Source of the DNA: Candidatus Hadarchaeum sp.
GTDB lineage: Archaea; Hadarchaeota; Hadarchaeia; Hadarchaeales; Hadarchaeaceae
Direction: 5' to 3'
Assembly: GCF_038871235.1 (NCBI RefSeq)
Contig: NZ_JAVZIN010000005.1
Coordinates: 1 to 64,000 of the forward strand
Length of the DNA stretch: 64,000 nt
Shown: piece after piece, positions 1 to 64,000 of the stretch
How the letters are laid out: each line of letters begins with the position of its first letter
Numbering within the stretch: the first letter of the stretch is position 1
Made by a program: the position numbers and the translations under genes
The notes under the pieces: generated by a model
Database searches by the model: none
Seen by the model: only the letters and a program-made list of their open reading frames with translations
Told to the model about the DNA's origin: nothing

Positions 1-40
1 CTTCGGAGAAAGGAAGAAGAAACAAAAAGAAAGGCAGAGT

Positions 41-784
41 TTAGTCGTATAGCTTGGTGATACCAGCCTTGTCGCCAGTATACAGATTCCTCTTGACTAT
101 TTCGCCTAAATCACTGTAGCCGTACATAGTTTCTTGGTACGCGGGGTCTTGGTACAAATCGTCTAATCCAGCCCCATGTCCTAACTCATGGGTTACTATA
201 TTCTGAAGGTCCATCACGCTTGCCATCGTCGTGGAGTCCCCCCATGCATAGTCCGTGTCAAGGACCATGTCGAACTCGAGGATCGTCTTCGTCTTGGTAT
301 TGTACCAGACGATCGTCACGGCGATAACACCGCTAGTGGGATAGTTACCCCAAACTATCGTGTTCTTGCCGTCAAGCTTGTCGCTCGTCCATGCGAGGTC
401 GTCATAGCCTTTAATTGTAATTGTGATGGTGTTGTCAAATAGGTCCACAGGGACTCCTCCCCACCCGCTGTACGCACCGTCGTCCCACTCTTCAGCCGCC
501 GTTCCTATGGTCGTTAGTACAAACGTTTCACCAAGGCCAGAAGGGTTAGCAGGGTTAACTTCCATATGGACCGGGAAACTCTTCCACTTTGCACCTAAGA
601 GTTTATAAAAGCCCTCTTCGCCGCCTGGCTTTCCTTTCCCGGGATTATCCGGCTTCGCGCGGTGAATGAATATCTTCTGCGCGATGTCTGGAGGTCCTAG
701 ACTATCTGACTTCGCGAGCACTGGCACCACTATTATCCCAAAAAGGAGTACAACAAACAACATCGCCGGCAATACTCTTTTCAA
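41..784 (-). CDS. Secreted matrixin-like (metzincin) zinc metalloprotease
   Basis: N-terminal signal peptide; HELGHGAGLDD zinc motif followed by Met-turn ETMYG. Confidence 0.8.
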   Translation of the reverse strand: MKRVLPAMLFVVLLFGIIVVPVLAKSDSLGPPDIAQKIFIHRAKPDNPGKGKPGGEEGFYKLLGAKWKSFPVHMEVNPANPSGLGETFVLTTIGTAAEEWDDGAYSGWGGVPVDLFDNTITITIKGYDDLAWTSDKLDGKNTIVWGNYPTSGVIAVTIVWYNTKTKTILEFDMVLDTDYAWGDSTTMASVMDLQNIVTHELGHGAGLDDLYQDPAYQETMYGYSDLGEIVKRNLYTGDKAGITKLYD

Positions 785-1259
785 ATAATCCCCTCGAACT
801 TTTTCCTAATATAAAATACGACCGAGTATAAATAATAGTTTCGTTCTCAATCCAACCTTACGCCTATCCTAAAAATATGTCCTCAACGAAAGTGAAGCCG
901 TGGTATTCAAAGAATTTTTCCATGATTTAATTTTGAAATCAGATTGGAGGATTACCTGTAGAAATTATGTACAGCTGGCTGAATCACCCCTAAGTTTCAC
1001 CAAGTCCAACCATCAGGCCGCTGCTTGAAAAAAATGGGATAAAGGAAACTGTTGAAAAACAGGCCCCCAACGCTTTTTCCCACCCATACCGAGCACCAAC
1101 AAATTTTCGGCGGTTTGGCGGAGAATACGGGAACTCGTTGAACCGGGCGGCTTTGGTCTAAGCCTTTGCGGCTCGAAAATTTAGGCCTGAAATCCATTCT
1201 TTTTTACGAATGCTGTCTGAAAGCCTTTTTATGTTTAGCTCGAACTTAAATTGACTGCT

Positions 1260-1778
1260 ATGCCCCATATCCCTAATAAGCCAAAAATTAAAGTTGGAAA
1301 AATTTCACAGATCGGAATTGTCACGAAAAATGTTGATAACGCCGTTAAAAGGTATTGGGAAACTTTAGGAATTGGGCCCTGGAAAATTCACCGATATGAA
1401 CCCCCGAACCTCAGGGACACCAAACTCCGTGGTGTGCCCGCAAAATACTCCATGAAAATAGCGCTGGCCAAAGTAGGCAGTATCGAGTTAGAATTAATCG
1501 AGCCATTGAAAGGACCAAACCTTTATGAAGAATTTTTGGCGAAGAGGGGCGAAGGTTTTCACCACATAGCCAAATACCAAAAAGGAGATCTGAAAAAGGA
1601 ACTTGATGCGTTTGAGGCTATGGGAATCAAAGTTCTTATGTCTGGCAAGTGTAAAGGCGTTGAGTTCTATTATCTGGACACGGAGCCGATTCTGGGCATA
1701 ATTTACGAGCTGGTAAGAATTGGTAAGGGAGGCGTAATACCTCCGGTGGCCGTCTATCCTCCTGCAGAGTTGCGATGA
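1260..1778 (+). CDS. VOC/glyoxalase family protein (methylmalonyl-CoA epimerase-like)
   Basis: QIGIV...IELELIEP...GEGFHHI...YLDT..LG.IYEL pattern. Confidence 0.8.
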   Translation: MPHIPNKPKIKVGKISQIGIVTKNVDNAVKRYWETLGIGPWKIHRYEPPNLRDTKLRGVPAKYSMKIALAKVGSIELELIEPLKGPNLYEEFLAKRGEGFHHIAKYQKGDLKKELDAFEAMGIKVLMSGKCKGVEFYYLDTEPILGIIYELVRIGKGGVIPPVAVYPPAELR

Positions 1779-1857
1779 CCTTCAAAAATTATCTGTTAAC
1801 CTCTTGACAAAAAAGTGAAAATTTACGGCACCAACACTTTTTTAGAAAGATGAATTT

Positions 1858-2616
1858 TCAATCCATTCGTTCAATGATTTTCTTCAGTTCTAAAGCGTTT
1901 TTGTACATCTCCGTGTTATTGAACAAAACATATACTTCCTCATGAGTTCCCTCCAGTTCCTTGACTTTTTTCGCCAGTTCTTCGAGTTCAGCCCCAGTGT
2001 AACAATAACGATAATCATATTCGCGTGGGTTTAGGCCGTGTAATCTGGTGTAGGCGACCGGATGCTCTGAAACTGGCCAGCGACGCATGAGATCAACGAC
2101 ATGCACCAAATCCAGTTCTCGGCAAATTCTCTTCACCTTGTCAGCGTTCTCCAGCCAGTCCCCACGCGGCTCCCATGCTAAGATAAGGTCGCTTCGGTCA
2201 ATTCTTCTCAGAAAGCTGACCATATTTCTAATATTCTCCTCAGTACATCTGAAGTTCGGCGGGGTCTGTATGACGCAAATTTTCGCCCTTAGAGCGACAC
2301 AGATCTCCTTCGTGCGCTGCCAGGCCTCAAGATTTTCCTCGGTCGGTCGGAGCCAGCCGTAATTCCTCTCCTGCTCTGGTGTCAGCTTCAGCCCGGAGCG
2401 CCTCCAGGTCGGGCTCGAGGGAAGATGAGTAACGGCCTGCCAGGCTTTCACAGTTATCTCGAAATCATCCGGAACCTCACCGCGCCATCGCTGGGCGGTC
2501 TTAAGCATCGGCAATTTATAGAAGGTCTGCTGACATTCGACCAAGGGAAACTTTCGCGCGTAGGCCTTCAGCCCACCTTTATAGAAGCCCCACCCGCAAC
2601 AGCCGATCTTCATCAT
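1858..2616 (-). CDS. DUF72 domain protein
   Basis: IGCCGW, VECQQTFY, VKAWQAVTH, QTPP, WEPRG, YTRLHG and VLFNN motifs. Confidence 0.85.
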   Translation of the reverse strand: MMKIGCCGWGFYKGGLKAYARKFPLVECQQTFYKLPMLKTAQRWRGEVPDDFEITVKAWQAVTHLPSSPTWRRSGLKLTPEQERNYGWLRPTEENLEAWQRTKEICVALRAKICVIQTPPNFRCTEENIRNMVSFLRRIDRSDLILAWEPRGDWLENADKVKRICRELDLVHVVDLMRRWPVSEHPVAYTRLHGLNPREYDYRYCYTGAELEELAKKVKELEGTHEEVYVLFNNTEMYKNALELKKIIERMD

Positions 2617-2686
2617 CTTTAGTATCCGCACTCCAGCAGAAAAACAGTTCGGAAATTTTTAAACCATGTCCAACAAACGATGTTTT

Positions 2687-3722
2687 ATGGAAAAGGTCGG
2701 AGTCGGGATCGCCGGTTTAGGATTTATGGCCCGGGTTCATTCAAGGGCTTTGGTCGAGATCCCGGAGGCAAAGATAGTTGCTGCCTGGTCCAAGTTTCCT
2801 GAAGAACATGGAAAATTTGAAGTTCGCGGATGGACTTGGGTTCAAGATCAAGAGGTTTTATACCGAAATTGAAAAAATGGCCAGCGATCCTGAAGTCGAG
2901 GCGGTCATCTGCGCCATACCTCCCAGATTCATGGTACCCGTTGCCGCCGAAATCATAGGAGCCGGAAAGACCGCCCTTCTAGAATGCCCACCTTCAGATA
3001 AACTGGAAGGAATAGACCAACTCAGTGAACTGGCAAAAAGACAAAAAGTTAAGGTAATGCCGGGACTCTACTACCGCTTTGTCCCCTGCTTCAGGAAGGT
3101 AAAGGATCTCATCGAAGCTGGTGAGATCGGCAGCCCAGTGTCTGTCGGCTTCAAAGAGTTCGTGCCAGCTGACAGCTTGGCTAGGCAATGGTCACCTGAT
3201 TCATGGTCTTGGAACATATCTAATGGTGGACCCATACCGATGATGACCATTTTCTGCATGGATCTGGCCCGCTGGATCTTGAAGTCAGAACCCATCTCAT
3301 TTTCAGCCTCGATCAGATGGTTGGAGCTCCCCAAGTACGGCACATTAGGATACCAAGTGACAAACGTGATCAGATTTAAAAACAATGTAGTCTGGAGCAA
3401 CGAATTCACTAGCGACGACAGTCCTCAAGCAGGTCCGCCGCTGAAGATGGAAATTCTGGACCATGAGGGCAACGCTGTGATCGTCGACGGACCTGAAAAG
3501 GTAATTCTTAGAACAGAGGGAGAGAGAAAGGAATGGTCCTTACAGCTATCTCGAACCGAGCGCTGTAGCCACAAGACTGAGGATAAGTATTTTCTCAGAT
3601 CGGTGGTTTTGAAAAAGGAAGAACCGGTAGTAAACTTAACGGACGCGAAAAAGGCGCTGATGATGTCGCTAGCAATTTTGAAATCATCCCAAAGCGAAAA
3701 TCCGGTCTCCTTCAAATCTTAA
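2687..3722 (+). pseudogene. Gfo/Idh/MocA oxidoreductase, frameshifted near 2815-2822
   Basis: Rossmann GIAGLGFMARVH in one frame (2687-2872); the rest of the family fold (LECPPS, RF, GEIG) is in the +1 frame (2778-3722). Confidence 0.7.
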
Positions 3723-3866
3723 TTTCACCAATTTCTTCCCATTGATAACTAAACCGTTTCCTCGTCTCTTTAAACATCCAAATTTCAAAAATCATGAACT
3801 ATAAGGTCTAACTGGCAAAAATTATCGCTTTTTTCGCAATTCCCAATTTTGAAATATCTCAATTTT

Positions 3867-3884
3867 CCAAAAAATCTTTAAAAA
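3867..3884 (+). promoter_or_regulatory. BRE/TATA-like promoter for ncRNA copy 1
   Basis: CCAAAAAATC-TTTAAAAA; the TATA-like octamer 3877-3884 lies about 22-29 nt upstream of the RNA 5' stem at 3906. Confidence 0.6.
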
Positions 3885-3905
3885 CAAAGACGCGGAAAGA
3901 ATAGT

Positions 3906-4139
3906 GCGGCAGGGATCAAAGCCTGCAGAGGTGGTCAAACCGGAGCCTACGGGCAACGGGGACCCGTGTAAAAACCCGGGCGAAAAACCGGGGAAGGACG
4001 CGGGTAAGTTCCGTGGAAGAACGGGACGAGACAGCGACTGCAGGAAAAAGATCCCAACACGAAAAGACGGCGAGTAAACGAAGTGGTCGAGATTCGTGAG
4101 CTCGCTGGACGAGTAGTGGAGGGATCGAGTCCCTGCCGC
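3906..4139 (+). ncRNA. Large structured ncRNA of unrecognised family, copy 1 (234 nt)
   Basis: 10-bp terminal stem GCGGCAGGGA/UCCCUGCCGC, several nested helices, GC-rich island in AT-rich intergenic DNA, upstream TATA, downstream T-tract; covaries with 21010-21209. Confidence 0.85.
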
Positions 4140-4149
4140 TTTTTATTTT
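4140..4149 (+). terminator. Oligo-T terminator of ncRNA copy 1
   Basis: TTTTTATTTT immediately after the terminal stem. Confidence 0.6.
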
Positions 4150-4190
4150 GGAATCTCAAGCCCTGAAAAGAATTTTTTCTCACTTTCCCG

Positions 4191-4334
4191 TCATTTTTTC
4201 TCAAAACGTTTGGCGTGACTCTCGCAACAAAAGAAGTACTCCTTGCCGCCGATAACCCTCTTGTGAACCGCAAAAACACACTTTTTTCCCTGAATCTCAG
4301 CTTGGCAGAGCTCGCACTTTATAAAATTCTTCAT
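4191..4334 (-). CDS. 47-aa TRASH/YHS-like metal-binding small protein (absent from ORF track)
   Basis: Manual translation [51 protein letters not shown] overlap with iscU stop; GGAGG upstream. Confidence 0.8.
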   Translation of the reverse strand: MKNFIKCELCQAEIQGKKCVFAVHKRVIGGKEYFFCCESHAKRFEKK

Positions 4335-4711
4335 CTTTTACCTCCCTTGGCTAGATAATCCTTTATGGCTGCATGCAGAGCATCGGCGGCCAAATTAGAG
4401 CAATGCATCTTCACTGGCGGCAATCCCCCAAGGTCCTTCGCCACGTCATCCCGAGTTATCCTCAAGGCCTCCTCGATGGTCTTTCCCTTGGCAAGTTCGG
4501 TTGTCATACTGCTTGTGGCTATTGCGGCGCCACAACCGAAGGTCTTGAACTTGATATCGGCTATCCTGTTGTCCTTCACCTTGATATAGATCGTCATCAT
4601 GTCTCCGCACACGGGGTTGCCAACCGTCCCAACGCCATCAGCGTCCGGAATTTCACCCATGTTGCGCGGATTCCTAAAGTGATCCATCACCTTTTCACTA
4701 TACATCCACAA
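4331..4711 (-). CDS. iscU: Fe-S cluster scaffold IscU/NifU
   Basis: [42 protein letters not shown]. Confidence 0.95.
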
Positions 4712-5879
4712 GCAACTCCTTTGGGGTAAGTGGAGACATCACACGTAACCTTTTCACAATTCCAGGTAATAAGCCCAGCACATAGTCCACGTCTTCCTCG
4801 CTGTTCTGTCTGCCGAGGGTGAACAGCAGCGACCCGTGTGCCTCCTCATGCTTCAGTCCCGTGGCCAGCAGCACATGAGAGGGCTCAAGCGTCTTTGAAG
4901 TACAGGCTGATCCTGAAGAGCAAGCCACCCCCTCCATGTCAAGACTTAGGATTAGCGCTTCTCCTTCGATGTAGCTAAATCTGACGTTGACATTGTTCGG
5001 CAGCCTGTGGGTCGGGTGCCCATTTAGGAACGATACGGGAATGTTATCCAAGATACCCCTAATTAGTTTGTCCCGAAGTCCCGCTAGCCTCCGGGACTCG
5101 TCCTTCATCTCGGCCTTGGCTATCTCCGCCGCCTTTCCCATCCCCACTATGCCTGGCAAGTTCTCGGTTCCCGACCTCAGCCCACGCTCCTGCCCGCCGC
5201 CCTGTATTAACGGTACGATTCGTACCCCGGACTTAAGATAAAGGGCCCCGACACCCTTAGGACCATAAATGTCGTTAGATGAAAGCGAGAGCAGGTCGAT
5301 ACCCTCGGCCTTGACATCTATGGGAACCTGACCCACTGCGGCCACCGCATCCACATGTAAAAGCGCACCACGCTCGTGGATTATGCCACTGATCTCCTTA
5401 ATTGGTTCAATCGTGCCTATCTCTCCGTTGGCATACATAATCGAGACCAGAATGGTCCTGTCCGTGAGCTCTCTTTTCAGCGCCTCCAGATCCACAACGC
5501 CATGCTTATCCACCGGAAGATAGGTGACCTCAAAACCTTGCTTCGTCAGCTCCTTGCAGGTGTTAATCACCGACATGTGCTCAATGGAACTGGTGATGAT
5601 GTGATTCCCTCGATCACGATTTCTCAGCGCTACTCCTTTGATAGCCAAGTTATTGCTTTCAGTCCCTCCAGAGGTGAAAATGATCTCCTCCTTCTTTGCT
5701 GCCCCAATCAACTCCGCGACCTTGCCCCGCGCCTCCTCCATTGCCTCACGAGCTTCATTGCCCGGAGTGTGAACTGTTGAGGGATTTCCATACTTCTGGG
5801 TGAAGTAGGGCAACATGGTCTTGAGAACCCGCTCATCCACCGGCCTCCCAGCGGCGTGATCAAGGTAAACCCTCTTCAT
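4698..5879 (-). CDS. iscS: Cysteine desulfurase IscS/NifS
   Basis: [29 protein letters not shown] catalytic Cys; the usual PLP-Lys motif (S.HK.YGPKG) reads [10 protein letters not shown]. Confidence 0.9.
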
Positions 5880-5891
5880 CTTACTACCTCA

Positions 5892-6257
5892 TCAGAAGCA
5901 TATCACGGCGTCTGCCTCTAAAACTCGGTCGTTTAGCGTGGCCGCACCGACGATCTTGGCTTGGTCCACAAAGTCACCTCGTCCCAATCCTAGCAGCATG
6001 CAACTCTGCTCGCAAACCTCGAGCTTCACCCCGGCTTGCACGGCTTGGTCCATCACCTGTTTTAGCGAAGGAAAGCTGCCCAACCTGATCCTCTCCGCCT
6101 CACCCTTCTTGACCACAGTGACACCTTTTATCAGGAAGTAGATTGTTGCCTCGATTCCCATCGCTGCAGCCGTTGTTGCCAAGATGAAGGGCGCATAGGT
6201 CCGCTCGGGTGTGTCAACGCCGCTGGTCTGAAGGTAGAGAATTTTTTTCCTCTCCAA
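5892..6257 (-). CDS. DsrE-family sulfur relay protein
   Basis: APFILATTAAAM, VCEQS, VGAATL; operonic with tusA/iscS. Confidence 0.85.
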   Translation of the reverse strand: MERKKILYLQTSGVDTPERTYAPFILATTAAAMGIEATIYFLIKGVTVVKKGEAERIRLGSFPSLKQVMDQAVQAGVKLEVCEQSCMLLGLGRGDFVDQAKIVGAATLNDRVLEADAVICF

Positions 6258-6269
6258 AATACCACCCCC

Positions 6270-6509
6270 TCATTTTTTTCTAATCAAAAACCTGAGGATT
6301 CCGCCCTCCTTGCTGAACTCCAAAATCTCATGTCCAAGATGCTTAACTAAGCTGCCGATGTCCTCCACCGCGGCAGGATCGTCAGCCAGAACTTCCAGCA
6401 CCTCACCAGAGTTCAGTTTATCCAGCTCCATGCGCGTTCTAAAAACTGGCTCCGGACAGTATAACCCCAGACAGTCCAAGGTAGTTTTCGGCTTCTCATC
6501 AGCGGGCAT
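6270..6509 (-). CDS. tusA: TusA/SirA sulfurtransferase
   Basis: LDCLGLYCPEP, LEVLADDP. Confidence 0.9.
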   Translation of the reverse strand: MPADEKPKTTLDCLGLYCPEPVFRTRMELDKLNSGEVLEVLADDPAAVEDIGSLVKHLGHEILEFSKEGGILRFLIRKK

Positions 6510-6771
6510 CGTCCCCTTGAAATTATGCCCCTGTTATATTATAAAGTTATCACTGAAAATCGATTCGTTCTTAAAAAAACGATTAAAATTCTTCAAATCA
6601 CTACCGTCACTGCGGTGGAAATCTCCATTGTTCTGATCAATACAAAAACATTCAAAAAGAGATTTGACCTTGGATCATTTTTCATCAGCTGAAACTACAG
6701 CTGGTGGTTTTGACTCTCAGAAATTAAAAAACGTATATAGAAAGCCGACCAACGCCTTTTAAGGGAGACCT

Positions 6772-7332
6772 ATGCCTCAGAGCGTCAACGTAAGACCAAT
6801 AGTTATCCAAGGCCTATCCGTCCTGATTCTGTGTGCCATCATCGAAATTCTAACCGGAAACATAATGGAGGGGATGAGTGAGAAGCTCACCGTTACTCTG
6901 CCCGGACTCATTCTGATAATTCCACCGCTTTTGGACCTGAGGGGGAACGTCAACGGCGCGTTAGCCTCCCGACTGGGTACTGCCCTTCACACTGGTATCT
7001 TGGAGCCCAAGTTTTCGATGACCGAAGAATTAAAAATTAATGTGGCCTCTTCATTGATCCTCAGCCTAATCGCCTCGGCCACCATCGGGGTAATCGCCTC
7101 TTTGATAAGCCTGCTCTTTGGAATAAGCGCCATTAACTTCATCACGCTCATTCTCGTCGCAGTGGCCGCCGGTTTCATCTCAGGCGTCATCTTAGCTGTC
7201 CTGACCGTCGCCGTTTCCATTTTCTCTTACATCCGTGGTTGGGATCCAGACAACATTACAGCGCCACTGATGGCCACAATCGGTGATTTGATCACCATGG
7301 TCTCAATTTTCATCGTTGTGCTGGCGGTGTGA
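6772..7332 (+). CDS. MgtE integral-membrane domain protein
   Basis: LRGNVNGALASRLGT.LH.G and WDPDNI..P...TIGD. Confidence 0.85.
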   Translation: MPQSVNVRPIVIQGLSVLILCAIIEILTGNIMEGMSEKLTVTLPGLILIIPPLLDLRGNVNGALASRLGTALHTGILEPKFSMTEELKINVASSLILSLIASATIGVIASLISLLFGISAINFITLILVAVAAGFISGVILAVLTVAVSIFSYIRGWDPDNITAPLMATIGDLITMVSIFIVVLAV

Positions 7333-7337
7333 GGAAG

Positions 7338-7898
7338 ATGACCGCCTACAGCCTCAAAAGAATATTGTGGGAAAGCTACCCGGTGCTCATCCTCTGCGCA
7401 GTGATCTCCTTAAGCGCGGGACTCATCCTCCAATCGCAGCTGGAGAGCATAAAGACGCTGCCGCTGATATTGGTGATGGTTCCTCCGATCAACGGTATAA
7501 ACAACAACGTCTGCAGCATACTTGGCTCGAGATTAACCTCAGCGCTGCACATCGGTACCATCGATCCTAAATTTGGTAAACAAGCGGTACTCAGAAGAAA
7601 TGTCCAAGCTACTTGGCTCATGAGCTTAGGTGTCTTTGTTTTCACCAGCGTTATCTTCTTCGCCATGGCTCTCATCTTCGGAATAAACCCGGTTCAATCA
7701 GTCGCGATCATGGGCGCCTTTTTCCTAGCCAGTATGGTGGCAATAGGCGTGACGATGTTCTGCACCGTCTGGCTCGCTTTCGTCTCGTTCTCCAAGGGCC
7801 TAGATCCAGACAACGTGGTGATTCCAATCGTCACCTCGATTGGTGATATTATCGGAGTTACATGTTTAATTATGGCGATGAAGATAATAGGAGTGTAG
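7338..7898 (+). CDS. MgtE integral-membrane domain protein (second half-transporter)
   Basis: SRLTSALHIG, LDPDNVVIPIVTSIGD. Confidence 0.85.
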   Translation: MTAYSLKRILWESYPVLILCAVISLSAGLILQSQLESIKTLPLILVMVPPINGINNNVCSILGSRLTSALHIGTIDPKFGKQAVLRRNVQATWLMSLGVFVFTSVIFFAMALIFGINPVQSVAIMGAFFLASMVAIGVTMFCTVWLAFVSFSKGLDPDNVVIPIVTSIGDIIGVTCLIMAMKIIGV

Positions 7899-7901
7899 AA
7901 A

Positions 7902-9095
7902 ATGCAGCTCCCAGAGTATAAACCGAGGAGCGTGCGCGAGCTCCTGACCGAGATGAAGGACACTTCTGACCTCATGGTGGACCTTGCTTACGCAGCCTTA
8001 CTCTACGAAAGCAAGGAGTTAGCCAATCTCGTCCACCAGCTGGAGTCTAAGATGGATGAGCTGATGTACACCATAAGGATCATGGCCGCCGTAGCGGCCA
8101 GGAATGTCAAGGAAGCCCATAAGATAACCGGAATACTGCAGGTGGCCAGCTCCGCCGAGGCCATCTCTAATGCCACCGGCGACATGGCCGACCTGATCAG
8201 CATGAAGATGGGCATTCATCCGGTGATAAAGGATGCCCTGCGCGCCGCTGATGAGAAAATAGTTAAGCTAAAGATCTCTCCTGGGTCAAATTTGGACGGT
8301 AAATCTCTACGCGAGATCAAACTGCCATCTAGTATAGGCGTCTGGGTACTGGCTATCAAAAGAAATGGGGAATGGGTGGCTCCAATAAGGAAGGACGCAC
8401 AGCTTCAAGCTGAGGATGAGCTGGTGGTGAAGGGTCCACTTTACGGGATAAGAATCATTCATGAAATGGCCGGAGCAAAATTCGAACCTTTCACCGCCGA
8501 AACTAGGCTGAAAAAGCTTCGTAACGAGATGGCCAAGATGCGTGACTTGAGCGACATCGCCGTGGACTTAGCCTACTCCTCGCTCATGCTGGGCTCGACG
8601 GAAGTTGCGGAGGAAGTCAGGGAGATAGAGGAAGCCTTCAACAAGTTTAACTATCAAACTTGGCTGGATACCTTAAAGATCGCTGCGGAAGAGAAGAAAA
8701 ACATCGCCAAGTTAAACAGCGTCCTCCAGATGGCGAGATATATGGAATCAATAACCGATGCAGCCGATTCCATTGTTGATGTCGTCATCAGAAAAATAGA
8801 GCTTCACCCGGTCTTCGCTAAGGCGCTCTCTGAATCTCTAGAAAAAATCTGTCGGGTAAAAATAGCTGCCGGTTCAAGGTTTGCGGGTAAAACGCTGGAA
8901 AAACTGAACCTCTGGGGCACCATTGGCGTCTACGTGCTGGTGATAAAGAGAGGCAATAAGCACATTATCACACCTGGTGGCAACGTTAAGCTCAAGGCCG
9001 ACGACATTGTGACTGTGCGCGGGTCTTTTGAGGGGATTGAAAAGTTCCAGAAGGAGGCCTGTACCATATGCGAACTATCTGGTGCAACGACATAG
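7902..9095 (+). CDS. PhoU / TrkA-C (RCK-C) tandem-repeat regulatory protein
   Basis: Two repeats of EMKD.S.LMVDLAY plus a TrkA-C domain; typical partner of archaeal MgtE pairs. Confidence 0.8.
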   Translation: MQLPEYKPRSVRELLTEMKDTSDLMVDLAYAALLYESKELANLVHQLESKMDELMYTIRIMAAVAARNVKEAHKITGILQVASSAEAISNATGDMADLISMKMGIHPVIKDALRAADEKIVKLKISPGSNLDGKSLREIKLPSSIGVWVLAIKRNGEWVAPIRKDAQLQAEDELVVKGPLYGIRIIHEMAGAKFEPFTAETRLKKLRNEMAKMRDLSDIAVDLAYSSLMLGSTEVAEEVREIEEAFNKFNYQTWLDTLKIAAEEKKNIAKLNSVLQMARYMESITDAADSIVDVVIRKIELHPVFAKALSESLEKICRVKIAAGSRFAGKTLEKLNLWGTIGVYVLVIKRGNKHIITPGGNVKLKADDIVTVRGSFEGIEKFQKEACTICELSGATT

Positions 9096-9370
9096 AGGAC
9101 CTGTTGAGCATCGCCAGAAACCAAGGCTGGCTCTTTTACTACCACCATCAAGGCAAACACTATTACTACCTCTATGTAGGTTCGGAACGAGAGATACTCT
9201 GCCTTGCCATCGAGGCCAAGGAAAAGCTGGCAGGCAAATACGTCACCATTGATGATGACGGAAACATCGTGACTTCCAACAAACCCATCATGCCAGCTTG
9301 CTCCAGAATCGTGGGCGTGGCCAAGGACGAGGAATTTGAGAAGCTCTTGGAGTTCCTTCGACCCAGCTAG
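9068..9370 (+). CDS. Hypothetical protein
   Basis: 100-aa ORF overlapping the upstream stop and abutting cgi121. Confidence 0.55.
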   Translation: MRTIWCNDIEDLLSIARNQGWLFYYHHQGKHYYYLYVGSEREILCLAIEAKEKLAGKYVTIDDDGNIVTSNKPIMPACSRIVGVAKDEEFEKLLEFLRPS

Positions 9371-9937
9371 CTATTTCTCCAACGCAAGCAGAGCGATGCG
9401 CTCCAGCACTATGCTCTGAATCGGGGCCAGTTCAGCTTCTCGGGCAATCGAGAAGGCTCTCCGGATCTCAGGGATTTTTTCCGACTTCATCTCCATTAGG
9501 GAATTATCCCAAATTGCGCCGAGATCCTTAAAAATTTTCAATATCGCTTTTCTCACTTGTGAAGCCGAACTGCCGACCGAAACAAGCGCCAAATCATTTC
9601 TGCCGCTGCGGACACCCATCTTCTCAAAGGCGCGGTAGATCTGACGTTCAGCGGCTACCCAGCAGATGAGTTCTATGGCAAGGGAACTGGCAAAGCCACG
9701 CCCGCTCTCAAAGGCGATAATGGCCAAGCGCGAGGCGTGGACGAGATGCTCCACCCCGGCAACCCGCAGGGAGTTGAAGGCTTGGGTGACCGTCCCCACT
9801 TCAGCGTCCGTCTTGGCCAGCCTGCGAACAAATCCTTCCACGCTGTCCACATTGAAAGTCCCTGAAGCCAAGCCAAGAACCCGAACACCAAAGGAACCCC
9901 TGATTCTGTAAACCATGACCCCTCGCGGAAGGCTCAT
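9371..9937 (-). CDS. cgi121: KEOPS subunit Cgi121
   Basis: VAG..HL, SLAIE, AAERQI..A.EKMG, LERIAL. Confidence 0.85.
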   Translation of the reverse strand: MSLPRGVMVYRIRGSFGVRVLGLASGTFNVDSVEGFVRRLAKTDAEVGTVTQAFNSLRVAGVEHLVHASRLAIIAFESGRGFASSLAIELICWVAAERQIYRAFEKMGVRSGRNDLALVSVGSSASQVRKAILKIFKDLGAIWDNSLMEMKSEKIPEIRRAFSIAREAELAPIQSIVLERIALLALEK

Positions 9938-9969
9938 AAGTCTTCGCCTCTAGATATTCCACGATTATA

Positions 9970-10677
9970 ATGCGGCCCGCGGCTTATAAGATGAGAATAG
10001 AGGACGTTGTGCTAGGTCAGTATATTCGCTCTCCCGATGGCACACAGCCGAGCTACCTTCTGACCCCGTGGGGAGAACAAGTCACCAGAGTTCGGGTGAT
10101 GGGAACCGTAGTCGACAAGTTCATCAGAGAAGATCAGGGCTATGCGACATTGAGAATTGACGATGGGAGCGAAACCATCAGCCTCAGAGCTTGGCAGGAG
10201 ACAGCCAAGGAGCTTGACAAATTCAACTTGGGAGAAATCATCGACGTCGTGGGCAGGGTCAGGGAATTCAACGGTGAAATTTACCTCGTCCCCGAACTGC
10301 TTATCCGCGTCGAAGACCCCAACTGGGAACTAGTTAGGGAACTTGAGATAATTGCAATGAGAAGAGAGGCCCTCGCCGCCGGGGTAAAGCCAAAGTTCGT
10401 CAAACAGGAGCCAAAAGAGCTGAATATAACCGCGCCTGCGGAGATTGCTGAAACCGCGGAGATTGAAGAAGAGCCGCTTCCCGTAGTACCCGACGAACTC
10501 AAGAAAAAAGTGGCCATCGCCATCGAGAAGCTTGACACGGGATCTGGGGTGGACCCAATCAAGATAGCCAATGAACTGAACCTGAGCTTGGCCCAGATAA
10601 ACGACGCCCTCAGAGTCATGTTCGTCGAAGGTGATGTATTTGAACCCGCAACCGGTAAGTTCAGACTGGCGAGGTGA
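9970..10677 (+). CDS. RPA32-like OB-fold protein with C-terminal winged helix
   Basis: RVRVMGTVVDKF, IDDGSETI, DVVGRVREF; C-terminal GDVFEP..GKFR. Confidence 0.85.
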   Translation: MRPAAYKMRIEDVVLGQYIRSPDGTQPSYLLTPWGEQVTRVRVMGTVVDKFIREDQGYATLRIDDGSETISLRAWQETAKELDKFNLGEIIDVVGRVREFNGEIYLVPELLIRVEDPNWELVRELEIIAMRREALAAGVKPKFVKQEPKELNITAPAEIAETAEIEEEPLPVVPDELKKKVAIAIEKLDTGSGVDPIKIANELNLSLAQINDALRVMFVEGDVFEPATGKFRLAR

Positions 10678-10681
10678 AGGA

Positions 10682-11092
10682 ATGGAAGAGGACTATGAAA
10701 AGCTACTGGAAAGGGCAATCGAGCAAATACCCAAAACTGTCTTCGAGAGTTCCCGTTTCCAGATACCTGAGGCTGACATCACCACGGTAGGTAATCGAAC
10801 CATCCTCAGGAATTTCAAGACCATTGCCACGGCCTTCAACAGGGAGCCCGAGCATCTGATGAAGTATCTCCTCAGGGAACTCGGTGCCGCCGGTGACATT
10901 CAGGGGGCACAAGCGGTGTTCCAAGGAAAGTTCTCAGCCGTTACGGTTCAGGACAGGATTCGCCGCTATGCTGAAGAGTTTGTACTCTGCAAGGAATGCG
11001 GAAAGCCTGATACTAGATTGGAAAAAAGAGAGAGGGTGTATGTCCTGAGGTGTGAGGCCTGCGGGGCGCGTAACCCAGTCAGGGGAGTGTGA
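10682..11092 (+). CDS. eif2b: Translation initiation factor 2 beta subunit
   Basis: YEKLLERA, RF.IP, NR.PEHL.KYL.RELG, CKECGKPDT, CEACGA. Confidence 0.95.
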   Translation: MEEDYEKLLERAIEQIPKTVFESSRFQIPEADITTVGNRTILRNFKTIATAFNREPEHLMKYLLRELGAAGDIQGAQAVFQGKFSAVTVQDRIRRYAEEFVLCKECGKPDTRLEKRERVYVLRCEACGARNPVRGV

Positions 11093-11385
11093 GCCTGCCC
11101 TTATTGAAGATAATTCAAACGCAGGGTGAAAACTTGGTCATCATCTGCGACCGCGAGCTTCTGGGAAAAAAATTCAAAGAGGGAAAATTCCAGATCGAGG
11201 TCAAGGAATCATTCTATTCTGGAAGAGAAGCCACCGTTGATGAGTGCATCCAAGCCCTGCGTAATGCGACCATCGCCAATATGTTGGGCTCAATAGTTAA
11301 CCACGCGATTGAAGCCGGAATTGTCGACAAAAATAACGTCCTCAGAATAGCTGGAGTACCCCACGCTCAGCTAGTCAGGCTCTGA
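11089..11385 (+). CDS. DUF424 family protein
   Basis: ICDRELLGK.F, FY.G, ATIAN..G, GVPHAQ. Confidence 0.85.
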   Translation: MSLPLLKIIQTQGENLVIICDRELLGKKFKEGKFQIEVKESFYSGREATVDECIQALRNATIANMLGSIVNHAIEAGIVDKNNVLRIAGVPHAQLVRL

Positions 11386-11391
11386 ACTGGG

Positions 11392-12180
11392 TCAATAAAC
11401 TATTACGCTCCTGACGCTGGGGAGTTTTCTCAGCGCCTCGATGATCTCTCCCCTCACCGGCTCATCGGTGATTATGGTCAGCTTTGGCTGGGGCACGAAG
11501 TTGGGATCATCGGCCACGGACTGCCTGATGCTGAGGCCGAATTTGGCAATAACTCCCGTAACTTCCTTCAATATTCCTGGCCTCGTGGCATCTTCAGGTA
11601 TGATCTCTATCACGCCCAGACCTAACTGCTGTGCAAACCCCTTGAGATAGGCAATTGGCTCTAGATTCTCAAAGATTTCGCGAAGCTTGGGGTCGCTGAG
11701 TATACGGTGAGCAGTGAAATCAACTACCCTTCTGTCAACACCCGCCTCCTTGGCTATCTGGACCGCAGGAATTCTGATACTGCCACAAGCAATAGTGCCA
11801 TCCTCCATAACTCTGAGTCCGTACTTAAACATCACCTTGGCCACACTCATCTGGGCTGGATAGTCCCGGAAAGCCTGCTGAACCCGGTTCCAGACCCCAA
11901 CACCTCCCCAACGCAATCTCTCCTCCCCGACCATCTGGGCCATGACCAGCCTCATCACGCTCTCGATAAAATCAGGGTCTACATCCAATTCTTGGGCAAG
12001 TTTGCGGGCTCGGTCAATCACATGGCGTTCTCGAACTTCATCCTTGATCTCAGCCCCGAGCTTCTTCTTCAACGCGACGATGTCCTCTGAGAGTCTGAGC
12101 CTTTCCGCGAGTAGCTTAATCAGTTTCTCGTCTATCTCATCTATCTTGCGCCGTATTTCTTTCAGATTATCCCCACCCAT
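11392..12180 (-). CDS. Chorismate mutase (AroQ) fused to an ACT-domain amino-acid regulator
   Basis: N-term LKEIRRKIDEID...RERHV; C-term IAKEAGVDRRVV HTH-like segment and ACT-like SIRQ...DDP...L. Confidence 0.8.
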   Translation of the reverse strand: MGGDNLKEIRRKIDEIDEKLIKLLAERLRLSEDIVALKKKLGAEIKDEVRERHVIDRARKLAQELDVDPDFIESVMRLVMAQMVGEERLRWGGVGVWNRVQQAFRDYPAQMSVAKVMFKYGLRVMEDGTIACGSIRIPAVQIAKEAGVDRRVVDFTAHRILSDPKLREIFENLEPIAYLKGFAQQLGLGVIEIIPEDATRPGILKEVTGVIAKFGLSIRQSVADDPNFVPQPKLTIITDEPVRGEIIEALRKLPSVRSVIVY

Positions 12181-13100
12181 CAAACTCCCTCCACCCTCGC
12201 ACCTTCAATCGCAGGTTTGGTGATCAATATCCTGCCCCGCCACGCGCGCCAGGCCTTAACTATATCCACAACTTTATCCGGCTCCGCCACGGCCACGGTG
12301 GCAGAGCCGGTGCCGGTTAATCCGGCGGCTACGGCACCCTTGGAGATGGCCTCGATAGCTATCATTGGATCATGGCCGAGCGCAGTAGAGTACAGCAGAC
12401 CATTGATGGTCAGGGACTTCCAGATTTCACCCCGCAGGGCCATTCGGTGGACTGATTGAACTGCTCGGTAGATATGGCGTAGATCTTCCGGACTCACCTT
12501 GGACGTGTAAAACTTGACCGGAGGAACGTGAACCACCACGACTAGTCTTGGATCCACCTTAAATCTCTTCAAAATTTTGCGCTTCAAATTATCGGTGATG
12601 ACCCCGCCACCGTAGAAGGATGCTGCCGCGTCATCGAGAGCACCGGTCACCGTGACTCCAGCCTCAAAGGCAGATTCAATCCCGATTTCAAGCACCTGTT
12701 CTGGTTTGGGCCTCTGGTCGCAGGCTGCAAAGGTAGCTAGGACCACCGCGTTAGCCGCCGCGCTGCTACTTGACAATCCCACCGCGATAGGGATCTCGGA
12801 GGTAGTTTCAACAACAGCACCGTATTTTTTCATTCCCAAATTTTCTAGAACTCTTCGAACACAGATCTCAATCAGCCTCGGGCTTTCTTTCCTCTGACCC
12901 AGTATTCGACCCGAGATCTTTCCCCCCTTGGTCAGTCTAACCCTCGCCTGAACTCTTAAATCAACGCCAAAAGCTGCCCCCTTGCCAGCTGCGATGGCAT
13001 TGACCACCGTGGCGGAAGCACAGGCGGAAGCGATGCCAACACCTCTTCCCAAACCAGACCCCCTTTCAACTAAACCTGTCCGGATTAATTTTTCCCGCAC
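12180..13100 (-). CDS. aroK: Archaeal shikimate kinase (GHMP)
   Basis: [39 protein letters not shown]. Confidence 0.9.
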
Positions 13101-14163
13101 GAATCATGTGATCAGCCAGAACCAAGGCCAACATCGCCTCAGCCACCGGCACTATCCTAGGGCATATGTTTGGGTCAAAGCGCCCCTCAAGGCGTATCTC
13201 GGTCCCTTTCATTTTTGCTAGATCAACCGTTCGCTGTGGTTTCGATATCGATGGCGTAGGCTTAACCATCAGACGAGCCACAATCGGCATTCCAGTTGAA
13301 ATTCCACCCAGAATTCCGCCCGCCCTGTTAGTGGCTGTGAATATCTTGCCCTCTCTTATAACTATGGCATCGTTTGCCTCTGAGCCTCGCATCCGCGCAA
13401 GCTTATCCCCCTCTCCGATGATAACCGCCTTTACTGAGCCGATTGACATCAACGCCCCAGCTATCTCGGCATCAAGTTTCCCAAACACGGGCTCTCCCAA
13501 CCCTGCCGGTACCCCATGCGCCTGAACCTCAACAACGCCTCCGGTACTGTCACCTTCTGCGGCGGCCTCCAGAATTGCCTTCATCATCATCTCCGCCTTT
13601 TCAGGTACAGCACACCTAATCGGATTTTTCTCCACGTTTCTTCGGATCTCCTCGAGCGTTGGCTGTCTATCTATAGAAACGCCCGCCGCCTCCACGGTGT
13701 GGGCCAAGATCTCCACACCATGTGCAGCCAAAAGTTTCTTTGCCACGGCCCCGGCCGCAACCCTGCCTATCGTCTCCCTAGCGGAGCTTCTTCCGCCACC
13801 GCGATAATCAACATGGCCATACTTTAACCAGTAGGTGAGATCTGCGTGCCCTGGGCGAGGCTTTGTCCTAATTCTCTCATATGGTTTAGAATCAACGTCA
13901 AGATTACGGACGACCATACAGATGGGGGCTCCAGTAGTTTTTCCCTTAAAGACACCGGAGAGAATTTCCACCTTATCTTTCTCCTTCCGCGGCGTGGTCA
14001 AAATTGACTGCCCAGGACGACGCCGATCCAGTTCCCGCTGAACATCGGCCTCGCTCAGCGGCATCCCTGCCGGAACCCCGTCGACAACCACTCCGATTGC
14101 CGAGCCATGGCTTTCCCCGAAGGTGGTTATCTTAAAAATCTTGCCGAAGGTGTTTCCCCCCAT
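13066..14163 (-). CDS. aroC: Chorismate synthase
   Basis: [31 protein letters not shown]. Confidence 0.97.
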
Positions 14164-14257
14164 CACCACACCAGAGGAATCCTCGATTTCAATCTATAAA
14201 TCACCATCTATAATCGAGCCCTCAAAACCGCAAATTGTCGTGGTTCGTGGAGATAAT

Positions 14258-15184
14258 TCACAGGGCGTGCGGACACTTCTCTGTTCTCTTAAAGTAGGGC
14301 TCACGTCTGCCCACCGCCTCGACGAATGATTTTTTTGCCCCGTCAACATCCCCGGCCCGCACCCATGACAGAATATCGACCAAATTGTCATTTCTCATCA
14401 GACATGGTTTGAGGTAACCGTCGGGCGTCAACCTCAATCGGTGACAGTGAGCGCAGAACCTTGTGTTGTGCATCGGGCGTACTACTTCAACCTCCCCATT
14501 AGGTAATAGGTATCTCTTGCGCGACTGCATTAGCCGTCTCGTCCTGACCGCGATCGCCTTGGCGGCAAGCTTTCGTTCAATCTCCTCAAGGGCCAAGTGA
14601 TGCTCTTGGAAATCCTCTCCATTCAAATCCACCAGCTCTATGAGTTGGAGTATCATACCTCGTTCACCAGCAAAATCAATCATCCTGTCGATCTCATCCT
14701 CATTTATCCCCTTGAGCAAAACCATATTCAATTTGATGGGGACAAGTCTAGCCTCCAGTGCAGCGTTTATCCCGTCGAGGACCTCCTCCAGTGACCCGTT
14801 CTGAGTGATCTTGGCAAATTTCTCGGCGTCGAGCGTGTCCAAGCTTATGTTGACCCGGTCCAGTCCTGCCTCCGCAAGTTCATGCGCCCTCTCTGAAAGC
14901 AAGGCACCATTGGTCGTCATGGAAATCTCTCTGATCCCAGGCTTAGCTGAAGCAGCAACGATATCCACTATATCATCGCGCAGGAGGGGCTCCCCGCCGG
15001 TGATCTTGATCTTCCCAACGCCCAACTCAGAGGCTATCTTAACTATGCTACCAATTTCATCGGGGGACATCTCTCGAGAACTCTCAGGACACCCCTCGCG
15101 ATGACAGTAAAAACAGTTGAAATTACAGTTCTCAGTTACTGAAATCCTGAGCCCGTTAACGTAACGGCCATATCTATCTATCAA
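14258..15184 (-). CDS. moaA: GTP 3',8-cyclase MoaA
   Basis: LRISVT.NCNFNCFYC, TGGEPL, FCAHCHRLRLT.DG.LKPCL. Confidence 0.95.
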   Translation of the reverse strand: MIDRYGRYVNGLRISVTENCNFNCFYCHREGCPESSREMSPDEIGSIVKIASELGVGKIKITGGEPLLRDDIVDIVAASAKPGIREISMTTNGALLSERAHELAEAGLDRVNISLDTLDAEKFAKITQNGSLEEVLDGINAALEARLVPIKLNMVLLKGINEDEIDRMIDFAGERGMILQLIELVDLNGEDFQEHHLALEEIERKLAAKAIAVRTRRLMQSRKRYLLPNGEVEVVRPMHNTRFCAHCHRLRLTPDGYLKPCLMRNDNLVDILSWVRAGDVDGAKKSFVEAVGRREPYFKRTEKCPHAL

Positions 15185-15908
15185 GATTAGTCACCCTCAT
15201 CTCAATGATTTTTCCCCGAGAATCCTTCAGTGAACTTACCATTCCTTTAACCACGCCAGCCAACAACTCCTGAACAAATGGTTTGAGTGGGATTTGCTTG
15301 TCGTCTATTTTTAAAATGACTCTGCCCGTCAAGGCTTCGCATTCCTCCCATCGTTTCTTTCCGGAGACAACTGCCACAGCAAATTTCTCACAACTATCGA
15401 ATCCACATCGCCTGCAGTTGAGAGCAAAAAGTGGTGGAAAGGACCTCTGCTCAATGAGATCCACTATTTCCTTAACCTGCTTGAAATCGAACGATGGCAC
15501 CGTGGGCCACCGGAAACCAACACAGGCTATGGTAAGCCCATCCACGAGTTTTTCGGCCTCGGCTTGGTTTCTTGCCACAACTACCTTCGCCAATCCACGA
15601 AAAGTTTTGAAACCTTCCACAACTACGAAATCGACCCCCGATAAACTTTTCAATATTTCTTCAAGTCCGGCCGAACGTTTCTCAATTCTAGCTATCTCAC
15701 TTGGAGCTAGGGAAATCACCAGCTCTGCACCAGCCTTGGCGTGTGCCCAGGTATCCTTACCTGTTTGGTCGATAGTAAAGTGCTTCTCAGGAATGTGTTT
15801 AACGGTGCCCACACGATAACCGCGTTTGACCAGTTCCCTCACAATCGAAACCACTAATTTTGTCTTTCCAGCACCGTGAAATCCAGTCACCGAAAGAACT
15901 TTATACAA
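15174..15908 (-). CDS. mobB: MobB with C-terminal Fe-S domain
   Basis: G..GAGKT, VKH, D..GKDTW.H..AGA, VEGFK, LNCRRCG..SC. Confidence 0.9.
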   Translation of the reverse strand: MYKVLSVTGFHGAGKTKLVVSIVRELVKRGYRVGTVKHIPEKHFTIDQTGKDTWAHAKAGAELVISLAPSEIARIEKRSAGLEEILKSLSGVDFVVVEGFKTFRGLAKVVVARNQAEAEKLVDGLTIACVGFRWPTVPSFDFKQVKEIVDLIEQRSFPPLFALNCRRCGFDSCEKFAVAVVSGKKRWEECEALTGRVILKIDDKQIPLKPFVQELLAGVVKGMVSSLKDSRGKIIEMRVTNLDR

Positions 15909-17142
15909 GACTGCACCCCCTAAAAAGCTTCACTTCCACACTCTCCCCTTCCTCGACAATTTCCCGCTCAAGCGGCACTTCAATGTAACCATCTGCAGTT
16001 GAGAGCGACGTTATCGCACCTGATCCTTTGAGAATGGGCTCCGCTAACTTCTGACCATCTTTTTCCACCAATTTTACCGGAACAAACTCCTGCCTCCCCC
16101 TAGCTGAAAGCAACTTTGTTGCCAGCTTTGCCTGAACAACGCTTTGCCGGCTCCGTGGAATACCTGAAAGCTCGTGGAGATAATCAGCAACCAACTGATC
16201 AAATACCATTAGCGCGGACACGGGATATCCGGGCAGACCGAAGATGGGCTTGTTTTTAACCACGGCGATAAAGGTCGGTTTGCCCGGCTTCATGGCAATA
16301 CCATGAACGATCACACCTGGTCTGCCAAGGGTGGCTATGGCTCGAGGTGTTAGATCACCTGTGCCAACGGACGAACCACCGGATATCAGAACTACATCGG
16401 CGATTTTAATGCCATTACTGACCGCAGCCTTTATGGCTGAGAATCTGTCTGAAATAGTGCCTAGAAAAACTGGTTCGCCGCCGCAGGCCCTCACCGACTC
16501 AGAGAGCGATGTCGCGTTAACATCGTAGATTTTTCCCTTCCTGAGCTTTGCTCCCGGCTCCACCAACTCAGACCCTGTGGAGATCACCGCCACCTTTGGC
16601 CTGTCCTTAACCATAATTTTTTTGACACCTATCGCTGCCAAAACCGCAACGTCCAGAAGATTAAGCTGCTTTAAACGTCCGATGACAATCTGGCCTTTCT
16701 TTATGTCCGATCCGCGGCTAGTAACGTTTTCCCAAGGAGACACTGACCGATAAATATTCACCGACCCATCTTCAACCACAGCATATTCCGACATTACCAC
16801 CGCGTCAGCTCCCCGCGGAAGTGGGGCGCCTGTCGTTATCTCTACGCTTGATCCCGGCCGGAGATGCATTCGGGGCCAAGTTCCGGCCAGAACCCTGCCA
16901 ACCAACTTAAGTTTAATAGGAGAGCTTTCAGTCGCCCCAAATGTATCTGAGGCTTTTACCGCGAAACCATCATAGGTCGCCCTGTCGAATGGTGGAACAT
17001 CTATTTTTGATTTTATCTCTGTTGAGCTAACCCTGCCTATTGCATGAGAAAATGAGACATAAACATCGCGTGGTTTAGGTTTCCAAAATTTATCCAGCGC
17101 AGCTTTCGCTTCTTCCAGAGAAATTACGCCAAGTTCGGCCAT
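15901..17142 (-). CDS. moeA: Molybdopterin molybdenumtransferase MoeA
   Basis: PPFDR...DGFA, I.TGA..P.GADAVVM.E, STGSEL, SGGSS.G..D, KPGKP, GLPGYP. Confidence 0.95.
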   Translation of the reverse strand: MAELGVISLEEAKAALDKFWKPKPRDVYVSFSHAIGRVSSTEIKSKIDVPPFDRATYDGFAVKASDTFGATESSPIKLKLVGRVLAGTWPRMHLRPGSSVEITTGAPLPRGADAVVMSEYAVVEDGSVNIYRSVSPWENVTSRGSDIKKGQIVIGRLKQLNLLDVAVLAAIGVKKIMVKDRPKVAVISTGSELVEPGAKLRKGKIYDVNATSLSESVRACGGEPVFLGTISDRFSAIKAAVSNGIKIADVVLISGGSSVGTGDLTPRAIATLGRPGVIVHGIAMKPGKPTFIAVVKNKPIFGLPGYPVSALMVFDQLVADYLHELSGIPRSRQSVVQAKLATKLLSARGRQEFVPVKLVEKDGQKLAEPILKGSGAITSLSTADGYIEVPLEREIVEEGESVEVKLFRGCSLV

Positions 17143-17267
17143 CTCATCGCATACTATTAAACAACAAAGTTTATTATTTCACTTTTGGTTAAACAAATAT
17201 GGCTAACAAAAGAGGGAACAACAACGCCTTAAAAAAATTTTTATAACTTGATTGTAAAGTAAACATC

Positions 17268-18875
17268 ATGACTGAAAGGGTTCAAAAGGATTCGTCGTAC
17301 CTAAATGGTATGTCAATTTCTGGAACGAGAACCCGAGTTCGGGATGTAAGTCCGACAAGTGGAATGTGTCCTATCTGTATTAAAGAATGCCCCGTTCTCT
17401 GCGAGATCAGTCTTTCGGCATTTCGCGGCAGAGAGGTTCTCTACCCATCTCAAAGTTATTTTGGACAAAGCACGGCCGCATCATTAAAGAACTATGATCT
17501 GGATTGGTCACATTTTAACATCCTTTCTAGACTCAGGGGCGCTGAGGGTATATCTCCTGATCCAGACGTTGCTTTATTTGAAAACGTGAACATCGAATCA
17601 GAACTGGGGGGCATCCCCCTCAAAGTGCCACTTGTTACCGGCGCATTTGGTTCCACACCCGTGGCAAAACTTAATTGGGATGCTCTGGCCGTGGGGGCCG
17701 CCCTTTCTGGTGTGATACTAGTTATTGGAGAAAATGTCTGCGGGGTGGATCCGGAATCTAAATACGCCAATGGCAAGGTAACCTACTCCAAAGAACTCGA
17801 ATACAGGGTTAAGAAGTTCAGAGAATTTTGGGACGGAAAATATGGTGATATTTCTGTACAAACTAATGTGGAGGATCAACGAGGGGGCGTTGATATTTAT
17901 GCGATTTCTAAGCTCGAGGTCAACATTATCGAGAGAAAGTGGGGACAAGGGGCTAAGGCCATTGGTGGCGAAATACGGATAACCTCACTTGAGCGAGCCA
18001 TCGCCCTGAAAAAGCGTGGATACGTGGTGTTGCCTGACCCAGAAGATAAAGCTGTCCAAGAAGCGTTTAAAGCCGGGGTTTTCAAGAGCTTTGAGCGCCA
18101 TAGCCGGGTTGGAATGCCGACGGAGAGGGGCTTCGTGGAAGACGTTGAATGGCTGAGGGATCAAGGGGCAAAGAAAGTTACTTTGAAAACAGGAGCCTAT
18201 CGACCCATCGATACTGCATGGACTATGAAAGTTGCATCGGAAGCAAGGGTAGATTATGTAACCTTTGATGGGGCTGGTGGTGGCACGGGCATGAGCCCTG
18301 TGCCGATGATGAACGAAATGAGCACACCAACGGTCTATCTTGAAGCTCAAGTTCTTAAGTGCGCTCAAATACTCAAGAAAAAAGGCCGGTACGTCCCTGA
18401 CATAAGCATGGCAGGTGGTTTCATCAGCGAGGGACAAATTTTCAAAAGTATTGCAATGAGCAATTTCGGGCAAGGACCATTCATAAAAGCCATCACCATG
18501 GCCAGAGCTCCGCTAACAGCAGTGATGAAATCTTCTTATTTTGTGGAACTGGCTAAGGAAAACAAATTGCCACGTGATTTTGCGGAACAATATGGAAGCA
18601 CCCCGGACAAATTTTTCCTAGCGGCATCAAAAATAAAGGAGCTACACGGCGATAGATTCAGCAATATACCGTTCGCTGCCATAGGCCTTTACACATATTT
18701 ATGCGATCGAATCGGTGTCGGACTAAAGCAACTGCTTGCCGGCGCGAGAAAGTGGAATCTCATGTTAATCAACAGAAGCGACCTTGCGGCATTAACTGAA
18801 CGGGCCTCTAGGGTTACTGGAATACCGCTAATGGACGAGACCGAAGCCGATGTGTTTGAGCAGATATTGGAATAG
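17268..18875 (+). CDS. FMN-binding glutamate synthase family protein (archaeal stand-alone)
   Basis: SGMCPIC...C...CE, KWGQGAK.IGGE, DGAGGGTGMSP, MAGG. Confidence 0.85.
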   Translation: MTERVQKDSSYLNGMSISGTRTRVRDVSPTSGMCPICIKECPVLCEISLSAFRGREVLYPSQSYFGQSTAASLKNYDLDWSHFNILSRLRGAEGISPDPDVALFENVNIESELGGIPLKVPLVTGAFGSTPVAKLNWDALAVGAALSGVILVIGENVCGVDPESKYANGKVTYSKELEYRVKKFREFWDGKYGDISVQTNVEDQRGGVDIYAISKLEVNIIERKWGQGAKAIGGEIRITSLERAIALKKRGYVVLPDPEDKAVQEAFKAGVFKSFERHSRVGMPTERGFVEDVEWLRDQGAKKVTLKTGAYRPIDTAWTMKVASEARVDYVTFDGAGGGTGMSPVPMMNEMSTPTVYLEAQVLKCAQILKKKGRYVPDISMAGGFISEGQIFKSIAMSNFGQGPFIKAITMARAPLTAVMKSSYFVELAKENKLPRDFAEQYGSTPDKFFLAASKIKELHGDRFSNIPFAAIGLYTYLCDRIGVGLKQLLAGARKWNLMLINRSDLAALTERASRVTGIPLMDETEADVFEQILE

Positions 18876-18979
18876 TCGTCACAAAAGTTATATTCCATCG
18901 GTGGGCACAAAAGACCAAGAAAAGAAAATTGACTAAAGCTTTTATAAAAACAATTCTCCAAAAATAACAACGGGGAAAA

Positions 18980-19225
18980 ATGGTTGAGGCTTTTATTATG
19001 ATAAAAATCGGTGTTGGCGAGTATCAGAACTTAGTCTTAACTATCAAAGAGAAATTGGAAAAAATGCCGGAGGTAGTCGAGGCCTGCCCTGTGTTCGGAC
19101 GATACGATATGGTGGCAAGAGTCAAGGTAAAAACTTTGGCCGAGCTGACGCGCTTAGTTGGGGATAAAATCAGATCAATTGATGGTGTGACAAACACCGA
19201 AACATTTGTAGTACACGAGGGATAA
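18980..19225 (+). CDS. Stand-alone Lrp/AsnC ligand-binding (RAM) domain protein
   Basis: AFIMI, V.EA..VFGRYDMVARV, IRSIDGVT.TET; no HTH. Confidence 0.85.
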   Translation: MVEAFIMIKIGVGEYQNLVLTIKEKLEKMPEVVEACPVFGRYDMVARVKVKTLAELTRLVGDKIRSIDGVTNTETFVVHEG

Positions 19226-19611
19226 AAGATCCGGTTTGCGGCCGGAAACAGCTAATCTATTGATGCCTCAAGGTCCCTGATGACTACCTAAGCAGCTGCT
19301 GGCCAAACCGTGATTGAGGCCAACCGTTTGATCTCATCACTAGCAGGAGTCCGATCGTAACTCAATGTGCTTTGCGCCGATTGGTGCATCTACAGCGAGT
19401 GCTATTTCGAAAAATCAGAACTAATTAGGGTTGTTGCTTTCTGACCTGCGATTGGGAAAGGCTCCGAACTTTTTTGGTATAACAAATTATGAGGTTGACC
19501 ATCAGGCTGTGGCAAAAGGAGCTTCATAATCTTGATGAGATTAATATGTTAATAGCGTCAAAGTCTTCTAAAGGTTTATAAAGAAGAACAATCATCATCT
19601 TTGGGAAAAAC

Positions 19612-20862
19612 ATGCCCTCAAATTCAAACCCCTTCAGGGCTGCCATAGACCAACTCGAAAGAGTTGGAAAATTACTAAATATAGACCCTTCCACTATAGA
19701 AAGGTTGAAGCATCCACGCCGAGAAATTATCGTATCCGTTCCAATCCGCATGGATAACGGGGAAATAAAAGTCTTTACCGGCTATAGGATCCAGCATTGC
19801 CATGCCCGAGGACCATTCAAGGGAGGGATAAGATACCACCCTAAGGTCGACCAAGAGGAAGTTAAAGCTCTGGCCATGTGGATGACTTGGAAATGCGCGG
19901 TTGTGGACTTACCCTACGGTGGCGCAAAGGGCGGCGTCGCGGTGGACGCGAAAAAACTATCAAAAGGAGAACTGGAGCGATTAACCCGACGTTATACTGC
20001 AATGCTTCTGGACGATATCGGTCCCTATAAAGACGTCCCGGCACCTGATATGTATACAGATGCTCAAACGATGGCCTGGATAATGGACACTTACAGCCAG
20101 TTTAAGGGACATTTAGTTCCAGAAGTTGTTACTGGGAAACCGATAGAGCTTGGAGGTTCTGAAGGGAGAAGAGAAGCCACTGGGCGGGGTGCGGCAATCT
20201 GTGCCAGAGAAGCCGCCAAACAGCTCGGAATGAATATGAAAGGTCTGACAGTCGCAGTTCAGGGTTTCGGAAATGTAGGCCAGTGGGCAGCAAAAATCCT
20301 CGAGGAAATGGGTTGCAAAATAATAGCTCTGAGCGACTCTACCTGTGGAATCTATGATCCAAAGGGATTCGACGTGCGCGCTGTAATGGAGCATAAGGAG
20401 AAAACCGGCAAACTTCGTGGTTTCGCTCATGGAGAAGAGATCACTAATGAAGAGCTTCTGCAACTTGATTGCGATATTCTAGTTCCCGCGGCGATGGAAA
20501 ACGCGATAACTGAATCAAACGCACACAATATAAAGGCAAAAATTATCTGCGAGGGGGCAAACGGTCCGAGCACGCCCAAGGCAAGAGAAATATTGTACAA
20601 TGAAGGAGTGCACGTTATTCCAGATATCCTCGCCAATGCTGGTGGTGTTACCGTCAGCTACTTTGAATGGTTACAAAACCTTCACCGTGAACACTGGAGT
20701 GAGAGTGTCGTCAACCAGAAGCTAGAAAATTATCTAGTGAAAGCCTACCATGATGTCGTCAAGACAGCAGAAGAATACAGGGTCGACTTAGCAACCGGGG
20801 CCTATGTGCTTGGGATCAAAAGAGTTGTAGATGCCCAAGAAAGTCTCGGCTTATTCCCGTAA
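19612..20862 (+). CDS. gdhA: Glutamate dehydrogenase
   Basis: GPFKGGIRYH, MTWKCA, GGAKGG, DVPAPD, VTGKP, VQGFGNVG, EGANGP. Confidence 0.97.
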   Translation: MPSNSNPFRAAIDQLERVGKLLNIDPSTIERLKHPRREIIVSVPIRMDNGEIKVFTGYRIQHCHARGPFKGGIRYHPKVDQEEVKALAMWMTWKCAVVDLPYGGAKGGVAVDAKKLSKGELERLTRRYTAMLLDDIGPYKDVPAPDMYTDAQTMAWIMDTYSQFKGHLVPEVVTGKPIELGGSEGRREATGRGAAICAREAAKQLGMNMKGLTVAVQGFGNVGQWAAKILEEMGCKIIALSDSTCGIYDPKGFDVRAVMEHKEKTGKLRGFAHGEEITNEELLQLDCDILVPAAMENAITESNAHNIKAKIICEGANGPSTPKAREILYNEGVHVIPDILANAGGVTVSYFEWLQNLHREHWSESVVNQKLENYLVKAYHDVVKTAEEYRVDLATGAYVLGIKRVVDAQESLGLFP

Positions 20863-20971
20863 GACCCAAATCCAGAAAAACATTTAATTGTTGAGCCGAA
20901 CCAAATGTGATCGTCTAGATTTTACCTTGATTATAGATGAAAGATCACCGTTAAAAGCGCATTTTAATTTT

Positions 20972-20986
20972 CGAAAAATTTATTAC
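20972..20986 (+). promoter_or_regulatory. BRE/TATA-like promoter for ncRNA copy 2
   Basis: CGAAAAA-TTTATTAC, with the TATA-like element about 24-31 nt upstream of the RNA 5' stem at 21010. Confidence 0.6.
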
Positions 20987-21009
20987 CAAAAAATTTGTTA
21001 ACTGCAATC

Positions 21010-21209
21010 GCGGGGATAAGCCGACAGAACAGGCTGAACTCCACCTACGGGTGCGGGGGATCCACGGAAAAACTCAGCGCAGCTGGGGGAGGCCGTGGAT
21101 AAGGTGCACAGCGGTGTGCACCGAAGCATGGATGTCGGATAAAGATCACGAAACGAAAGCGCGGCAGGGTAACCGGGCCGCCGCGGAGTAGTTTCGTGAT
21201 CGTCCCCGC
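21010..21209 (+). ncRNA. Large structured ncRNA of unrecognised family, copy 2 (200 nt)
   Basis: Terminal stem GCGGGGAU/GUCCCCGC, 11-bp GAUCACGAAAC/GUUUCGUGAUC, and the same helix order and junction nucleotides as 3906-4139. Confidence 0.85.
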
Positions 21210-21329
21210 ACAAAAATTATTCCAAATTATCACACGAAGGCCTATTGTAACCTCATCAAATTTCTCTGGCTCATTATGCACGATCGCGAATTGAAATTAT
21301 TTAAATGAGTATGGTGGAACTATCCCTAG

Positions 21330-22670
21330 CTACAGCGCCGGCAACAAAAACTTGTGCTCCCAGTCGCTTACGTGTGCCCGGTAACTCTCCCACTCCTTTT
21401 CCTTGACATAGATAAAGTGCTTGAAAAGGTGTTCACCCAGCGCCTCCCTTATCAACTCACTCCGACGCATGTAATCCAGAGCCTGACCCAAGTTCTCTGG
21501 CAACGATTCTATACCCAAGGCCTCGCGATCCTCGGAGCTCATGTGGTAGATATCCTTCTCCACCGGCTCAGGCGGCTCTATCTTATCCTCAATTCCCTTC
21601 AACCCTGCTGCCAACATCACCGTGAACTGAAGATAAGGGTTGCCCGCCGGATCTGGGTTGCGAAGCTCGATACGTGTATGGGATCCTCTCCCCGCCGGAA
21701 CGCGGATATAAGCGCTCCTGTTTCTGTTCGCCCAAGAGATGTAAACCGGGGCCTCGTAACCTGGCACCAGCCTCTTGTAGGAGTTTACTGTTGAAGCCAA
21801 GATGGCGCAAGTCTCCTTGGCATACTTCAGGAGCCCACCGATGAAGTAAAGTGCATACTTGCTCAGTTTGTAGGATCCCTTTGGGTCGTAAAATACATTT
21901 TTTCCCTCAGGGGTCATAAGCGACTGGTGGACGTGCATCCCTGAGCCATTGACGCCGTAGATGGGCTTGGGCATGAAGGTGGCGTAAAGGCCGTGGCGAT
22001 AGGCGATGTTCTTGGTGACGTACTTCATCATGGCCACTCGGTCGGCTGAAGTCATGGCATCAGCGTACATGAGATCTATCTCGTGCTGCCCGGGAGCAAC
22101 TTCATGGTGCGAGGCCTCCACATCAAAACCCATCAGATTAAGATAGTTAACTATCTCCTTCCTGATGAGATCACCCCTATCTCTCATCAGGTCAAAGTAT
22201 CCTCCTGAGTCCGAAGGTCTAGTCGTTGGCAAACCCTGCTCATCTAACATCAAGAAGAAGAACTCATACTCCGGAGCCGTGTTGAAGGTCCAGCCTTTTT
22301 TCTTGGCCTTCTCTAGCTGTCTTTTTAATGCCGCCCGCGGATCCCCCTCAAAGGGATTGCCCTCATGATCATAAACATCGCAAACCATCCGCGCCGTCTT
22401 AAGAGTGTCCTGCAACCAAGGAATAATCACAAAAGTTTCCGTATCTGGCATCAGGCGCATGTCAGATTCCTCGATGGTGGCATAGCCTAAAACCGACGAT
22501 CCATCGAAGAAGACCCCTTCATCCAGAGCCTTTTCAATCTTGGTGGCGGGAATGGTGACGTTTTTAACCGTGCCAAGAATATCGGTGAACTGCATCTGGA
22601 TGAACTTTATGCCCTCCCTCTTCACTGTTTGAATTATCTCGGCCTTGGACATCCTCTCAACCCCACTCAT
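21330..22670 (-). CDS. glnA: Glutamine synthetase type I
   Basis: FTDI.G..K, FDGSS, HHEVAPGQHEI, TFMPKP, NGSGMHVH, NSYKRLVPGYEAP, RIELR.PD. Confidence 0.97.
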   Translation of the reverse strand: MSGVERMSKAEIIQTVKREGIKFIQMQFTDILGTVKNVTIPATKIEKALDEGVFFDGSSVLGYATIEESDMRLMPDTETFVIIPWLQDTLKTARMVCDVYDHEGNPFEGDPRAALKRQLEKAKKKGWTFNTAPEYEFFFLMLDEQGLPTTRPSDSGGYFDLMRDRGDLIRKEIVNYLNLMGFDVEASHHEVAPGQHEIDLMYADAMTSADRVAMMKYVTKNIAYRHGLYATFMPKPIYGVNGSGMHVHQSLMTPEGKNVFYDPKGSYKLSKYALYFIGGLLKYAKETCAILASTVNSYKRLVPGYEAPVYISWANRNRSAYIRVPAGRGSHTRIELRNPDPAGNPYLQFTVMLAAGLKGIEDKIEPPEPVEKDIYHMSSEDREALGIESLPENLGQALDYMRRSELIREALGEHLFKHFIYVKEKEWESYRAHVSDWEHKFLLPAL

Positions 22671-22725
22671 CTCCTTGTCCTCGGTATTTATAACTGGTGA
22701 TTCTGTATAATGGAAAATACACTTC

Positions 22726-23403
22726 TCAACCCTCATTTTCCGGAGTAATCGCCCGGCCGCCGTATAACTCTGTAATGGTCAGCTTCAGGGCACTATTCTC
22801 TCGGTAAATGCGGAAGGAAAACATCTCCGCAGAATAATTTTCATTGAGCTCCTTCTCCAATGCCGCGATGTCGGCTGCCCGCTGGGCCCAGCTGTAGGCT
22901 AGGTTGGCCAGATAGAGCATCCTCCCGTAGCGCGGAACTACGCCGGCATCCAGCTTGACTCCGTAGGCCTTGGCTCCCGAAACGTGGTTGAAGCTCGCCT
23001 CTAGGTAACCATAGGCGCGGAGTCCACCATCGGGAAGCCACTCAATCTGCAGCGAGTTTTCATCGCTTAGCGGCACGTAGATGTTTTCGAAATTGGAGTA
23101 CGACCAGCCCGCGGCAATGCGCTGGTTAAAGTAGCTGCGCAACCGGGATTCCACCTCTGCCTTAGATCCGGCAAACTTACCCACCTCAAACATGGCCGCT
23201 GCAATCGCTGATCTGAGCGAATCGTTCAACTCCGCCTCAATGACCAGAGCCACGGCCCTGGTGGTATCAACGGCCATTCTTTCCTGTAAAACCTCTATCT
23301 GACGTGTATAGCTGGATTCGAATGTGTTCAAGGCAGCTATCCCAGCAAGGATCACAAACACAGTGAATATCGCCAGCAGCTCAGCCGATCCCAGTTCGTC
23401 CAT
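22726..23403 (-). CDS. Putative pilin / class III signal peptide protein
   Basis: MDELG|SAELLAIF hydrophobic N-terminus; last gene of pilus operon. Confidence 0.6.
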   Translation of the reverse strand: MDELGSAELLAIFTVFVILAGIAALNTFESSYTRQIEVLQERMAVDTTRAVALVIEAELNDSLRSAIAAAMFEVGKFAGSKAEVESRLRSYFNQRIAAGWSYSNFENIYVPLSDENSLQIEWLPDGGLRAYGYLEASFNHVSGAKAYGVKLDAGVVPRYGRMLYLANLAYSWAQRAADIAALEKELNENYSAEMFSFRIYRENSALKLTITELYGGRAITPENEG

Positions 23404-23410
23404 CAGCCAC

Positions 23411-23932
23411 TCACCCCAGTTTAAAGAGCGTTACACGGGCATCTGCCTGTGCCACCCTGTTCTCGCCCGCTCCGGCAATCACGATAGTATATTTTCCCGA
23501 GAAGGTGTATCTCTCAACATTCGGTCCAGGTGGGCCAATATTTCCGGGACTGATCTGTACCCAAGTCGAGTTCTCATAGGTGAGTTCAAAAATGACGCCA
23601 TAGCCCGGCGGGCGCAAATACGAGAAAAGTACATCCAGCCGCGATTTCAGGTAATCCGCCGGAACTATTTGAGGCGACACGCCAATAGCATTCTCGGCTA
23701 CTGCGCCAAGATAACTCAGAGAATAGTTCTCCACCTGAGAGAGTTCGAGGGTTCTATAAAGATACTCAGCCTTCAGCTGCATCTGCCTGCTAACCGCCGA
23801 ATTTATGGCCCCAAACCTGTAACTATGCAAAAGCACCCCGGCAAATACCACGATCAAAAACATGAAAGCTATCGATAAAATATCGCTTACTCCTCTATTC
23901 TCCGGGACTAGTTTCCCTTTCAGGCTCGCCAC
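23411..23932 (-). CDS. Putative pilin / class III signal peptide protein
   Basis: ENRG|VSDILSIAFMFL class III cleavage pattern. Confidence 0.7.
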   Translation of the reverse strand: MASLKGKLVPENRGVSDILSIAFMFLIVVFAGVLLHSYRFGAINSAVSRQMQLKAEYLYRTLELSQVENYSLSYLGAVAENAIGVSPQIVPADYLKSRLDVLFSYLRPPGYGVIFELTYENSTWVQISPGNIGPPGPNVERYTFSGKYTIVIAGAGENRVAQADARVTLFKLG

Positions 23933-24321
23933 ACTTTAACCTCCATTTTAGCGTAAAGCAAACGTCCATCCTGATAAAGGGTGACTGGCACCGTTATCGC
24001 ACTGATCGGCTTACCATCTGGCGGTGACGGGCCAAAGGGACCCAAAATGGTCTCAGCATCAGGATTGTAGCAAATTTTTATCTGGTAGGAGAAATTTTCC
24101 CCCCCGACTTCCTGCCTAAAATCAAGGGAGGAGATCCTCTCAACGTCAACGATATATTCGCGTGGTCTAATGCCCTCCACGTGGGCCAAGCTGTTAAGGA
24201 CCAAGTTATTCGTGATCGATGTGGCCGTGTCAATCAATCCAGCTGTGGAGAGCATGCTCTGGTGCTGGCTGTAAGCTGAAACCAGCAGAGTAAGAAAAAC
24301 TATGGCTAGGAGAACTGCCAA
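23920..24321 (-). CDS. Putative minor pilin-like protein (start uncertain)
   Basis: N-terminal hydrophobic helix; operon context. Confidence 0.55.
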   Translation of the reverse strand: MAVLLAIVFLTLLVSAYSQHQSMLSTAGLIDTATSITNNLVLNSLAHVEGIRPREYIVDVERISSLDFRQEVGGENFSYQIKICYNPDAETILGPFGPSPPDGKPISAITVPVTLYQDGRLLYAKMEVKVWRA

Positions 24322-24341
24322 GACCGACTTGAAAATTCTTA

Positions 24342-24704
24342 TCAGATCCGTCTTACCACCAGCCTGCCATCTCGGATGGAAATTGAGAGATCGTGGCTTC
24401 CGGGACCCAGTTCAGGTGAGTCTTCAGAAAATGTCATCACGAAACCATCCGCCGGAACACCGTAGCCGTCGATAAAAATTCGATTTTCTATAAATCGCAT
24501 GTGATAGTTGCCTGGGATGTTTATTCTTACGTTCTGCGTGCCGCCAGTGGATATCACCGTCCCGCACGCCTCGGCCACCCTAAGCGCCGCTTCTTTAGCT
24601 ACCCCCTCTTCGACCAACCCCCGAACTAAAAGGAATCCAAAAATGCCGACTGCTATCGCAAAGGCACTCAGGATGACCAAACCTAAGGTGCGCAGGGCCG
24701 GCAT
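24342..24704 (-). CDS. Putative minor pilin-like protein
   Basis: N-terminal TM helix plus small beta-rich domain; operon context. Confidence 0.55.
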   Translation of the reverse strand: MPALRTLGLVILSAFAIAVGIFGFLLVRGLVEEGVAKEAALRVAEACGTVISTGGTQNVRINIPGNYHMRFIENRIFIDGYGVPADGFVMTFSEDSPELGPGSHDLSISIRDGRLVVRRI

Positions 24705-24710
24705 GGAGAC

Positions 24711-25148
24711 CTACTCCACCGTGAGATCAAATGTTGCCGTCTGCTGAACCCCATCAGTTCCCGTTGCCTTAACCGTGATCGTGGTGGTACCTGGCTGTGC
24801 CGAGCTTCCGACAACGATCGTCATCGTGGACCCAAAGGCCGGCACACCAGTGGAGGGTGAAAAACCTACCGTAACATTTGCCGGAACTCCTGAGGCTGAA
24901 AGAGATACATCTTTATCATAGGGACCGATGCGCTGCACCGATACATTAACTGTTATTGTGTTTCCTGGTCTAACCGTGGCGCTTGTCGGTGAGAGACTAA
25001 CCGTGAAGGAAAGCATCCCGGTTGCTCCTCTCCCTGCCCAAGTATACACCGCGTAGCCTATCCCTAAACCAATAACCAAGAGCACGATGCCGGCAAAAAG
25101 TTTCATCGCAAGCGGCTCGACGCCACACTGATCAAGTCCCTTTGCCAC
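24711..25148 (-). CDS. Pilin-like protein with Ser/Thr-rich Ig-like domain
   Basis: DQCG|VEPLAMKLFAGIVLL; C-terminal beta-sandwich-like sequence. Confidence 0.65.
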   Translation of the reverse strand: MAKGLDQCGVEPLAMKLFAGIVLLVIGLGIGYAVYTWAGRGATGMLSFTVSLSPTSATVRPGNTITVNVSVQRIGPYDKDVSLSASGVPANVTVGFSPSTGVPAFGSTMTIVVGSSAQPGTTTITVKATGTDGVQQTATFDLTVE

Positions 25149-27131
25149 TCAACCACCTCCTACCGTTATTAACGTTAGCAAGAAGCTTGTGAGGGTAAAT
25201 ATAGTTGCCGACACTATGACTGACTTTGCCACTGAGGACCATAGCTCCACCCTGTCGCCGGCGGCTCTGATGTTAGCTATATATCTGGCAATTATAAAGC
25301 TCAGAGCCACCGCGGTGATTCCCATGACCAACCTGAGAAGGGCAATCTCCATTATCCCCATCGCTCCAAGAAGAAAGGGAATGCCGGTAACACCCGCGGT
25401 TGCCGCCTGTGCCGCCATCGAAAACTTCATGCCGGACATGAAGTCCATCACCCAAACTGACATCGAACACACCACCGGTATGAGAAGGGAAGCCACCAGC
25501 CACAGGTTTCCCATGGCCTCGTCAATCTTTTCCCGGAAACGTCGTTCAACGCGATGAAGAGTCCGCAGGAACTCTGCAGCCATCATGCAGGCCCTGCCGG
25601 CCGCTGCCTCGCTGTCGCGCCTGATTCGGGAAATCATCTCCAGAAAGCTCCTTATTATGGGATTGTAACGGCCACCATAGCCTCTCTCAAACAATGCCTC
25701 ATGGAGATTCAACCCGTATCTCTCCATTTTCGCACTCACCTCTTTGAGTTCATAAGCTAGGGGGGAGCCGGCCATCAAGTTGGCCGCTTCAGCCATCGCC
25801 TGCGGCATCGGCTTGCCATCCAGCATTCTTGATCCAATGGTATTCAACGCGTTACCCCAGTCGGTCAGCTTTCGTCTTTCCTCGTCGCGGATCCTAGCCC
25901 TTTTCGAAACGTAAAGATACGCATAAACGCCTATGGCTCCGGCTGCGGCCCAAACGAACCAAAATGTCGAGAAGCTGAAAACTATGTAACCCAGCGGTCC
26001 CCCGGTTTCTCCAAATAAATACAATACCCCGGGCCAAGCAATCGCCACAAAAACTATGAAGGGAACAATAAGTGAGGGAACTTTTTTTCCAAATACCATC
26101 AATCTGCCAGGTGGCGGCAGGCGAGGATCGTCCTCAGGAAGGGTAGAAATTTGTATAGTAGCTGGACGATGTCCCATCATGAACTGAGTAAAAGCCAAGA
26201 AGGCGATTACCAACCCCAAGGCTACAGCAGTGAAAAATTTCAAATCCACGAAATTAAACCCGATGACTCCAAAAATAGGTGATAGCCCCACGACGCTGAT
26301 TATGGCCAGTGAGCTAAAGGTAAGAAAGGCGAGCGTGGGCATAACGAGGCTATTCAAACGTTTGGTCAGTTGCTCCTCGGCACCTTCTAAAACCCGTTCT
26401 GGAGCCTTAGCAACGTCGGCCAGTCTCGCTGATTCATCTTTGGCTCCAGTAGATCTTAGAATATCAAAGATAGCCTGACGAACGCTGTCGTCTATTTCAC
26501 CCCATTCATTGGCTACCACCGTCAGGAGATGACGCACCGTTTCATACCTGCGGCGTTCATCGAGTTCGAGCAGGCCCCTTTGAAGGTCTTCAGCCAGTTT
26601 ACCCTCACTCATGTCAGCCGCCTGCACGGTGGCTCCTCGGATATCAGGACGATGGTAGAGGGAGAAACTGAGCAACATCACCGTCCTTATGGCCTTTCCC
26701 TGAGCATCGGCGCGGCGCTGAGCCGCCACCGAAGCAGGATAATTCTGAAAAGCCATCATAAAAATTCCGCCAATTAAAAATCCAGCCATCGGCAAGTAAA
26801 GAGAGCCAATAATGTCACCGCCAGTAAAGATAATCAACAACCAAATCAGGAGAGAGGATATTATGGGAATGACCATGGATAGAACCAAGCCCGCGGCCCA
26901 ATCTTTAGGCTCAACTTTTATACCTGCCTCTTTCAACTCGCGCAGGGTTTTTTGACTCAACCTCGAATTTTTCGTGAAAAAGCCGAAGATGCCACCGGCG
27001 ACACAACAAAACTTCTCATAAAATCCTCTCTTTCGTGGGCCTAGGACCCTCTGAAGGGCTTCGCGAACATCGCTCGGTATAGGAAATCTTTCAAGAGGAG
27101 AGATCAGGTCTTTTTCAGCCAAGATCGCCAA
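25149..27131 (-). CDS. TadC/T2SS-F-like pilus membrane platform protein
   Basis: Two T2SSF-like halves with multiple TM helices, directly downstream of a secretion ATPase. Confidence 0.75.
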   Translation of the reverse strand: MAILAEKDLISPLERFPIPSDVREALQRVLGPRKRGFYEKFCCVAGGIFGFFTKNSRLSQKTLRELKEAGIKVEPKDWAAGLVLSMVIPIISSLLIWLLIIFTGGDIIGSLYLPMAGFLIGGIFMMAFQNYPASVAAQRRADAQGKAIRTVMLLSFSLYHRPDIRGATVQAADMSEGKLAEDLQRGLLELDERRRYETVRHLLTVVANEWGEIDDSVRQAIFDILRSTGAKDESARLADVAKAPERVLEGAEEQLTKRLNSLVMPTLAFLTFSSLAIISVVGLSPIFGVIGFNFVDLKFFTAVALGLVIAFLAFTQFMMGHRPATIQISTLPEDDPRLPPPGRLMVFGKKVPSLIVPFIVFVAIAWPGVLYLFGETGGPLGYIVFSFSTFWFVWAAAGAIGVYAYLYVSKRARIRDEERRKLTDWGNALNTIGSRMLDGKPMPQAMAEAANLMAGSPLAYELKEVSAKMERYGLNLHEALFERGYGGRYNPIIRSFLEMISRIRRDSEAAAGRACMMAAEFLRTLHRVERRFREKIDEAMGNLWLVASLLIPVVCSMSVWVMDFMSGMKFSMAAQAATAGVTGIPFLLGAMGIMEIALLRLVMGITAVALSFIIARYIANIRAAGDRVELWSSVAKSVIVSATIFTLTSFLLTLITVGGG

Positions 27132-29335
27132 GCCTCCAGCACCTTTGAGTAATCAGGAGCATTCTGCTTCTGTAGGTAGAAATAGGTGTTATAGGCCCTG
27201 CTCACAAAGGGTAGCTCAAGGCAGCTGGAATCACCGGATTTCTTGGCCAGCATCAAGAGGTCGGATTTCATCTTTGCCTCTGCCAAGATTGAGGCGAGAA
27301 ATTCTTCCTCTTCAATTGCCAGCCGCTTACAAAGCGCTGGTATTAGCTGGCTACCGCCTTTCTCCGGAGGCAGAAACCTAATCGCTTTTGTCGCCTGCTT
27401 GATATCTACTTGAGATAGATCTTTGGAGTTCAACCTCTTGAGCAAACCGCTGGGACCAATCAAAAGCTTTGACTGCACCAGCCTATCGTGCTTACGATCA
27501 TCGACAAACAGCTCAGAATAGCTGGGCTCATCCTTCCAGTCCTTAAGAACCTCGGAAATCTCAACAATTCTCCTGATGGTACCGCTTGGTGAGGTAAACC
27601 TCGCCGTGCTTATGATAAAATCAATGTACTTGAAGGTGGCTTGGTGCAATCCCATTATGTGGACGATGAGGTCAAACATCTCCCGCTTACTCCTAGCGTG
27701 AAAGCTCGCCACAACAGGCTGGGAGCCCTGTCTAGCGGCAGCGCCCAGCGCTGCCCTTACTGCGTCCGCTGCCCTGACCTCCGTGATCAACCAATAGCTG
27801 GAGCCACCTCTAAGAAAGGCATTCACCTGCCGCTCAAGCTGCTCCGGGTCCGAAACCCTGACGTTGGCCAGCTTATAGCCGTGAGAAACAAAGTCCTCGA
27901 TGTGTAACTCCTCCGTGTCTTGAAAGGCTACGATCCTGTTGTGCGGGCCTATCTCCGGCACGTAGGTTTCGACTTGGGAAGTCTTCGCCGTGCCCATTTC
28001 TCCGATGACAAAGGCACTGGAGCCGATTCTCAAGACATTGCCTAGAAAGGAACTTGCCAGTGGCGAAAGAGTCCCCCGCTCCAAGAAGAGCGGCTGCGTC
28101 CATGGCTTGGAACGGCGCTTCCGAACCGCGATATCAACGCTGCGAGTCCATATGGCGGGATAGCGGCTCAAAAACAAACGCATCCCCAGTTCAGGTATTT
28201 CCGCATCCAGCTGGGGCCGGATTTCGTCAAACGATGTTCCCAATCTAGACGCCAGCGTTTCACCCAAGCCGAGCAGCGCGGGAGTGGTCCAATATATGCC
28301 GGTCTCCAATCTACCCCAGCGCTCGTGTTCCACGTATATCGGCTGGATCTCCGGCGGTGCGGCAATGAAGATATCAGTGATACGATCGTCGTGGCTAAAG
28401 GGCTCAAGCAGGCGATAGGTCAGCCAGTTGGCCATTAGCTCCGCCAGCCTGCGAACGCTGGCAGCAGGTACTGAAACCTTTTTCTCTCGCAGAATATGCA
28501 ACAGTGCATTGTACCATTCCTCGGCAAACGAGTAGCTGCGGGTCGAGTAGGCAAACCTAGCATGGCCGGGGGCTTCCTCAATCTTTATTCTGAAGGCGGA
28601 GTCCAACAACTCCAGCTGATCGGCGGGTAGGCTAAACTCGGGCAAAACCAGCTCGTAAAAAGGGACTGGGTTGTTTCGCTGCTCGTAGATATTCACCTTG
28701 CCACGGCCATCTGATAAATCGTAACTTTCTAACAAGCTGGCTTCGCGAGGCGGAGGATTCCATAAGCCCTCAATGAAGAAAGGCTTGATTCTGGCAGAAA
28801 AAACTTCATCGTAATTTTTCGATGAAAGTCGCTTAAACATCGGATTGCTTCCCAACGTTACCTTTATGGTGTCAACTAGTTTGAAATAATTTTCCTCGCT
28901 GCACTTTTTGCACTCAGAACTGCTCTTAATCCTAGAGACAACCAAGCTGTTATCAATGGGGCTAAGATCATGGGGATCTGCCATTATCTTATCCAAGGCC
29001 TCCGTCAGGGCGGCCATCCGGGTCTCGATGCACTTTTTACACTTTCCATCGCCTTCCTTTCCACCGTAAAGGGAGCGGTCGAGAGCAAGCTGCTCCGCCG
29101 CTGCTATTGTTCTGGCCAGCTTGGAAAGCTCACGTGTGCGATAAATCCTCACCGTTGGTTGTAGAAGGGTGACCTGATCAACCTCCGTTTCCGCACGCAG
29201 CCGGCTGAGGACGCAATAGCGGCACTTTGGTTCGTTAAGCGTGCACACAAAACCGCAACCGTGGCAATCAAACTCTGCCACCCTCAACGGACCGGAATCT
29301 TTAATTTCCAAACTTGGGCATTCCATACCGACCAT
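27104..29335 (-). CDS. Type II/IV secretion (TadA/VirB11-like) ATPase with Cys-rich N-terminus
   Basis: LEPF.HD.RITDI, P.LDA, Walker A-like GEMGTAKT, Asp box QDTEEL, TEVR, His box SFHA, RRIVEISEV. Confidence 0.85.
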   Translation of the reverse strand: MVGMECPSLEIKDSGPLRVAEFDCHGCGFVCTLNEPKCRYCVLSRLRAETEVDQVTLLQPTVRIYRTRELSKLARTIAAAEQLALDRSLYGGKEGDGKCKKCIETRMAALTEALDKIMADPHDLSPIDNSLVVSRIKSSSECKKCSEENYFKLVDTIKVTLGSNPMFKRLSSKNYDEVFSARIKPFFIEGLWNPPPREASLLESYDLSDGRGKVNIYEQRNNPVPFYELVLPEFSLPADQLELLDSAFRIKIEEAPGHARFAYSTRSYSFAEEWYNALLHILREKKVSVPAASVRRLAELMANWLTYRLLEPFSHDDRITDIFIAAPPEIQPIYVEHERWGRLETGIYWTTPALLGLGETLASRLGTSFDEIRPQLDAEIPELGMRLFLSRYPAIWTRSVDIAVRKRRSKPWTQPLFLERGTLSPLASSFLGNVLRIGSSAFVIGEMGTAKTSQVETYVPEIGPHNRIVAFQDTEELHIEDFVSHGYKLANVRVSDPEQLERQVNAFLRGGSSYWLITEVRAADAVRAALGAAARQGSQPVVASFHARSKREMFDLIVHIMGLHQATFKYIDFIISTARFTSPSGTIRRIVEISEVLKDWKDEPSYSELFVDDRKHDRLVQSKLLIGPSGLLKRLNSKDLSQVDIKQATKAIRFLPPEKGGSQLIPALCKRLAIEEEEFLASILAEAKMKSDLLMLAKKSGDSSCLELPFVSRAYNTYFYLQKQNAPDYSKVLEAWRSWLKKT

Positions 29336-29460
29336 AATACTCTAAGAGCGATAAAATAAAGCTACGCCTGTACGAAAGGCGGTCATTTAATTAAGAGCAG
29401 AAAATTGGTAACCTGACAACAAATTCTTTTTCCGGCTACAGTAATTGCTATTGGGGTTAA

Positions 29461-30306
29461 ATGGCTGAGGACCTGCGCGCAAGGCTAAAGAACTGCCTCT
29501 CCAACGATGAGCTAAAGTTGATCCGGGCCTTTGATGTTATCGGAGATATCGCCATCGTCAAGCTGCCCGAGCCGCTGCTTCCCAAAAAACACCTCATTGG
29601 AAAGGCGCTGATGGAAGTACAAAAAAACGTGAAAACGGTCCTCAATCAGGTTTCCCCGGTAAAAGGCGAATTTCGAACTCGGGAGCTGGAGGTAATCGCC
29701 GGAGAAAACAGGACGGAGACTACCTACCGTGAATCTGGCTGTGATTTTAAGGTTGATCTGGCAAAGGCCTATTTTTCACCGAGGCTGGCAACAGAAAGGC
29801 TCCGGGTGGCTAGACTAGTAAAACCGGGTGAAGTCGTGGTGAACCTGTTCGCCGGTGTCGGCAGCTATTCTATAATCATCGCCAAGCACAGTCAAGCTGC
29901 CCGCATTTATTCCATCGACATCAACCCCCATGCCTTTGAATACATGCAGACCAACATACGCATCAACAAGGTTGGAGACCGCGTGGTTGCTATCCACGGC
30001 GACGCTCGCGAAGTTGTGGAAAAAGAACTCGCTGGAAGAGCAGACCGCGTGCTGATGCCCCTGCCTGAGCTTTCCCGTGATTTTTTTGATGTAGCTTTAA
30101 AAACACTGAAGCCCACCGGCGGCGTGATCCACTTCTACGACTATGGTGAGGAACCTGATATCTTCGGGCCTTCGACCGCTTTCGTCAGAATTAAAGCTGC
30201 TGAAAGAGGATTTGAAGCCACCATACTGGGGGCAAGAAGGATTCGCTCATATGCCACACGATGCTATCACATCGTCTTAGATGTGGGACTAAAACCTGTG
30301 GGCTGA
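29461..30306 (+). CDS. Trm5/Taw2 (Met-10+) class I SAM-dependent tRNA-modifying enzyme
   Basis: FDVIGDIA, YFSPRL..ER, NLFAGVG, IDINP.A, ADRVLMPLP. Confidence 0.9.
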   Translation: MAEDLRARLKNCLSNDELKLIRAFDVIGDIAIVKLPEPLLPKKHLIGKALMEVQKNVKTVLNQVSPVKGEFRTRELEVIAGENRTETTYRESGCDFKVDLAKAYFSPRLATERLRVARLVKPGEVVVNLFAGVGSYSIIIAKHSQAARIYSIDINPHAFEYMQTNIRINKVGDRVVAIHGDAREVVEKELAGRADRVLMPLPELSRDFFDVALKTLKPTGGVIHFYDYGEEPDIFGPSTAFVRIKAAERGFEATILGARRIRSYATRCYHIVLDVGLKPVG

Positions 30307-30322
30307 AAAGTGACTTGCTGAA

Positions 30323-30514
30323 CTATTTTCCCTTTTTACTCAACCAGCGCCTTCTGATTTTCTTGGCCAGCTCTCCATTCTCGATAATAAGTGGCCCTCG
30401 ATAGCCACAGTCAACACAATCATAAACGGACCAAAGCTGGGGCAGTCCCGATGCCCATCTCAATCTACTTGAGCCACATCTGGGGCAGTGGCCGGGAGTT
30501 CTCCTTGATTTCAA
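30323..30514 (-). CDS. Small zinc-ribbon protein
   Basis: CPRCGS...YDCVDCGYRG. Confidence 0.75.
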   Translation of the reverse strand: MKSRRTPGHCPRCGSSRLRWASGLPQLWSVYDCVDCGYRGPLIIENGELAKKIRRRWLSKKGK

Positions 30515-30523
30515 ATTTCTACC

Positions 30524-31180
30524 TCAGATTTCAAGCAGGCGAAAGTTGGCTCTCTTACTTTCGTCAATTACAATCTCGGCCGCAAACCCCTTGACCATTG
30601 GACCTGGATTCACGACAAGTGTGCGGCCCAGCTGGTCAATCCCGCGACCTTCATGGACGTGGGCACAGAGGGCAAGCAGGGGTTGCCTTTGTTCGATGAA
30701 CTGGCGGATGCTTTTGCTACCCACATGGGTTCCTTCTCTGATCCGATCTACCTTGGTACCATGCGGCGGAGCGTGGGTCACGAGAACCAACTCCCCCACT
30801 GTCTCGCAAGAGACTGCAGCCAGCTCTTCCTGTATTTCCGCCTCGGTAAGCTCAAACGGTGTGTTAAACGGTGTGAGGTTTGAACCACCCAAACCTAAAA
30901 AATTTAAATCGCCTAGCTTAGCGCATCTGCCGTGAAGATTTACCCCCTTTTTATCCAAAACTTGAAGTATCGACTTTGGATCACAGTTGCCAGGCACGCA
31001 AAAACAGGTTGTACCTGATTCCTTAACCAAGTCCAGCAGACTCTCCGCCACCTCAGGCGGCCCAAAATTGGTGAGATCTCCGATTAAAACCAAGCAATCA
31101 TAGCCACCTTGGAGCAGCTTGGAGAGATTATTCTCTGCCCCTGAGTTCCCATGAAAGTCAGCTGCTGCCAGTAACTTCAC
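30524..31180 (-). CDS. Metallophosphoesterase (calcineurin-like)
   Basis: DFHG, GDLT, GNCD, THAPP, HVHE, NPG. Confidence 0.9.
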   Translation of the reverse strand: MKLLAAADFHGNSGAENNLSKLLQGGYDCLVLIGDLTNFGPPEVAESLLDLVKESGTTCFCVPGNCDPKSILQVLDKKGVNLHGRCAKLGDLNFLGLGGSNLTPFNTPFELTEAEIQEELAAVSCETVGELVLVTHAPPHGTKVDRIREGTHVGSKSIRQFIEQRQPLLALCAHVHEGRGIDQLGRTLVVNPGPMVKGFAAEIVIDESKRANFRLLEI

Positions 31181-31303
31181 ATAAACACCTAAAAGTAAGA
31201 GAATACTTGCCAATATTAAAAGTGTTTGCTCCAACACCTAGCCATGGGGACGCCCCGGCTGGAAAAACTTATATGAATTGGTGCTAAGTAGTTTTGATTT
31301 CCG

Positions 31304-32032
31304 GTGATCCGTTTGACCTCCAAACAGAAAATATTGGAAATTTTAAATTCGGCCAAAACTGAAAATCGGCGGGAACTCTCCGAAATGGAATCAAAAAGCC
31401 TTTTGGAGGCGTGGGGAATACCCGTCAACCGAACCGCCTTAGCAAGGGATGTCGACGAGGCTGTCCGAATTGGTCGAGAAATTCGTTACCCTCTGGTATT
31501 AAAGATAGCCTCACCTGACATCATCCACAAGAGTGATGCTAAAGGGGTTATGGTAGGAATAAGCTCAGAATTAGAGCTAAAGCAGGCTTTCAACGAAATC
31601 ATAAAAAATGCTCGGGAATACAAGCCCGGGGCAAGAATACTGGGGGTAACTATCCAGGAGTATCTGCCCCCCGCCCGCGAAGTCATCGTTGGAGCGATAC
31701 AAGACCCCTCCTTCGGAGCCACCGTTATGTTCGGATTGGGTGGAATCTGGGTTGAGGTGCTCAAGGACATCAGTTTCAGGCTCGCACCCCTCACCATTGA
31801 AGAAGCCAAGGAGATGATTAAGGAGATAAAGGGTTATCCTGTCTTAGCTGGAATCCGAGGCACTCCACCGGCGGATATTGAGGCCTTGGCCAGCTTAATT
31901 CAGAAAGTTGGACAGCTGGCCTATGAATTCCCAGAAATTGCGGAGATGGACCTAAATCCAGTATTTGTCTTCAACGAGGGGAAGGGGGCAGTGGCCGTGG
32001 ATGCTCGGATTGTCCTTGGAGAGGGCAAGTAA
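31304..32032 (+). CDS. acdB: ADP-forming acyl-CoA synthetase beta subunit (ATP-grasp)
   Basis: YPLVLKIASPDIIHKSD, DPSFG...MFGLGGI.VE.LKD, EMDLNP. Confidence 0.9.
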   Translation: MIRLTSKQKILEILNSAKTENRRELSEMESKSLLEAWGIPVNRTALARDVDEAVRIGREIRYPLVLKIASPDIIHKSDAKGVMVGISSELELKQAFNEIIKNAREYKPGARILGVTIQEYLPPAREVIVGAIQDPSFGATVMFGLGGIWVEVLKDISFRLAPLTIEEAKEMIKEIKGYPVLAGIRGTPPADIEALASLIQKVGQLAYEFPEIAEMDLNPVFVFNEGKGAVAVDARIVLGEGK

Positions 32033-33345
32033 TGTCAGCCGAGCTCAAACCACTCTTTGAACCTAAATCGATATTTCTAGTTGGAGCTTCAGAACTAACC
32101 GGGGAAGAAAAGATTTTCTCGGAACTGTTTCATTCGCTGGTGCAAAATATCTCCAGCTACAAAAAGGGAAAGGTTTTCCTAGTTGACCTCAGCGGTAGGG
32201 TCCAGAGCTGTTACAAAAGCGTGAGCAAAATCAAGGTTGGTTTGGACTTGGCTGTTGCCGTGCTGCCTGAGAAATTACTGGCTAGAAACCTGCATAAATT
32301 ACTTTCAAGGCAGCCGAAATTCCTAGTAATAGTAGCAAGCAAAGTAGGGGAAGAATTGGCAAAAAAGACGAGAAAAAAAACATTAATCATCGGACCGGAA
32401 TCAATTGGGGTGATCAACACAAAAAATGGCTTAATCGCCGTCCCGGGAAGGTGGCAGATTTTCAGCGGGGATGTTGCTTTTATTTCACAGGATAGTTGCA
32501 TCGCTGGGAATGTGCTTAGTCTAGCAACGACCACGGGAATCGGCAAATTGGTTAACGTGGATGAAAATTTTGGGATTGATGAATCGGACATCCTGACCTA
32601 CCTCTCAAAGGATAAAGAAACCAAGTGCATTTGCGTTTACTTAAAAAAAGTCAGGGACGGTCGGAAGTTCATAAGGGCCTTGTCTGAAACCGTCCCAGAA
32701 AAGCCCGTGATAGTTCTCAGCGGGTCAGTTGCTGGTGCAGAAATACTAGAGGCCGCGGTGAAGCAGGCGGGTGGAATCATCGTCCGCGACATCAGGGAGA
32801 TGCTGAACGGAGCTGCCGCGCTGGTAAGACAGCCATCCCTTCATGGAGAGAAAGTCGCCGTCATCACCAACGCCTCCGGGCCCGCGGAACTTTTTGAAAC
32901 ACACCTCTCGAGAAAAAACATGGTGCTGGCCAAACCGTCCCCAGAAACTGTAGAAAAAATACGAAAACAACACCCGCAGGCCGAAATATCAAATTTTATC
33001 GATCTGGGAAAAATGGCAGATGGTGATGTATACAAACGCGTTGCTGAACTGTTGCTCTCAGACGAAGAGGTAGATGGAATAGTGATGATAAATTCAATGA
33101 AACTCACCAGCTTCGGCCTCGAGGATCTTCGAAAAATCGCGGAGATCGCTAAAAAAATTAAAGAAAAGCCCTTAGTTAACGTTGCGCTCTGTGCCAATGA
33201 CAATGCCGCCTTCAAGGAGATTGTATCCGAATCTACGTTGCCAATTTACTCCCAAGTCGAAGAAGCTGCGGAAGCCATAGATATTCTAAGGTGCTGGGGA
33301 AAATTGCTCAGAAAAACTCCAACCTACTTGAACTCACCTAGGTAA
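32032..33345 (+). CDS. Degenerate ADP-forming acyl-CoA synthetase alpha-like subunit
   Basis: LFEPKSI.LVGAS, IIGP.SIG, AFISQ, VITNASGP recognisable; SHTG His loop absent. Confidence 0.75.
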   Translation: MSAELKPLFEPKSIFLVGASELTGEEKIFSELFHSLVQNISSYKKGKVFLVDLSGRVQSCYKSVSKIKVGLDLAVAVLPEKLLARNLHKLLSRQPKFLVIVASKVGEELAKKTRKKTLIIGPESIGVINTKNGLIAVPGRWQIFSGDVAFISQDSCIAGNVLSLATTTGIGKLVNVDENFGIDESDILTYLSKDKETKCICVYLKKVRDGRKFIRALSETVPEKPVIVLSGSVAGAEILEAAVKQAGGIIVRDIREMLNGAAALVRQPSLHGEKVAVITNASGPAELFETHLSRKNMVLAKPSPETVEKIRKQHPQAEISNFIDLGKMADGDVYKRVAELLLSDEEVDGIVMINSMKLTSFGLEDLRKIAEIAKKIKEKPLVNVALCANDNAAFKEIVSESTLPIYSQVEEAAEAIDILRCWGKLLRKTPTYLNSPR

Positions 33346-34662
33346 AAATTGGCCGTAGCCAGTTGACTGAACAACCTCTCCGCCTTGGGCAATTATCGCG
33401 CCTCTCAATATCGTCATAACGGGGATTCCCTTGACCTTCATGCCCTCAAAGGGAGTCCAACCCACCTTATAATGGAGCCTATCCGCTGAAATTTTGGTCT
33501 CACTTTTAAGATCCAGAACAGTCAGGTCAGCATCGGCGCCCTCCTGAATGGCTCCTTTACGGGGATAGAGGCCGAACAGCACTGCCGGCTTGGTGCACAT
33601 GCAACTGACCAGCTGCTCCAGAGTAAGCCTGCCCTTGGAAACGCCCTCACTGAGCATTATGGGCAAAAGGGTTTCAACCCCGGGAACTCCTGCAGGTGCC
33701 TCCCAAATGTCGACCCAACCCTTTTCCTTCTCCTCTTTGAGAGCAGGCGCATGATCTGTAGAAACGATATCTATAACTCCTTCTCTAAGTGCCTGCCAAA
33801 GCGCGGCCCGATCTCTATCCGATTTAATGGATGGATTCACCTTCAGATAGGGTCCCAATCTTTCCATATCCTCTGTGGTGAAAATTAAGAAATGAGGACA
33901 GGTCTCAGCGCTTACATGTACCCTTCTCTCCCTCGCCTTTTTAACGGCTTCACAGCCCTCACGCGTGGTGACATGGGCGATATGCGTCCAGCATTCCGTC
34001 CTTTCAGCTGATTTGAGGACCTTCTTTACCGCCTTTTCCTCCGCCTCGTTTGTGCGCGAAATAGCGTGGGCCAGAGGATCTTTTCTCTTTCTCAAGGACC
34101 TTAGGTTCTTGCCAAGGACCTTCTGGTCCTCCGCATGTATGATCGTTACCCCGCCGATCGCTTTAACATAACACATCAACTCTTCGATGTAATCATAAGT
34201 CATCTGGTAGGGCTCGCAGGTAAACGCCTTAAATGACTTTATACCAAAGGAGCTGATCTCTGGAACTTTCTTTATCGATTCCGAACTCATGTTACCCGCG
34301 TGTAAGGAAAAATCGGTGACGCTTGTCTTGCAGCCTAAATCAATGGCTTCCCCTATGCTAGAGCCGGAAACAACGGGTGTGTCTAACGGCATGACAATTA
34401 CCGTTGTCACACCTCCGGCTGCGGCTGCAGAACTACCGCTGGCGAAATCCTCGCGATTCATAAACTTTTTGTCATAAAAATGAACGTGGGAATCAATCAC
34501 TCCTGGTATTATTACCTTGCCCCTGACGTCTATCTCCTCATCTCCTTTGGGAAGACCGCTAACGGCAATTCTGCATATCCTTCCATTTTCAACTGAAATC
34601 TCGCCCTCCACCATGCCCTCAGGCAGAACTATTCTTCCGTTACGAAGGACTAAATCACTCAA
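33334..34662 (-). CDS. Cyclic amidohydrolase (allantoinase/dihydropyrimidinase/dihydroorotase family)
   Basis: PGVIDSHVH, AAAGGVTT, SFK, HAED, HIAHV, ETCPH, TDHAP. Confidence 0.9.
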   Translation of the reverse strand: MSDLVLRNGRIVLPEGMVEGEISVENGRICRIAVSGLPKGDEEIDVRGKVIIPGVIDSHVHFYDKKFMNREDFASGSSAAAAGGVTTVIVMPLDTPVVSGSSIGEAIDLGCKTSVTDFSLHAGNMSSESIKKVPEISSFGIKSFKAFTCEPYQMTYDYIEELMCYVKAIGGVTIIHAEDQKVLGKNLRSLRKRKDPLAHAISRTNEAEEKAVKKVLKSAERTECWTHIAHVTTREGCEAVKKARERRVHVSAETCPHFLIFTTEDMERLGPYLKVNPSIKSDRDRAALWQALREGVIDIVSTDHAPALKEEKEKGWVDIWEAPAGVPGVETLLPIMLSEGVSKGRLTLEQLVSCMCTKPAVLFGLYPRKGAIQEGADADLTVLDLKSETKISADRLHYKVGWTPFEGMKVKGIPVMTILRGAIIAQGGEVVQSTGYGQFLPR

Positions 34663-34684
34663 AAAAATACACCCCAGACAAAAA

Positions 34685-34897
34685 TTATTTGGGTATGGCC
34701 GCAACAGCCGCTCTTATATCCTCTTTACTTAATGTCTTAGCCCCACGATGATCCCTGAGCTTTACGGCCTCCCTAGCCACCCTCAGCGCGTAATCCTCAA
34801 GGACGACACTCAACTCTAGGGCGGCGTCCCGCGAAACGCGAACCTTAGCTGCCCTCTTGATCAGCTTAATCATGGTAGCTATCAAAAACTCCGGCAT
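34685..34897 (-). CDS. Archaeal histone (HMf-type, divergent)
   Basis: 70 aa; LIK.A..RVS.DA...L...LE......A.EA.KL..H.G.KT...EDI. Confidence 0.85.
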   Translation of the reverse strand: MPEFLIATMIKLIKRAAKVRVSRDAALELSVVLEDYALRVAREAVKLRDHRGAKTLSKEDIRAAVAAIPK

Positions 34898-34990
34898 TTT
34901 CTCTTAAATCAGTGGAACATTCTGATATTTTAACCTGTTGTCTATTCACTAAGGTTTAAACCTACCACAACCATTTCACTAAGGGGTTGA

Positions 34991-36337
34991 ATGGTCGAAC
35001 TTTTGATAAAAAATGGTCTTATTGTAACGATGGATAAAGATCGAAGAATCATTGCCGAGGGCTCCATAGCTATTGATGAGGGCCGGATTGTCTCCGTCAA
35101 AAAAGGCTCAACTACAAAGAGCAAACCTGAGGAGATGATAGACGCCAGAGGAAAAATCGTCATGCCGGGGCTCATTTGCTCACACACCCACCTTTACGGG
35201 ATGCTGCTCCGGGCTGCCCCGCTCAGGATAGAGCCGCCAACCGATTTTTCACAAATACTTCAGCGAGTCTGGTGGCCTATGGACGAAGCCATGACTAAGG
35301 AGGACGCCTACGCTAGCGCTCTAATCTCCTGTCTCGAGTTCATAAAAACCGGGACCACGTTGTTTGCCGACACCTTTTCGGGCCCCAATGCCCTTCCCGG
35401 GGTCCTCGACAGAATTTCAGCTGCTGTGGAGCAGTCGGGTATGCGAGGCATCATCTCATTTGAAGCCACAGAAAGACACACTCACGCCGAGGGGGCAAGA
35501 GGAACCAAGGAAAACGAACGATTCATCCTGAAGGCAAAGAAGGAAAGGAAGCACCGAGTTCATGGGATGTTCAGCATCCATGCCTCTTTCACCGTATCCG
35601 ATGAGCTTTTCAGATACGTCAGAGAGCTGGCCAGTCGCTACAAAGTTCCGCTGACAATCCACGTCTCTGAGGGACTATGTGATCTATATCACAACTACGA
35701 GCGCTACGGAAAGCGAACAGTTGAAAGGCTCCAAGATGCGGAAGTTCTCGGCCCTGATGTCGTGCTGGCGCACTGTGTGCATGTCAACGATGAAGAACTG
35801 GCTATAATCAAGAAGACCGGGGCCAAGGTAGCCCACAATCCCATGAGCAACATGTTAAATGCGGTGGGCGTAGCGCCAGTGGTTAAGATGCTGAACATGG
35901 GAATTTCAGTTGGCCTAGGAAACGACGGTTATATTTTTGACGGCTTCGAAAATATTCGTGCGGCTTTCCTTTTGCATAAAATTGGGCTCAGAGACCCCCG
36001 GGCGATATCCGCCATGGAGGCTCTGGAGATGGCCACCATCAAAGGTGCGGAACTTTACGGACTTGAAAACGAGCTCGGCTCCATCGAACCTGGAAAACTG
36101 GCTGACTTAATTATCGTTAACCCCAAAAGAGCACCAACGCCTATTGTCCCTGAAAGCGTGATCGGACATCTGGTCAACACTGCCAGCGGTAATGACGTCG
36201 AAACGGTAATAGTTGGTGGAAACATACTTATGCGGGACAGAAAGATGCTATCGATGGAAGAGGAGGAAGTAATCAAGACCTCGAGAAAATCCGCCGAGAA
36301 GCTCTGGCAAAAGTTGGGAGCTATAAAAAAGAGATGA
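34991..36337 (+). CDS. SsnA/5'-deoxyadenosine-deaminase-like amidohydrolase
   Basis: PGLICSHTHLY, IHVSEG, AHCVH, HNPMSNM.N.VG, GLGNDG. Confidence 0.85.
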   Translation: MVELLIKNGLIVTMDKDRRIIAEGSIAIDEGRIVSVKKGSTTKSKPEEMIDARGKIVMPGLICSHTHLYGMLLRAAPLRIEPPTDFSQILQRVWWPMDEAMTKEDAYASALISCLEFIKTGTTLFADTFSGPNALPGVLDRISAAVEQSGMRGIISFEATERHTHAEGARGTKENERFILKAKKERKHRVHGMFSIHASFTVSDELFRYVRELASRYKVPLTIHVSEGLCDLYHNYERYGKRTVERLQDAEVLGPDVVLAHCVHVNDEELAIIKKTGAKVAHNPMSNMLNAVGVAPVVKMLNMGISVGLGNDGYIFDGFENIRAAFLLHKIGLRDPRAISAMEALEMATIKGAELYGLENELGSIEPGKLADLIIVNPKRAPTPIVPESVIGHLVNTASGNDVETVIVGGNILMRDRKMLSMEEEEVIKTSRKSAEKLWQKLGAIKKR

Positions 36338-36341
36338 TAAA

Positions 36342-37430
36342 ATGGTGGATCTCTCCGTTGAAATTTGTGGATTGAAATTCAAGAACCCAATAATGCCCGC
36401 AGCCGGGCCAACCGTCCGTGACGCTGACAGCATGCTCAAAGCTGTGGAAGGAGGAGCTGGCGGCCTTGTTGCCAAAACTATCAGCGTTACTCCAGCCCAA
36501 GTACCACGCCCTTGTATTGTAAAGATAAAAGACAGCATTCTAAATGCCGAGCTCTGGTCCGACCTTCCAGTGGAACAGTGGTTGAAAGTTGAATACAAAA
36601 AGGCCAAACAGGCGGGTGTCCCGCTGATAGCGAGCATCGGTTATAAGGCCGATGAAATCAGAGAACTCGCGCCCAAGGTAGCCGCGGCAGGTGTAGACGC
36701 GCTGGAAATTTCTACCCACTACTTGGGAAACGACCCCACCCCAATAGCCGAGGCCACAAAAGCCGCCAAGGAAGTAGTTGACATTCCTGTGTTCGTCAAA
36801 CTCAGCCCAAACGTGCTTGACATCAGCCAGTTTGCCAAGGCTGTTGAAAAGGCAGGCGGGGATGGCATCGTTGCAATAAACACTTTGGGTCCATGCCTCG
36901 CCATTGAGATAGAAAATGCCATGCCCATGCTCGGAAGCGCCCACGGCTATGGCTGGCTCTCAGGACAGGCCATAAAACCCCTAGCGGTTCGGTGCGTGGC
37001 CGACATTGCCCGCGCGGTCAAGATACCGGTAATCGGTGTGGGTGGAATTACTACTGGAAGGGATGCCATTGAGTTCATCATGGCCGGAGCCTCTGCCGTT
37101 CAGTTATCAACCGCGGCTATTATCCGGGGACATAAAATATACGGCATAATTGCCGATGAAATGGCCAAGTTCATGAAGGCAAAAGGATACAACACCATAA
37201 ATGAGATCAAGGGTATGGCACTTCGACATCTTCCGGATCAACCATTGCGTGTAACACCAAAGCCAGTCGAGGTCATTGCCTCAAAATGCACGGCCTGCGG
37301 GCTCTGTGAAAGACACTGTCCCTACAACGCCATCAGGGTCATTGGTAGGGTGGCAAAGGTTGACGCCGCTAGGTGTTATGAATGCGGCCTATGTGTATCC
37401 GTTTGTCCCACTAGAGCCATTAGATATTAA
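36342..37430 (+). CDS. Dihydroorotate/dihydropyrimidine dehydrogenase-like FMN protein with C-terminal 2x[4Fe-4S]
   Basis: KNP..PAAGP, KT, VKLSP, INT, GWLSG..IKP, GVGGI; CTACGLC..HCP and CYECGLCVSVCP. Confidence 0.85.
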   Translation: MVDLSVEICGLKFKNPIMPAAGPTVRDADSMLKAVEGGAGGLVAKTISVTPAQVPRPCIVKIKDSILNAELWSDLPVEQWLKVEYKKAKQAGVPLIASIGYKADEIRELAPKVAAAGVDALEISTHYLGNDPTPIAEATKAAKEVVDIPVFVKLSPNVLDISQFAKAVEKAGGDGIVAINTLGPCLAIEIENAMPMLGSAHGYGWLSGQAIKPLAVRCVADIARAVKIPVIGVGGITTGRDAIEFIMAGASAVQLSTAAIIRGHKIYGIIADEMAKFMKAKGYNTINEIKGMALRHLPDQPLRVTPKPVEVIASKCTACGLCERHCPYNAIRVIGRVAKVDAARCYECGLCVSVCPTRAIRY

Positions 37431-37455
37431 GACCATCGCCTTGGGTGGTAGAATC

Positions 37456-37986
37456 ATGGAAGAAGTTATTCTGTGGACACTGCTGATTTTCTTGGCTCGG
37501 CTGACGGATGTCTCAATGGGAACCATGCGCACTATTCTCATAATCAGGGGTAGACGAGGAATAGCGGCTTTTTCAGCTTTTTTTGAGATAATGGTCTGGG
37601 TGCTGGCAGTTAGCCGGGTAATAACTCAACTTGATCGCTGGTATTACATCGTTGCCTTTGCCTTTGGCTTTGCCTGCGGAAATTATCTCGGCAGTTATCT
37701 GGAGGATAAAATCGCGATGGGTTATTGCTTCGCCTATGTTGTCCCCAACCAAAAACGAACAAAACTGGCAGATATTCTCAGGAAAAATGGTTTTGGCGTG
37801 ACGGTATTAAAAGGAGAGGGACTAAAAGGAACTGAATTTGTCTACAACATAGTTCTGAGGAGAAGGGACACCCATCGATTTATAAAAACTCTTGAAGCCA
37901 ACGACAAAAAGGCCTTTTATACCATAATGGACATCCATGCCTTGCATGGCGGATATATGCGACGGGCCACCAAAAGAAAGATTTAA
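37456..37986 (+). CDS. DUF2179/DUF5698 membrane protein
   Basis: IF.ARL.DVS.GT.R, FFE...W, FA.GFA.GNY.G, LR..GFGVT. Confidence 0.8.
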   Translation: MEEVILWTLLIFLARLTDVSMGTMRTILIIRGRRGIAAFSAFFEIMVWVLAVSRVITQLDRWYYIVAFAFGFACGNYLGSYLEDKIAMGYCFAYVVPNQKRTKLADILRKNGFGVTVLKGEGLKGTEFVYNIVLRRRDTHRFIKTLEANDKKAFYTIMDIHALHGGYMRRATKRKI

Positions 37987-38019
37987 TTAAATAACCAATC
38001 AAGAACTAAATTCGAACCT

Positions 38020-38817
38020 ATGTCCGAGAATATTTTCAAGAAGATTAATGAACTTTTAGAAAAGGGCGAAACCTTCGCGATCGTGACTATAGTCAGGACT
38101 GAAGGATCCACGCCGAGAAAGGCTGGAGCCAAGATGATCGTCATGCCAGATGGTGGAACCTTTGGAACCATCGGTGGTGACTGTGTGGAAGCAGGAGCGG
38201 TGGCCGAGGCCCTCGAGGCCCTAAAGGAGGGCAAGCCGAAAACATTTACCGTGGCATTAAAGGAGGAAGAACTAGGTGGCATTGGGATGAAGTGCGGTGG
38301 AATGGTTGAGGTGTACATAGAGGTCATCAATCCCGCACCAAGGCTTTTGATCATCGGCGGGGGAAACATTGGAACACAGCTGGCAAAGCTAGGCCATGAT
38401 GTCGGCTTCGCTGTTACTGTTGTCGACCCAGCTGCAAAAAAGGAAAACTTTCCTGAATATGTTGAGGTCGTGCCCGAGCCTGTAGAGAAGGGAATAAAAA
38501 TGACTTCGATCACTCCTCAGACCTACATCGTCATCGCCACCGGACACAAATACGATGAAGATGCGCTTAAAGCCGCGATCAACACTAACGCGGCTTACAT
38601 CGGGATGGTCGGAAGCAAAAGAAAAGCCGCTGTAACTCTTAAAAAATTAATTGAAGAAGGTATGCCTGAAGAAAAAGTTAAAATGGTGCATACGCCGGTG
38701 GGTCTAGACATCGGCGCTGAGACCCCTGAGGAAATTGCCATCAGCATAATGGCAGAAATAATAAAGGAGCGTCGAAAACCCAACGCCTCCGGCAACAGTC
38801 TTAAAATTTCCATTTAA
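38020..38817 (+). CDS. xdhC: XdhC/CoxI molybdenum hydroxylase accessory protein
   Basis: GSTPR.AGA.M, GTIGG.CVE, CGG, YIGMVGS.RK, PVGLDIGAETPEEIA. Confidence 0.9.
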   Translation: MSENIFKKINELLEKGETFAIVTIVRTEGSTPRKAGAKMIVMPDGGTFGTIGGDCVEAGAVAEALEALKEGKPKTFTVALKEEELGGIGMKCGGMVEVYIEVINPAPRLLIIGGGNIGTQLAKLGHDVGFAVTVVDPAAKKENFPEYVEVVPEPVEKGIKMTSITPQTYIVIATGHKYDEDALKAAINTNAAYIGMVGSKRKAAVTLKKLIEEGMPEEKVKMVHTPVGLDIGAETPEEIAISIMAEIIKERRKPNASGNSLKISI

Positions 38818-39373
38818 AAGCTTCAAGACCCTCAGGGGTGTCGATATCGGTAATTGCCCATTCTCCTGATTCTAAGGTTCTGAGATCTTCTTTGTGCCTA
38901 TGAATGACATCTCTCAGAAACTGATCTTTACCTAGGCCCAAGATTTCATCAAATAAGCTCCTATCAAACAAGACGGGGTGTCCTTTCTTACCTTTGACGA
39001 CTGGACAAACTACCTTGGCACCGTTTTTCCAAACCTCTATCGCCTTTTTCAAGAAGTCAACCTCGACCAATGGTTGATCTCCCAAGGCCACAAAAACGGC
39101 ATCGAAGTCTTTCAGCATTTTTAATCCTTCTTTAACCGAGGTCACCATACCATCCAGATAGTTAACGTTAACCGTCCACTTCACATCCAACCTCCTCAGA
39201 AGAGGTATGAGTAGTTCAGGTCTGTGCCCCAGTACGACCACGATTTCATCCACAACCTTTTTGAAGGAGTCTATCACCCACTCCAGCATCGGCCGTCCCT
39301 TTATCTCAAGAAGTAGCTTCTGAGTCCCCATCCGTCTTGACTCGCCTGCACCAAGAATAACAGCACCGATCAC
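38801..39373 (-). CDS. mocA: MocA-like molybdenum cofactor nucleotidyltransferase
   Basis: ILGAGESRRMG..K, GM..S...G, LGDQP, GHPVLF, DIDTPE. Confidence 0.85.
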   Translation of the reverse strand: MIGAVILGAGESRRMGTQKLLLEIKGRPMLEWVIDSFKKVVDEIVVVLGHRPELLIPLLRRLDVKWTVNVNYLDGMVTSVKEGLKMLKDFDAVFVALGDQPLVEVDFLKKAIEVWKNGAKVVCPVVKGKKGHPVLFDRSLFDEILGLGKDQFLRDVIHRHKEDLRTLESGEWAITDIDTPEGLEAFKWKF

Positions 39374-39472
39374 AATATCTCATCTAATGGGACCTAATTA
39401 AAACCCTGCGCGCCAATGAGCGAAAACAAAATATTATTAAAAAAAGAGTTGATGAAAGTATGAGAATCTAAG

Positions 39473-39889
39473 ATGATTGACTTAAAAATGACCCACCTGA
39501 CCAAAAAACAATTCGAGATTCTTAAGCGGAGAATAGCCGGTAAAAGCCTCAGCGAGATCGCCAAAGAGTTGCACACGAGCAGGGCCAACGTCAGCTCCAT
39601 AGCCAAAACAGCCGAGGAAAACGTAAGGAAATCCAAAAACACTTTGAAGCTGATTGAAATGATAGACTGGCCTATAAAAATAGAAGCCAAAGCCGGGTCA
39701 AATGTATACGAAATTTCTGAAAAAGTTTTTCATGAGGCCGATCTAAGGAAAATCAAGATTGCCCACGATTACTCTGAAATCGTAAGGATGATAACCAAGG
39801 TACTCGGGACAGCGGGGCTCAGGCGCAGGAAAGCCCTGAAAGACTTCATCATTTTCGTCAGTGGTGATGGCCGGGTTGAGGTCCTTTAA
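39473..39889 (+). CDS. Tfx family DNA-binding protein
   Basis: LT.KQ.EIL..R..G.S..EIA.EL.TSRANVS.I...A.EN..K..NTL. Confidence 0.8.
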   Translation: MIDLKMTHLTKKQFEILKRRIAGKSLSEIAKELHTSRANVSSIAKTAEENVRKSKNTLKLIEMIDWPIKIEAKAGSNVYEISEKVFHEADLRKIKIAHDYSEIVRMITKVLGTAGLRRRKALKDFIIFVSGDGRVEVL

Positions 39890-39941
39890 AGAGTCGCTTT
39901 ATGACAACTCTCCCCTCGGACAAAATTTACTCTAAAATTGC

Positions 39942-40397
39942 TCAAAATCTCCGGCTGCCACCGTAGTGGCCACGGCTCCGGTAGTCACGTCTCGGTCTAA
40001 ACGGCCTGCGCTCCTGCTGATGCTCCGTCGCGCTGAGATCCACCTCAGTGTTAACGTCCTTTATTTCCTGACCCGTCTTCGTCATCTTTCCATATTTACC
40101 TATATTGAGGCGCATATGGCCCTGCACCAGAGAGACATAGCCGTTTTCTATCGACAGAACATCTCCTTCACATACCGATCCTATTTGCTCCTGCCAAAGC
40201 GAAAGTAAAATCGTGCCCGTCTCGTCCCCCACGCGAGCGTCGGCCACCTTTTTCGGCTCTCCACCGAATCTATCTGGTATCTCCTTGGGCTCCCCGATGC
40301 TCATCACTTTAACCGTGAGATTTACTCGCCTTGATTGCGGCGTGAGATCCTTCACCTTCACCGTTTGTGCCGAAGGACTTTCCCTCGATATTTCCAT
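39942..40397 (-). CDS. ssb: Single OB-fold single-stranded DNA-binding protein with Arg/Gly-rich tail
   Basis: KVKDL....RVN.TVKV, VGDETG.I..SLW, IENGY, LNIGKYG. Confidence 0.85.
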   Translation of the reverse strand: MEISRESPSAQTVKVKDLTPQSRRVNLTVKVMSIGEPKEIPDRFGGEPKKVADARVGDETGTILLSLWQEQIGSVCEGDVLSIENGYVSLVQGHMRLNIGKYGKMTKTGQEIKDVNTEVDLSATEHQQERRPFRPRRDYRSRGHYGGSRRF

Positions 40398-40518
40398 CTA
40401 TATGCCCGACTCCCCCTATGGCTTCCAAGTATAAATAGCGAGTTGGTGGTGAAAGTTTAACCTGTAAACCTCAAAATCGTTTTTATACCTCCAGATTAGT
40501 TTAAGATAAGTTGATAAT

Positions 40519-42120
40519 ATGGTGTCGGAGTTCAGAATAGAAAAGCTACGGCACAACGGAGTCATAATCCCTACCTATGAGCCAATGGGCTTCTCCATTA
40601 GGTTGCGGGGAAAGACAATAAAGCTGAGCCCGGAACAGGAGGAAATGGCTGTGGCTTGGGTCAAAAAACTTGGAACTGACTACGTGAAAGATCCCGTTTT
40701 TGCGAAAAACTTCGGCACCGATTTCTCGAAAGCACTAGGCCTTGAGGAGCCGGTGCCCATCGAGGAGTTCGATTTCTCGGAGATCATCAAGTGGGTCGAA
40801 AGTGAAAAAGCAAAAAAGGAAAACATGAGCCGTGAAGAAAAGAAGAAGCTCGCGGAAGCCAAAAAGAAAGCCCGGGAGGAAAACAAACTGAAGTATGGTT
40901 ACGCTGAAGTAAATGGACAGCAGGTGGAGATCGCCAACTACACCGTGGAGCCACCCTGTATATTCATGGGGCGTGGCTCGCACCCGCTACGAGGGAGATG
41001 GAAACCGAGAGTGAATTATGAGGACATTATCCTCAATCTCTCGGAAGATGCACCCACGCCACCGACACCAGTAGGGCACAGCTGGGGTGGCAGGGTCTTC
41101 GAGCCCGAATCTCTATGGATAGCCAAGTGGAGAGATAAACTGACTGGTGAACTGAAATACGTCTGGGTGGCTGACAGCGCCTTTTTCAAACAAGAACGCG
41201 AGAAGGACAAATTTGACAAGGCTAACGAACTTGAAAAAATCATAGACAAGGTTCGAACCCACATAAATGAAAACCTCAATTCAGAGGACGTCATGCGCCG
41301 CAAGATAGCCACGGTTGCCTACCTCATCGACACTTTGAAGATGAGGGTGGGTGACGAAAAGGACGAGGATGAAGCAGATACTGTTGGAGCCACAACTCTA
41401 CGAGGCTGTCATGTACAGTTCGAAGACTCGGACACGGTAAAATTCGATTTTTTAGGAAAGGACGCCGTGAGATGGACGAAGAGCCTCAAGCCACCAGCCG
41501 TCGTAATCCGGAACCTGAAATCCTTCATCAACGGACCTGACAAGCCAATTTTTGAAGGCATTCGCTCGGAGATGGTAAATGATTTTCTAGGCGAAGTTGC
41601 TCCTTGGTTAACGGCAAAAGTTTTCCGAACCTACCACGCCACCAAGGTAGTCAGAGAATTCCTTAGCAAGAGCAAGGTGAAACCAGAGGATCCTGAATTC
41701 AAAAAGAAATATGTGGCCACCATGGCAAACCTTGAAGCTGCGATTACCTGTAACCACAAGAGGAAGCTTCCGAAAAACTGGGAGATCTCGTTAGAAAAAA
41801 AGAAGGAGAGAGTAAAAGCACTTGAGGCAAAGCTTGAAGAAGTCATGAAAAAACCAAAAACGCCAGCACGAGAAAGACAGATGAAAAAACTAAAGGAGAA
41901 GATAAAGGAAGCCAAATTAAAAGTTGAACTCGCAACTGCCACAAGAGACTACAACTTGGGAACCTCCCTCAAAAGCTACATCGATCCGCGGGCTTTTGTT
42001 AACTGGGCTAAAAAGGTTTCTTACGATTGGAGAAAATACTATCCCAAGACACTGCAGCGGAAATATGCTTGGGTTGACGAGAGAGAGGAGAAATTCCCCA
42101 CCAGACAGACGGGTGATTGA
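40519..42120 (+). CDS. DNA topoisomerase IB (eukaryote-like)
   Basis: L.HNGV, Y.VEPP..F.GRG.HP.RG, catalytic R (MRVGDEK), K (DFLGKD), R (AKVFRTY), H (CNHKR), Y (TSLKSYIDP). Confidence 0.95.
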   Translation: MVSEFRIEKLRHNGVIIPTYEPMGFSIRLRGKTIKLSPEQEEMAVAWVKKLGTDYVKDPVFAKNFGTDFSKALGLEEPVPIEEFDFSEIIKWVESEKAKKENMSREEKKKLAEAKKKAREENKLKYGYAEVNGQQVEIANYTVEPPCIFMGRGSHPLRGRWKPRVNYEDIILNLSEDAPTPPTPVGHSWGGRVFEPESLWIAKWRDKLTGELKYVWVADSAFFKQEREKDKFDKANELEKIIDKVRTHINENLNSEDVMRRKIATVAYLIDTLKMRVGDEKDEDEADTVGATTLRGCHVQFEDSDTVKFDFLGKDAVRWTKSLKPPAVVIRNLKSFINGPDKPIFEGIRSEMVNDFLGEVAPWLTAKVFRTYHATKVVREFLSKSKVKPEDPEFKKKYVATMANLEAAITCNHKRKLPKNWEISLEKKKERVKALEAKLEEVMKKPKTPARERQMKKLKEKIKEAKLKVELATATRDYNLGTSLKSYIDPRAFVNWAKKVSYDWRKYYPKTLQRKYAWVDEREEKFPTRQTGD

Positions 42121-42130
42121 AGTTCCCAAG

Positions 42131-42655
42131 TTAACCTTGGAACTCCTCAAATCCGACTATCTGATTCAAGCGCTTCTTTTTACGGACCAGATGAAGTAGC
42201 TTTGCCATCAGATCGAACTTTTTGCGGGGATATCCCAACGCCAAAAGTGCAATCACCTTATAGTGATCCGGGATTCCTAAAATATCCTTAACCAAGTCCT
42301 CATCAAAGCTGCCCACCCAGCAGGTCCCCAGCCCCTCCGCCGTGGCCGCTATGACCATATTTTGCATCGCAATGGAAACGTCAACCACATGCCATTTTGG
42401 TGAGGACTTGGTATCGCCGCAGCCAACTATCACAACAGGTGCTTCCTTGAGAAAACCGGCAAACCTGCCGCTTTTGGCGATCTTTTCCCTCTTCTCGGCA
42501 TCGGTGACTACGATGAAGTACCAAGGCTGAACATTTTTCGCCGAAGGGGCTAAACGTGCCGCTTCAAGGATTTTCTCAATTTTATCCTTTGGGACCGGTA
42601 CCTTCTCGTAGGCCCGAATTGACCTACGCACCCGGATGGCCTCAAAAACCTCCAT
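42131..42655 (-). CDS. Nitroreductase family protein
   Basis: RRSIR.Y, APSA.N.QPW.F, GLGTCWVG. Confidence 0.9.
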   Translation of the reverse strand: MEVFEAIRVRRSIRAYEKVPVPKDKIEKILEAARLAPSAKNVQPWYFIVVTDAEKREKIAKSGRFAGFLKEAPVVIVGCGDTKSSPKWHVVDVSIAMQNMVIAATAEGLGTCWVGSFDEDLVKDILGIPDHYKVIALLALGYPRKKFDLMAKLLHLVRKKKRLNQIVGFEEFQG

Positions 42656-42854
42656 TTTTGCCCCAATTCTGAATAAATTCTTGCTCTTAATTTTATTGTT
42701 GGTGTCGTGATAAATTTCAGCAACATGAATTCAAGTGATACTTCTTCCACCAAGTTATGGAACTCGTCCACTTCCCCAGGTAACCCGTTACCGGAAAAAT
42801 AGTGAAGTCACAATTAATCCTTTTAGAACATCTAACTAGATTAACTTTGATTAC

Positions 42855-43220
42855 ATGGGGGCCTTAGACTATCTAGCCATGGCTGTTCTCGCTGCCATTT
42901 TCATCGGCTTTGGCTTTGCCATGTATTTCAATTATCAGCAGGGCGCTGCCGAGAGGGAATTTGAATTCCAAGCCCAAACTCTGGCCGAGCGAATCAGAGC
43001 CATGGCATCTCAAGATGTCGGGGCAACTGAATATATGGAAATTTTCGTTCCGGCAGGATGTGAACTCGCATTCCATGACAACTCAGTGACAATAAAAATT
43101 GGCAGCAATTCAAGGAGTTTTCCTGTAGGAATCCAAGTCAGCGGGGTCGAATACAGCGGGCAAAAATTAAACCTTATCATCCGCCGTTCTGAGGATGGAG
43201 TATATGTCAGTACAAGCTGA
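42855..43220 (+). CDS. Putative pilin-like protein
   Basis: MG|ALDYLAMAVLAAIF N-terminal helix, small beta-rich domain. Confidence 0.55.
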   Translation: MGALDYLAMAVLAAIFIGFGFAMYFNYQQGAAEREFEFQAQTLAERIRAMASQDVGATEYMEIFVPAGCELAFHDNSVTIKIGSNSRSFPVGIQVSGVEYSGQKLNLIIRRSEDGVYVSTS

Positions 43221-44250
43221 TGAAAAAGGCGCCCACAATCTGCCCCTGATAATATTATTTGGTTCTACTCTAGCCATGCTGTTCGCCATTTTGTTCATCT
43301 CCGTGTATGATCAGCAGCTTAATGCCTTGGTCGATCAGCAGGCTGAATCACTTGTGGATGAACTCGCCAAGACTGCCTTTAACTCAACATCCGGGGGGCT
43401 GTACTACATGGACCTACCGAAGGACCTAGGTGGCAGCACCTACTCCATCAACGTAAAGGATAACAGCATTTTTGTGGTGAACATCCTGTCGGGCAGAAGA
43501 GCGGGGGTCTCTTATTCAGCCTTGGTTAACTCCACCATCACTGTGGAGGACGAAAACTTCTTACCCGGAGGCCGAATCTTTTTCATGTTCAACGGAAATA
43601 CCATCATCATCAGCGCCTCACCCATAACAGCAAGTCCGGATAAAATGATCCGCGTTTCAGCCACAGAACCGCCACAGTTCTACCACTTCTCCAAAAAGTC
43701 ACCCAAAGAAGCCGCCGCAATCGTTGCCGCTTATTTTAACACGGAGGAACACTACCCTGAAGAAAATTTGGCCGTTCTAGCCTACACTTGGGAAAGTGAA
43801 AGCTCCATTCTGGTAAAGATAAGAAAAGATGCCGAAGATATCATCATGCGCGTCACCGGCAGTGAAAACCTGACCAAGATTGGAGCGATCGAAAACTGGT
43901 GGGTCGTTGTGTCTCTGGAAGTCGCCGCAATTGATGACAACTTTAATTGGATGGCCTGCCCATCGCTAGAGAACGCTTATCTAACTGGATGGTTGCACGC
44001 TCCCGAAGCAGTTCTCAAACATCTCAGATCTAGAACATGGAGTCGTGTAAGCGACAACTTAATCGTGGTCGTGCCATCAGACGCCAAAATTCAGGCCTCC
44101 GCAGTAACGACAAAGGTATCAACTTACCCTGCTTGGAGAGTTCAGTTCGGAGATTATGTTATCTTTTACCAGATGCTTCCCTGGTGGGAAATGGAAAACA
44201 CTGCCGGGTTTGTCTTCCAATCGTCACCCGAGCTTAAACCGCTCACATGA
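43204..44250 (+). CDS. Class III signal peptide (pilin-like) surface protein
   Basis: DEKG|AHNLPLIILFG cleavage pattern. Confidence 0.6.
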   Translation: MSVQADEKGAHNLPLIILFGSTLAMLFAILFISVYDQQLNALVDQQAESLVDELAKTAFNSTSGGLYYMDLPKDLGGSTYSINVKDNSIFVVNILSGRRAGVSYSALVNSTITVEDENFLPGGRIFFMFNGNTIIISASPITASPDKMIRVSATEPPQFYHFSKKSPKEAAAIVAAYFNTEEHYPEENLAVLAYTWESESSILVKIRKDAEDIIMRVTGSENLTKIGAIENWWVVVSLEVAAIDDNFNWMACPSLENAYLTGWLHAPEAVLKHLRSRTWSRVSDNLIVVVPSDAKIQASAVTTKVSTYPAWRVQFGDYVIFYQMLPWWEMENTAGFVFQSSPELKPLT

Positions 44251-44252
44251 CT

Positions 44253-45488
44253 TCAAGAATACAACACTACTTCCACTTCTTGCCCGGCCTCGAGTCTTTC
44301 CACATTTTCCGGCACCATTATAAAACCGTCTGCTCTGGTCATTGAGCTGAAAGCACTAGAGCCAGTTATCGCTATCGGCTCGGCTAAAATTGCCCTCTGC
44401 TCCCGCCTCAAACAGACTCTCACCACCTCAAGCCTGCCCAAAGCAGAACTAATCTTGCGCGCCAGCTTGGCCCGGACACGGCAACGACCAAAATCGGGAG
44501 GTAGACGCTGCATTGCCAAAAGGGCTGGTCTGACCAGAAGCTCAAACCCCACCAGTGCCGCTGCCGGGAACCCTGAGAGGGCAAAAACTGGTTTTCCTCC
44601 AACTATCCCAAAACCCGAGGGGCTCCCTGGCCTGGTCGCCACCCCGTGGAAGAGTAACTCACCGATTTCGGCTATTGCGTCGGGAACCAAATCCTTTTCC
44701 CCAACGGAGCTGCCACCGGAAACAATAACCATGTCGTATACAGCCGCCTTACGCAGAGTTCGCTTGATGACTTCGAAATCGTCCGGAGCGATTCCTAAGA
44801 TTTTCGGTAGCCCACCGCAACTTTGAACACAGGCCGAGAGTGAATGGGCGTTTGCGTTAACCAACTTCGCTGGAGGCGGTTTTTCGCCGGGCTCCACCAA
44901 TTCACTGCCTGTGGCTAATATCCCAACAACAGGTTTTCTGACCACTTCTATCCTTAACTTGCCTATCGCCGCCAACATTCCTATCTCCTGAGGGCGGAGC
45001 AACTGGCCTTTTTTCAAGGCAATCTCGCCGGCACGGACGTCCTCACCCATGGCTGAGACATTCTTGCCTGGGGTGACTGAAACGAACACCTTAAGTCTAT
45101 TGCCATCCAGCTTGGTATTCTCGACCATCACCGCTGCGTCGGACCCCAAAGGCATCACGGCACCGGTCATTATCTTTGCCGCTTCACCTTTTTTCAAACG
45201 AAGCTTGGGCTGAAAGCCGATCTCAACGGAACCCACCACGCGCAGTTCCACCGGTCTCTGCACGCTGGCCCCGAAGGTATCGCTTGCCCTGACAGCGTAA
45301 CCATCAACGGCGGAGCGGTCGAACGGAGGAACATTAACCTCAGAAACCACGTCCTCAGCAAGAACTCGGCCCAGACCTTTTTCTAATGACACGCTTTCTG
45401 AGTCCAGCGGTTTTATCTTAGAGAATATTATCTTAAGCGCCTCGGAAAGCCTCGTGTACTGGGAGAAGCCGCGCATTCTGACTGACAT
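44253..45488 (-). CDS. moeA: Molybdopterin molybdenumtransferase MoeA (second paralog)
   Basis: GRVLAEDV, PPFDRSAVDGYAV, IMTGA, SGGSSVG.KD. Confidence 0.95.
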   Translation of the reverse strand: MSVRMRGFSQYTRLSEALKIIFSKIKPLDSESVSLEKGLGRVLAEDVVSEVNVPPFDRSAVDGYAVRASDTFGASVQRPVELRVVGSVEIGFQPKLRLKKGEAAKIMTGAVMPLGSDAAVMVENTKLDGNRLKVFVSVTPGKNVSAMGEDVRAGEIALKKGQLLRPQEIGMLAAIGKLRIEVVRKPVVGILATGSELVEPGEKPPPAKLVNANAHSLSACVQSCGGLPKILGIAPDDFEVIKRTLRKAAVYDMVIVSGGSSVGEKDLVPDAIAEIGELLFHGVATRPGSPSGFGIVGGKPVFALSGFPAAALVGFELLVRPALLAMQRLPPDFGRCRVRAKLARKISSALGRLEVVRVCLRREQRAILAEPIAITGSSAFSSMTRADGFIMVPENVERLEAGQEVEVVLYS

Positions 45489-45489
45489 C

Positions 45490-46005
45490 TCATTCACGCG
45501 CATGCTTGACGATGTGCCCCAGTTCAGGAAGGATCAAACTCATGCCGGTTTCGACGGCATTAGGGGCTCCGGGAAGGCAAAAAACTGGCTTGCCTTTGAT
45601 TATGCCTGCAGACGCTCGAGTCAGTAAAGCGGGTGTCCCCACCATATCATAACCGACCCGGCGAAGAATCTCTCCGAAACCTGGGAGCTCCTTCTCATAG
45701 AGCGGGGTTATCGTCTCTATTGTGACGTCTCTCCTAGCGATGCCCGTCCCACCGGTGATTATTATTGCATTGATTCTGTCATCCTTTAAAAATTCCTTCA
45801 CCGCTCGGCGAATCTTCGTCTTTTCATCAGGGACTATCATCCTCAGCGCTTCATGACCGGACTCCCGAGCTTTCTGGACGATGATCTTTCCAGAAACATC
45901 TTCATCCAGTCCTTTCTCCATCGCTGCCGACCTCGTGTCGCTGACCACAAGCACGGCGATCCTGAGCTTTTTCGGTGCTTTTTTTCTGTGTTCCTCAAAA
46001 CTCAA
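45490..46005 (-). CDS. moaB: MoaB/MogA molybdopterin adenylyltransferase
   Basis: VSDTR, DVSG, TGGTG...RDVT.E, PGFGE..R, LPGAP. Confidence 0.9.
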   Translation of the reverse strand: MSFEEHRKKAPKKLRIAVLVVSDTRSAAMEKGLDEDVSGKIIVQKARESGHEALRMIVPDEKTKIRRAVKEFLKDDRINAIIITGGTGIARRDVTIETITPLYEKELPGFGEILRRVGYDMVGTPALLTRASAGIIKGKPVFCLPGAPNAVETGMSLILPELGHIVKHARE

Positions 46006-46436
46006 CTTTTCACCTTCTTAACCACGCGAATCTCTTCTATAGCTGTGGTTGGATATTGACCCGCCTCATCTTTTTCCAACCCTTTCACCATATCCCAGAT
46101 AGCTAGAAGCGCTCCGGCCACCCCAGCTAAAGCCTCCATTTCAACTCCAGTCTGCCCGACGCTTCTTACCTCCACCTCGGCACGGACGCCGTTGTCTTCA
46201 ATCTTGAGGTCAACATCAACACCTGTGATCGGGATGGGGTGGGTAAGAGGAATCATATCGGTTGTCCTCTTCACAGCCATTATCGCCGCCGTCTGCGCCA
46301 CCGCAAAAACATCTCCCTTTGGTACTTCCTTTGATCGTATTTTTTTCAGGGTTTCTTTCTTAAGACGGATGAAGCCGCTGGCACGAGACATTCGAAACTC
46401 CTTCTTTTTCCCCCCAATGTCGACCATATGGACCAT
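46002..46436 (-). CDS. moaC: Cyclic pyranopterin monophosphate synthase MoaC
   Basis: MVDI..K, KGDV, IPL.HP, TGVEMEAL, WDMVK. Confidence 0.95.
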   Translation of the reverse strand: MVHMVDIGGKKKEFRMSRASGFIRLKKETLKKIRSKEVPKGDVFAVAQTAAIMAVKRTTDMIPLTHPIPITGVDVDLKIEDNGVRAEVEVRSVGQTGVEMEALAGVAGALLAIWDMVKGLEKDEAGQYPTTAIEEIRVVKKVKS

Positions 46437-46525
46437 GATATCACTTTAGAAAAATCGCTGTAGCGAAATATAAGTTTGGGTGGAGATATAATTGGCCTAA
46501 AACCGGCCACAACTCTGATGTGTCG

Positions 46526-46807
46526 CTAGTAATACATGGGGCTGATGTGGCGCTCCTCAACCGGCATCCAAATGAAGGTTCTCCCCATCTTTTCGCGCCT
46601 GACTCTTCCCGAACACTCCAAATGCTTCAGTACTTGATTGACCTCCCTGACCTTCCAGTTTAAGGCCTTGGCAATATCGGCCGAGTTGTACAGTCCGAAT
46701 CTCCTGACGACAAACTCCACCACGCTTCTCTTTATCTCCATGGTTAGATCTTCCTCGCTCTCGAAATCGTCTTCCTCTTCCTCAACGTAGATTGGGGCCT
46801 CCCTCAT
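46526..46807 (-). CDS. Small winged-helix protein with acidic N-terminus
   Basis: SADIAKAL......VNQVLKHLE.SG.V HTH; ends PMYY. Confidence 0.65.
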   Translation of the reverse strand: MREAPIYVEEEEDDFESEEDLTMEIKRSVVEFVVRRFGLYNSADIAKALNWKVREVNQVLKHLECSGRVRREKMGRTFIWMPVEERHISPMYY

Positions 46808-46826
46808 TTAAATCACCAATAACAAT

Positions 46827-47249
46827 TCAGCTAGTCTTTAATTTAAACTGCGCCTCTGTGACCAAATCTTCAAAAACCTCCTCGGACAAAACCTCTCCCA
46901 ACCCAATGCCAGGACAATCATCAGCAAAATTGAAAATATATTTGTTATCCTTCTTACAAACTGAAAAGGGATAAAAGCGACAAACCAAAGGACGAATATC
47001 ATAAATTCTGCAAGCTTTACCATCCAAAAAAAGGCATTTACCTCCCCTCTTTTTCATCTTGTATTGATAAGCTCCTTTATTTGAAATCGGTGTCGCGAAA
47101 GCGAGAGGACTCAAACCAGTTTTTTCGGAGATCTCCTCGACCTCACTTTTGGTCAGAAGCAGGTTTCTGCCGCGATGCGATGTGTCGCCGCAGCATCTGG
47201 CACATCGCTGGCACTCAAAGCGCATATTTTTCGGCACGAGAAGATTCAT
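46827..47249 (-). CDS. YkgJ/CxxCxxCC cysteine-cluster protein
   Basis: FECQRCARCC, C.FL....C.IY..RP.VCR.YPF, CPGIG. Confidence 0.9.
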   Translation of the reverse strand: MNLLVPKNMRFECQRCARCCGDTSHRGRNLLLTKSEVEEISEKTGLSPLAFATPISNKGAYQYKMKKRGGKCLFLDGKACRIYDIRPLVCRFYPFSVCKKDNKYIFNFADDCPGIGLGEVLSEEVFEDLVTEAQFKLKTS

Positions 47250-47445
47250 GGTTAAAACTCTCGAAACATAAGATATAACTTTTTCGCTTTTGATCAAATT
47301 TAAAACCAAATTTTTACGCCGCTTGTGGAAACAAACAGGCCCACGTCTGCCTAAAATTGAAAAAACTTTAGTCTTCAAAAATGACCAATTTAAAGGAAGC
47401 GACCGGTGCAATAAACTAAAAAACGTTTGGAGATAATTGGTATCA

Positions 47446-48738
47446 ATGTTCTTAAAAAGAATTTTCAGCAGGCCTCCATCGCCTGAACCCATGGTGGAAA
47501 GATTAACCGTGGATTCTCTGCGAAAACGAGTGATAGTTTTGAAGGAGGAAAAAATTAAAAAAAGTAGGCCAGAATTGGGCGCCCTAGTGCAGGAGACTAA
47601 CAAAGAATGTGCCGCTCTCTCTGAAAGCCTGAAAGAGCTTCATAGATCAGACCCGGACGAGGCGGTTCATTATGGTCTCGTGAAAACAGCGATTGAGGCC
47701 AGAAAGCTTTTTTACGAGAAGATTTCGCGAGCCATCACCATCATGGAGTGCGCACAGGAACTCACGGGGGCTTCTATTCCGAAGATAAATGAAAGATTTT
47801 CTAAAGCCACTAGCATCATCGGCGACGCTATGAAAGCACACGGACGCTATGTGAGGGCGGTATTCGTAAAAAAATATTCTGAGTTTGAGTTCCACTTGCG
47901 CAAACTGTACGAACTAGTCACGCAAACTCAATCGATTCTCAACAGGATTATCGGCGAAATGAAAGCTTTAGATGATCTCATTTCGGAAATTTCAGCCTAT
48001 CAGCAGATACAGCTGGAGATGGAGAAAATTAAGGAAAACATCGCTTCTTTGCAAGACAACAGCAGAAAGATTGATGCCGAAATCAATGAAGCAGTTTCTC
48101 AACTCGCTCGACTTAAGGGAAGTCCAGAATTTAAAAAGATAACTGAATCGGCTGAAGAACTTGAGAGAACTAGGCACGAAATAAACAGAGAAAAGGAAAC
48201 GGCAACAAGCTTAATCTCTGAGTTGAACCGGCCGTTTCGAAAACTGGAAAAAATCTTAGACGCCGGTGAATATCAAATGGGCCCAGAGACTCGAAGGATT
48301 CTAGAAATTTGTATATATGAACCCACAGAGTTGATTTCCTCCGATGAGAAGCTAACCCTTTTTGAGAAACTTCTCCACGAAACAACTAACCTCGCCAACT
48401 CCGGTAAGATAGATCTAGATAAGCGAGAAAGAAAAAACTTAGAGATCGCAACACGTTTTCTACCGTCGAGGCTGAAGAACATCAAAAATAATTTAGCCAC
48501 TTTGGTGGAAAATGCTGAAACCAAGAAAAAGGAATCTGAAAGCCCTGTATTCGATCAAGCCGGCAAACTGGAAAACTTGATAAAAAAGCTTGAGGAGGAG
48601 CGCAAGGAGGCTCAAAACACTGTCGATGAACTCAAAAACAGGGTTAAATTGAAGGAAGAAGAACTGGTTTCCAGAAAGAACAACTTGCAGAAGCTTGCCA
48701 GCGAAGTCCTAGGAACAAGAGTGGAAATCACTTTTTAA
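47446..48738 (+). CDS. Hypothetical long coiled-coil protein
   Basis: About 430 aa, E/K/L heptad-rich. Confidence 0.7.
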
Positions 48739-48895
48739 AATCCGTGTACCCGCATTTGCCGCAGGACCATCGGTTTTTGTGGTCCGCCATGAACACTCCT
48801 GGACCACAACGGGGACACTGAGGTCTCTGACGCTTCAAGGTTTTTCCATTCAGTTTGTATAGCCTCGACTTCGATGCTTTAACCTTCTCGGCCAT
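48728..48895 (-). CDS. rps27ae: 30S ribosomal protein S27ae (absent from ORF track)
   Basis: Manual translation [55 protein letters not shown]; follows rps24e. Confidence 0.95.
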
Positions 48896-48897
48896 AT

Positions 48898-49254
48898 TTA
48901 TCCTTCTCCTTTACTTGATTCGCTCTTAGTTGGAGGCGCCTTCTTCTCCGGCTTCGCCTCAGCGGCTTTTTCCTCCTTAGGCACGCCGCGTTTAAACAGA
49001 TACTCGGGCTCCATAGACTCCAGCTGCTCACGTGTGCTGTAGACACGAGCCACCCCAGTTGCCACCTGACGACCATGTGAGCTAGTGAACCGCTCAACCA
49101 CCAGAAGTTCCTCAGATGTTCCCAGAATTGATGCCAGCTGAGGCTTGACTTCAAGTCGGCTGGGAGTCGGGGCCCCCGAATGATCTATCCTAAACTCGAC
49201 CTCGACCCTCTTAAGCAATGGATTTTCTGTCCTTTTGATCACTTCAATCTTCAC
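48898..49254 (-). CDS. rps24e: 30S ribosomal protein S24e
   Basis: ENPLLKR.E, H..APTPSR, G.ARVY, EPEYL..R. Confidence 0.95.
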
Positions 49255-49336
49255 TTTTATCCCCTTCTCAATAGAACTATACCAAAATAAACCCCACGTT
49301 TTAAATTATTTGGGTTGGGTAAGATCGCCGGTTGTA

Positions 49337-49852
49337 TCATCCCTCAAATTGGCTCAGGATCTCCCGAAATTCTTGGCGCTTTTTTTCATCGACCTCGATC
49401 AAAACGACTCCTTGTCTTGGCTGTCCGTACACCACAACCGACCCATCCTGTGAGGTGAGCACCGCCGGGATTGTGGCAAGATCCTCTTCACCCTCCACGA
49501 TGATCTTTGTGGGCGGTTTTGCCGACTCCACCGCTTTCCAGAGCTCCGGAGATATCGAGGCGGCAGGGTTCCTAACCTGAATAACTTTGGCTTCAAAGGA
49601 TTCTAATGTTGACTTAATCTCCTCACCAGCCGGAGTTCTCATGATAACTAAATCTATCACAGCGATGTCGGGTTTAAACCCGGCAATGAGAAAGCCATAG
49701 GTTACCATATCGCCGACCGTGATCAACCTGTTGGGCCTGATTCTACGAAGACGATCAAAAACATCGTCTAGGTTGGTATACAGTATGCCCAATGGTCGCT
49801 GAAGCCTTGGACGCAGACTTTCCGGCAGCTTCAGTATTCTATTTTCAAGCAT
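49337..49852 (-). CDS. DUF359 GTP-dependent dephospho-CoA kinase
   Basis: TVGD.VT, PD.AVID, NPA..I, VEGEEDL, YGQP..G; conserved upstream of rps24e. Confidence 0.9.
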   Translation of the reverse strand: MLENRILKLPESLRPRLQRPLGILYTNLDDVFDRLRRIRPNRLITVGDMVTYGFLIAGFKPDIAVIDLVIMRTPAGEEIKSTLESFEAKVIQVRNPAASISPELWKAVESAKPPTKIIVEGEEDLATIPAVLTSQDGSVVVYGQPRQGVVLIEVDEKKRQEFREILSQFEG

Positions 49853-49910
49853 GCGTATCAGCATCGTTGGATTTATAACCTCAATTAAATACATCGTTTG
49901 AGCTGAATAA

Positions 49911-52748
49911 ATGGATGTTTTTTCCCAGTTGATAGAGCCGGTGAGGCGGGTCATCAAGGGCATGGGGATTAGCAGCCCCACCAAGCCACAGGAGCTGGCC
50001 CTACCCGCTATCCTAGGCGGAAAAAACGTGCTACTGGTTGCTCCCACCGGTACTGGAAAAACCGAGGCCGCCATTCTTCCGGTACTTAGCCTTTACCTGT
50101 CGCAAAAGCGGGCCGCAGGAATCGAGATACTTTACATCGCCCCGCTCCGGGCACTGAACCGTGATATGCTCAGCAGGTTCACGAAAATCTGTGAAGCTCT
50201 GGGAATCACTGTCGCGGTCAGACACGGCGACACACCAGCGGGCGAACGGCAGCAGCAGAAAATGGAACCACCCAAAATGTTGATCACGACGCCAGAAACT
50301 CTTCAAGCCATACTGCCTGGAAAAATTATCGGAAAACACCTGAAAAGCGTTCGGTGGGTGATTATAGATGAAATACATGAGCTGGCCACTGACAAGCGTG
50401 GGGTTCAGCTAGCTGTGGGTTTGGAGCGCCTCTCGGAAATAGCCGGCAATTTTCAGCGCATTGGACTCTCGGCCACAGTCGGTTCAAAAAATGAGATAGC
50501 AAAGTTTCTGGTTGGTTCTGACCGCCAAGTGGAGATTCTGGATGCCTCGATGGAGAAGAAGATTAAAATCAGGATTGAGAGCCCCCTGCCATCCAAAAAT
50601 GATATCGGGCTTGCGGAGCGCCTCTCTGTTGACCCCACGATGGCAGCGAGGTTCAGAAGGCTTCATGAGCTGATCGATAAACATGGCTCAGTCCTGATCT
50701 TCGTCAACACTAGGGAGACAGCAGAAACATTGGGATCTCGCCTTAAATTGCTCGAACCATCGCTGAAGGTAGGCATCCACCATGGTTCCTTGGCTAGGGA
50801 AATCAGGATCGAGGCTGAAGAGGGCTTCCGCAGCGGCCGTCTGAGAGGACTCATCTGCACCTCCTCCATGGAGCTTGGAATCGACATTGGGGCGGTGGAT
50901 TTGGTGGTCCAGTACATGTCGCCGCGCCAAGTGACTAGATTAATTCAACGAGTGGGCCGTTCAGGCCATCGTGCCGAAGCTAGCTCGGAAGGAATTATAA
51001 TCGCGGCCAGCCCGGACGACGTTGCCGAAGCTATGATCATCGGAAAGAAAACGTTGTTGGGTGAACTAGAGCCAGAAAAATTCCACTGCCTCCCGCTGGA
51101 TGTCTTGGCCCACCAACTGGTCGGGATCTCCTTGGATCGGGGCAGACCGAGCATCGAGGAGGCCGTCTCGTTGTTGAAAAGGGCCAGACCATACCAGAGT
51201 TTGGACGCGGCTACTGCTGAACGGGTGTTAAAACAACTTGATTCAGAAGGCATGGTGAGATTAGAAGACAAACATTTTAGGCCCCGCAAACCCGGATTTT
51301 CTTACTATTTCACCAATTTGTCAATGATACCGGACACCCGGCGCTACACGATAAAGGACATCGTCTCAGGAAAAACAGTTGGCACTTTGGATGAGGAATT
51401 TGTCGCCTATCACGGGGACCAAGATCTAACCTTCATAATGAAGGGCGAAGCTTGGAAAATAATTGAAATTGATAACGAACGTGGGCAAGTGTTGGTCGAG
51501 CCGAGCAACGACCTGTTGGGAGCCATTCCGGCCTGGGAAGGAGAGCTAATTCCGGTGCCTTTTGAAGTCGCCCACGAAGTTGGTTCCCTTAGGTCGAAGA
51601 TATCTCAATTGCTAAAAAAGGGCCACGCTTGCGAAGAGATAGTTTCTGTACTTGCCAAGGAATACCCAGTGGACAACCAAGCTGCGGGTTGGTTGGTGGA
51701 GTATATTAATGAGCAAGTTACCAGCGGTACCGTTCCCACGCATGAAGATATCTTAGTCGAAGCTAGCGGTAACTTTGTGGTCCTGCACGCTTGCTTCGGT
51801 AGTCTCGTCAACCAGACCATGGCATTGATTTTAGCGGCCCTGCTGACAGCAAGAACGGGGGCTAGCGTCACTGTAAAGGTTGACCCCTATCGAATTGCCT
51901 TCAAGCTGGCGGTTAAAGCCGATCCGGAACTTATCAAGACGATTATCACTGAACTCAAGCCGGAGCATCTGTTACCCCTCCTAAGGATAGCCTTGAAAGA
52001 CAGCCCAATGTTCAGGTGGCGTTTAATTCAAGTTGCGAAGAGATCTGGGGCGATAAAGAGGGACGCCGACCTGACTCAGTTAAACTTACGTCGTTTGGTG
52101 GTCCATTTCGAGGGTACACCAATCTACGAGGAGGCTCTGAAGGAGATGACGGTGGAAAAACTCGACGTTGAGAAAACTGTGGAAATTCTCAGGCTTCTAA
52201 GATCAGGGGCCATCAGAATCTCGACGTTAAGCGGCGAAGAACCGACGCCGTTAGCCTGGCCTGTGTTGAACGAAATATCGGGGAGTGAACTAATTCTGCC
52301 CAAAAAGGCTGAGCGGGAGATCATCCGCGCTCTCGTTAGGCGTTTGGACCAACAAATTGTCAGGCTTCACTGTCTTAACTGCAACCAATGGTCTACAACC
52401 ACCAGAGTCGGGCGCGTCGAGGACCCTCCGATATGCAAGAACTGCGGGGCTAGGCTGATCACCCTGCTGCCTCGAGAAAATCGCGTACTTTTATTGGCAA
52501 TAAAAAAACATGCGGCGGGGACAAAGCTCAACCGGGAAGAAGAACACCGGGTTAAGCGGTCTTTCCAGGCCGCAAACTTGGTCCTGAGCTACGGAAAACG
52601 GGCGGTGATCGCCCTGTCCGGCCGCGGCATTGGGCCTCAGACTGCGGCCAGAATTCTCAGCAAAAACTCCTCGGATGAAGCCTTTTACCGAGACATCCTT
52701 CAAGCGGAAAGAATTTACTCACGCACCAGACGTTTCTGGGACGTGTGA
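49911..52748 (+). CDS. lhr: Lhr-like SF2 helicase
   Basis: APTGTGKT, TTPET, IDEIHE, GLSAT, HHGSL, QRVGRSGH, C-terminal CxxC pair. Confidence 0.92.
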   Translation: MDVFSQLIEPVRRVIKGMGISSPTKPQELALPAILGGKNVLLVAPTGTGKTEAAILPVLSLYLSQKRAAGIEILYIAPLRALNRDMLSRFTKICEALGITVAVRHGDTPAGERQQQKMEPPKMLITTPETLQAILPGKIIGKHLKSVRWVIIDEIHELATDKRGVQLAVGLERLSEIAGNFQRIGLSATVGSKNEIAKFLVGSDRQVEILDASMEKKIKIRIESPLPSKNDIGLAERLSVDPTMAARFRRLHELIDKHGSVLIFVNTRETAETLGSRLKLLEPSLKVGIHHGSLAREIRIEAEEGFRSGRLRGLICTSSMELGIDIGAVDLVVQYMSPRQVTRLIQRVGRSGHRAEASSEGIIIAASPDDVAEAMIIGKKTLLGELEPEKFHCLPLDVLAHQLVGISLDRGRPSIEEAVSLLKRARPYQSLDAATAERVLKQLDSEGMVRLEDKHFRPRKPGFSYYFTNLSMIPDTRRYTIKDIVSGKTVGTLDEEFVAYHGDQDLTFIMKGEAWKIIEIDNERGQVLVEPSNDLLGAIPAWEGELIPVPFEVAHEVGSLRSKISQLLKKGHACEEIVSVLAKEYPVDNQAAGWLVEYINEQVTSGTVPTHEDILVEASGNFVVLHACFGSLVNQTMALILAALLTARTGASVTVKVDPYRIAFKLAVKADPELIKTIITELKPEHLLPLLRIALKDSPMFRWRLIQVAKRSGAIKRDADLTQLNLRRLVVHFEGTPIYEEALKEMTVEKLDVEKTVEILRLLRSGAIRISTLSGEEPTPLAWPVLNEISGSELILPKKAEREIIRALVRRLDQQIVRLHCLNCNQWSTTTRVGRVEDPPICKNCGARLITLLPRENRVLLLAIKKHAAGTKLNREEEHRVKRSFQAANLVLSYGKRAVIALSGRGIGPQTAARILSKNSSDEAFYRDILQAERIYSRTRRFWDV

Positions 52749-52828
52749 ATCAACCCACACCAGACCTCCAAGAAGCCAATACATTTTCATTCAAGTCAAT
52801 TTTTATAAACAGACGCTTGTTCAATTGA

Positions 52829-54103
52829 TCAAGCCAAAATCCTAGTGCCGCTTTTTCCCATTTCTACTAACAGCTCTCGCAACTGCTCTAGCCTTGAATC
52901 TATCATTACCGGTTTCTCAACCATTTTCATCGCGGTGGCCACATCCTTGAGCCCACCGCCTGTGACTTCGACCACAACGATATCGGAACCCGAGATAACG
53001 CCTTCATCCAACAACCTCTTCAATCCCGCCAGACCGGCTGCTCCGGAAGGCTCAGCAAAAATACCCTCGCTTCTGGCCAAGCGCTTAACGGCTTCCAGTA
53101 TTTCCGCGTCGCTTACGGACGCTGCTGTTCCATTGGAGCGCTTGATCGCGGGGATTGCGGTATCGGCGTCCCAAGGGTAGGGATCAACCAGTCCGCCCGC
53201 TACCGTCTTCGGGTTGGGCCACGGTTGTATCTCGTATGGTGGCGTGCCTTCCTTAAATGCCTTGACAATCGGAGCACAACCCTCAGCCTGAATCGCGACG
53301 AGGCGTGGCACTTCCCTTGTCAGACCCATCTGCTGGAATTCAAAATAACCCTTAGCATTGCCCGAAAGAAGCGTGCCGGCTCCGGTGGGGACGATTACCC
53401 AATCGGGCACTTGCCAGCCCAGTTGCTCGCAGACTTCATAGGAAATTGTCTTCGAGCCCTCGGGCTGATAGGGGTTGAAGGCCCCACCGCTGGGGATCGG
53501 ATGCCAGCCGAATTTCTTCCAAGATTCCTGCATGAGCTTGTAGGTCGGGTCACCATTGCTGCGCTCCTTGGGCTGAACGACATGAGCACCGTGCATCAAA
53601 AGCTGAGCTACTTTGCTCTCTGGGGCGCCAGCGGGAACAAAGGCGTGACACTTGATGCCCGCCTTGGCCGCATAAGCGGATAGAGCTACAGCGGCGTTAC
53701 CACTTGAAGCACACACCACTGCGCGAGCCCCAAACTCCACAGCTTTTGATACGCCCACACTCATGGGCCGATCCTTGAACGAAGAGGTCGGGTTTCTGGT
53801 CTCGTCCTTTAAATAGAGGTGCTTCACCTTTAGCTCCTTCGCCAGACTTGTCGCCGGAATTAGTGGCGTCCCCCCCTCTCCAAGCGACACAATATTTTTC
53901 CGGTTCATCAACGGCAGCAGCTCAAAATACTTCCAGACACCACTTTTTCTTCTGGCGAGTTTTTCTCTATTGATTTCCTCCGCAATGAGCTGATAATCGT
54001 AAATCACATCGAGCTTCCCGCCGCAGCTCCTGCAGACATATAGGTCCTTGGCTGGCCGGTATCTTCTCCCGCACCTGAGACATCTGAGTTCTGAAAAGGG
54101 CAA
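52829..54103 (-). CDS. thrC: Threonine synthase
   Basis: N-terminal CxxC pair, LGEGGTPL, NPT.SFKDR, ASSGN, EG.KT. Confidence 0.88.
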   Translation of the reverse strand: MPFSELRCLRCGRRYRPAKDLYVCRSCGGKLDVIYDYQLIAEEINREKLARRKSGVWKYFELLPLMNRKNIVSLGEGGTPLIPATSLAKELKVKHLYLKDETRNPTSSFKDRPMSVGVSKAVEFGARAVVCASSGNAAVALSAYAAKAGIKCHAFVPAGAPESKVAQLLMHGAHVVQPKERSNGDPTYKLMQESWKKFGWHPIPSGGAFNPYQPEGSKTISYEVCEQLGWQVPDWVIVPTGAGTLLSGNAKGYFEFQQMGLTREVPRLVAIQAEGCAPIVKAFKEGTPPYEIQPWPNPKTVAGGLVDPYPWDADTAIPAIKRSNGTAASVSDAEILEAVKRLARSEGIFAEPSGAAGLAGLKRLLDEGVISGSDIVVVEVTGGGLKDVATAMKMVEKPVMIDSRLEQLRELLVEMGKSGTRILA

Positions 54104-54193
54104 CTTCTCACCCGCCTTCTCTGTTTCCCAGAAGATAATGAAGTGCCCTGTAGTTTTAAATCCCCCTACGCTCAAACTTGTATGGGAGATGGG

Positions 54194-54775
54194 ATGACAG
54201 TTGATATCTGGATCGAAATCTTCCTTGTCGCAATCATTCTAATTCTTCTGGGCTGGATACTCTACTCAGGTGGTGGCTCACGTCAGCGCAAGTTACAACA
54301 GGAGATCGAGGCCCAGCGTGAGGAACTCAGGCTATTGAGGGAAGCCAATGAATCGCTGCGCAACGCCCTTGGGCTCAGTGAAGAAGGCAAGCTGAGGCGC
54401 CATCAAGAGATATTTCAATTTCTGAGAGACTTGGAGAGCCTTCGCGCAGCCATAGCTGGCTCGACCATCTCCCAAAAGGTGCTTCGAAGCAAATACGGCG
54501 ATGTTGAAGGTTTTGAGCTTCTCACCCGAATAATGGACGCTAGGCCGAACATAGACCCCGCAGTGAAGAGGAGAATCGCGGACGAAATTTTGGTTGGTGA
54601 AGCCGGAAGAACAATAATGAAGGCCTTGGATAAGGGAGCTTCGATAGACCGGGCGGCCTCCGCTGCTGGCATGCCGCTAATCGTGGCCAAAGGACAGATA
54701 AGAAGGCTCCAGATGCTGGGTTACTTGGACTCTAGGCTCAAACCGACCGAGCAGGGACGTAGGGCTTTGGAATGA
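54194..54775 (+). CDS. Hypothetical membrane-anchored coiled-coil protein with C-terminal HTH-like segment
   Basis: N-terminal TM helix, coiled coil, L..LGYLD..L.PT..G ending. Confidence 0.65.
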   Translation: MTVDIWIEIFLVAIILILLGWILYSGGGSRQRKLQQEIEAQREELRLLREANESLRNALGLSEEGKLRRHQEIFQFLRDLESLRAAIAGSTISQKVLRSKYGDVEGFELLTRIMDARPNIDPAVKRRIADEILVGEAGRTIMKALDKGASIDRAASAAGMPLIVAKGQIRRLQMLGYLDSRLKPTEQGRRALE

Positions 54776-54991
54776 AAAGTCATTGAAAACATTTTATCGA
54801 TCTCCCTAGTCGAGATTCCGGACGAACCTCTTGCCATTTCTGGGGAGTCCTGCTACTGGGCCATTTAAGTCCGATCTTGCTAAAAAATAAGAGGCCTGAG
54901 TCATAATGACGGGCATAAAGTTGCCCACTGACGGTCACTAACACTCCCGTAAAGCGTAAAAAGTAGAGTAATAGTTTATACTGGGATAAAA

Positions 54992-55963
54992 ATGGTTAGC
55001 CTCGGCCGAAACTTCAAAAATTGCCTCCTGATAGAGCACCTAGACGAGCGGGAAAAGCTCGCCTTCATTAAAGGGGAGCTAAGTTTAAGTTCAATAAATC
55101 CAAAAGTGCTAAAAAAAGCCAAGTTGAACGTTGAAAGGCAGATTGAGATAATTACTGATCTCGGGATGTCCCATCTTGAAATCGAGCTGGATTCCACCGA
55201 TGCCTACTTGGATTTTTACCCTGAAAAAAGGGAGCGCATCAACGAACTGGCTAAAGCAAACGAGCTGACTTTGTCCGTGAACCTGCCCCACTCATTCACC
55301 AACGGGGGCATTGGCTCGCTCAGGGAAGAGGACAGGGAAGCTGCAACGGAGATTCAAAAAAAGCACATTCAACTCGCCGCTGATATCGGCGCAAAATATG
55401 TGAGTCTATGCCCTGGAAACGTTCCTGCTGAAAACAGGACCGGGAATTATAGGGAGATGGTACACAACTCTTTGGTCAACAGCTTGGTGGAACTGGGAAA
55501 ATTTGCCAACGAGCTGGGCCTAGCCCTTCACCTGGAGAACAACGTCGCCTTCGATGGCATCTGCTATGAAATCGATGAATGCCTCAGGTTGGTGAAAAGA
55601 GTAAGGGAGCAGGGTGTGCCCATCTACTTCAACTTTGACATTGGAAATTGGCTGACCAATGCTGAATTTACCCGACAAACAATGGCACATCCGGAAAGCT
55701 CCCTTGCATCAATATCGCCCGATTATATCAAGGAGCTTCATCTGAGCGACTATGTCCCAGAAGAAATGACCTTGCGGCCGCCATTGCACCTAGAACTGGG
55801 GATGATGAAACATTATAATCTGGAACACTACGCTAGGCTAGCTAAAATAAAAAAGGCAGAAACCGTCGTCGTGGAAACTGAGATCAAAAGCTTGGAGCAG
55901 GCGATAAATTACAAGGATGTTCTTCGCAACGAAACGGACTACCTGTTCCACATCTTCAGATAG
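54992..55963 (+). CDS. Xylose isomerase-like TIM-barrel (AP endonuclease 2 family) protein
   Basis: HLENN, FDIGN, ELHLSD, VVE. Confidence 0.75.
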   Translation: MVSLGRNFKNCLLIEHLDEREKLAFIKGELSLSSINPKVLKKAKLNVERQIEIITDLGMSHLEIELDSTDAYLDFYPEKRERINELAKANELTLSVNLPHSFTNGGIGSLREEDREAATEIQKKHIQLAADIGAKYVSLCPGNVPAENRTGNYREMVHNSLVNSLVELGKFANELGLALHLENNVAFDGICYEIDECLRLVKRVREQGVPIYFNFDIGNWLTNAEFTRQTMAHPESSLASISPDYIKELHLSDYVPEEMTLRPPLHLELGMMKHYNLEHYARLAKIKKAETVVVETEIKSLEQAINYKDVLRNETDYLFHIFR

Positions 55964-55986
55964 GTGCAGCCAGGTTGTTTAAAAAC

Positions 55987-56598
55987 TTACTTCAGTAGCT
56001 TGGCAACTTCTTCCTCAGAGAGTTCCCGGTAGCCGTTCTTATCGATGACCGCCACCATCGTCTTCTCGCCTGTGGCCGCATCCCTCTCTATTGCCGTTTT
56101 TATCGACTGCGCCGCCAGCTTGGCACATTCCTCTAGCGACATATCGTCCCGGTACATCTGCTCGAGCACACCGTAGGCAATCGTCGACCCTGTTCCGGCG
56201 CTGGCAAACTTTTCCTCCTCGATCTTCCCACCGACGGGGTCAAGGAAGTATAGACAAGGCCCCTCCGGGTCTATTCCCGAGATAACACCTGCGACTATGT
56301 AAGGAAAAATTCTCCTGCCAAAGAGGAGGTTCGACGCCACCTGGACTAGACCTTTGGTCGTGATGGGACGACCCCGATTCAACCGGTAAAGGTTGGCCTC
56401 GGCCCGAAGCAGGCTCACAAAGCTCTGGATGTCGCCGGAGCTTCCTGAAATCGCGGCACCGATGAAATCATCCAGCTTGAACAGCTTGGGAACCCTCTTG
56501 CTAACCACGAGATAATAAGAGGTCCCTCTAGTGTCAGAGGCTAGCGCTATGCCCTCCTTGCATCTCAGGCCCACGACGGTTCCGGTGAATCCAAACAT
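55987..56598 (-). CDS. psmB: Proteasome beta subunit (likely non-catalytic paralog)
   Basis: VGL.C.EG..LASD.R, SG..GD, LD..GG, G.GS..AYGVLE, ERD.ATG; lacks the N-terminal TTT. Confidence 0.9.
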   Translation of the reverse strand: MFGFTGTVVGLRCKEGIALASDTRGTSYYLVVSKRVPKLFKLDDFIGAAISGSSGDIQSFVSLLRAEANLYRLNRGRPITTKGLVQVASNLLFGRRIFPYIVAGVISGIDPEGPCLYFLDPVGGKIEEEKFASAGTGSTIAYGVLEQMYRDDMSLEECAKLAAQSIKTAIERDAATGEKTMVAVIDKNGYRELSEEEVAKLLK

Positions 56599-56774
56599 AA
56601 AGGTCAAAATTAACTAAACCCACGGGTTATAATAATTATCGCCTAACCAGAAAACTAGCGGGACCACGCCAGTGTTTTCTCAGGTGTTGTCAACCAAACA
56701 ACGCCAGTGACTATATAAGCTAATCTTTCCGATATTCTTCATTTATTAATGCCCCGCGCGCAAAGCTCCGGCGG

Positions 56775-57446
56775 GTGAAAGTGGAGGTGAACACGACCAA
56801 GCTAAGCCTGATATGTTCCTTGGTGGGCTTGGTTGCTATATACGCGGCCGCTGTTACAGTCCGACCCAAGATAACCCCAATCGCTAGCCTGAACGAAAGT
56901 TTCATCGGACTCAGAGTTTCCGTTTCAGGTCAAGTTGTCGACTACCGTGACCACAAGGAGGGCCACCTTTTTCTCAAGCTGAAGGATAAATCCGGGGGGC
57001 TGGTCAATGTGCCGATATTCTCCAGAACTCGTTCGCAGCTCGAAGAATCAATTGAACTTCTTGACATCGTGGAAATAACCGGAGAAGTTGCCCTTTACCA
57101 AGGAGAACTTGAGGTAATCCCGGAGGGGGCCAAGCATGTCAAAATTGTGCACACGGCACCGACAAAGCTTTCTGAAATCGGCAAAGAAAATGCAGGCGCT
57201 CCGGTCAAGGTACAAGGTATAATTTCCAAGCGAGAAATCGTTGGGAGCGGTAACCTGGTGCTAACATTGGAGAATGACGGGAACAGACTGCCGGTTTTCG
57301 TCCCCTCTTGGATCGCCGAGGATGGTTTACCTGAGGTTCACGTCGGCGATACTGTCCGAGTTGATGGCTGGATTCAGCTCTACAATGGGGAGGTTGAGCT
57401 AAAGCTGACCAATGCCTCGCATCTGCACTTGGTTGAGGATGCTTAG
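56775..57446 (+). CDS. Membrane-anchored tandem OB-fold nucleic-acid-binding protein
   Basis: N-terminal TM helix; two repeats of V.V.G...GH/GN..L....Y.GE.E. Confidence 0.75.
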   Translation: MKVEVNTTKLSLICSLVGLVAIYAAAVTVRPKITPIASLNESFIGLRVSVSGQVVDYRDHKEGHLFLKLKDKSGGLVNVPIFSRTRSQLEESIELLDIVEITGEVALYQGELEVIPEGAKHVKIVHTAPTKLSEIGKENAGAPVKVQGIISKREIVGSGNLVLTLENDGNRLPVFVPSWIAEDGLPEVHVGDTVRVDGWIQLYNGEVELKLTNASHLHLVEDA

Positions 57447-58673
57447 ATGCTGGAAACGCTCGCTTACGTCATGGCGGGTGTGGCGCTGGGAACGTTAACC
57501 GGACTGATACTAGGACTCCACGTCAACAACCTGACCCCGATCTTGATCGCTCTGGCCGCCGGTGCCTCGAGGGAGATGGTGGCCTTGATAGTCGCGATGT
57601 CGATCACAAATGCTTTCATAAGTTATATTCCCTCAACTTTCCTCGCCGCGCCTGAAGAGGGCACCGAACTCTCCGTGTTGCCTGCCCACCGACTTCTCCT
57701 CGAGGGGAGAGGATATCAGGCAATCAGGCTCTCGGCAACCGGTTGCTTGGGTGGTGTGATGCTATCCGCGGCGCTGGCCTTGCCGTTTATGCCTGCCCTT
57801 GGTCCGATTTATGACCTCATCAAGCCACTGATGCACTGGTTGCTCCTCGCCGTCACCGGTGTAATGATCTCCCTAGAGAGGTCTTGGAATAAAATTGTCT
57901 GGGCGTTAGCAATTTTTCTAGTGTCGGGGCTACTCGGCCTTGTCTCCCTTGACTCCGGCATCATGCCTGCTGACACCGCGCTGCTGCCCTTACTCTCAGG
58001 ACTTTTCGGAGCCAGCGTGCTGCTGCCCAGCATTATCAACTGCAGCTCACTTCCTGAACAATACACGGATGAGAAAGCGATTAAAATCCAAACTGGTCTG
58101 AAACCTGTCTGCGCTGGGACTGCCGCTGGAATCCTAACCGGAATTGTGCCAAGCATCGGCCCCTCCCAAGGTACCGTGCTGGCCCAGCTGGTTGCCCGCT
58201 CTAGGGGCACCGAAGAATTTCTGCTGTCAGTAAGCAGCGTGAACACCTCTAAGGCCATTTTTTCCTTCCTCGCGATTTTTGCCATCGGAAGGGCCAGAAG
58301 CGGGGCTGCCGTTGCTGTCCAGAAGATCATGGAGGCCGGCAACGTCAACCCGCTGCTGATAATTGGTGTGGCTCTACTCGCCGGAGGCATTGCCGCTATC
58401 CTAGAGCTCCAACTGGGAAAGCTCGCCGCCGGGCACATGGACCGACTACCCTACCGGGGCCTCGGTGTCGCCGTCATGACTTTTATATTGGGACTTACCT
58501 TTTACTGTTCTGGGTTAATCGGGATTCTGGTGCTGGTTACGGCCACAGCAGTTGGAACGCTGCCCGCTTTAACCAAAGTAAAAAGAACCCATTGCATGGG
58601 GGTGCTCATGCTGCCCTGCATGCTCTTCTTCGCCGGAGCAAAGAATATCGCTTTAACCGCACTTGGTCTCTGA
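57447..58673 (+). CDS. TctA-like (tripartite tricarboxylate transporter permease) membrane protein
   Basis: GL..GLH.N, IPS.FL..P, VLP.HRL...G.G, LLSGLFG, G.ARSG, R.HCMG.L. Confidence 0.8.
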   Translation: MLETLAYVMAGVALGTLTGLILGLHVNNLTPILIALAAGASREMVALIVAMSITNAFISYIPSTFLAAPEEGTELSVLPAHRLLLEGRGYQAIRLSATGCLGGVMLSAALALPFMPALGPIYDLIKPLMHWLLLAVTGVMISLERSWNKIVWALAIFLVSGLLGLVSLDSGIMPADTALLPLLSGLFGASVLLPSIINCSSLPEQYTDEKAIKIQTGLKPVCAGTAAGILTGIVPSIGPSQGTVLAQLVARSRGTEEFLLSVSSVNTSKAIFSFLAIFAIGRARSGAAVAVQKIMEAGNVNPLLIIGVALLAGGIAAILELQLGKLAAGHMDRLPYRGLGVAVMTFILGLTFYCSGLIGILVLVTATAVGTLPALTKVKRTHCMGVLMLPCMLFFAGAKNIALTALGL

Positions 58674-58704
58674 AATAATTCCATGTTCAAAAAAAGCATT
58701 AAAT

Positions 58705-59169
58705 TTATTCGCCTTCCAGTTCACCCAAATGAATTGTCTCCCAACTTACCTTGCCCGCCTCGATCACCTGTTTGAGTCTCCGCTGCAGCGGCGTGAGTTC
58801 GGCACTCTTACCGGTCTTAATGTCGACGAAAGTTACTCTTCTTGGTTCCCCCTCTTTATAGCCATCGAAAACCACATAGTCCACTGGGGAGCCCAGAAAT
58901 CTAGCATCGGCGGGCTCGTGCTTGAAAATGGGCAATAGCGGAGCGAGCTGCTCACCTATCTTTCCCTTAAGCGCCGCCCGGCTTCTCTCAAGAACCTCCT
59001 GCCTGATCCTCCACTCGAATTCCGACTTCCAGCGTTCAAATTGGACCGACAACCGCTCCCGCAGATAGAGAAAACAGAGAAGGATCCCTAAGAAAAAGCC
59101 CAAAATAAAGATTATTATCTCGATAATCCGCTCACCCCCTTCAATAACCCCGTATCTCTCAACTCTCAA
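58705..59169 (-). CDS. Holliday junction resolvase-like PD-(D/E)xK endonuclease with N-terminal TM helix
   Basis: SRA.L.GK..EQLAP, DARFLGSPVDYVVF.G, FVDIKTG. Confidence 0.85.
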   Translation of the reverse strand: MRVERYGVIEGGERIIEIIIFILGFFLGILLCFLYLRERLSVQFERWKSEFEWRIRQEVLERSRAALKGKIGEQLAPLLPIFKHEPADARFLGSPVDYVVFDGYKEGEPRRVTFVDIKTGKSAELTPLQRRLKQVIEAGKVSWETIHLGELEGE

Positions 59170-59246
59170 GAGCCTTTCCTCAGTTTACGACAGTTTATTA
59201 TAGAGGTGCTCAAATAGATTCTTGAACCGGAAAATTTGACGAGGCG

Positions 59247-59906
59247 ATGAAGGTGAAATTGATAATGCTAGGAGCACCGGGATCGGGCAAAGGCACTCAG
59301 ACCTCAAGGCTAAAATCGATGCTTAGCATCCCGGCCATCTCCACGGGTGATATCTTTAGGAATGAGATTAAAGAGGGGACGGAACTGGGGAAAAGAATTA
59401 AAAAATACCTAAACGACGGCCAGCTGGTTCCAGATGAAATCGTGATCGAGGTAATAAAAGAAAGGATCAATCAACCTGACTGTAAAAATGGCTTCATTCT
59501 TGACGGATTTCCCAGGACGCTGGAGCAGGCCAAGACCCTGGATAAAATCGTGAAAATAGATGCCTGCATCAACTTAGCGGTACCGAAGGAAATCATCGTG
59601 AAAAGGCTATCGGCGAGGAGAATCTGCCGGAACTGCGGGGAGGTCTACAACCTCTTGGTTCTGAAGCCAGAGGTGGACGAAATTTGTGATAAATGTGGCG
59701 GGCCTTTATTCCAAAGAGATGACGACAAAGAAGAGGTCATCGAGGAAAGGTTTAGGGTATATGAAAAACAGACCGAGCCTCTTTTGGAGTACTATAGAAA
59801 AAGGCTACCGATAATCACCGTCACCTGCAATTCCGTGGATGCGCCCCCGGAACTGATAACCAATCAAATCATTAATGGTCTGAAGAAGCTAAAATTGATA
59901 AGTTAG
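59247..59906 (+). CDS. adk: Adenylate kinase (bacterial-type, Zn lid)
   Basis: GAPGSGKGT, STGD.FR, LDGFPR, CxxC...CxxC lid, QR.DD. Confidence 0.95.
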   Translation: MKVKLIMLGAPGSGKGTQTSRLKSMLSIPAISTGDIFRNEIKEGTELGKRIKKYLNDGQLVPDEIVIEVIKERINQPDCKNGFILDGFPRTLEQAKTLDKIVKIDACINLAVPKEIIVKRLSARRICRNCGEVYNLLVLKPEVDEICDKCGGPLFQRDDDKEEVIEERFRVYEKQTEPLLEYYRKRLPIITVTCNSVDAPPELITNQIINGLKKLKLIS

Positions 59907-60044
59907 AACCTGGCTGGATAAACCCGTTCCAAATTTCGATTCCTTCCCAATCTCTGATCAGTAAATTCCAAAGCGCACCTTCAACCGGCTTATTACGCAC
60001 GGCCGCGAATTAGCTTAAATAATTTACCAATACCGACACTGCTA

Positions 60045-60902
60045 TTATATCGACAGCAGAACCAACCCGACCAAAACAGCGCAGATGCCTATCTTCTGGT
60101 TAATCTCCACCATTTCTTTGAAAAATATCCTCGCCAGAAGGATGGTGACGACAGGGAAAGTGGCCGCGACTGGAGCCACGATCGCGGTGAACTCTGAAGC
60201 TACGCCCGCTCCATAAGCGGTGAAAGCCGTGGCCTCCAGAATTCCGACTACCACTACCATCGGGACGAAGCTTCTGGGGTAAGAGATGTCTCTATTTGCA
60301 AAACCTGAATACATCAGCAAGCTAAAGACGGTGACGGCCTTGACTAAGAGAACTGGTAAAAACCAACCGAGTTCGGCTACGAGAACATCAATGAAAATAT
60401 AGTGTACGCCCCAGGCCACCATCGATATCGCTGCAAATTGCGCCCCGGTGGCAAGATTTCTCAACCTGAGCTTTAGCAAGTCACGGAATTTAAATGAGGT
60501 CAAAAAAACTCCGGAAATGGTCAAAACAACTCCGATCGCCTGCGACCGTGAAAGGTTTTCGCCGAGAAAAGCTAGGCTCAAAATGACCGTGACCACAACC
60601 CAAGAGGCCGAAACTGGGCTGACTATGGAAACCTTACCAACCTGCAGTCCATGATAAAAAGCCAAACAGGCGACCACGTTAAGAAATCCCGCGAGCAAAA
60701 TGATTATCACCAAGTAAAATGATGGAACGGCAAGACCGACTAAAAAAGCCACGGCGATTAAAACGAGAAGGCCAACCGCTTGACCCCAGACAAGTGTTTT
60801 GAACACTCCGGCCCTTCTAATTGCTCTGGCGGCAAAGAAATCAGCTATCCCCCAAGAAAGCATCGCAACCAGCCCAAACAGCACTCCTGACGAGATATTC
60901 AT
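60045..60902 (-). CDS. DMT/EamA family transporter
   Basis: About 10 TM helices, two EamA repeats. Confidence 0.85.
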   Translation of the reverse strand: MNISSGVLFGLVAMLSWGIADFFAARAIRRAGVFKTLVWGQAVGLLVLIAVAFLVGLAVPSFYLVIIILLAGFLNVVACLAFYHGLQVGKVSIVSPVSASWVVVTVILSLAFLGENLSRSQAIGVVLTISGVFLTSFKFRDLLKLRLRNLATGAQFAAISMVAWGVHYIFIDVLVAELGWFLPVLLVKAVTVFSLLMYSGFANRDISYPRSFVPMVVVVGILEATAFTAYGAGVASEFTAIVAPVAATFPVVTILLARIFFKEMVEINQKIGICAVLVGLVLLSI

Positions 60903-61006
60903 CGAATCCCCTAAATCCCAATCCGCGTTTTCTCCAAAATAAGTGGCGGCGCACCGATATCATGTGGATCAAGTCTTTTACAAACCGAGGTTCAATTATC
61001 GACTGG

Positions 61007-62918
61007 ATGTCGAGAGTGGAGCTGGTTCTGCCCGCTGGAGATGAGCTGTGCTTAAGGGCCGCAGTAAAAAATGGAGCCGACGCCATCTACCTCGGCCTAA
61101 GTAGATTCAACGCTAGGATGTTGGCCGAAAATTTTAACGAAAAAACAATCTTCAGTGCGGTAGACTACTGCCACGAGAGGGAGGTTAAAGTCTACGTGGC
61201 CTTTTAACACCTTGGTCAAAAATGAGGAGCTGGAGGACTATTTCAAGCTAATAAACGTGGCCTATTCAGCGGAGGCGGATGCCATCATTATTCAAGACCC
61301 CTGTTTTGTCCCTTTGCTCAGGCAAAACTTTCCCGATTTGGGCATTCATCTGTCCACCCAGGCGACAACGGTCAACAGCTACTCCATACCTAAAGATATC
61401 GACCGAGTCATTCTCGCCAGGGAGCTGAGTTATGATGAGATAAAAGCAATATCTCAGAAATTCCCCACTGAGGTCTTTGTCCATGGGGCGCTTTGCTTCA
61501 GCTACAGTGGACAGTGTCTATTTTCCTCGCTTGCGGGCGGCAGAAGCGGCAACAGGGGGATGTGCGCCCAGCCCTGCCGAAAGAAATACAACAACAGATA
61601 TCCGCTGAGCACCATGGATCTCTGCCTTCTGCCAAAGCTTCCTGAGATCATCGAGGCCGGCGTTACTTCCATGAAGGTAGAAGGAAGGCTGAGGGGCCCT
61701 CTCTACGTGGGCACCGTGGCACGAATCTATCGTAAGTACATCGACGCCTACTATCAGGGAAAGTTCAACATCGAGAGAAAAGATATCGAAGACCTCATGG
61801 TGGTCTTTAACAGAGGATTCACCACGGGCTTTGCCTTTAACGATAACGTTGTGGACCCAAAGAGGCCGATGAATCGGGGGTTGTTCCTAGGCACTCTCAA
61901 AGGCGGCAAATTGAAGCTCAGGGCTGACCTGAAAATCGGTGATGGTGTGGCTATCTGGATTAACGGTGACATTATTGGCTACAAAGTAAACAAGATCTTA
62001 AAGGACGGCACCGAGGTCAGCCAAGCTTTCACCGGCGATGAGGTCGAGATTGATATCAAGGGAGCAAAAGACGGATCTCCGGTCTACAAAACCTCGTCAG
62101 TTGACATCAAGCTTGAACTGGGTGAGGAAATATGGCCTGTGGAGCCCAGACTCAGGCCGAGAAAAATCACCTTACCTAAGTTTAAGGCCGTTGAAAACGA
62201 TTCAAGGATTATGATCTTTGTCAAAGCACACGATAAGGAAATGGTCCTAGCCGCCGAAAGGGCCGGAGCTGATGTGGTTTACTACGATGTCCTCAAGGAG
62301 GATTGCAAGCAAGTTAAAAACTTGATGAGGAAATCCCGTTTCTTTGTTTACACGCCACGAATCCTCTCCGACAAGCAAGTGACCGAGATAGCTGAAAAAA
62401 TAAGCCAAATAGAGCCCGCCGGCGTGCTGGTAGGTAACCGTGGTCTGTTAAAATTTTTAAGTGGGTTTGACCTGCACTTAGATTATTCCTTCAACTGTTT
62501 CAACGATGTCGATCTTCAATGTTACCCAGGCGTCCCCATCATCTCCCCCGAGCTTAACTTTAAAGAGACGATCTCCCTGAAAAATAAGCGTTTCATCGTG
62601 ATGATACATGGAGACATAATCCTGATGAGCAGCAAACAAAAATTAGGGGTTAAGGAACTCGTCGACGAACAAGGCAGGCGCTTCAGGGTTAGAATCAATC
62701 ACGGCATCACTGAGATTCTCAACTGGAAACAGCTGGGGCTCTTCAACAAGGCTCGAGATTACGTTCGGGCCGGCATAAAATACTTCTACATCGATGTTGA
62801 AAAAGAAGTGGACAAATTCATCCGCATCTACCGAAAGATACTGAACTTTGAACCATTTGACGATCACAACATTAAGAAAGGTTACACGACGGGACACTTT
62901 AGCCGAGGAGTACTTTAA
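61007..62918 (+). CDS. Peptidase U32 family (RlhA/TrhP-like RNA hydroxylation) protein, split by a +1 frameshift at 61202-61207
   Basis: ELVLPAG...GADAIYLG...FNAR in frame 1; HLSTQ, LAREL, EVFVHGALCFSYSGQC, NRG.CAQPCR, KVEGR in the +1 frame. Confidence 0.85.
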
Positions 62919-62928
62919 CACCGATAGG

Positions 62929-63285
62929 TTATCTCGGTCTTAATTTCATGGCGCGGCGAAGGTAAACCATTGAAGAAACGATTAAGACGATCCCAACTCC
63001 GACAAATATCACCCTATCCATCAAAGCCAGAGCCCTGGAGACTGACTGCCAAAGCAATCCCGCGCCCAACGTTGCCAGAATGGGCAGATAGGTTACGATG
63101 GAGTTGCCTCCGAACCTCTTTTCCAAGCAGTCTCCTATCAGCGGTAGATAGGAAATGGTGAGGACTACGCCAACGACAAGCATGACCAAGTCTGTCATGA
63201 ACGAAACGGTGTAAAGCTTGGATCCCTCCAGCATCAAAAAGATTCCGACCACAAGAATAACAATAGCTATCCAAGGCCTCCTCAC
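62929..63285 (-). CDS. Hypothetical 4-TM membrane protein
   Basis: Four hydrophobic segments. Confidence 0.6.
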   Translation of the reverse strand: MRRPWIAIVILVVGIFLMLEGSKLYTVSFMTDLVMLVVGVVLTISYLPLIGDCLEKRFGGNSIVTYLPILATLGAGLLWQSVSRALALMDRVIFVGVGIVLIVSSMVYLRRAMKLRPR

Positions 63286-63358
63286 TCGGGCACCACAATT
63301 GACTCTGAATCTATCTATTTAAAGTTGCAATCGAATCCTCCTGATTGGTCGTGCCAAG

Positions 63359-64000
63359 ATGAGGGTTGCCGTGCTCTTTACCGGTGGAAAGGACTCAACT
63401 TATGCCACTTATCTCTCCCTTAAGAAAGGCTTTGAGGTGAAGTATCTCATCACCATGGCATCCAAAAACCCATTCTCTTGGATGTTTCATTCCGTAAACA
63501 TCAACGCCACCAAGCTCCAAGCCGAGGCGGTGGGGATCAAACAGATTATGAGACAAACGCTGGGTAAAAAAGAATACGAGCTGGAGGATCTTAAAGGAGC
63601 CATCGAGGAAGTAAAGGGAGAGATAGACGGAATCATCAGCGGCAGCATCTCCAGCTCCTACCAGAAGAACCGAGTTGACCTGATCGCTAAAGAGCTGGGC
63701 TTGGTCTCCCTATCTCCACTTTGGGGTCTAGATCCGGTTGAGCTCCTTCGCGACATGATAAAGGTGGGCTTTGACATCATCATTACTAGTGTGGCCGCCC
63801 AAGGATTTGGCCCAAGCTGGCTGGGAAGGAGAATCGACGAAAAAGCTGTCGAGGAACTGGAAAAGCTGTGCCAAAAGTACGGGATAAACCCAAGTGGTGA
63901 AGGAGGAGAATATGAGAGCTTCGTTTTAGATGCACCCATATTCAGAAAAAGGATCGAAATCATCGACGCGGAAAGGATCTGGAGCGGGACCAACGGGTAT
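63359..64000 (+). CDS. Diphthine--ammonia ligase (Dph6) family ATP pyrophosphatase, runs off window end
   Basis: Manual translation MRVAVLFTGGKDSTYA...SWMFH...S.YQ..R...PLWG...GEGGEYESFV.DAP.F. Confidence 0.9.
   Translation, partial: MRVAVLFTGGKDSTYATYLSLKKGFEVKYLITMASKNPFSWMFHSVNINATKLQAEAVGIKQIMRQTLGKKEYELEDLKGAIEEVKGEIDGIISGSISSSYQKNRVDLIAKELGLVSLSPLWGLDPVELLRDMIKVGFDIIITSVAAQGFGPSWLGRRIDEKAVEELEKLCQKYGINPSGEGGEYESFVLDAPIFRKRIEIIDAERIWSGTNGY

Follow-up and report, generated by a model that had tools for sequence, protein, structure and literature searches.

To our knowledge, few large and intricate RNAs are conserved throughout an order, and very few of them come from archaea. Almost all known RNAs of this kind are ribozymes, riboswitches or cores of essential ribonucleoproteins (RNPs). 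The bacterial OLE, ROOL, GOLLD and raiA RNAs are large, ornate RNAs of unknown function and are all represented in Rfam; ROOL, GOLLD and OLE behave as RNA-only multimeric assemblies. Archaeal RNA circles provide a second point of comparison. Circular tRNA introns and circular pre-16S and pre-23S rRNA need a bulge-helix-bulge (BHB) formed by leader and trailer, and the permuted SRP RNA of Thermoproteus is likewise a BHB-dependent circle. C/D box sRNAs of hyperthermophilic archaea, like parts of their RNase P and 7S RNA, occur as circles whose structure brings the two ends together for joining, with stabilization as the usual rationale, according to two reports (PMC3326292, PMC9014305). The latter also states that the Thermococcus C/D sRNA circles need an ATP-dependent Rnl ligase (PMC9014305).

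The window analysed here is a stretch of 64,000 nucleotides from a Candidatus Hadarchaeum genome (G000, 94.75% complete). Hadarchaeota, which are uncultivated and have very small genomes, live in hot springs and the deep subsurface. A 234-nt element in the window is a real gene of a previously undescribed, elaborately folded RNA. Like OLE, ROOL, GOLLD and raiA, it specifies a lineage-restricted, unusually complex and abundant noncoding RNA brought out by comparative analysis; unlike them, this RNA is archaeal, smaller, present in several paralogues and apparently circular, and it matches none of them. With the circles of hyperthermophiles it shares a thermophilic archaeal host, a structure that brings the ends together and the joining of these ends. 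Those circles, however, belong to known RNA families and have linear forms too, whereas the RNA described here represents a family without a known match; it is four times longer than the C/D sRNAs, and no C or D boxes were seen in it by eye. As in archaeal circular RNAs generally, a 3' end joined to a 5' end is found, here on RNA contigs of one study. The host is an archaeon that encodes both EndA and RtcB, as for the BHB circles, but no BHB formed by leader and trailer was found. Our literature searches did not find a description of this RNA. PMC12918454 mentions high Hadarchaeota expression in RNA data, with rRNA as its subject.

Fold and covariation of the RNA

The gene as modelled from its fold, family matches, covariation and RNA contigs spans positions 3906-4139 of the + strand. 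The unconstrained MFE of this segment is -121.1 kcal/mol, and it reproduces exactly the architecture proposed by the sequence-only reading, whose coordinates for the helices, the TATA box (3877-3884) and the T-tract (4140-4149) all agree with the sequence. Two hundred dinucleotide shuffles gave -73.1 +/- 5.0 kcal/mol (z -9.58), and 0/200 folded as well. The minus strand folds less strongly (-90.2, z -5.98). Many G-U pairs on the + strand would turn into C-A on the opposite strand, so the RNA is assigned to the + strand. A 110-aa open reading frame (3947-4279) runs over the gene on the opposite strand.

The RNA consists of a closing helix, P1, and a three-way junction with two arms. P1 pairs 3906-3915 with 4130-4139 and is lengthened to 3916/4129 in the MFE structure, so that its 5' strand spans 3906-3916 and its partner 4129-4139. 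The first three nucleotides of P1 (GCG) lie upstream of G3909, the 5' end of the circle. In the MFE structure, the first arm starts with P2 (3922-3928/4038-4044) and P2a (3931-3932 and 3934-3936 with 4030-4032 and 4034-4035), which opens into a four-way junction carrying three hairpins. The P3 hairpin (3940-3959) has a tandem GA/AA internal loop and a UACG tetraloop, C(UACG)G, which is UAAG in other genera. It is the most conserved sequence of the family, and our search motif was drawn from it. The P4/P4a hairpin (3962-4005, stem 3962-3969/3998-4005 in the MFE structure) contains a conserved 5x5 internal loop, AAAAA/GRAGG (AAAAA/GAAGG in the window copy), and a conserved apical loop GCGAAAAA. 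The P5 hairpin (4008-4027) combines a variable stem with a GGNRGA loop. The second arm is the 3' domain (4050-4126), in which the MFE structure places P6 (4050-4055/4121-4126), P6a (4058-4060/4116-4118), P7 (4068-4075/4100-4107) and P8 (4078-4082/4093-4097). An internal loop between P6a and P7 (4061-4067/4108-4115) has conserved GAA...AA and GAGUA strands, which we take to resemble the loop E/sarcin-ricin motif. The long type of the RNA adds a conserved apical loop to this arm, the nearly invariant P8 loop AAGUGGUCGAGAUU, which is limited to that type. The unpaired regions of the RNA are purine-rich.

Compensatory changes have preserved the fold throughout an archaeal order. In an alignment of 76 distinct sequences, all ten helices covary, with changes on both sides in 52 of 71 pairs. 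Paired cells amount to 92.4%, compared with 79.8% in shuffles and 33-41% when the partners are slid, and none of 500 shuffles reached any of the covariation measures. Changes on both sides occur in 6/11 pairs of helix 1 (P1), and compensatory changes in 9/12 pairs of helix 2 (P2/P2a), in 5/8 and 5/5 pairs of helices 4 and 5 (P4/P4a) and in all seven pairs of P5. For helices 7-10 of the 3' domain, the compensatory pairs number 4/6, 3/3, 8/8 and 3/5. A structure-blind MAFFT alignment of 37 of the 76 sequences, folded with RNAalifold, recovered the helices as well, with 41 of 56 pairs compensatory, and even the two window copies by themselves differ in a compensatory manner at 16 of 55 consensus pairs. 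The junction bases are invariant. The P5 and apex sequences vary among the several paralogues of a genome, and these variable parts covary as helices, not as free seed regions.

Paralogues, distribution and known families

The second window copy is a short-type paralogue of 200 nt at 21010-21209 (+), which the sequence-only reading had recognized as an element of the same architecture; its fold bears this out (z -8.02). Its core is like that of the long type, its P4 loop and P5 differ, and the apex of its 3' domain is shorter. The earlier view of a two-member family was too narrow: a third paralogue lies on another contig of the 1.2-Mb genome (G000:C8:45464-45695), and there are well over 100 copies across the phylum. 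A fourth apparent copy in the genome (C2:114142-114276) is spurious, scoring 12.4 bits inside a coding sequence, and Rfam at permissive thresholds had no informative match to it.

The genes around the RNA vary by locus and include NifU/IscS, GDH/GlnA, DRG GTPase/geranylgeranyl reductase and PolB, the family-B DNA polymerase. The gene at 3906-4139 is preceded by a GFO/IDH/MocA oxidoreductase (2778-3722, +) and followed by a 47-aa TRASH-like ORF (4191-4334, -) and then NifU and IscS (-), the convergent setting that had been read from the sequence. Each window copy follows a co-oriented gene and faces a convergent gene downstream. The commonest conserved locus is DRG GTPase/RNA/geranylgeranyl reductase (37 loci), again with a convergent downstream gene. 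At least 14 of the 76 distinct copies, some of them from families with a single RNA copy, have a co-oriented PolB gene 7-240 nt downstream. The synteny of the RNA loci is kept across genera.

A covariance model detected 1-6 copies per genome in 51 of 66 Hadarchaeota genomes, 120 or more matches altogether, whereas 280 genomes from three other archaeal phyla lacked any copy; 43 of 61 relatives have a match. Genera poor in the RNA are g15, with a match in 0 of 7 genomes, and g10, with a match in 1 of 4. Homologues and covariation, the tests named by the sequence-only reading for a functional RNA, are thus both present. Most genomes carry both the long and the short type, which stand in tandem in one genus; families f2 and f5 have one copy per genome. 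An exact scan with the 22-nt motif over ~186,000 species genomes returned 61 stretches, 59 of which are titled Hadesarchaea, Hadarchaeota, Hadarchaeales, Hadarchaeum or Hodarchaeaceae; the other two are titled 'uncultured archaeon' and 'Methanobacteriota archaeon'. The same motif had no match in 2.9 million viral contigs. The RNA was found only in the uncultivated, heat-loving Hadarchaea/Hadarchaeota. This restriction, the third copy and the probable circular form described below go beyond the sequence-only reading.

That reading could place the RNA in no known family, and the 4227 models of Rfam 15 likewise gave no match in the whole window at gathering thresholds. Relaxing the threshold to E<=10 for both copies gave only a base-pair-free vertebrate lncRNA model (13.9 bits, cut-off 55), the Streptococcus sRNA SpF36 (19.9, cut-off 48) and the C/D sRNA sR60 (12, cut-off 50). 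No local SSU or LSU match was found at E<=10, and a trans-supplied rRNA fragment was rejected; the 16S gene is present elsewhere in the source genome. There is a resemblance to 5S rRNA, whose ends also form a closing helix that leads to a three-way junction and whose one arm likewise bears a loop-E-type internal loop. By eye, however, the GAA and AGUA strands are placed differently, and the other arm is here a four-way junction. No RF00001 match was found at the locus even at E<=10, and the canonical 121-nt 5S gene lies at G000:C1:83538-83658 (93.6 bits); a 5S-like origin was rejected on this ground and for want of likeness by eye. Canonical genes for RNase P RNA (RF00373, C7:68657-68944, 198 bits) and SRP RNA (RF01857, C14:14838-15145, 154.7 bits) are also found elsewhere, above their cut-offs; a single copy would be expected of either, and the present RNA has three. 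Identity with either was rejected. Y RNA and bacterial YrlA, which associates with Ro (Rsr), are similar in being abundant small RNAs with a terminal stem of both ends and a tRNA-like multi-helix module. This candidate was dismissed as well, with no Rfam Y_RNA match and no PF05731 (TROVE) match in G000; the Deinococcus and Bacteroides controls were positive. The differing housekeeping genes next to the copies led us to reject a guide RNA of a nuclease (omega RNA of TnpB/IscB, bridge RNA, retron or DRT ncRNA).

Transcription and the probable circular form

Each gene has its own TATA promoter and a T-tract terminator at a fixed distance. In the window, an A-rich BRE-like stretch and the TATA box TTTAAAAA occupy 3869-3884 (+), and the T-tract TTTTTATTTT, an archaeal-type terminator at 4140-4149 (+), directly follows P1; the RNA contig cover ends there. 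Across the family, the distance from the end of the TATA box to the mature 5' G has its mode at 24 nt (22-26 nt in 39 of 53 regex matches), and of 73 full-length distinct genes, 70 have a TTTT no more than 15 nt downstream. The TATA spacing is comparable at the source genome's 5S gene. Position -1 is almost always a G (66 of 68 genes). In copy 2, the TATA-like box TTTATTA (20979-20985, +) stands 24 nt before the 5' G, matching the spacing of the family; the T-tract directly downstream is absent, an exception in the family. New copies bring their own promoter along. A palindrome GGARATATYTCC (<=2 mismatches) precedes 46 of the 61 long-type genes whose flank is long enough and none of the ten short-type genes, and it is not a general promoter element in the source genome. 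The window has a degenerate copy, TGAAATATCTCA at 3850-3861 (+), centred ~50 nt upstream of the RNA 5' end. The palindrome is a likely binding site of a transcription regulator.

The RNA data are metatranscriptome contigs of four libraries, X4, X8 and X15 from one study and X20 from another. In all four, the contigs lie on ~3910-4139 only; parts of the window without contig cover are not evidence of silence. Summed word depth on the RNA reached 218,276 in X4 and 99,998 in X8, compared with 0-33 in the flanks; these sums pool many strains (all contigs >=90% alike) and are therefore not readable as copies per cell. The sequence-only reading had proposed an independently transcribed RNA and named a discrete transcript in metatranscriptomes as a check; the fixed TATA and T-tract positions and the contigs confined to the RNA, at very high summed depth, agree with both.

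Contigs also cross from the 3' end of the RNA back to its 5' end. In X8, a 241-nt contig (depth 715) joins 4137 to 3909 and continues 54 nt past the joint, and in X4 a contig of depth 386 joins 4131 to 3913. Two loose ends in X4 are the 3' ends of related copies that run straight into their own 5' ends. These joints are seen in assembled contigs, not raw reads, of RNA libraries from two runs of a single study; the runs without them, X15 and X20, have low depth. The G that lies ~24 nt past the TATA box forms the joined 5' end; the joined 3' end is the end of the helix plus 1-3 nt. The three junction sequences disagree on the latter: it is the helix plus 3 nt in two relatives, and a window-like variant has either the helix plus 1 nt or a shifted 5' end. 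The conserved G(-1) is not part of the circle, which in the window would run from ~3909 to 4137-4139 on the + strand (229-231 nt). No head-to-tail gene arrangement was found in 4.1 Mb of genomic DNA that includes >100 gene copies. A loose junction regex gave 39 matches on the same 4.1 Mb, and by eye none had the 3' domain before and the 5' domain after it. A 3' end joined back to the 5' end in RNA contigs points to circular RNA, and we consider it likely that the RNA is closed into a circle.

Several findings bear on how such a circle would be closed. Duplex energies between the 30-nt leader and 30-nt trailer were no better than those of shuffles (median z -0.03; 7 of 70 below -2). Leader and trailer are thus not complementary, and there is no BHB processing stem for EndA and RtcB; the TATA spacing itself leaves a leader of at most ~3 nt. 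A candidate processing stem between the TATA region and the region after the terminator (ATCCTTAAA / TTTAAGGAT, in some genera) was discarded: its downstream half coincides with the last codons and the stop codon of the convergent reductase gene (...K P stop), inspection by eye showed no conservation of it in other contexts, and overall the leader does not complement the trailer. EndA and RtcB are both encoded in the source genome, and the EndA ORF has 183 aa, a size that we take to indicate the strict homotetrameric type. For an Rnl3-type (Pab1020-type) ligase, PF09414 had 0 matches in G000 (94.75% complete). In the 56 Hadarchaeota genomes among the 61 genomes searched, PF09414 scored only 19-33 bits, in ORFs of mostly ~540-820 aa; the ~30-bit matches in ~580-aa ORFs of relatives are probably DNA ligase. 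Strong matches (100-118 bits, ORFs of 378-419 aa) were limited to two genomes of other phyla.

Function and alternative explanations

The results are best explained by a new lineage-specific RNA family with its own transcription and a circular form, for which, leaving function aside, we estimate a probability of roughly 0.6. That the family is real, new, structured and independently transcribed is by itself very probable. We suggest that the RNA is transcribed alone, starting at or 1-3 nt before the 5' G and ending at the T-tract, and that after trimming the ends held by P1 would be ligated into a covalently closed circle. The circle could guard the RNA from exonucleases and heat and so allow it to reach the levels of housekeeping RNAs. 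Expression of the long type may be controlled via the palindrome upstream of the TATA box. As to function, our suggestion is tentative: the RNA may act in trans as a stable scaffold, either for protein binding in an RNP or for RNA-RNA assembly, and contacts could be made through the conserved purine-rich loops and the loop-E module. The RNA would then be neither a cis-regulator nor the guide RNA of a neighbouring nuclease nor a mobile element.

We looked for partners in gene content, comparing two RNA-positive genomes of different families, G000 and G037, with the RNA-negative G016 (95% complete), which belongs to the family of G000. There are 107 G000 ORFs conserved in G037 and absent from G016. 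The 20 of these that were annotated, picked by high pI or size, include transporters (three P-type ATPases, CbiM/Q, CitMHS, GDT1, an ABC permease and an MscS-type channel domain), a rhomboid protease, a predicted membrane protein (DUF2101), MoaC/MoeA, a radical SAM protein, a thymidylate kinase, thioredoxin-like and rubrerythrin-like proteins, an ArsR-type and a DUF134 regulator and one ORF without a family; no RNA-binding protein, nuclease or ligase is among these 20. On the RNA side, complementary 13-mers in the genome number 8, 8 and 19 for the three copies, scattered and at about chance level, and the sole longer run is a sense identity, not antisense.

The joined ends could also be the work of the RNA itself. 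A self-processing ribozyme would use its 3' hydroxyl to attack the G(-1)/G(+1) bond and free a 1-3-nt leader, or would cleave itself to leave ends that RtcB can join. More broadly, the RNA could represent a self-closing or otherwise unconventionally closed class of circular RNA, on a par with housekeeping RNPs, present in rRNA-like amounts and possibly a ribozyme, in which neither the BHB/EndA route nor an Rnl3 ligase would be used and the 3' OH could attack that bond or the 5' triphosphate. Both versions seem distinctly unlikely to us. The size and complexity are in the range of ribozymes, the ten helices covary around invariant junction bases, G(-1) is conserved yet left outside the circle, and RtcB is encoded in a genome with no BHB-type stem or Rnl3 ligase found, all of which would suit a ribozyme. 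However, no Rfam ribozyme family matches, a protein ligase or nuclease that has escaped recognition is the simpler assumption, and the 3' end of the junction falls at no fixed base, which fits trimming and a protein ligase better than precise transesterification. An RNA-only multimer like ROOL, GOLLD or OLE, held by loop-loop contacts, is unlikely as well. Contacts could form through the self-complementary UCGA in the long-type P8 loop, for example, or by docking of short-type GNRA loops into the long type. The high abundance of the RNA, its conserved apical loops without an intramolecular partner and the joint occurrence of long and short types would agree with such an assembly. But a palindrome of four bases says little, the loops are too constant for covariation to test a contact, and the single copies of f2 and f5 mean that a long-short heteromer cannot be general.

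The genomic position raises the question whether the RNA acts in cis, as a leader, attenuator or riboswitch of the downstream gene (PolB in many genomes) or as the 3' UTR of the upstream gene. The copies ahead of co-oriented PolB, including those of single-copy families, and the co-oriented genes before both window copies speak for this. It is nevertheless very improbable, as the window copies and the 37 DRG/reductase loci face a convergent gene, a TATA box at fixed distance and a TTTT after 70 of 73 genes delimit the RNA, and the RNA contigs stop where the RNA does on either side and link its two ends. A local effect on downstream PolB is conceivable at the 14 or more copies concerned. Purine-rich unpaired regions, a promoter that looks regulated and several paralogues with variable P5 and apex would also be in keeping with a regulatory sRNA or sponge that pairs with mRNAs or rRNA or uses its many GGA-rich, purine-rich loops to titrate a protein. 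We give this little credence, since complementary 13-mers are about as frequent as expected by chance and the variable segments form covarying helices; as for a protein sponge, it shades into the scaffold proposal, and the two are not separable here. A mobile or selfish element (MITE-like, viroid-like or viral) could account for multiple copies that carry their promoter and for a circular RNA, and a divergent universal RNA (5S, SRP, RNase P) for the 5S-like three-way junction and loop-E arm. Either is most improbable and largely refuted by the lack of viral matches, the synteny across genera and the canonical 5S, SRP and RNase P RNAs elsewhere. The 1-6 copies per genome, each with compensatory changes, point to selection on the RNA.

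The family of independently transcribed, apparently circular RNAs described here has practical and biological implications. Its inclusion in RNA family databases is advisable; otherwise its genes would be miscalled as ORFs, such as the 110-aa ORF on the opposite strand. At its modest length, the RNA is within reach of chemical probing, cryo-EM and in vitro circularisation assays. It appears to exceed the neighbouring genes in abundance by orders of magnitude, in genomes of 1 Mb that keep several paralogues, and its apparent covalent circle has no recognisable route to closure. It thus offers a testable handle on the role of abundant orphan structured RNAs and on archaeal circularisation without a bulge-helix-bulge.

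Fold of the RNA and covariation

The sequence at 3906-4139 (+) is exactly as the sequence-only reading described it, and the structure proposed there for this copy (copy 1) is the minimum free energy (MFE) structure. The + strand alone folds at -121.1 kcal/mol, versus -73.1 ± 5.0 kcal/mol for dinucleotide-preserving shuffles (n=200; z -9.58); the minus strand of the locus folds more weakly (z -5.98). The many G-U pairs identify the + strand as the RNA strand. In the MFE structure, helix P1 (3906-3916/4129-4139) joins and closes both ends of the RNA, P2/P2a form the stem into a four-way junction bearing three hairpins (P3-P5), and P6-P8 form a second arm, in whose internal loop a GAA..AA strand faces a GAGUA strand. 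The same architecture had been claimed for copy 2 (21010-21209, +), and a core common to both copies was indeed found; copy 2 folds at z -8.02 against shuffles. A 110-residue ORF at 3947-4279 (-), opposite the RNA strand, has no Pfam match. It is almost certainly spurious, a by-product of the RNA gene being G+C-rich, and could be reported as a protein by gene callers.

From copies 1 and 2 alone, 16 of 55 consensus pairs are compensatory. Covariation beyond these two copies, which had been named as a test of the RNA, was sought in a model-based alignment of 105 hits (76 distinct sequences). Paired cells amount to 92.4%, versus 79.8% with partners shuffled, and fall to 33-41% once the partners are slid by 1-3 columns. 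Changes on both sides occur in 52 of 71 pairs, compensatory pairs are present in all ten helices, and none of five covariation measures was reached in 500 shuffles (0/500). Because this alignment is fitted to the covariance model, a MAFFT-only alignment of 37 of the 76 sequences was added; RNAalifold gives the same helices for it, with 41 of 56 pairs compensatory.

Members of the family and their loci

The two copies had been taken for a two-member family, which proved too narrow. BLAST and a covariance model built from two sequences (R1) located a third copy in the same genome (G000:C8:45464-45695), and R1 matched 43 of 61 related genomes. An improved model (R2; 229 positions, 66 pairs) matched 51 of 66 Hadarchaeota genomes, with one to six matches per genome: 39/45 in family f1, 6/6 in f2, 1/1 in f3, 3/3 in f5, 1/9 in f4 and 0/1 in f6. 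It matched none of the genomes searched in three other archaeal phyla (0/121, 0/121 and 0/38). When a collection of 185,579 species was scanned for the exact 22-nt motif of the P3 hairpin, 61 stretches were found, 59 of them titled Hadesarchaea, Hadarchaeota or similar, one 'uncultured archaeon' and one 'Methanobacteriota archaeon'; no viral contig among those scanned carried the motif.

Two types can be distinguished. The long type (228-236 nt; copy 1) has a nearly invariant apical loop, AAGUGGUCGAGAUU, and the short type (~200-210 nt; copy 2) has another apex and lacks the P4 loop sequence. The 73 full-length distinct sequences comprise 62 long and 11 short ones, a ratio affected by the bias of the motif scan towards the long type. 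Both types occur in tandem, ~85 nt apart, in one genus. Some model matches in other related genomes (G035:C38:4802-4992, G007:C18:7-184 and G008:C30:5-155) consist of two adjacent pieces without P1 and P2, one matching the three-hairpin core (~28-122 of the model) and the other the 3' domain (~137-218). Such matches lie mostly close to contig ends and may represent copies that have diverged or decayed, or breaks in the assembly.

Copies 1 and 2 sit among ordinary genes, the former with a GFO/IDH/MocA oxidoreductase, a 47-residue TRASH-like ORF, NifU and IscS, the latter with glutamate dehydrogenase and glutamine synthetase; neither copy adjoins a gene for a nuclease, a transposase or a reverse transcriptase. 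Both loci are confined to this genus. In the commonest locus, the RNA lies between a divergent DRG-type GTPase gene and a convergent gene for a geranylgeranyl-reductase-like flavoprotein. The reductase gene lies 3' of the RNA at 37 of 76 distinct copies, most of which are also preceded by the GTPase gene. A co-oriented family-B DNA polymerase gene lies just downstream of at least 14 copies, single-copy families included. The conserved synteny, the few copies and the selection on pairing argue against a mobile element.

The TRASH-like ORF (4191-4334, -) is unlisted and rich in Cys, has a ribosome-binding site (GGAGGT) and lies immediately upstream of NifU-IscS; its TRASH/YHS-type metal-binding matches are weak (19 bits, under the cut-off). 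Around copy 2, a nitrogen-assimilation neighbourhood spans 17268-22736, with a glutamate-synthase-like gene (17268-18875), glutamate dehydrogenase (19612-20862) and glutamine synthetase (21330-22736, -).

Transcription and the apparent circular form

An A-rich stretch and a TATA box (CTTAAATA, TTTAAAAA or TATAAATA) lie 5' of nearly every gene. Measured from the TATA end, the G of GC(R)GGG is most often 24 nt away (22-26 nt in 39 of 53 regex matches), and this 5' G is itself preceded by a G in 66 of 68 genes. In 70 of 73 genes a TTTT lies no more than 15 nt downstream; copy 2 is among the exceptions. The palindrome GGARATATYTCC is found ~16 nt upstream of the TATA box in 46 of 61 long-type genes (with up to 2 mismatches) and in none of 10 short-type genes. 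It moves with the gene into differing genomic contexts and is not a general promoter element of the genome; it is a putative site of a dedicated regulator.

Twenty public runs from 11 studies contain the window or part of it, and five of these are recorded as RNA; a 21st run is linked to them merely through a shared study. When contigs from four of the RNA libraries (X4, X8 and X15 from one study, X20 from another) are aligned to 3600-4500, they cover only ~3910-4139. This discrete transcript, the TATA spacing and the downstream TTTT all agree with the earlier proposal of independent transcription. Summed word depth within the RNA, which pools all contigs at least 90% alike and does not give copies per cell, reaches 218,276 in X4 and 99,998 in X8; in X4 it is 0 upstream and 5-33 across the neighbouring ORFs. 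The RNA exceeds flanks found in the same run by four orders of magnitude in depth, which suggests that it is very abundant and stable.

The RNA is apparently circular. A 241-nt contig in X8 joins 4137 back to 3909 (depth 715, 54 nt past the joint, 2 nt ambiguous) and another in X4 joins 4131 to 3913 (depth 386), both seen in contigs rather than reads and both from one study. X4 also has two loose ends in which related copies run from their 3' ends (...CCCTGCCAC and ...TTCCCGCCAT) directly into their own 5' ends (GCAGGG... and GCGGGAAC...). No head-to-tail gene arrangement was found in the genomes searched or in 4.1 Mb of DNA. In every case the circle starts at the G ~24 nt past the TATA box. 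Its 3' end is the P1 end plus CAC or CAU in two relatives; in the window-like variant it lies one base beyond P1, or the register is shifted. A tiny loop therefore caps P1 in the circle, and the circular fold retains the whole structure.

EndA and RtcB are both encoded in this genome. Judging from the TATA spacing, the leader is 0-3 nt long; leaders and trailers are not complementary (median z -0.03; 7/70 below -2), so the bulge-helix-bulge needed by EndA is absent. In Thermococcus, C/D box sRNAs are circularised by an ATP-dependent Rnl ligase (PMC9014305). No such ligase was found in the present genome (94.75% complete), and among 61 genomes searched for Rnl3 (Pab1020-type), strong matches occur in two genomes of other phyla only. 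The Hadarchaeota genomes among these gave no clear match, only weak ones (19-33 bits) to ORFs mostly of DNA-ligase size (540-820 residues). The circle could be closed by a protein ligase that has escaped recognition, by RtcB once some nuclease has taken off the 5' G, or through self-processing of the RNA.

Possible roles and relation to known RNAs

The earlier statement that the RNA matches no known family holds: Rfam 15 gives no family at threshold anywhere in the 64-kb window and only noise at E<=10 on copies 1 and 2. The window has no tRNA by ARAGORN. Canonical RNase P RNA, SRP RNA, 5S and 16S genes lie on other contigs of the genome (1.2 Mb, 16 contigs), and a fragment or variant of rRNA, of SRP RNA or of RNase P RNA is excluded or unlikely. 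The same applies to a cis-regulator, in view of the convergent contexts, the terminator and a product that is discrete and circular; to a guide RNA of a neighbouring enzyme, there being no such neighbour; to a Y RNA, there being no Ro protein; and to an antisense regulator whose target is obvious. A sense identity of 15-16 nt links positions 118-133 of the third copy to two protein-coding genes (G000:C3:109972-109987 and G000:C2:14760-14774); it is probably due to chance and is not antisense.

What remains is a stable trans-acting RNA. Several of its features resemble docking sites for proteins or other RNA: the invariant junctions, the loop-E-like module, the tandem G-A loop and the apical loops, which are conserved and rich in purines. 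An RNP scaffold is the most likely reading, a tentative prediction with a probability of about 0.3; an RNA-only assembly and a ribozyme are more exciting alternatives. Comparing gene content of this genome and G037 with that of the RNA-negative relative G016 gave 107 candidate co-occurring genes. The 20 annotated ones are mainly metal/ion transporters and cofactor genes, plus two small regulators, and include no RNA-related gene. Absent from G016 among these are three P-type ATPases, CbiM/CbiQ, MoaC/MoeA, a GDT1 cation transporter and further transport genes; a reduction of its genome as a whole, unconnected with the RNA, may account for the losses.

Circular noncoding RNAs, including C/D box sRNAs, parts of RNase P and 7S RNA, introns and pre-rRNAs, are known in hyperthermophilic archaea (PMC3326292), so circularity as a phenomenon is not new. 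The RNA itself is new, since no Rfam family matches and a full-text literature search found no paper on it. Overall, the original observation is confirmed and its interpretation supported. The RNA is closest in layout to 5S rRNA, but is not a member of that family. OLE, ROOL, GOLLD and raiA are large orphan bacterial RNAs; they are the nearest analogues in spirit, although the RNA does not belong to them either. The family is phylum-restricted, multi-paralogue, very abundant and apparently circular.

Follow-up and report, generated by a model that had tools for sequence, protein, structure and literature searches.

The 200 nucleotides at positions 21010-21209 (+ strand) of the window, i.e., the whole 64,000-nucleotide stretch of DNA analyzed here, are best explained as a short-form gene of a new, Hadarchaeota-restricted non-coding RNA family that acts in trans as an abundant, stable particle, a reading that we favor, if with modest confidence. 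It is the RNA family itself that is new, and the label is not extended to mechanism. Direct re-reading returned the letters of 21010-21209 as they had been written in the first-pass annotation, which had been made from the sequence alone. This feature (copy 2) shares the window with a long-form member of the same family (copy 1). The parts of the two copies are given below, with the helices of copy 2 being those of its minimum free energy (MFE) fold.

21010..21209, + strand: copy 2, the flagged feature, a short-form family member of 200 nt
20972..20985, + strand: BRE/TATA-like promoter of copy 2, CGAAAAATTTATTA, as read in the sequence
21010..21017, + strand: 5' strand of P1, GCGGGGAU, pairing with 21202-21209
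21021..21138, + strand: P2-closed domain, the same helices of which covary in the family consensus
21021-21026/21133-21138, + strand: P2
21030-21035/21125-21130, + strand: P3
21039-21057, + strand: UACG hairpin
21060-21100, + strand: P5, with the 5x5 loop AAAAA/GGAGG
21103-21122, + strand: P6
21144..21201 (21144-21154/21191-21201), + strand: P7, the last arm
21155-21159/21186-21190, + strand: conserved internal loop of P7, GAAAG/GAGUA
21202..21209, + strand: 3' strand of P1, GUCCCCGC, followed by ACAAAAAUU, without oligo-T
3909..4139, + strand: copy 1, long form, with ends as in the head-to-tail junction (the helix may also be drawn starting at 3906)
3850-3861, + strand: palindrome-like element upstream of copy 1, TGAAATATCTCA
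3870-3884, + strand: A-rich BRE plus TATA of copy 1, CTTTAAAAA (the whole upstream region being 3850..3884)
4072..4085, + strand: apical 14-nt loop of copy 1, AAGUGGUCGAGAUU, near-invariant among long forms and missing from short forms, including copy 2
4140..4149, + strand: oligo-T terminator of copy 1, TTTTTATTTT

Folding of the + strand RNA of copy 2 yielded an MFE of -106.5 kcal/mol, as compared to -69.6 +/- 4.6 kcal/mol for 200 dinucleotide shuffles (z = -8.0), none of which equaled the native energy, and the - strand folded more weakly (-87.5). For copy 1 (3896-4142), the corresponding values were -122.3 kcal/mol and z = -11.2. The first-pass annotation had named a lack of distinction from shuffled sequence as grounds for abandoning its proposal; both copies are clearly distinguished from such sequence.

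That proposal, namely that copy 2 is the second paralogue of one structured RNA, is borne out by comparison of the two copies. The order of helices is identical in the two MFE folds, and 45 pairs are common to these independently obtained structures when placed in MAFFT alignment A2, with 26 pairs being identical, four changed on one side and 15 changed on both sides, i.e., compensatory. RNAalifold, applied to copy 1 and copy 2 together, counted 16 compensatory pairs among 55. Each of the helices that had been drawn by eye was recovered, including P1 (GCGGGGAU/GUCCCCGC), CCGACA/UGUCGG and the UACG hairpin, as well as AUCCACGG/CCGUGGAU, GGUGCACA/UGUGCACC and GAUCACGAAAC/GUUUCGUGAUC. The unpaired linkers had also been described as essentially identical in the two copies. 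This holds for the junction linkers, which are conserved, but not for the hairpin loops or for the last-arm tip, which vary, such that 69 of 110 unpaired ungapped columns are identical between the copies, with the same being true of 56 of 90 paired columns.

Covariance model R1 scored copy 1 at 271.4 bits and copy 2 at 213.7 bits, while model R2, built from 32 sequences that include copy 2, scored the latter at 135.8 bits (E 2.3e-39; R2 model positions 1-229). The match to copy 2 is full-length and takes in P1, the P2 domain, P7 and the invariant junctions; orthologues of copy 2 that lie outside the R2 training set scored 103-135 bits. Among copy 2 orthologues from six genomes of the genus, which are 74-97% identical, 95.1% of cells are paired and 10 pairs are compensatory. 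The BRE/TATA-like element that had been noted at 20972-85 is likewise confirmed, with an element found at the same distance in five fetched orthologues: in four of these, CGAAAAATTTATTA or CGAAAAATTTAATA lies some 24-26 nt 5' of GCGGGG, and in the fifth (L110), CAGAAAAATTTAATA occupies the promoter position. Inspection of the flanks of copy 2 revealed neither an oligo-T stretch after P1 nor an upstream palindrome, and the tip of its P7 is short and without the 14-nt loop of the long forms. Judging from the sequences compared, copy 2 is a short-form paralogue that is maintained across its genus with compensatory changes.

The same pattern extends to the family, members of which are ~195-235 nt long. 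Across 84 distinct sequences, 95.9% of cells pair, as compared to 77.0% upon shuffling and 35-42% when partners were slid, and double changes are seen at 51 of 57 consensus pairs. Such changes uphold the earlier argument that selection acts on RNA structure, and that this is no DNA repeat. In 76 distinct metagenome sequences outside the model, 94.8% of cells pair and 46 of the 57 pairs show double changes. Within P1, covariation is found at alignment columns 1-3/265-267, 8/261, 9/260 and 10/258. Helices thus covary freely and junctions and internal loops are near-invariant, with the GAAAA and gAGUA loop strands being at least 90% conserved among the 84 distinct sequences. The covariation support is on par with that of curated Rfam families. 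When pseudoknots or other long-range covariation were sought by mutual information across the 84 sequences, only extra P1 pairs and subfamily signals were returned.

The conserved loops were also compared with known motifs. A K-turn or K-loop was rejected, as the bulge and G.A positions that the consensus requires are not in place when examined by eye. The GAAA/GAGUA loop resembles the loop E or sarcin-ricin consensus, but on opposite strands of its arm. Likenesses to tRNA D-loop, T-loop and acceptor stems were seen, and UGGUCGAG of the 14-nt loop is complementary to CUCGACCA; tRNA mimicry was nonetheless dropped, since covariation backs P1 and P7 against a T-arm-like alternative. A genome-wide search for complements of the 14-nt loop returned six non-self 11-mers, as compared to about two estimated by chance, with none being outstanding.

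The first-pass annotation had suggested that further paralogues be sought in the source genome, and model R1 indeed yields a third, giving three family copies. A covariance search detected the family in 33 of 41 relatives, and model R2 found it in 51 of 65 genomes of the class, with one to six copies in each, in 20 of the 25 class genomes that are at least 90% complete, and in 51 of 66 genomes of the phylum. No copy was found in 14 of the 65 class genomes, including all seven of genus g15 and three of the four of genus g10, such that the RNA is not universally required in the phylum. Upstream of the family-B DNA polymerase gene (polB), which follows the RNA at some loci, no G+C-rich element was seen in the RNA-negative genomes G033, G038 and G065. 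In a pattern scan of 185,579 species genomes, all 47 matches fell in Hadarchaeota-type metagenome-assembled genomes, with the search outside the phylum consisting of this single exact pattern. At least 120 metagenome loci were collected, with 78 of the 80 among the matches listed being confirmed by covariance model. Viral contigs returned no family matches. The family seems to be confined to the uncultured phylum Hadarchaeota.

Membership in a known RNA class was considered next to these results. Identification as a known element had been the second ground on which the proposal was to be given up, yet Rfam 15 holds no matching family, be it transposon-associated, intron-derived or other. At the gathering score, no match was obtained over the 64-kb window, and at E values of up to 10, only noise appeared, in flanks or unstructured sequence (SpF36, 19.9 bits against 48; sR60, 12 against 50; Vax2os1_2, 13.9 against 55). 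The locus of the third copy (L003) had no Rfam matches at E values of up to 1. The stable RNAs of the organism are found elsewhere: archaeal RNase P RNA (RF00373) was rejected as the genome's own copy lies at G000:C7:68657-68944 (198 bits), the sole second match to this model in the genome, at 9.9 bits, also lying away from the family loci; archaeal SRP RNA (RF01857) gave a single match at G000:C14:14838-15145 (154.7 bits), away from both window loci; and the 5S rRNA (RF00001) lies at G000:C1:83538-83658 (93.6 bits). Like Y RNAs that associate with Ro60 (Rsr), including bacterial YrlA, the present family comprises multiple paralogues with an end-pairing stem, and Y RNAs serve as protein-bound scaffolds. 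Yet, the TROVE domain (PF05731) is found in none of the 65 class genomes, with Deinococcus and Bacteroides controls being positive, and no Rfam Y RNA model matches. Hgc-type RNAs (HgcC and relatives), reportedly recognized by Klein, Misulovin and Eddy in 2002 as G+C-rich islands in the A+T-rich intergenic DNA of hyperthermophilic archaea, are similar to the present RNA, itself a G+C-rich island, found in a hot-spring archaeon, with its own promoter and no function assigned. The present RNA is, however, larger, presents a multi-junction fold, belongs to a different phylum and is not matched by the Rfam HgcC model. Among the papers listed on non-coding or structured RNA in Hadarchaeota/Hadesarchaea, none deals with this RNA, judging from titles and abstracts, and neither 'Hadarchaeo' nor 'Hadesarchaea' appears in the main text of a 2026 preprint (10.64898/2026.10.21.760802).

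Examination of the surroundings of the RNA revealed a recurrent gene anatomy. The RNA forms a G+C-rich island (0.60) within A+T-rich spacer DNA (0.35-0.45), with BRE/TATA preceding the first G of P1 by ~25 nt and oligo-T beginning 3 nt past P1 in most copies. A TATA-like element precedes 82 of 101 long copies (9% of random positions), a palindrome-like upstream element precedes 60 of 101 (0.8% of random positions) and a T-run of at least four within 25 nt follows 97 of 103 (16% of random positions). In the source genome, the combination of upstream palindrome and TATA is seen at the two long copies only, and a regular-expression scan for other RNAs with the same P1 returned only the known copies, tRNAs and chance intragenic pairs. 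Copy 2 lies between gdhA (+) and glnA (-), which are convergent, and copy 1 between an oxidoreductase gene (+) and the convergent nifU/nifS (-). More generally, 53 of 188 distinct copies are followed by a convergent gene, the stop codon of which lies 4-18 nt (mostly 6-15 nt) past the RNA. Recurrent neighbors encode a DRG-type GTPase, an FAD reductase, PolB and metabolic enzymes. Each copy is its own transcription unit. Of the trans-acting, cis-acting and mobile RNA between which the first-pass annotation had not decided, the present data favor a trans-acting, stable RNA.

Expression was considered using assembled contigs of two RNA-labeled runs, X9 and X11; habitat is given by the labels 'hot springs metagenome' and 'sediment metagenome' only. 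The same organism is represented in metatranscriptome X9 by pieces with zero or one difference. There, the mean word depth of the bin containing copy 1 was 40,507, as compared to 0-20 in 28 of the 29 other bins; the adjoining bin, which holds the last bases of the RNA, had a depth of 174. Contig depth is a poor measure of expression that sums related strains, and at five positions most of the X9 depth carries letters unlike those of copy 1. In DNA runs, the copy 1 bin had depths of 10.2 (X2) and 0.73 (X3), as compared to ~1-26 in other bins. The X9 bin that includes copy 2 (20776-21392) was without cover, and this depth of 0 is not to be read as silence.

Head-to-tail joints of copy 1 were found in the RNA-labeled runs, namely 4139->3909 in X11, in a 261-nt contig (231 + 30) with a depth of 39.9, and 4131->3913 in X9, with a depth of 386, where the RNA body reaches tens of thousands. 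No such joints were seen in the DNA runs. The joined ends of copy 1 are precise: the 5' end is the first G of P1, which is also where transcription is predicted to start, 25 nt downstream of the TATA box, and the 3' end lies 3 nt beyond P1. Loose ends from two homologues, in which the 3' end of a homologue abuts the 5' start, were also seen and fit the same ends. The low depth of the X9 junction is what would be expected had reverse transcriptase switched templates on a linear RNA that is abundant. The routes to circular RNA that were considered were both rejected. No bulge-helix-bulge (BHB) motif, as used in the EndA plus RtcB pathway, was seen upon inspection of the junction sites of copy 1 (3908|3909 and 4139|4140), which lie in, or at the end of, a continuous helix without 3-nt bulges, and a search of this 94.75%-complete genome for a Pab1020-type ligase (TIGR01209) found none. 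These results, the small junction depth in X9 and the lack of oligo-T and of the palindrome at copy 2 all speak against the explanation offered at the outset, as do the limits of contig depth as a measure, the copies that lie upstream of polB and the class genomes in which no copy was found. PMC12558985, citing Danan et al. (2012) and Becker et al. (2017), describes archaeal RNase P RNA, SRP RNA, C/D box sRNAs and 5S rRNA as also being circular. With those RNAs, as there described, the present family shares stand-alone genes, a terminal helix that unites the ends and head-to-tail junction reads; it is, however, not homologous to any of these RNAs, and C/D or H/ACA box matches, a BHB and a ligase of the Pab1020 family were all sought and not found.

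Our best guess is that the RNA is an end-sealed, trans-acting scaffold of a ribonucleoprotein particle (RNP). What is shown is the family, with its structure, gene anatomy and distribution, and the high RNA abundance of the long form; trans action, protein binding and circularity are inferred. Transcription would start from the dedicated BRE/TATA and, in most copies, would end at the oligo-T 3 nt after P1. The G+C-rich closing helix P1 joins the 5' and 3' ends, enclosing the P2-closed domain (P3, a UNCG-type hairpin, P5 with its conserved 5x5 A/G-rich loop, and P6) and the long arm P7 with its conserved GAAA/GAGUA internal loop. With P1 clamping the ends, and at least some molecules apparently being joined head to tail, the RNA would act in trans as a very stable and very abundant particle. 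Invariant single-stranded modules displayed on exchangeable helices could then serve as docking sites for protein or for other RNA. The paralogues would present a common core and differ at the P7 tip, which carries the invariant 14-nt loop in long forms and none in short forms, a difference that suggests one shared core partner and different peripheral contacts.

A bolder version of this reading, which we consider rather doubtful, would have a phylum-specific RNA of ~230 nt, among the most abundant in the cell, be made from a dedicated promoter and then, upon joining of its ends, exist as a covalently closed, heat-stable circle that forms the catalytic or architectural core of a cellular machine, be it a new ribozyme or a new RNP comparable in scale to RNase P or SRP, with paralogues differing by exchangeable P7 tips (long or short). 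In G060 and G016, two RNA-negative genomes of genus g10 in which the polB site was indeed found to carry unrelated elements closed by the same P1 ends, the P1 clamp would then enclose unrelated cargo RNAs; the G060 element has no relative among the 65 genomes.

It is improbable, in our assessment, that the RNA is a ribozyme, processing or circularizing itself or acting on other RNA, with the invariant junctions making up the active site. The size, multi-junction architecture and near-invariant unpaired nucleotides are typical of large ribozymes, the precise junction ends of copy 1 agree with the loose ends of the two homologues, and neither a BHB motif nor a Pab1020-type ligase that could account for joining was found. 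Still, no Rfam 15 ribozyme family matches, neither a pseudoknot nor other long-range covariation was detected, and the junction reads, a small share of X9 depth, are possibly artefacts. Moreover, because the 5' end is the predicted transcription start, no 5' cleavage is required.

A low probability is likewise assigned to a protein-free, self-assembling RNA akin to ROOL, GOLLD and OLE-type ornate RNAs, or to a decoy or sponge. The bacterial RNAs OLE, GOLLD, ROOL and raiA, and HEARO before its assignment, are orphan large non-coding RNAs recognized by comparative genomics, and all are in Rfam. As in those cases, an intricate conserved fold with invariant junctions, restriction to a lineage and abundance in metatranscriptomes are seen, with a function that is not evident from sequence; the many A-rich conserved loops could make A-minor contacts, and no conserved protein-encoding neighbor is found. 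By contrast, the present RNA is archaeal, limited to one phylum as far as searched, occurs as several diverged paralogues per genome and has its ends clamped by a sequence-conserved helix. Family members are ~195-235 nt long, and at ~230 nt the RNA is well below the size of GOLLD; neither sequence nor model similarity to the ornate families was found in Rfam. For large ornate bacterial RNAs, RNA-only complexes solved by cryo-EM are reported in bioRxiv 10.1101/2024.12.08.627333.

Hardly probable is a cis-acting leader, i.e., a riboswitch-like sensor or processing signal that ancestrally served polB, with stand-alone copies being secondary. Family copies lie on the same strand upstream of polB in 33 of 188 distinct cases, with polB being the first downstream ORF in all 33, an arrangement that would permit a role in cis at polB. 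In a first set of 13 cases, the gap between RNA and polB is 10-64 nt (mostly 32-55 nt) in 12 and 236 nt in one. The link is seen in families f2 and f5 and in part of f1, the genes upstream being variable, and the single-copy families f2 and f5 carry the RNA mostly at polB. The covarying stems, invariant junction nucleotides and closure by P1 are, in addition, what riboswitch aptamers present. Yet, unlike such aptamers, most copies have no same-strand downstream gene, a terminator follows whatever the context, and the RNA is discrete and abundant, at levels far above those of neighboring mRNA. In the 53 copies followed by a convergent gene, there is nothing to regulate in cis; this is so for both window copies, for which a leader was rejected. 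Oligo-T directly follows P1 in the 97 of 103 long copies noted above, and the polB spacers inspected contain a TATA-like run, or a T-run at TATA distance from the start codon, such that polB can have its own promoter.

Finally, it is very improbable that the RNA is that of a selfish or mobile element, be it MITE-like, retron-like or omega-RNA-like, which spread through these genomes, for despite the presence of one to six copies at varied loci, the terminal inverted repeat that P1 constitutes, contigs that often break inside the RNA (10 of 82 metagenome matches end at a contig edge) and the unrelated inserts with the same P1 ends at polB in the two g10 genomes, the recurrent neighbors include no gene for a transposase, TnpB, IscB, reverse transcriptase or integrase, neither window copy is flanked by a visible target-site duplication, loci keep their synteny between genera and between families instead of being polymorphic, stems change in a compensatory manner that a DNA-level repeat does not need, and viral contigs are devoid of matches. 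TnpB/IscB omega-RNA and transposon RNAs were, moreover, rejected as both ends of the RNA are locked in P1, leaving no free guide end.

The trans-acting, stable RNA particle favored here would be of consequence on several counts. To our knowledge, very few classes of large folded RNA are found in archaea beyond rRNA, tRNA, RNase P, SRP and guide RNAs. New classes of large, intricate RNA are rare in general, and such RNAs have earlier proved to be ribozymes, RNP cores or RNA-only assemblies. Most of the genomes searched keep the family, in a phylum that is uncultured and in which genomes are reduced to ~1-1.3 Mb, such that setting aside a spacer of ~470 bp for an RNA gene comes at a cost. Duplication has, in addition, given rise to diverged paralogues, and the RNA is very abundant in environmental RNA. 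The covariance models, the ends, the promoter with its specific palindrome and the long and short forms offer a culture-free handle on Hadarchaeota, and the family itself is a candidate for structure determination.

The short RNA at 21010-21209 (copy 2) had been described in the first-pass annotation as a second paralog of a longer RNA (copy 1), with its structure under selection. Re-reading confirmed the transcribed sequence, the list of helices and the position given for the BRE/TATA-like element. The features of the two copies, together with a third copy in the same genome (G000), are as follows:

21010-21209, + strand: copy 2, short form
20972-20985: BRE/TATA-like element of copy 2
3909-4139, + strand: copy 1, long form (helix drawable from 3906)
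3850-3861: palindrome-like element of copy 1, TGAAATATCTCA, about 15 nt before BRE/TATA
G000, contig C8, 45464-45695: third copy
G000, contig C8, from 45405: palindrome-like element of the third copy, GGAAATATCTCC, about 15 nt before BRE/TATA

When folded as RNA, copy 2 gave a minimum free energy (MFE) of -106.5 kcal/mol, as compared to a mean of -69.6 (sd 4.6; z = -8.0) for 200 dinucleotide-preserving shuffles, none of which (0/200) folded as well. Because the opposite strand folded more weakly (-87.5), the + strand is favored by G-U pairs. With a G+C fraction of 0.60, the region stands out as an island between spacers of 0.35-0.45. Copy 1 (3896-4142) yielded -122.3 kcal/mol (z = -11.2), with the helix order being identical in the two independently computed MFE folds. 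In a plain MAFFT alignment, 45 pairs were common to both folds, of which 26 were identical, 4 had changed on one side and 15 on both sides with pairing kept; RNAalifold scored 16 of 55 pairs as compensatory. The 15 pairs compensated on both sides, together with covariation across the family, support the reading of a second paralog under structural selection. The companion claim that the unpaired linkers are essentially identical held for junctions and internal loops but not for hairpin loops and the tip of the last arm (P7), and identity in the pairwise alignment was no higher in unpaired (69/110) than in paired (56/90) columns.

The annotation had also proposed a search for more paralogs in the rest of the genome. 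A covariance model made from copies 1 and 2 (R1) was run over G000 (1.2 Mb, 16 contigs), revealing only those two places and the third copy (next match, E = 0.27). R1 matched in 33 of 41 related genomes, and a second model made from 32 homologues (R2) had matches in 51 of 65 genomes from the class (families f1, 39/45; f2, 6/6; f3, 1/1; f4, 1/9; f5, 3/3), in 20 of the 25 with a completeness of 90% or more and a contamination of 5% or less, and in 51 of the 66 genomes of the phylum, the sole genome of the other class being without a match. R2 gave no match in the other 14 of these 65 genomes, including 7/7 of genus g15, whose genomes are larger, and 3/4 of genus g10. Copy numbers of 1 in f2 and f5 and of 1-6 in f1 are lower bounds for each MAG, since assemblies often break inside the RNA gene. 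Such breaks, as expected of a multi-copy conserved sequence, cut 10 of 82 model matches in metagenome loci at a contig end (L135, L144, L152, L166, L167, L173, L190 and L197, also L149 and L182).

Beyond the phylum, one exact degenerate pattern from the most conserved stretch, for which about 4 chance matches were estimated, was sought in one genome for each of 185,579 species. All but 3 of the 47 matches came from MAGs titled Hadarchaeota, Hadesarchaea, Hadarchaeales, Hadarchaeum or Hodarchaeaceae, and the remaining 3 (two 'uncultured archaeon', one 'Methanobacteriota archaeon') also fit the family model. The same pattern gave 0 matches in viral contigs and at least 120 loci in metagenomes, with 78 of the 80 loci listed matching R2 at E <= 1e-5. 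These matches place the window in a Hadarchaeota genome and, judged by this exact pattern, the RNA appears to be confined to that phylum.

Covariation was considered in two alignments that, being fitted to the model, carry some bias toward the structure: in A5 (97 hits, 84 distinct sequences), 95.9% of cells were standard pairs and 51 of 57 pairs had changed on both sides, as compared to 77.0% pairing upon shuffling of 3' partners (0/500 as high) and 35-42% upon sliding partners by 1-3 columns, while in A6 (76 distinct metagenome sequences used for no model), the corresponding values were 94.8%, 46 of 57, 76.7% (0/500 as high) and 32-44%. The slid controls and the independent single-sequence MFE folds argue against a model-fitting artefact. 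Mutual information added 3 covarying pairs in the closing helix (P1) and revealed no pseudoknot over the family alignment. The covariation support is on a par with that of curated families, and there is very little doubt that these sequences form a genuine structured RNA gene family.

In the consensus, the ends are joined by P1 (GCGGGGAU/AUCCCCGC), the sequence of which is unusually conserved for a helix, and a three-way junction leads to a P2-closed domain and the long arm P7. The P2-closed domain comprises P3, a small hairpin (UACG/UAAG), P5 and P6, with both a symmetric 5x5 loop (AAAAA/GRAGG) and a GCGAAAAA loop located in P5. P7 bears a tandem GA/GA loop; in its conserved internal loop, GAAA(R) faces GAGUA, matching the loop E/sarcin-ricin consensus (AGUA/GAA). 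Conserved at 90% or more across all forms are AAGCC, AAC, GG.GA, A.AAAC, GGAUAAG, GGAAAAAG, GAAAA, GAGUA and GGGUCGAA.

The majority of members belong to the long form, of about 229 nt (231-234 nt in the variant that is copy 1), and carry a hairpin at the P7 tip with a nearly invariant 14-nt loop, AAGUGGUCGAGAUU. This hairpin is missing from copy 2 (200 nt) and several other short subfamilies (192-215 nt). In genus g8, a short and a long form stand in tandem, about 90 nt apart, with a TATA-like element before each copy and the palindrome and TATA of the long copy located in the spacer, as for example at:

L044, 295-495 and 583-811: short and long form
L058, 1209-1413 and 1501-1729: short and long form

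Within its genus, copy 2 has orthologues in five further genomes. Across the six sequences (74-97% identical), 95.1% of cells pair and 10 pairs are compensatory, and all six retain the promoter CGAAAAATTTATTA, or a 1-2-base variant, some 24-26 nt before GCGGGG. As pairing is kept by compensation and the promoter is retained, copy 2 is a maintained gene rather than a decaying duplicate. Oligo-T follows P1 in none of the six, suggesting that its 3'-end formation is unlike that of the long forms.

Flanking signals were counted in long copies with sufficient flank and at random genome positions. A TATA-like element lay in the 50 nt upstream of 82/101 copies (random, 9%). Another 15 nt or so upstream of it, 60/101 had a palindrome-like element with the consensus GGAAATATCTCC (random, 0.8%). 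On the downstream side, a run of at least 4 T lay within 25 nt in 97/103 (random, 16%). In G000, palindrome plus TATA occurs solely at the two long copies, which points to a dedicated regulator; the palindrome would likely be the site of a dedicated transcription factor.

Expression was considered by mapping the contigs of four public sequencing runs to positions 3500-22000 of the window, namely, a metatranscriptome (X9), two DNA runs (X2 and X3) and X11, labeled metatranscriptomic yet marked 'RNA? (probably DNA)'. X9 contains the source organism or a near-identical strain (pieces of 206-295 nt with 0-1 differences). There, mean word depth in the copy 1 bin (3500-4116) was 40,507, as compared to 0-20 in 28 of the other 29 bins and 174 in the adjoining bin, which holds the last bases of the RNA; these depths are crude, being summed across related strains, and are dominated by relatives close to copy 1, since at five positions most depth has other letters. 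In the DNA runs, the same bin reached 10.2 (X2) and 0.73 (X3), with other bins at about 1-26. Despite these caveats, the X9 depth exceeds that of the flanking genes by three to four orders of magnitude, which indicates that the RNA is abundant and stable.

The 5' end of copy 1 is G3909, 25 nt past the TATA box; as the third copy shows equal spacing, transcription probably starts at G3909. At the other end, the RNA stops at C4139, 3 nt past P1 and right before the T-run. Head-to-tail joints were present in both RNA-labeled runs and in 0/2 DNA runs. A 261-nt contig of X11 (depth 39.9) runs through 3944-4139 and continues with 3909-3973, its length (231 + 30) being that expected for a 231-nt cycle in a 31-mer graph, with k assumed. 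In X9, a joint runs from 4131 to 3913 (depth 386), and two loose ends are homologue 3' ends (...CCCUGCCAC and ...CCCGCCAU) directly continuing into the 5' start; these are consistent with the ends of copy 1. Such junctions have one of two origins: a covalently circular form of the RNA, or template switching by reverse transcriptase on a linear RNA of very high abundance. According to PMC12558985, the archaeal RNase P, SRP, C/D-box and 5S RNAs are known to occur as circles. The junction contig makes up little of the X9 depth, in keeping with template switching; inspection of the copy 1 ends revealed no bulge-helix-bulge motif, and a search of G000 (94.75% complete) for a Pab1020-type ligase found none. 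The odds that the RNA is circular are about even. The genes are independently transcribed and structurally constrained, with promoter, terminator and clamped ends, and the long form attains a very high steady-state level.

As to mode of action, the RNA may act in trans as a stable particle, with a protein or a further RNA docking onto its invariant junctions and loops; the common core and differing P7 tips of the paralogues suggest one core partner and variable peripheral contacts. We favor this proposal somewhat over its negation. That the RNA is instead a ribozyme is improbable, and an RNA-only assembly or decoy is equally so. A cis-acting leader of the family-B DNA polymerase gene (polB) is slightly less probable still. 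Among 188 distinct copies in all fetched loci, polB is the next gene on the same strand in 33, with a gap of 10-64 nt (mostly 32-55) in a first set of 13, one being at 236 nt. At the polB loci inspected, either a TATA-like run is present in the spacer or the T-run of the terminator lies at TATA distance from the start codon, such that polB need not be co-transcribed with the RNA. An RNA of a mobile element is the least credible alternative, no transposase, nuclease or reverse transcriptase being recurrent among the neighbors of the 188 copies.

Other recurrent neighbors were a convergent FAD-dependent reductase of the geranylgeranyl-reductase type downstream (53 copies; stop 4-18 nt, mostly 6-15, past the RNA) and a divergent DRG-type GTPase (MMR_HSR1 + TGS) upstream (47 copies). 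Copy 1 is flanked by a GFO/IDH-type oxidoreductase gene (+) on one side and by nifU/nifS (-) on the other. Copy 2 lies in a nitrogen-assimilation neighborhood (17268-22736), and its position between gdhA and glnA is conserved in the genus:

17268-18875: glutamate-synthase-like gene
19612-20862, + strand: glutamate dehydrogenase (gdhA), upstream of copy 2
21330-22736, - strand: glutamine synthetase (glnA), convergent with gdhA

Two g10 genomes without the family RNA, G060 and G016, carry other elements at the polB site:

L127, 3938-4129, - strand: P1-closed G+C-rich element directly upstream of polB (G060)
L128, 1321-1468, + strand: P1-closed G+C-rich element directly upstream of polB (G016)
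L127, 4193-4262, - strand, and L128, 1205-1275, + strand: hairpin-closed element of about 70 nt (GGGG...CCAAGCUGGCUGGGAC...CCCC)

The first two use the P1 sequence of the family (GGCGGAGGCG.../GGCGGGGAGG...) as their closing helix, with a TATA-like box in front, and their interiors show no relation to the family (R2, E > 0.06) or to one another. Neither matched Rfam, and the G060 element had no relatives among the 65 genomes of the class. The conserved 70-nt element, some 60 nt upstream in both genomes, had no Rfam match at E <= 1. The lack of a match in 14/65 genomes and the presence of these other elements do not fit a universal housekeeping role.

Known RNAs were also considered. Rfam 15 (4,227 families) gave 0 matches at gathering score in the 64-kb window, three noise matches far under threshold at E <= 10, and no match at E <= 1 for the locus of the third copy. 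RNase P RNA, SRP RNA and 5S rRNA were ruled out, as the genome encodes its own elsewhere (198, 154.7 and 93.6 bits, respectively), as was a Y RNA, TROVE/Ro60 being found in 0/65 genomes. ARAGORN called only 22 tRNAs in G000 and three 'tRNA-???' with odd anticodon loops, probably intron-containing tRNAs, one being 50 nt from the SRP RNA gene:

G000 C10, 2774-2864: 'tRNA-???'
G000 C10, 43374-43468: 'tRNA-???'
G000 C14, 14690-14788: 'tRNA-???'

A search of the literature, in main texts, found no description of this RNA. By every test applied, this is a new RNA family, multi-copy, highly expressed and limited to an uncultured archaeal phylum.
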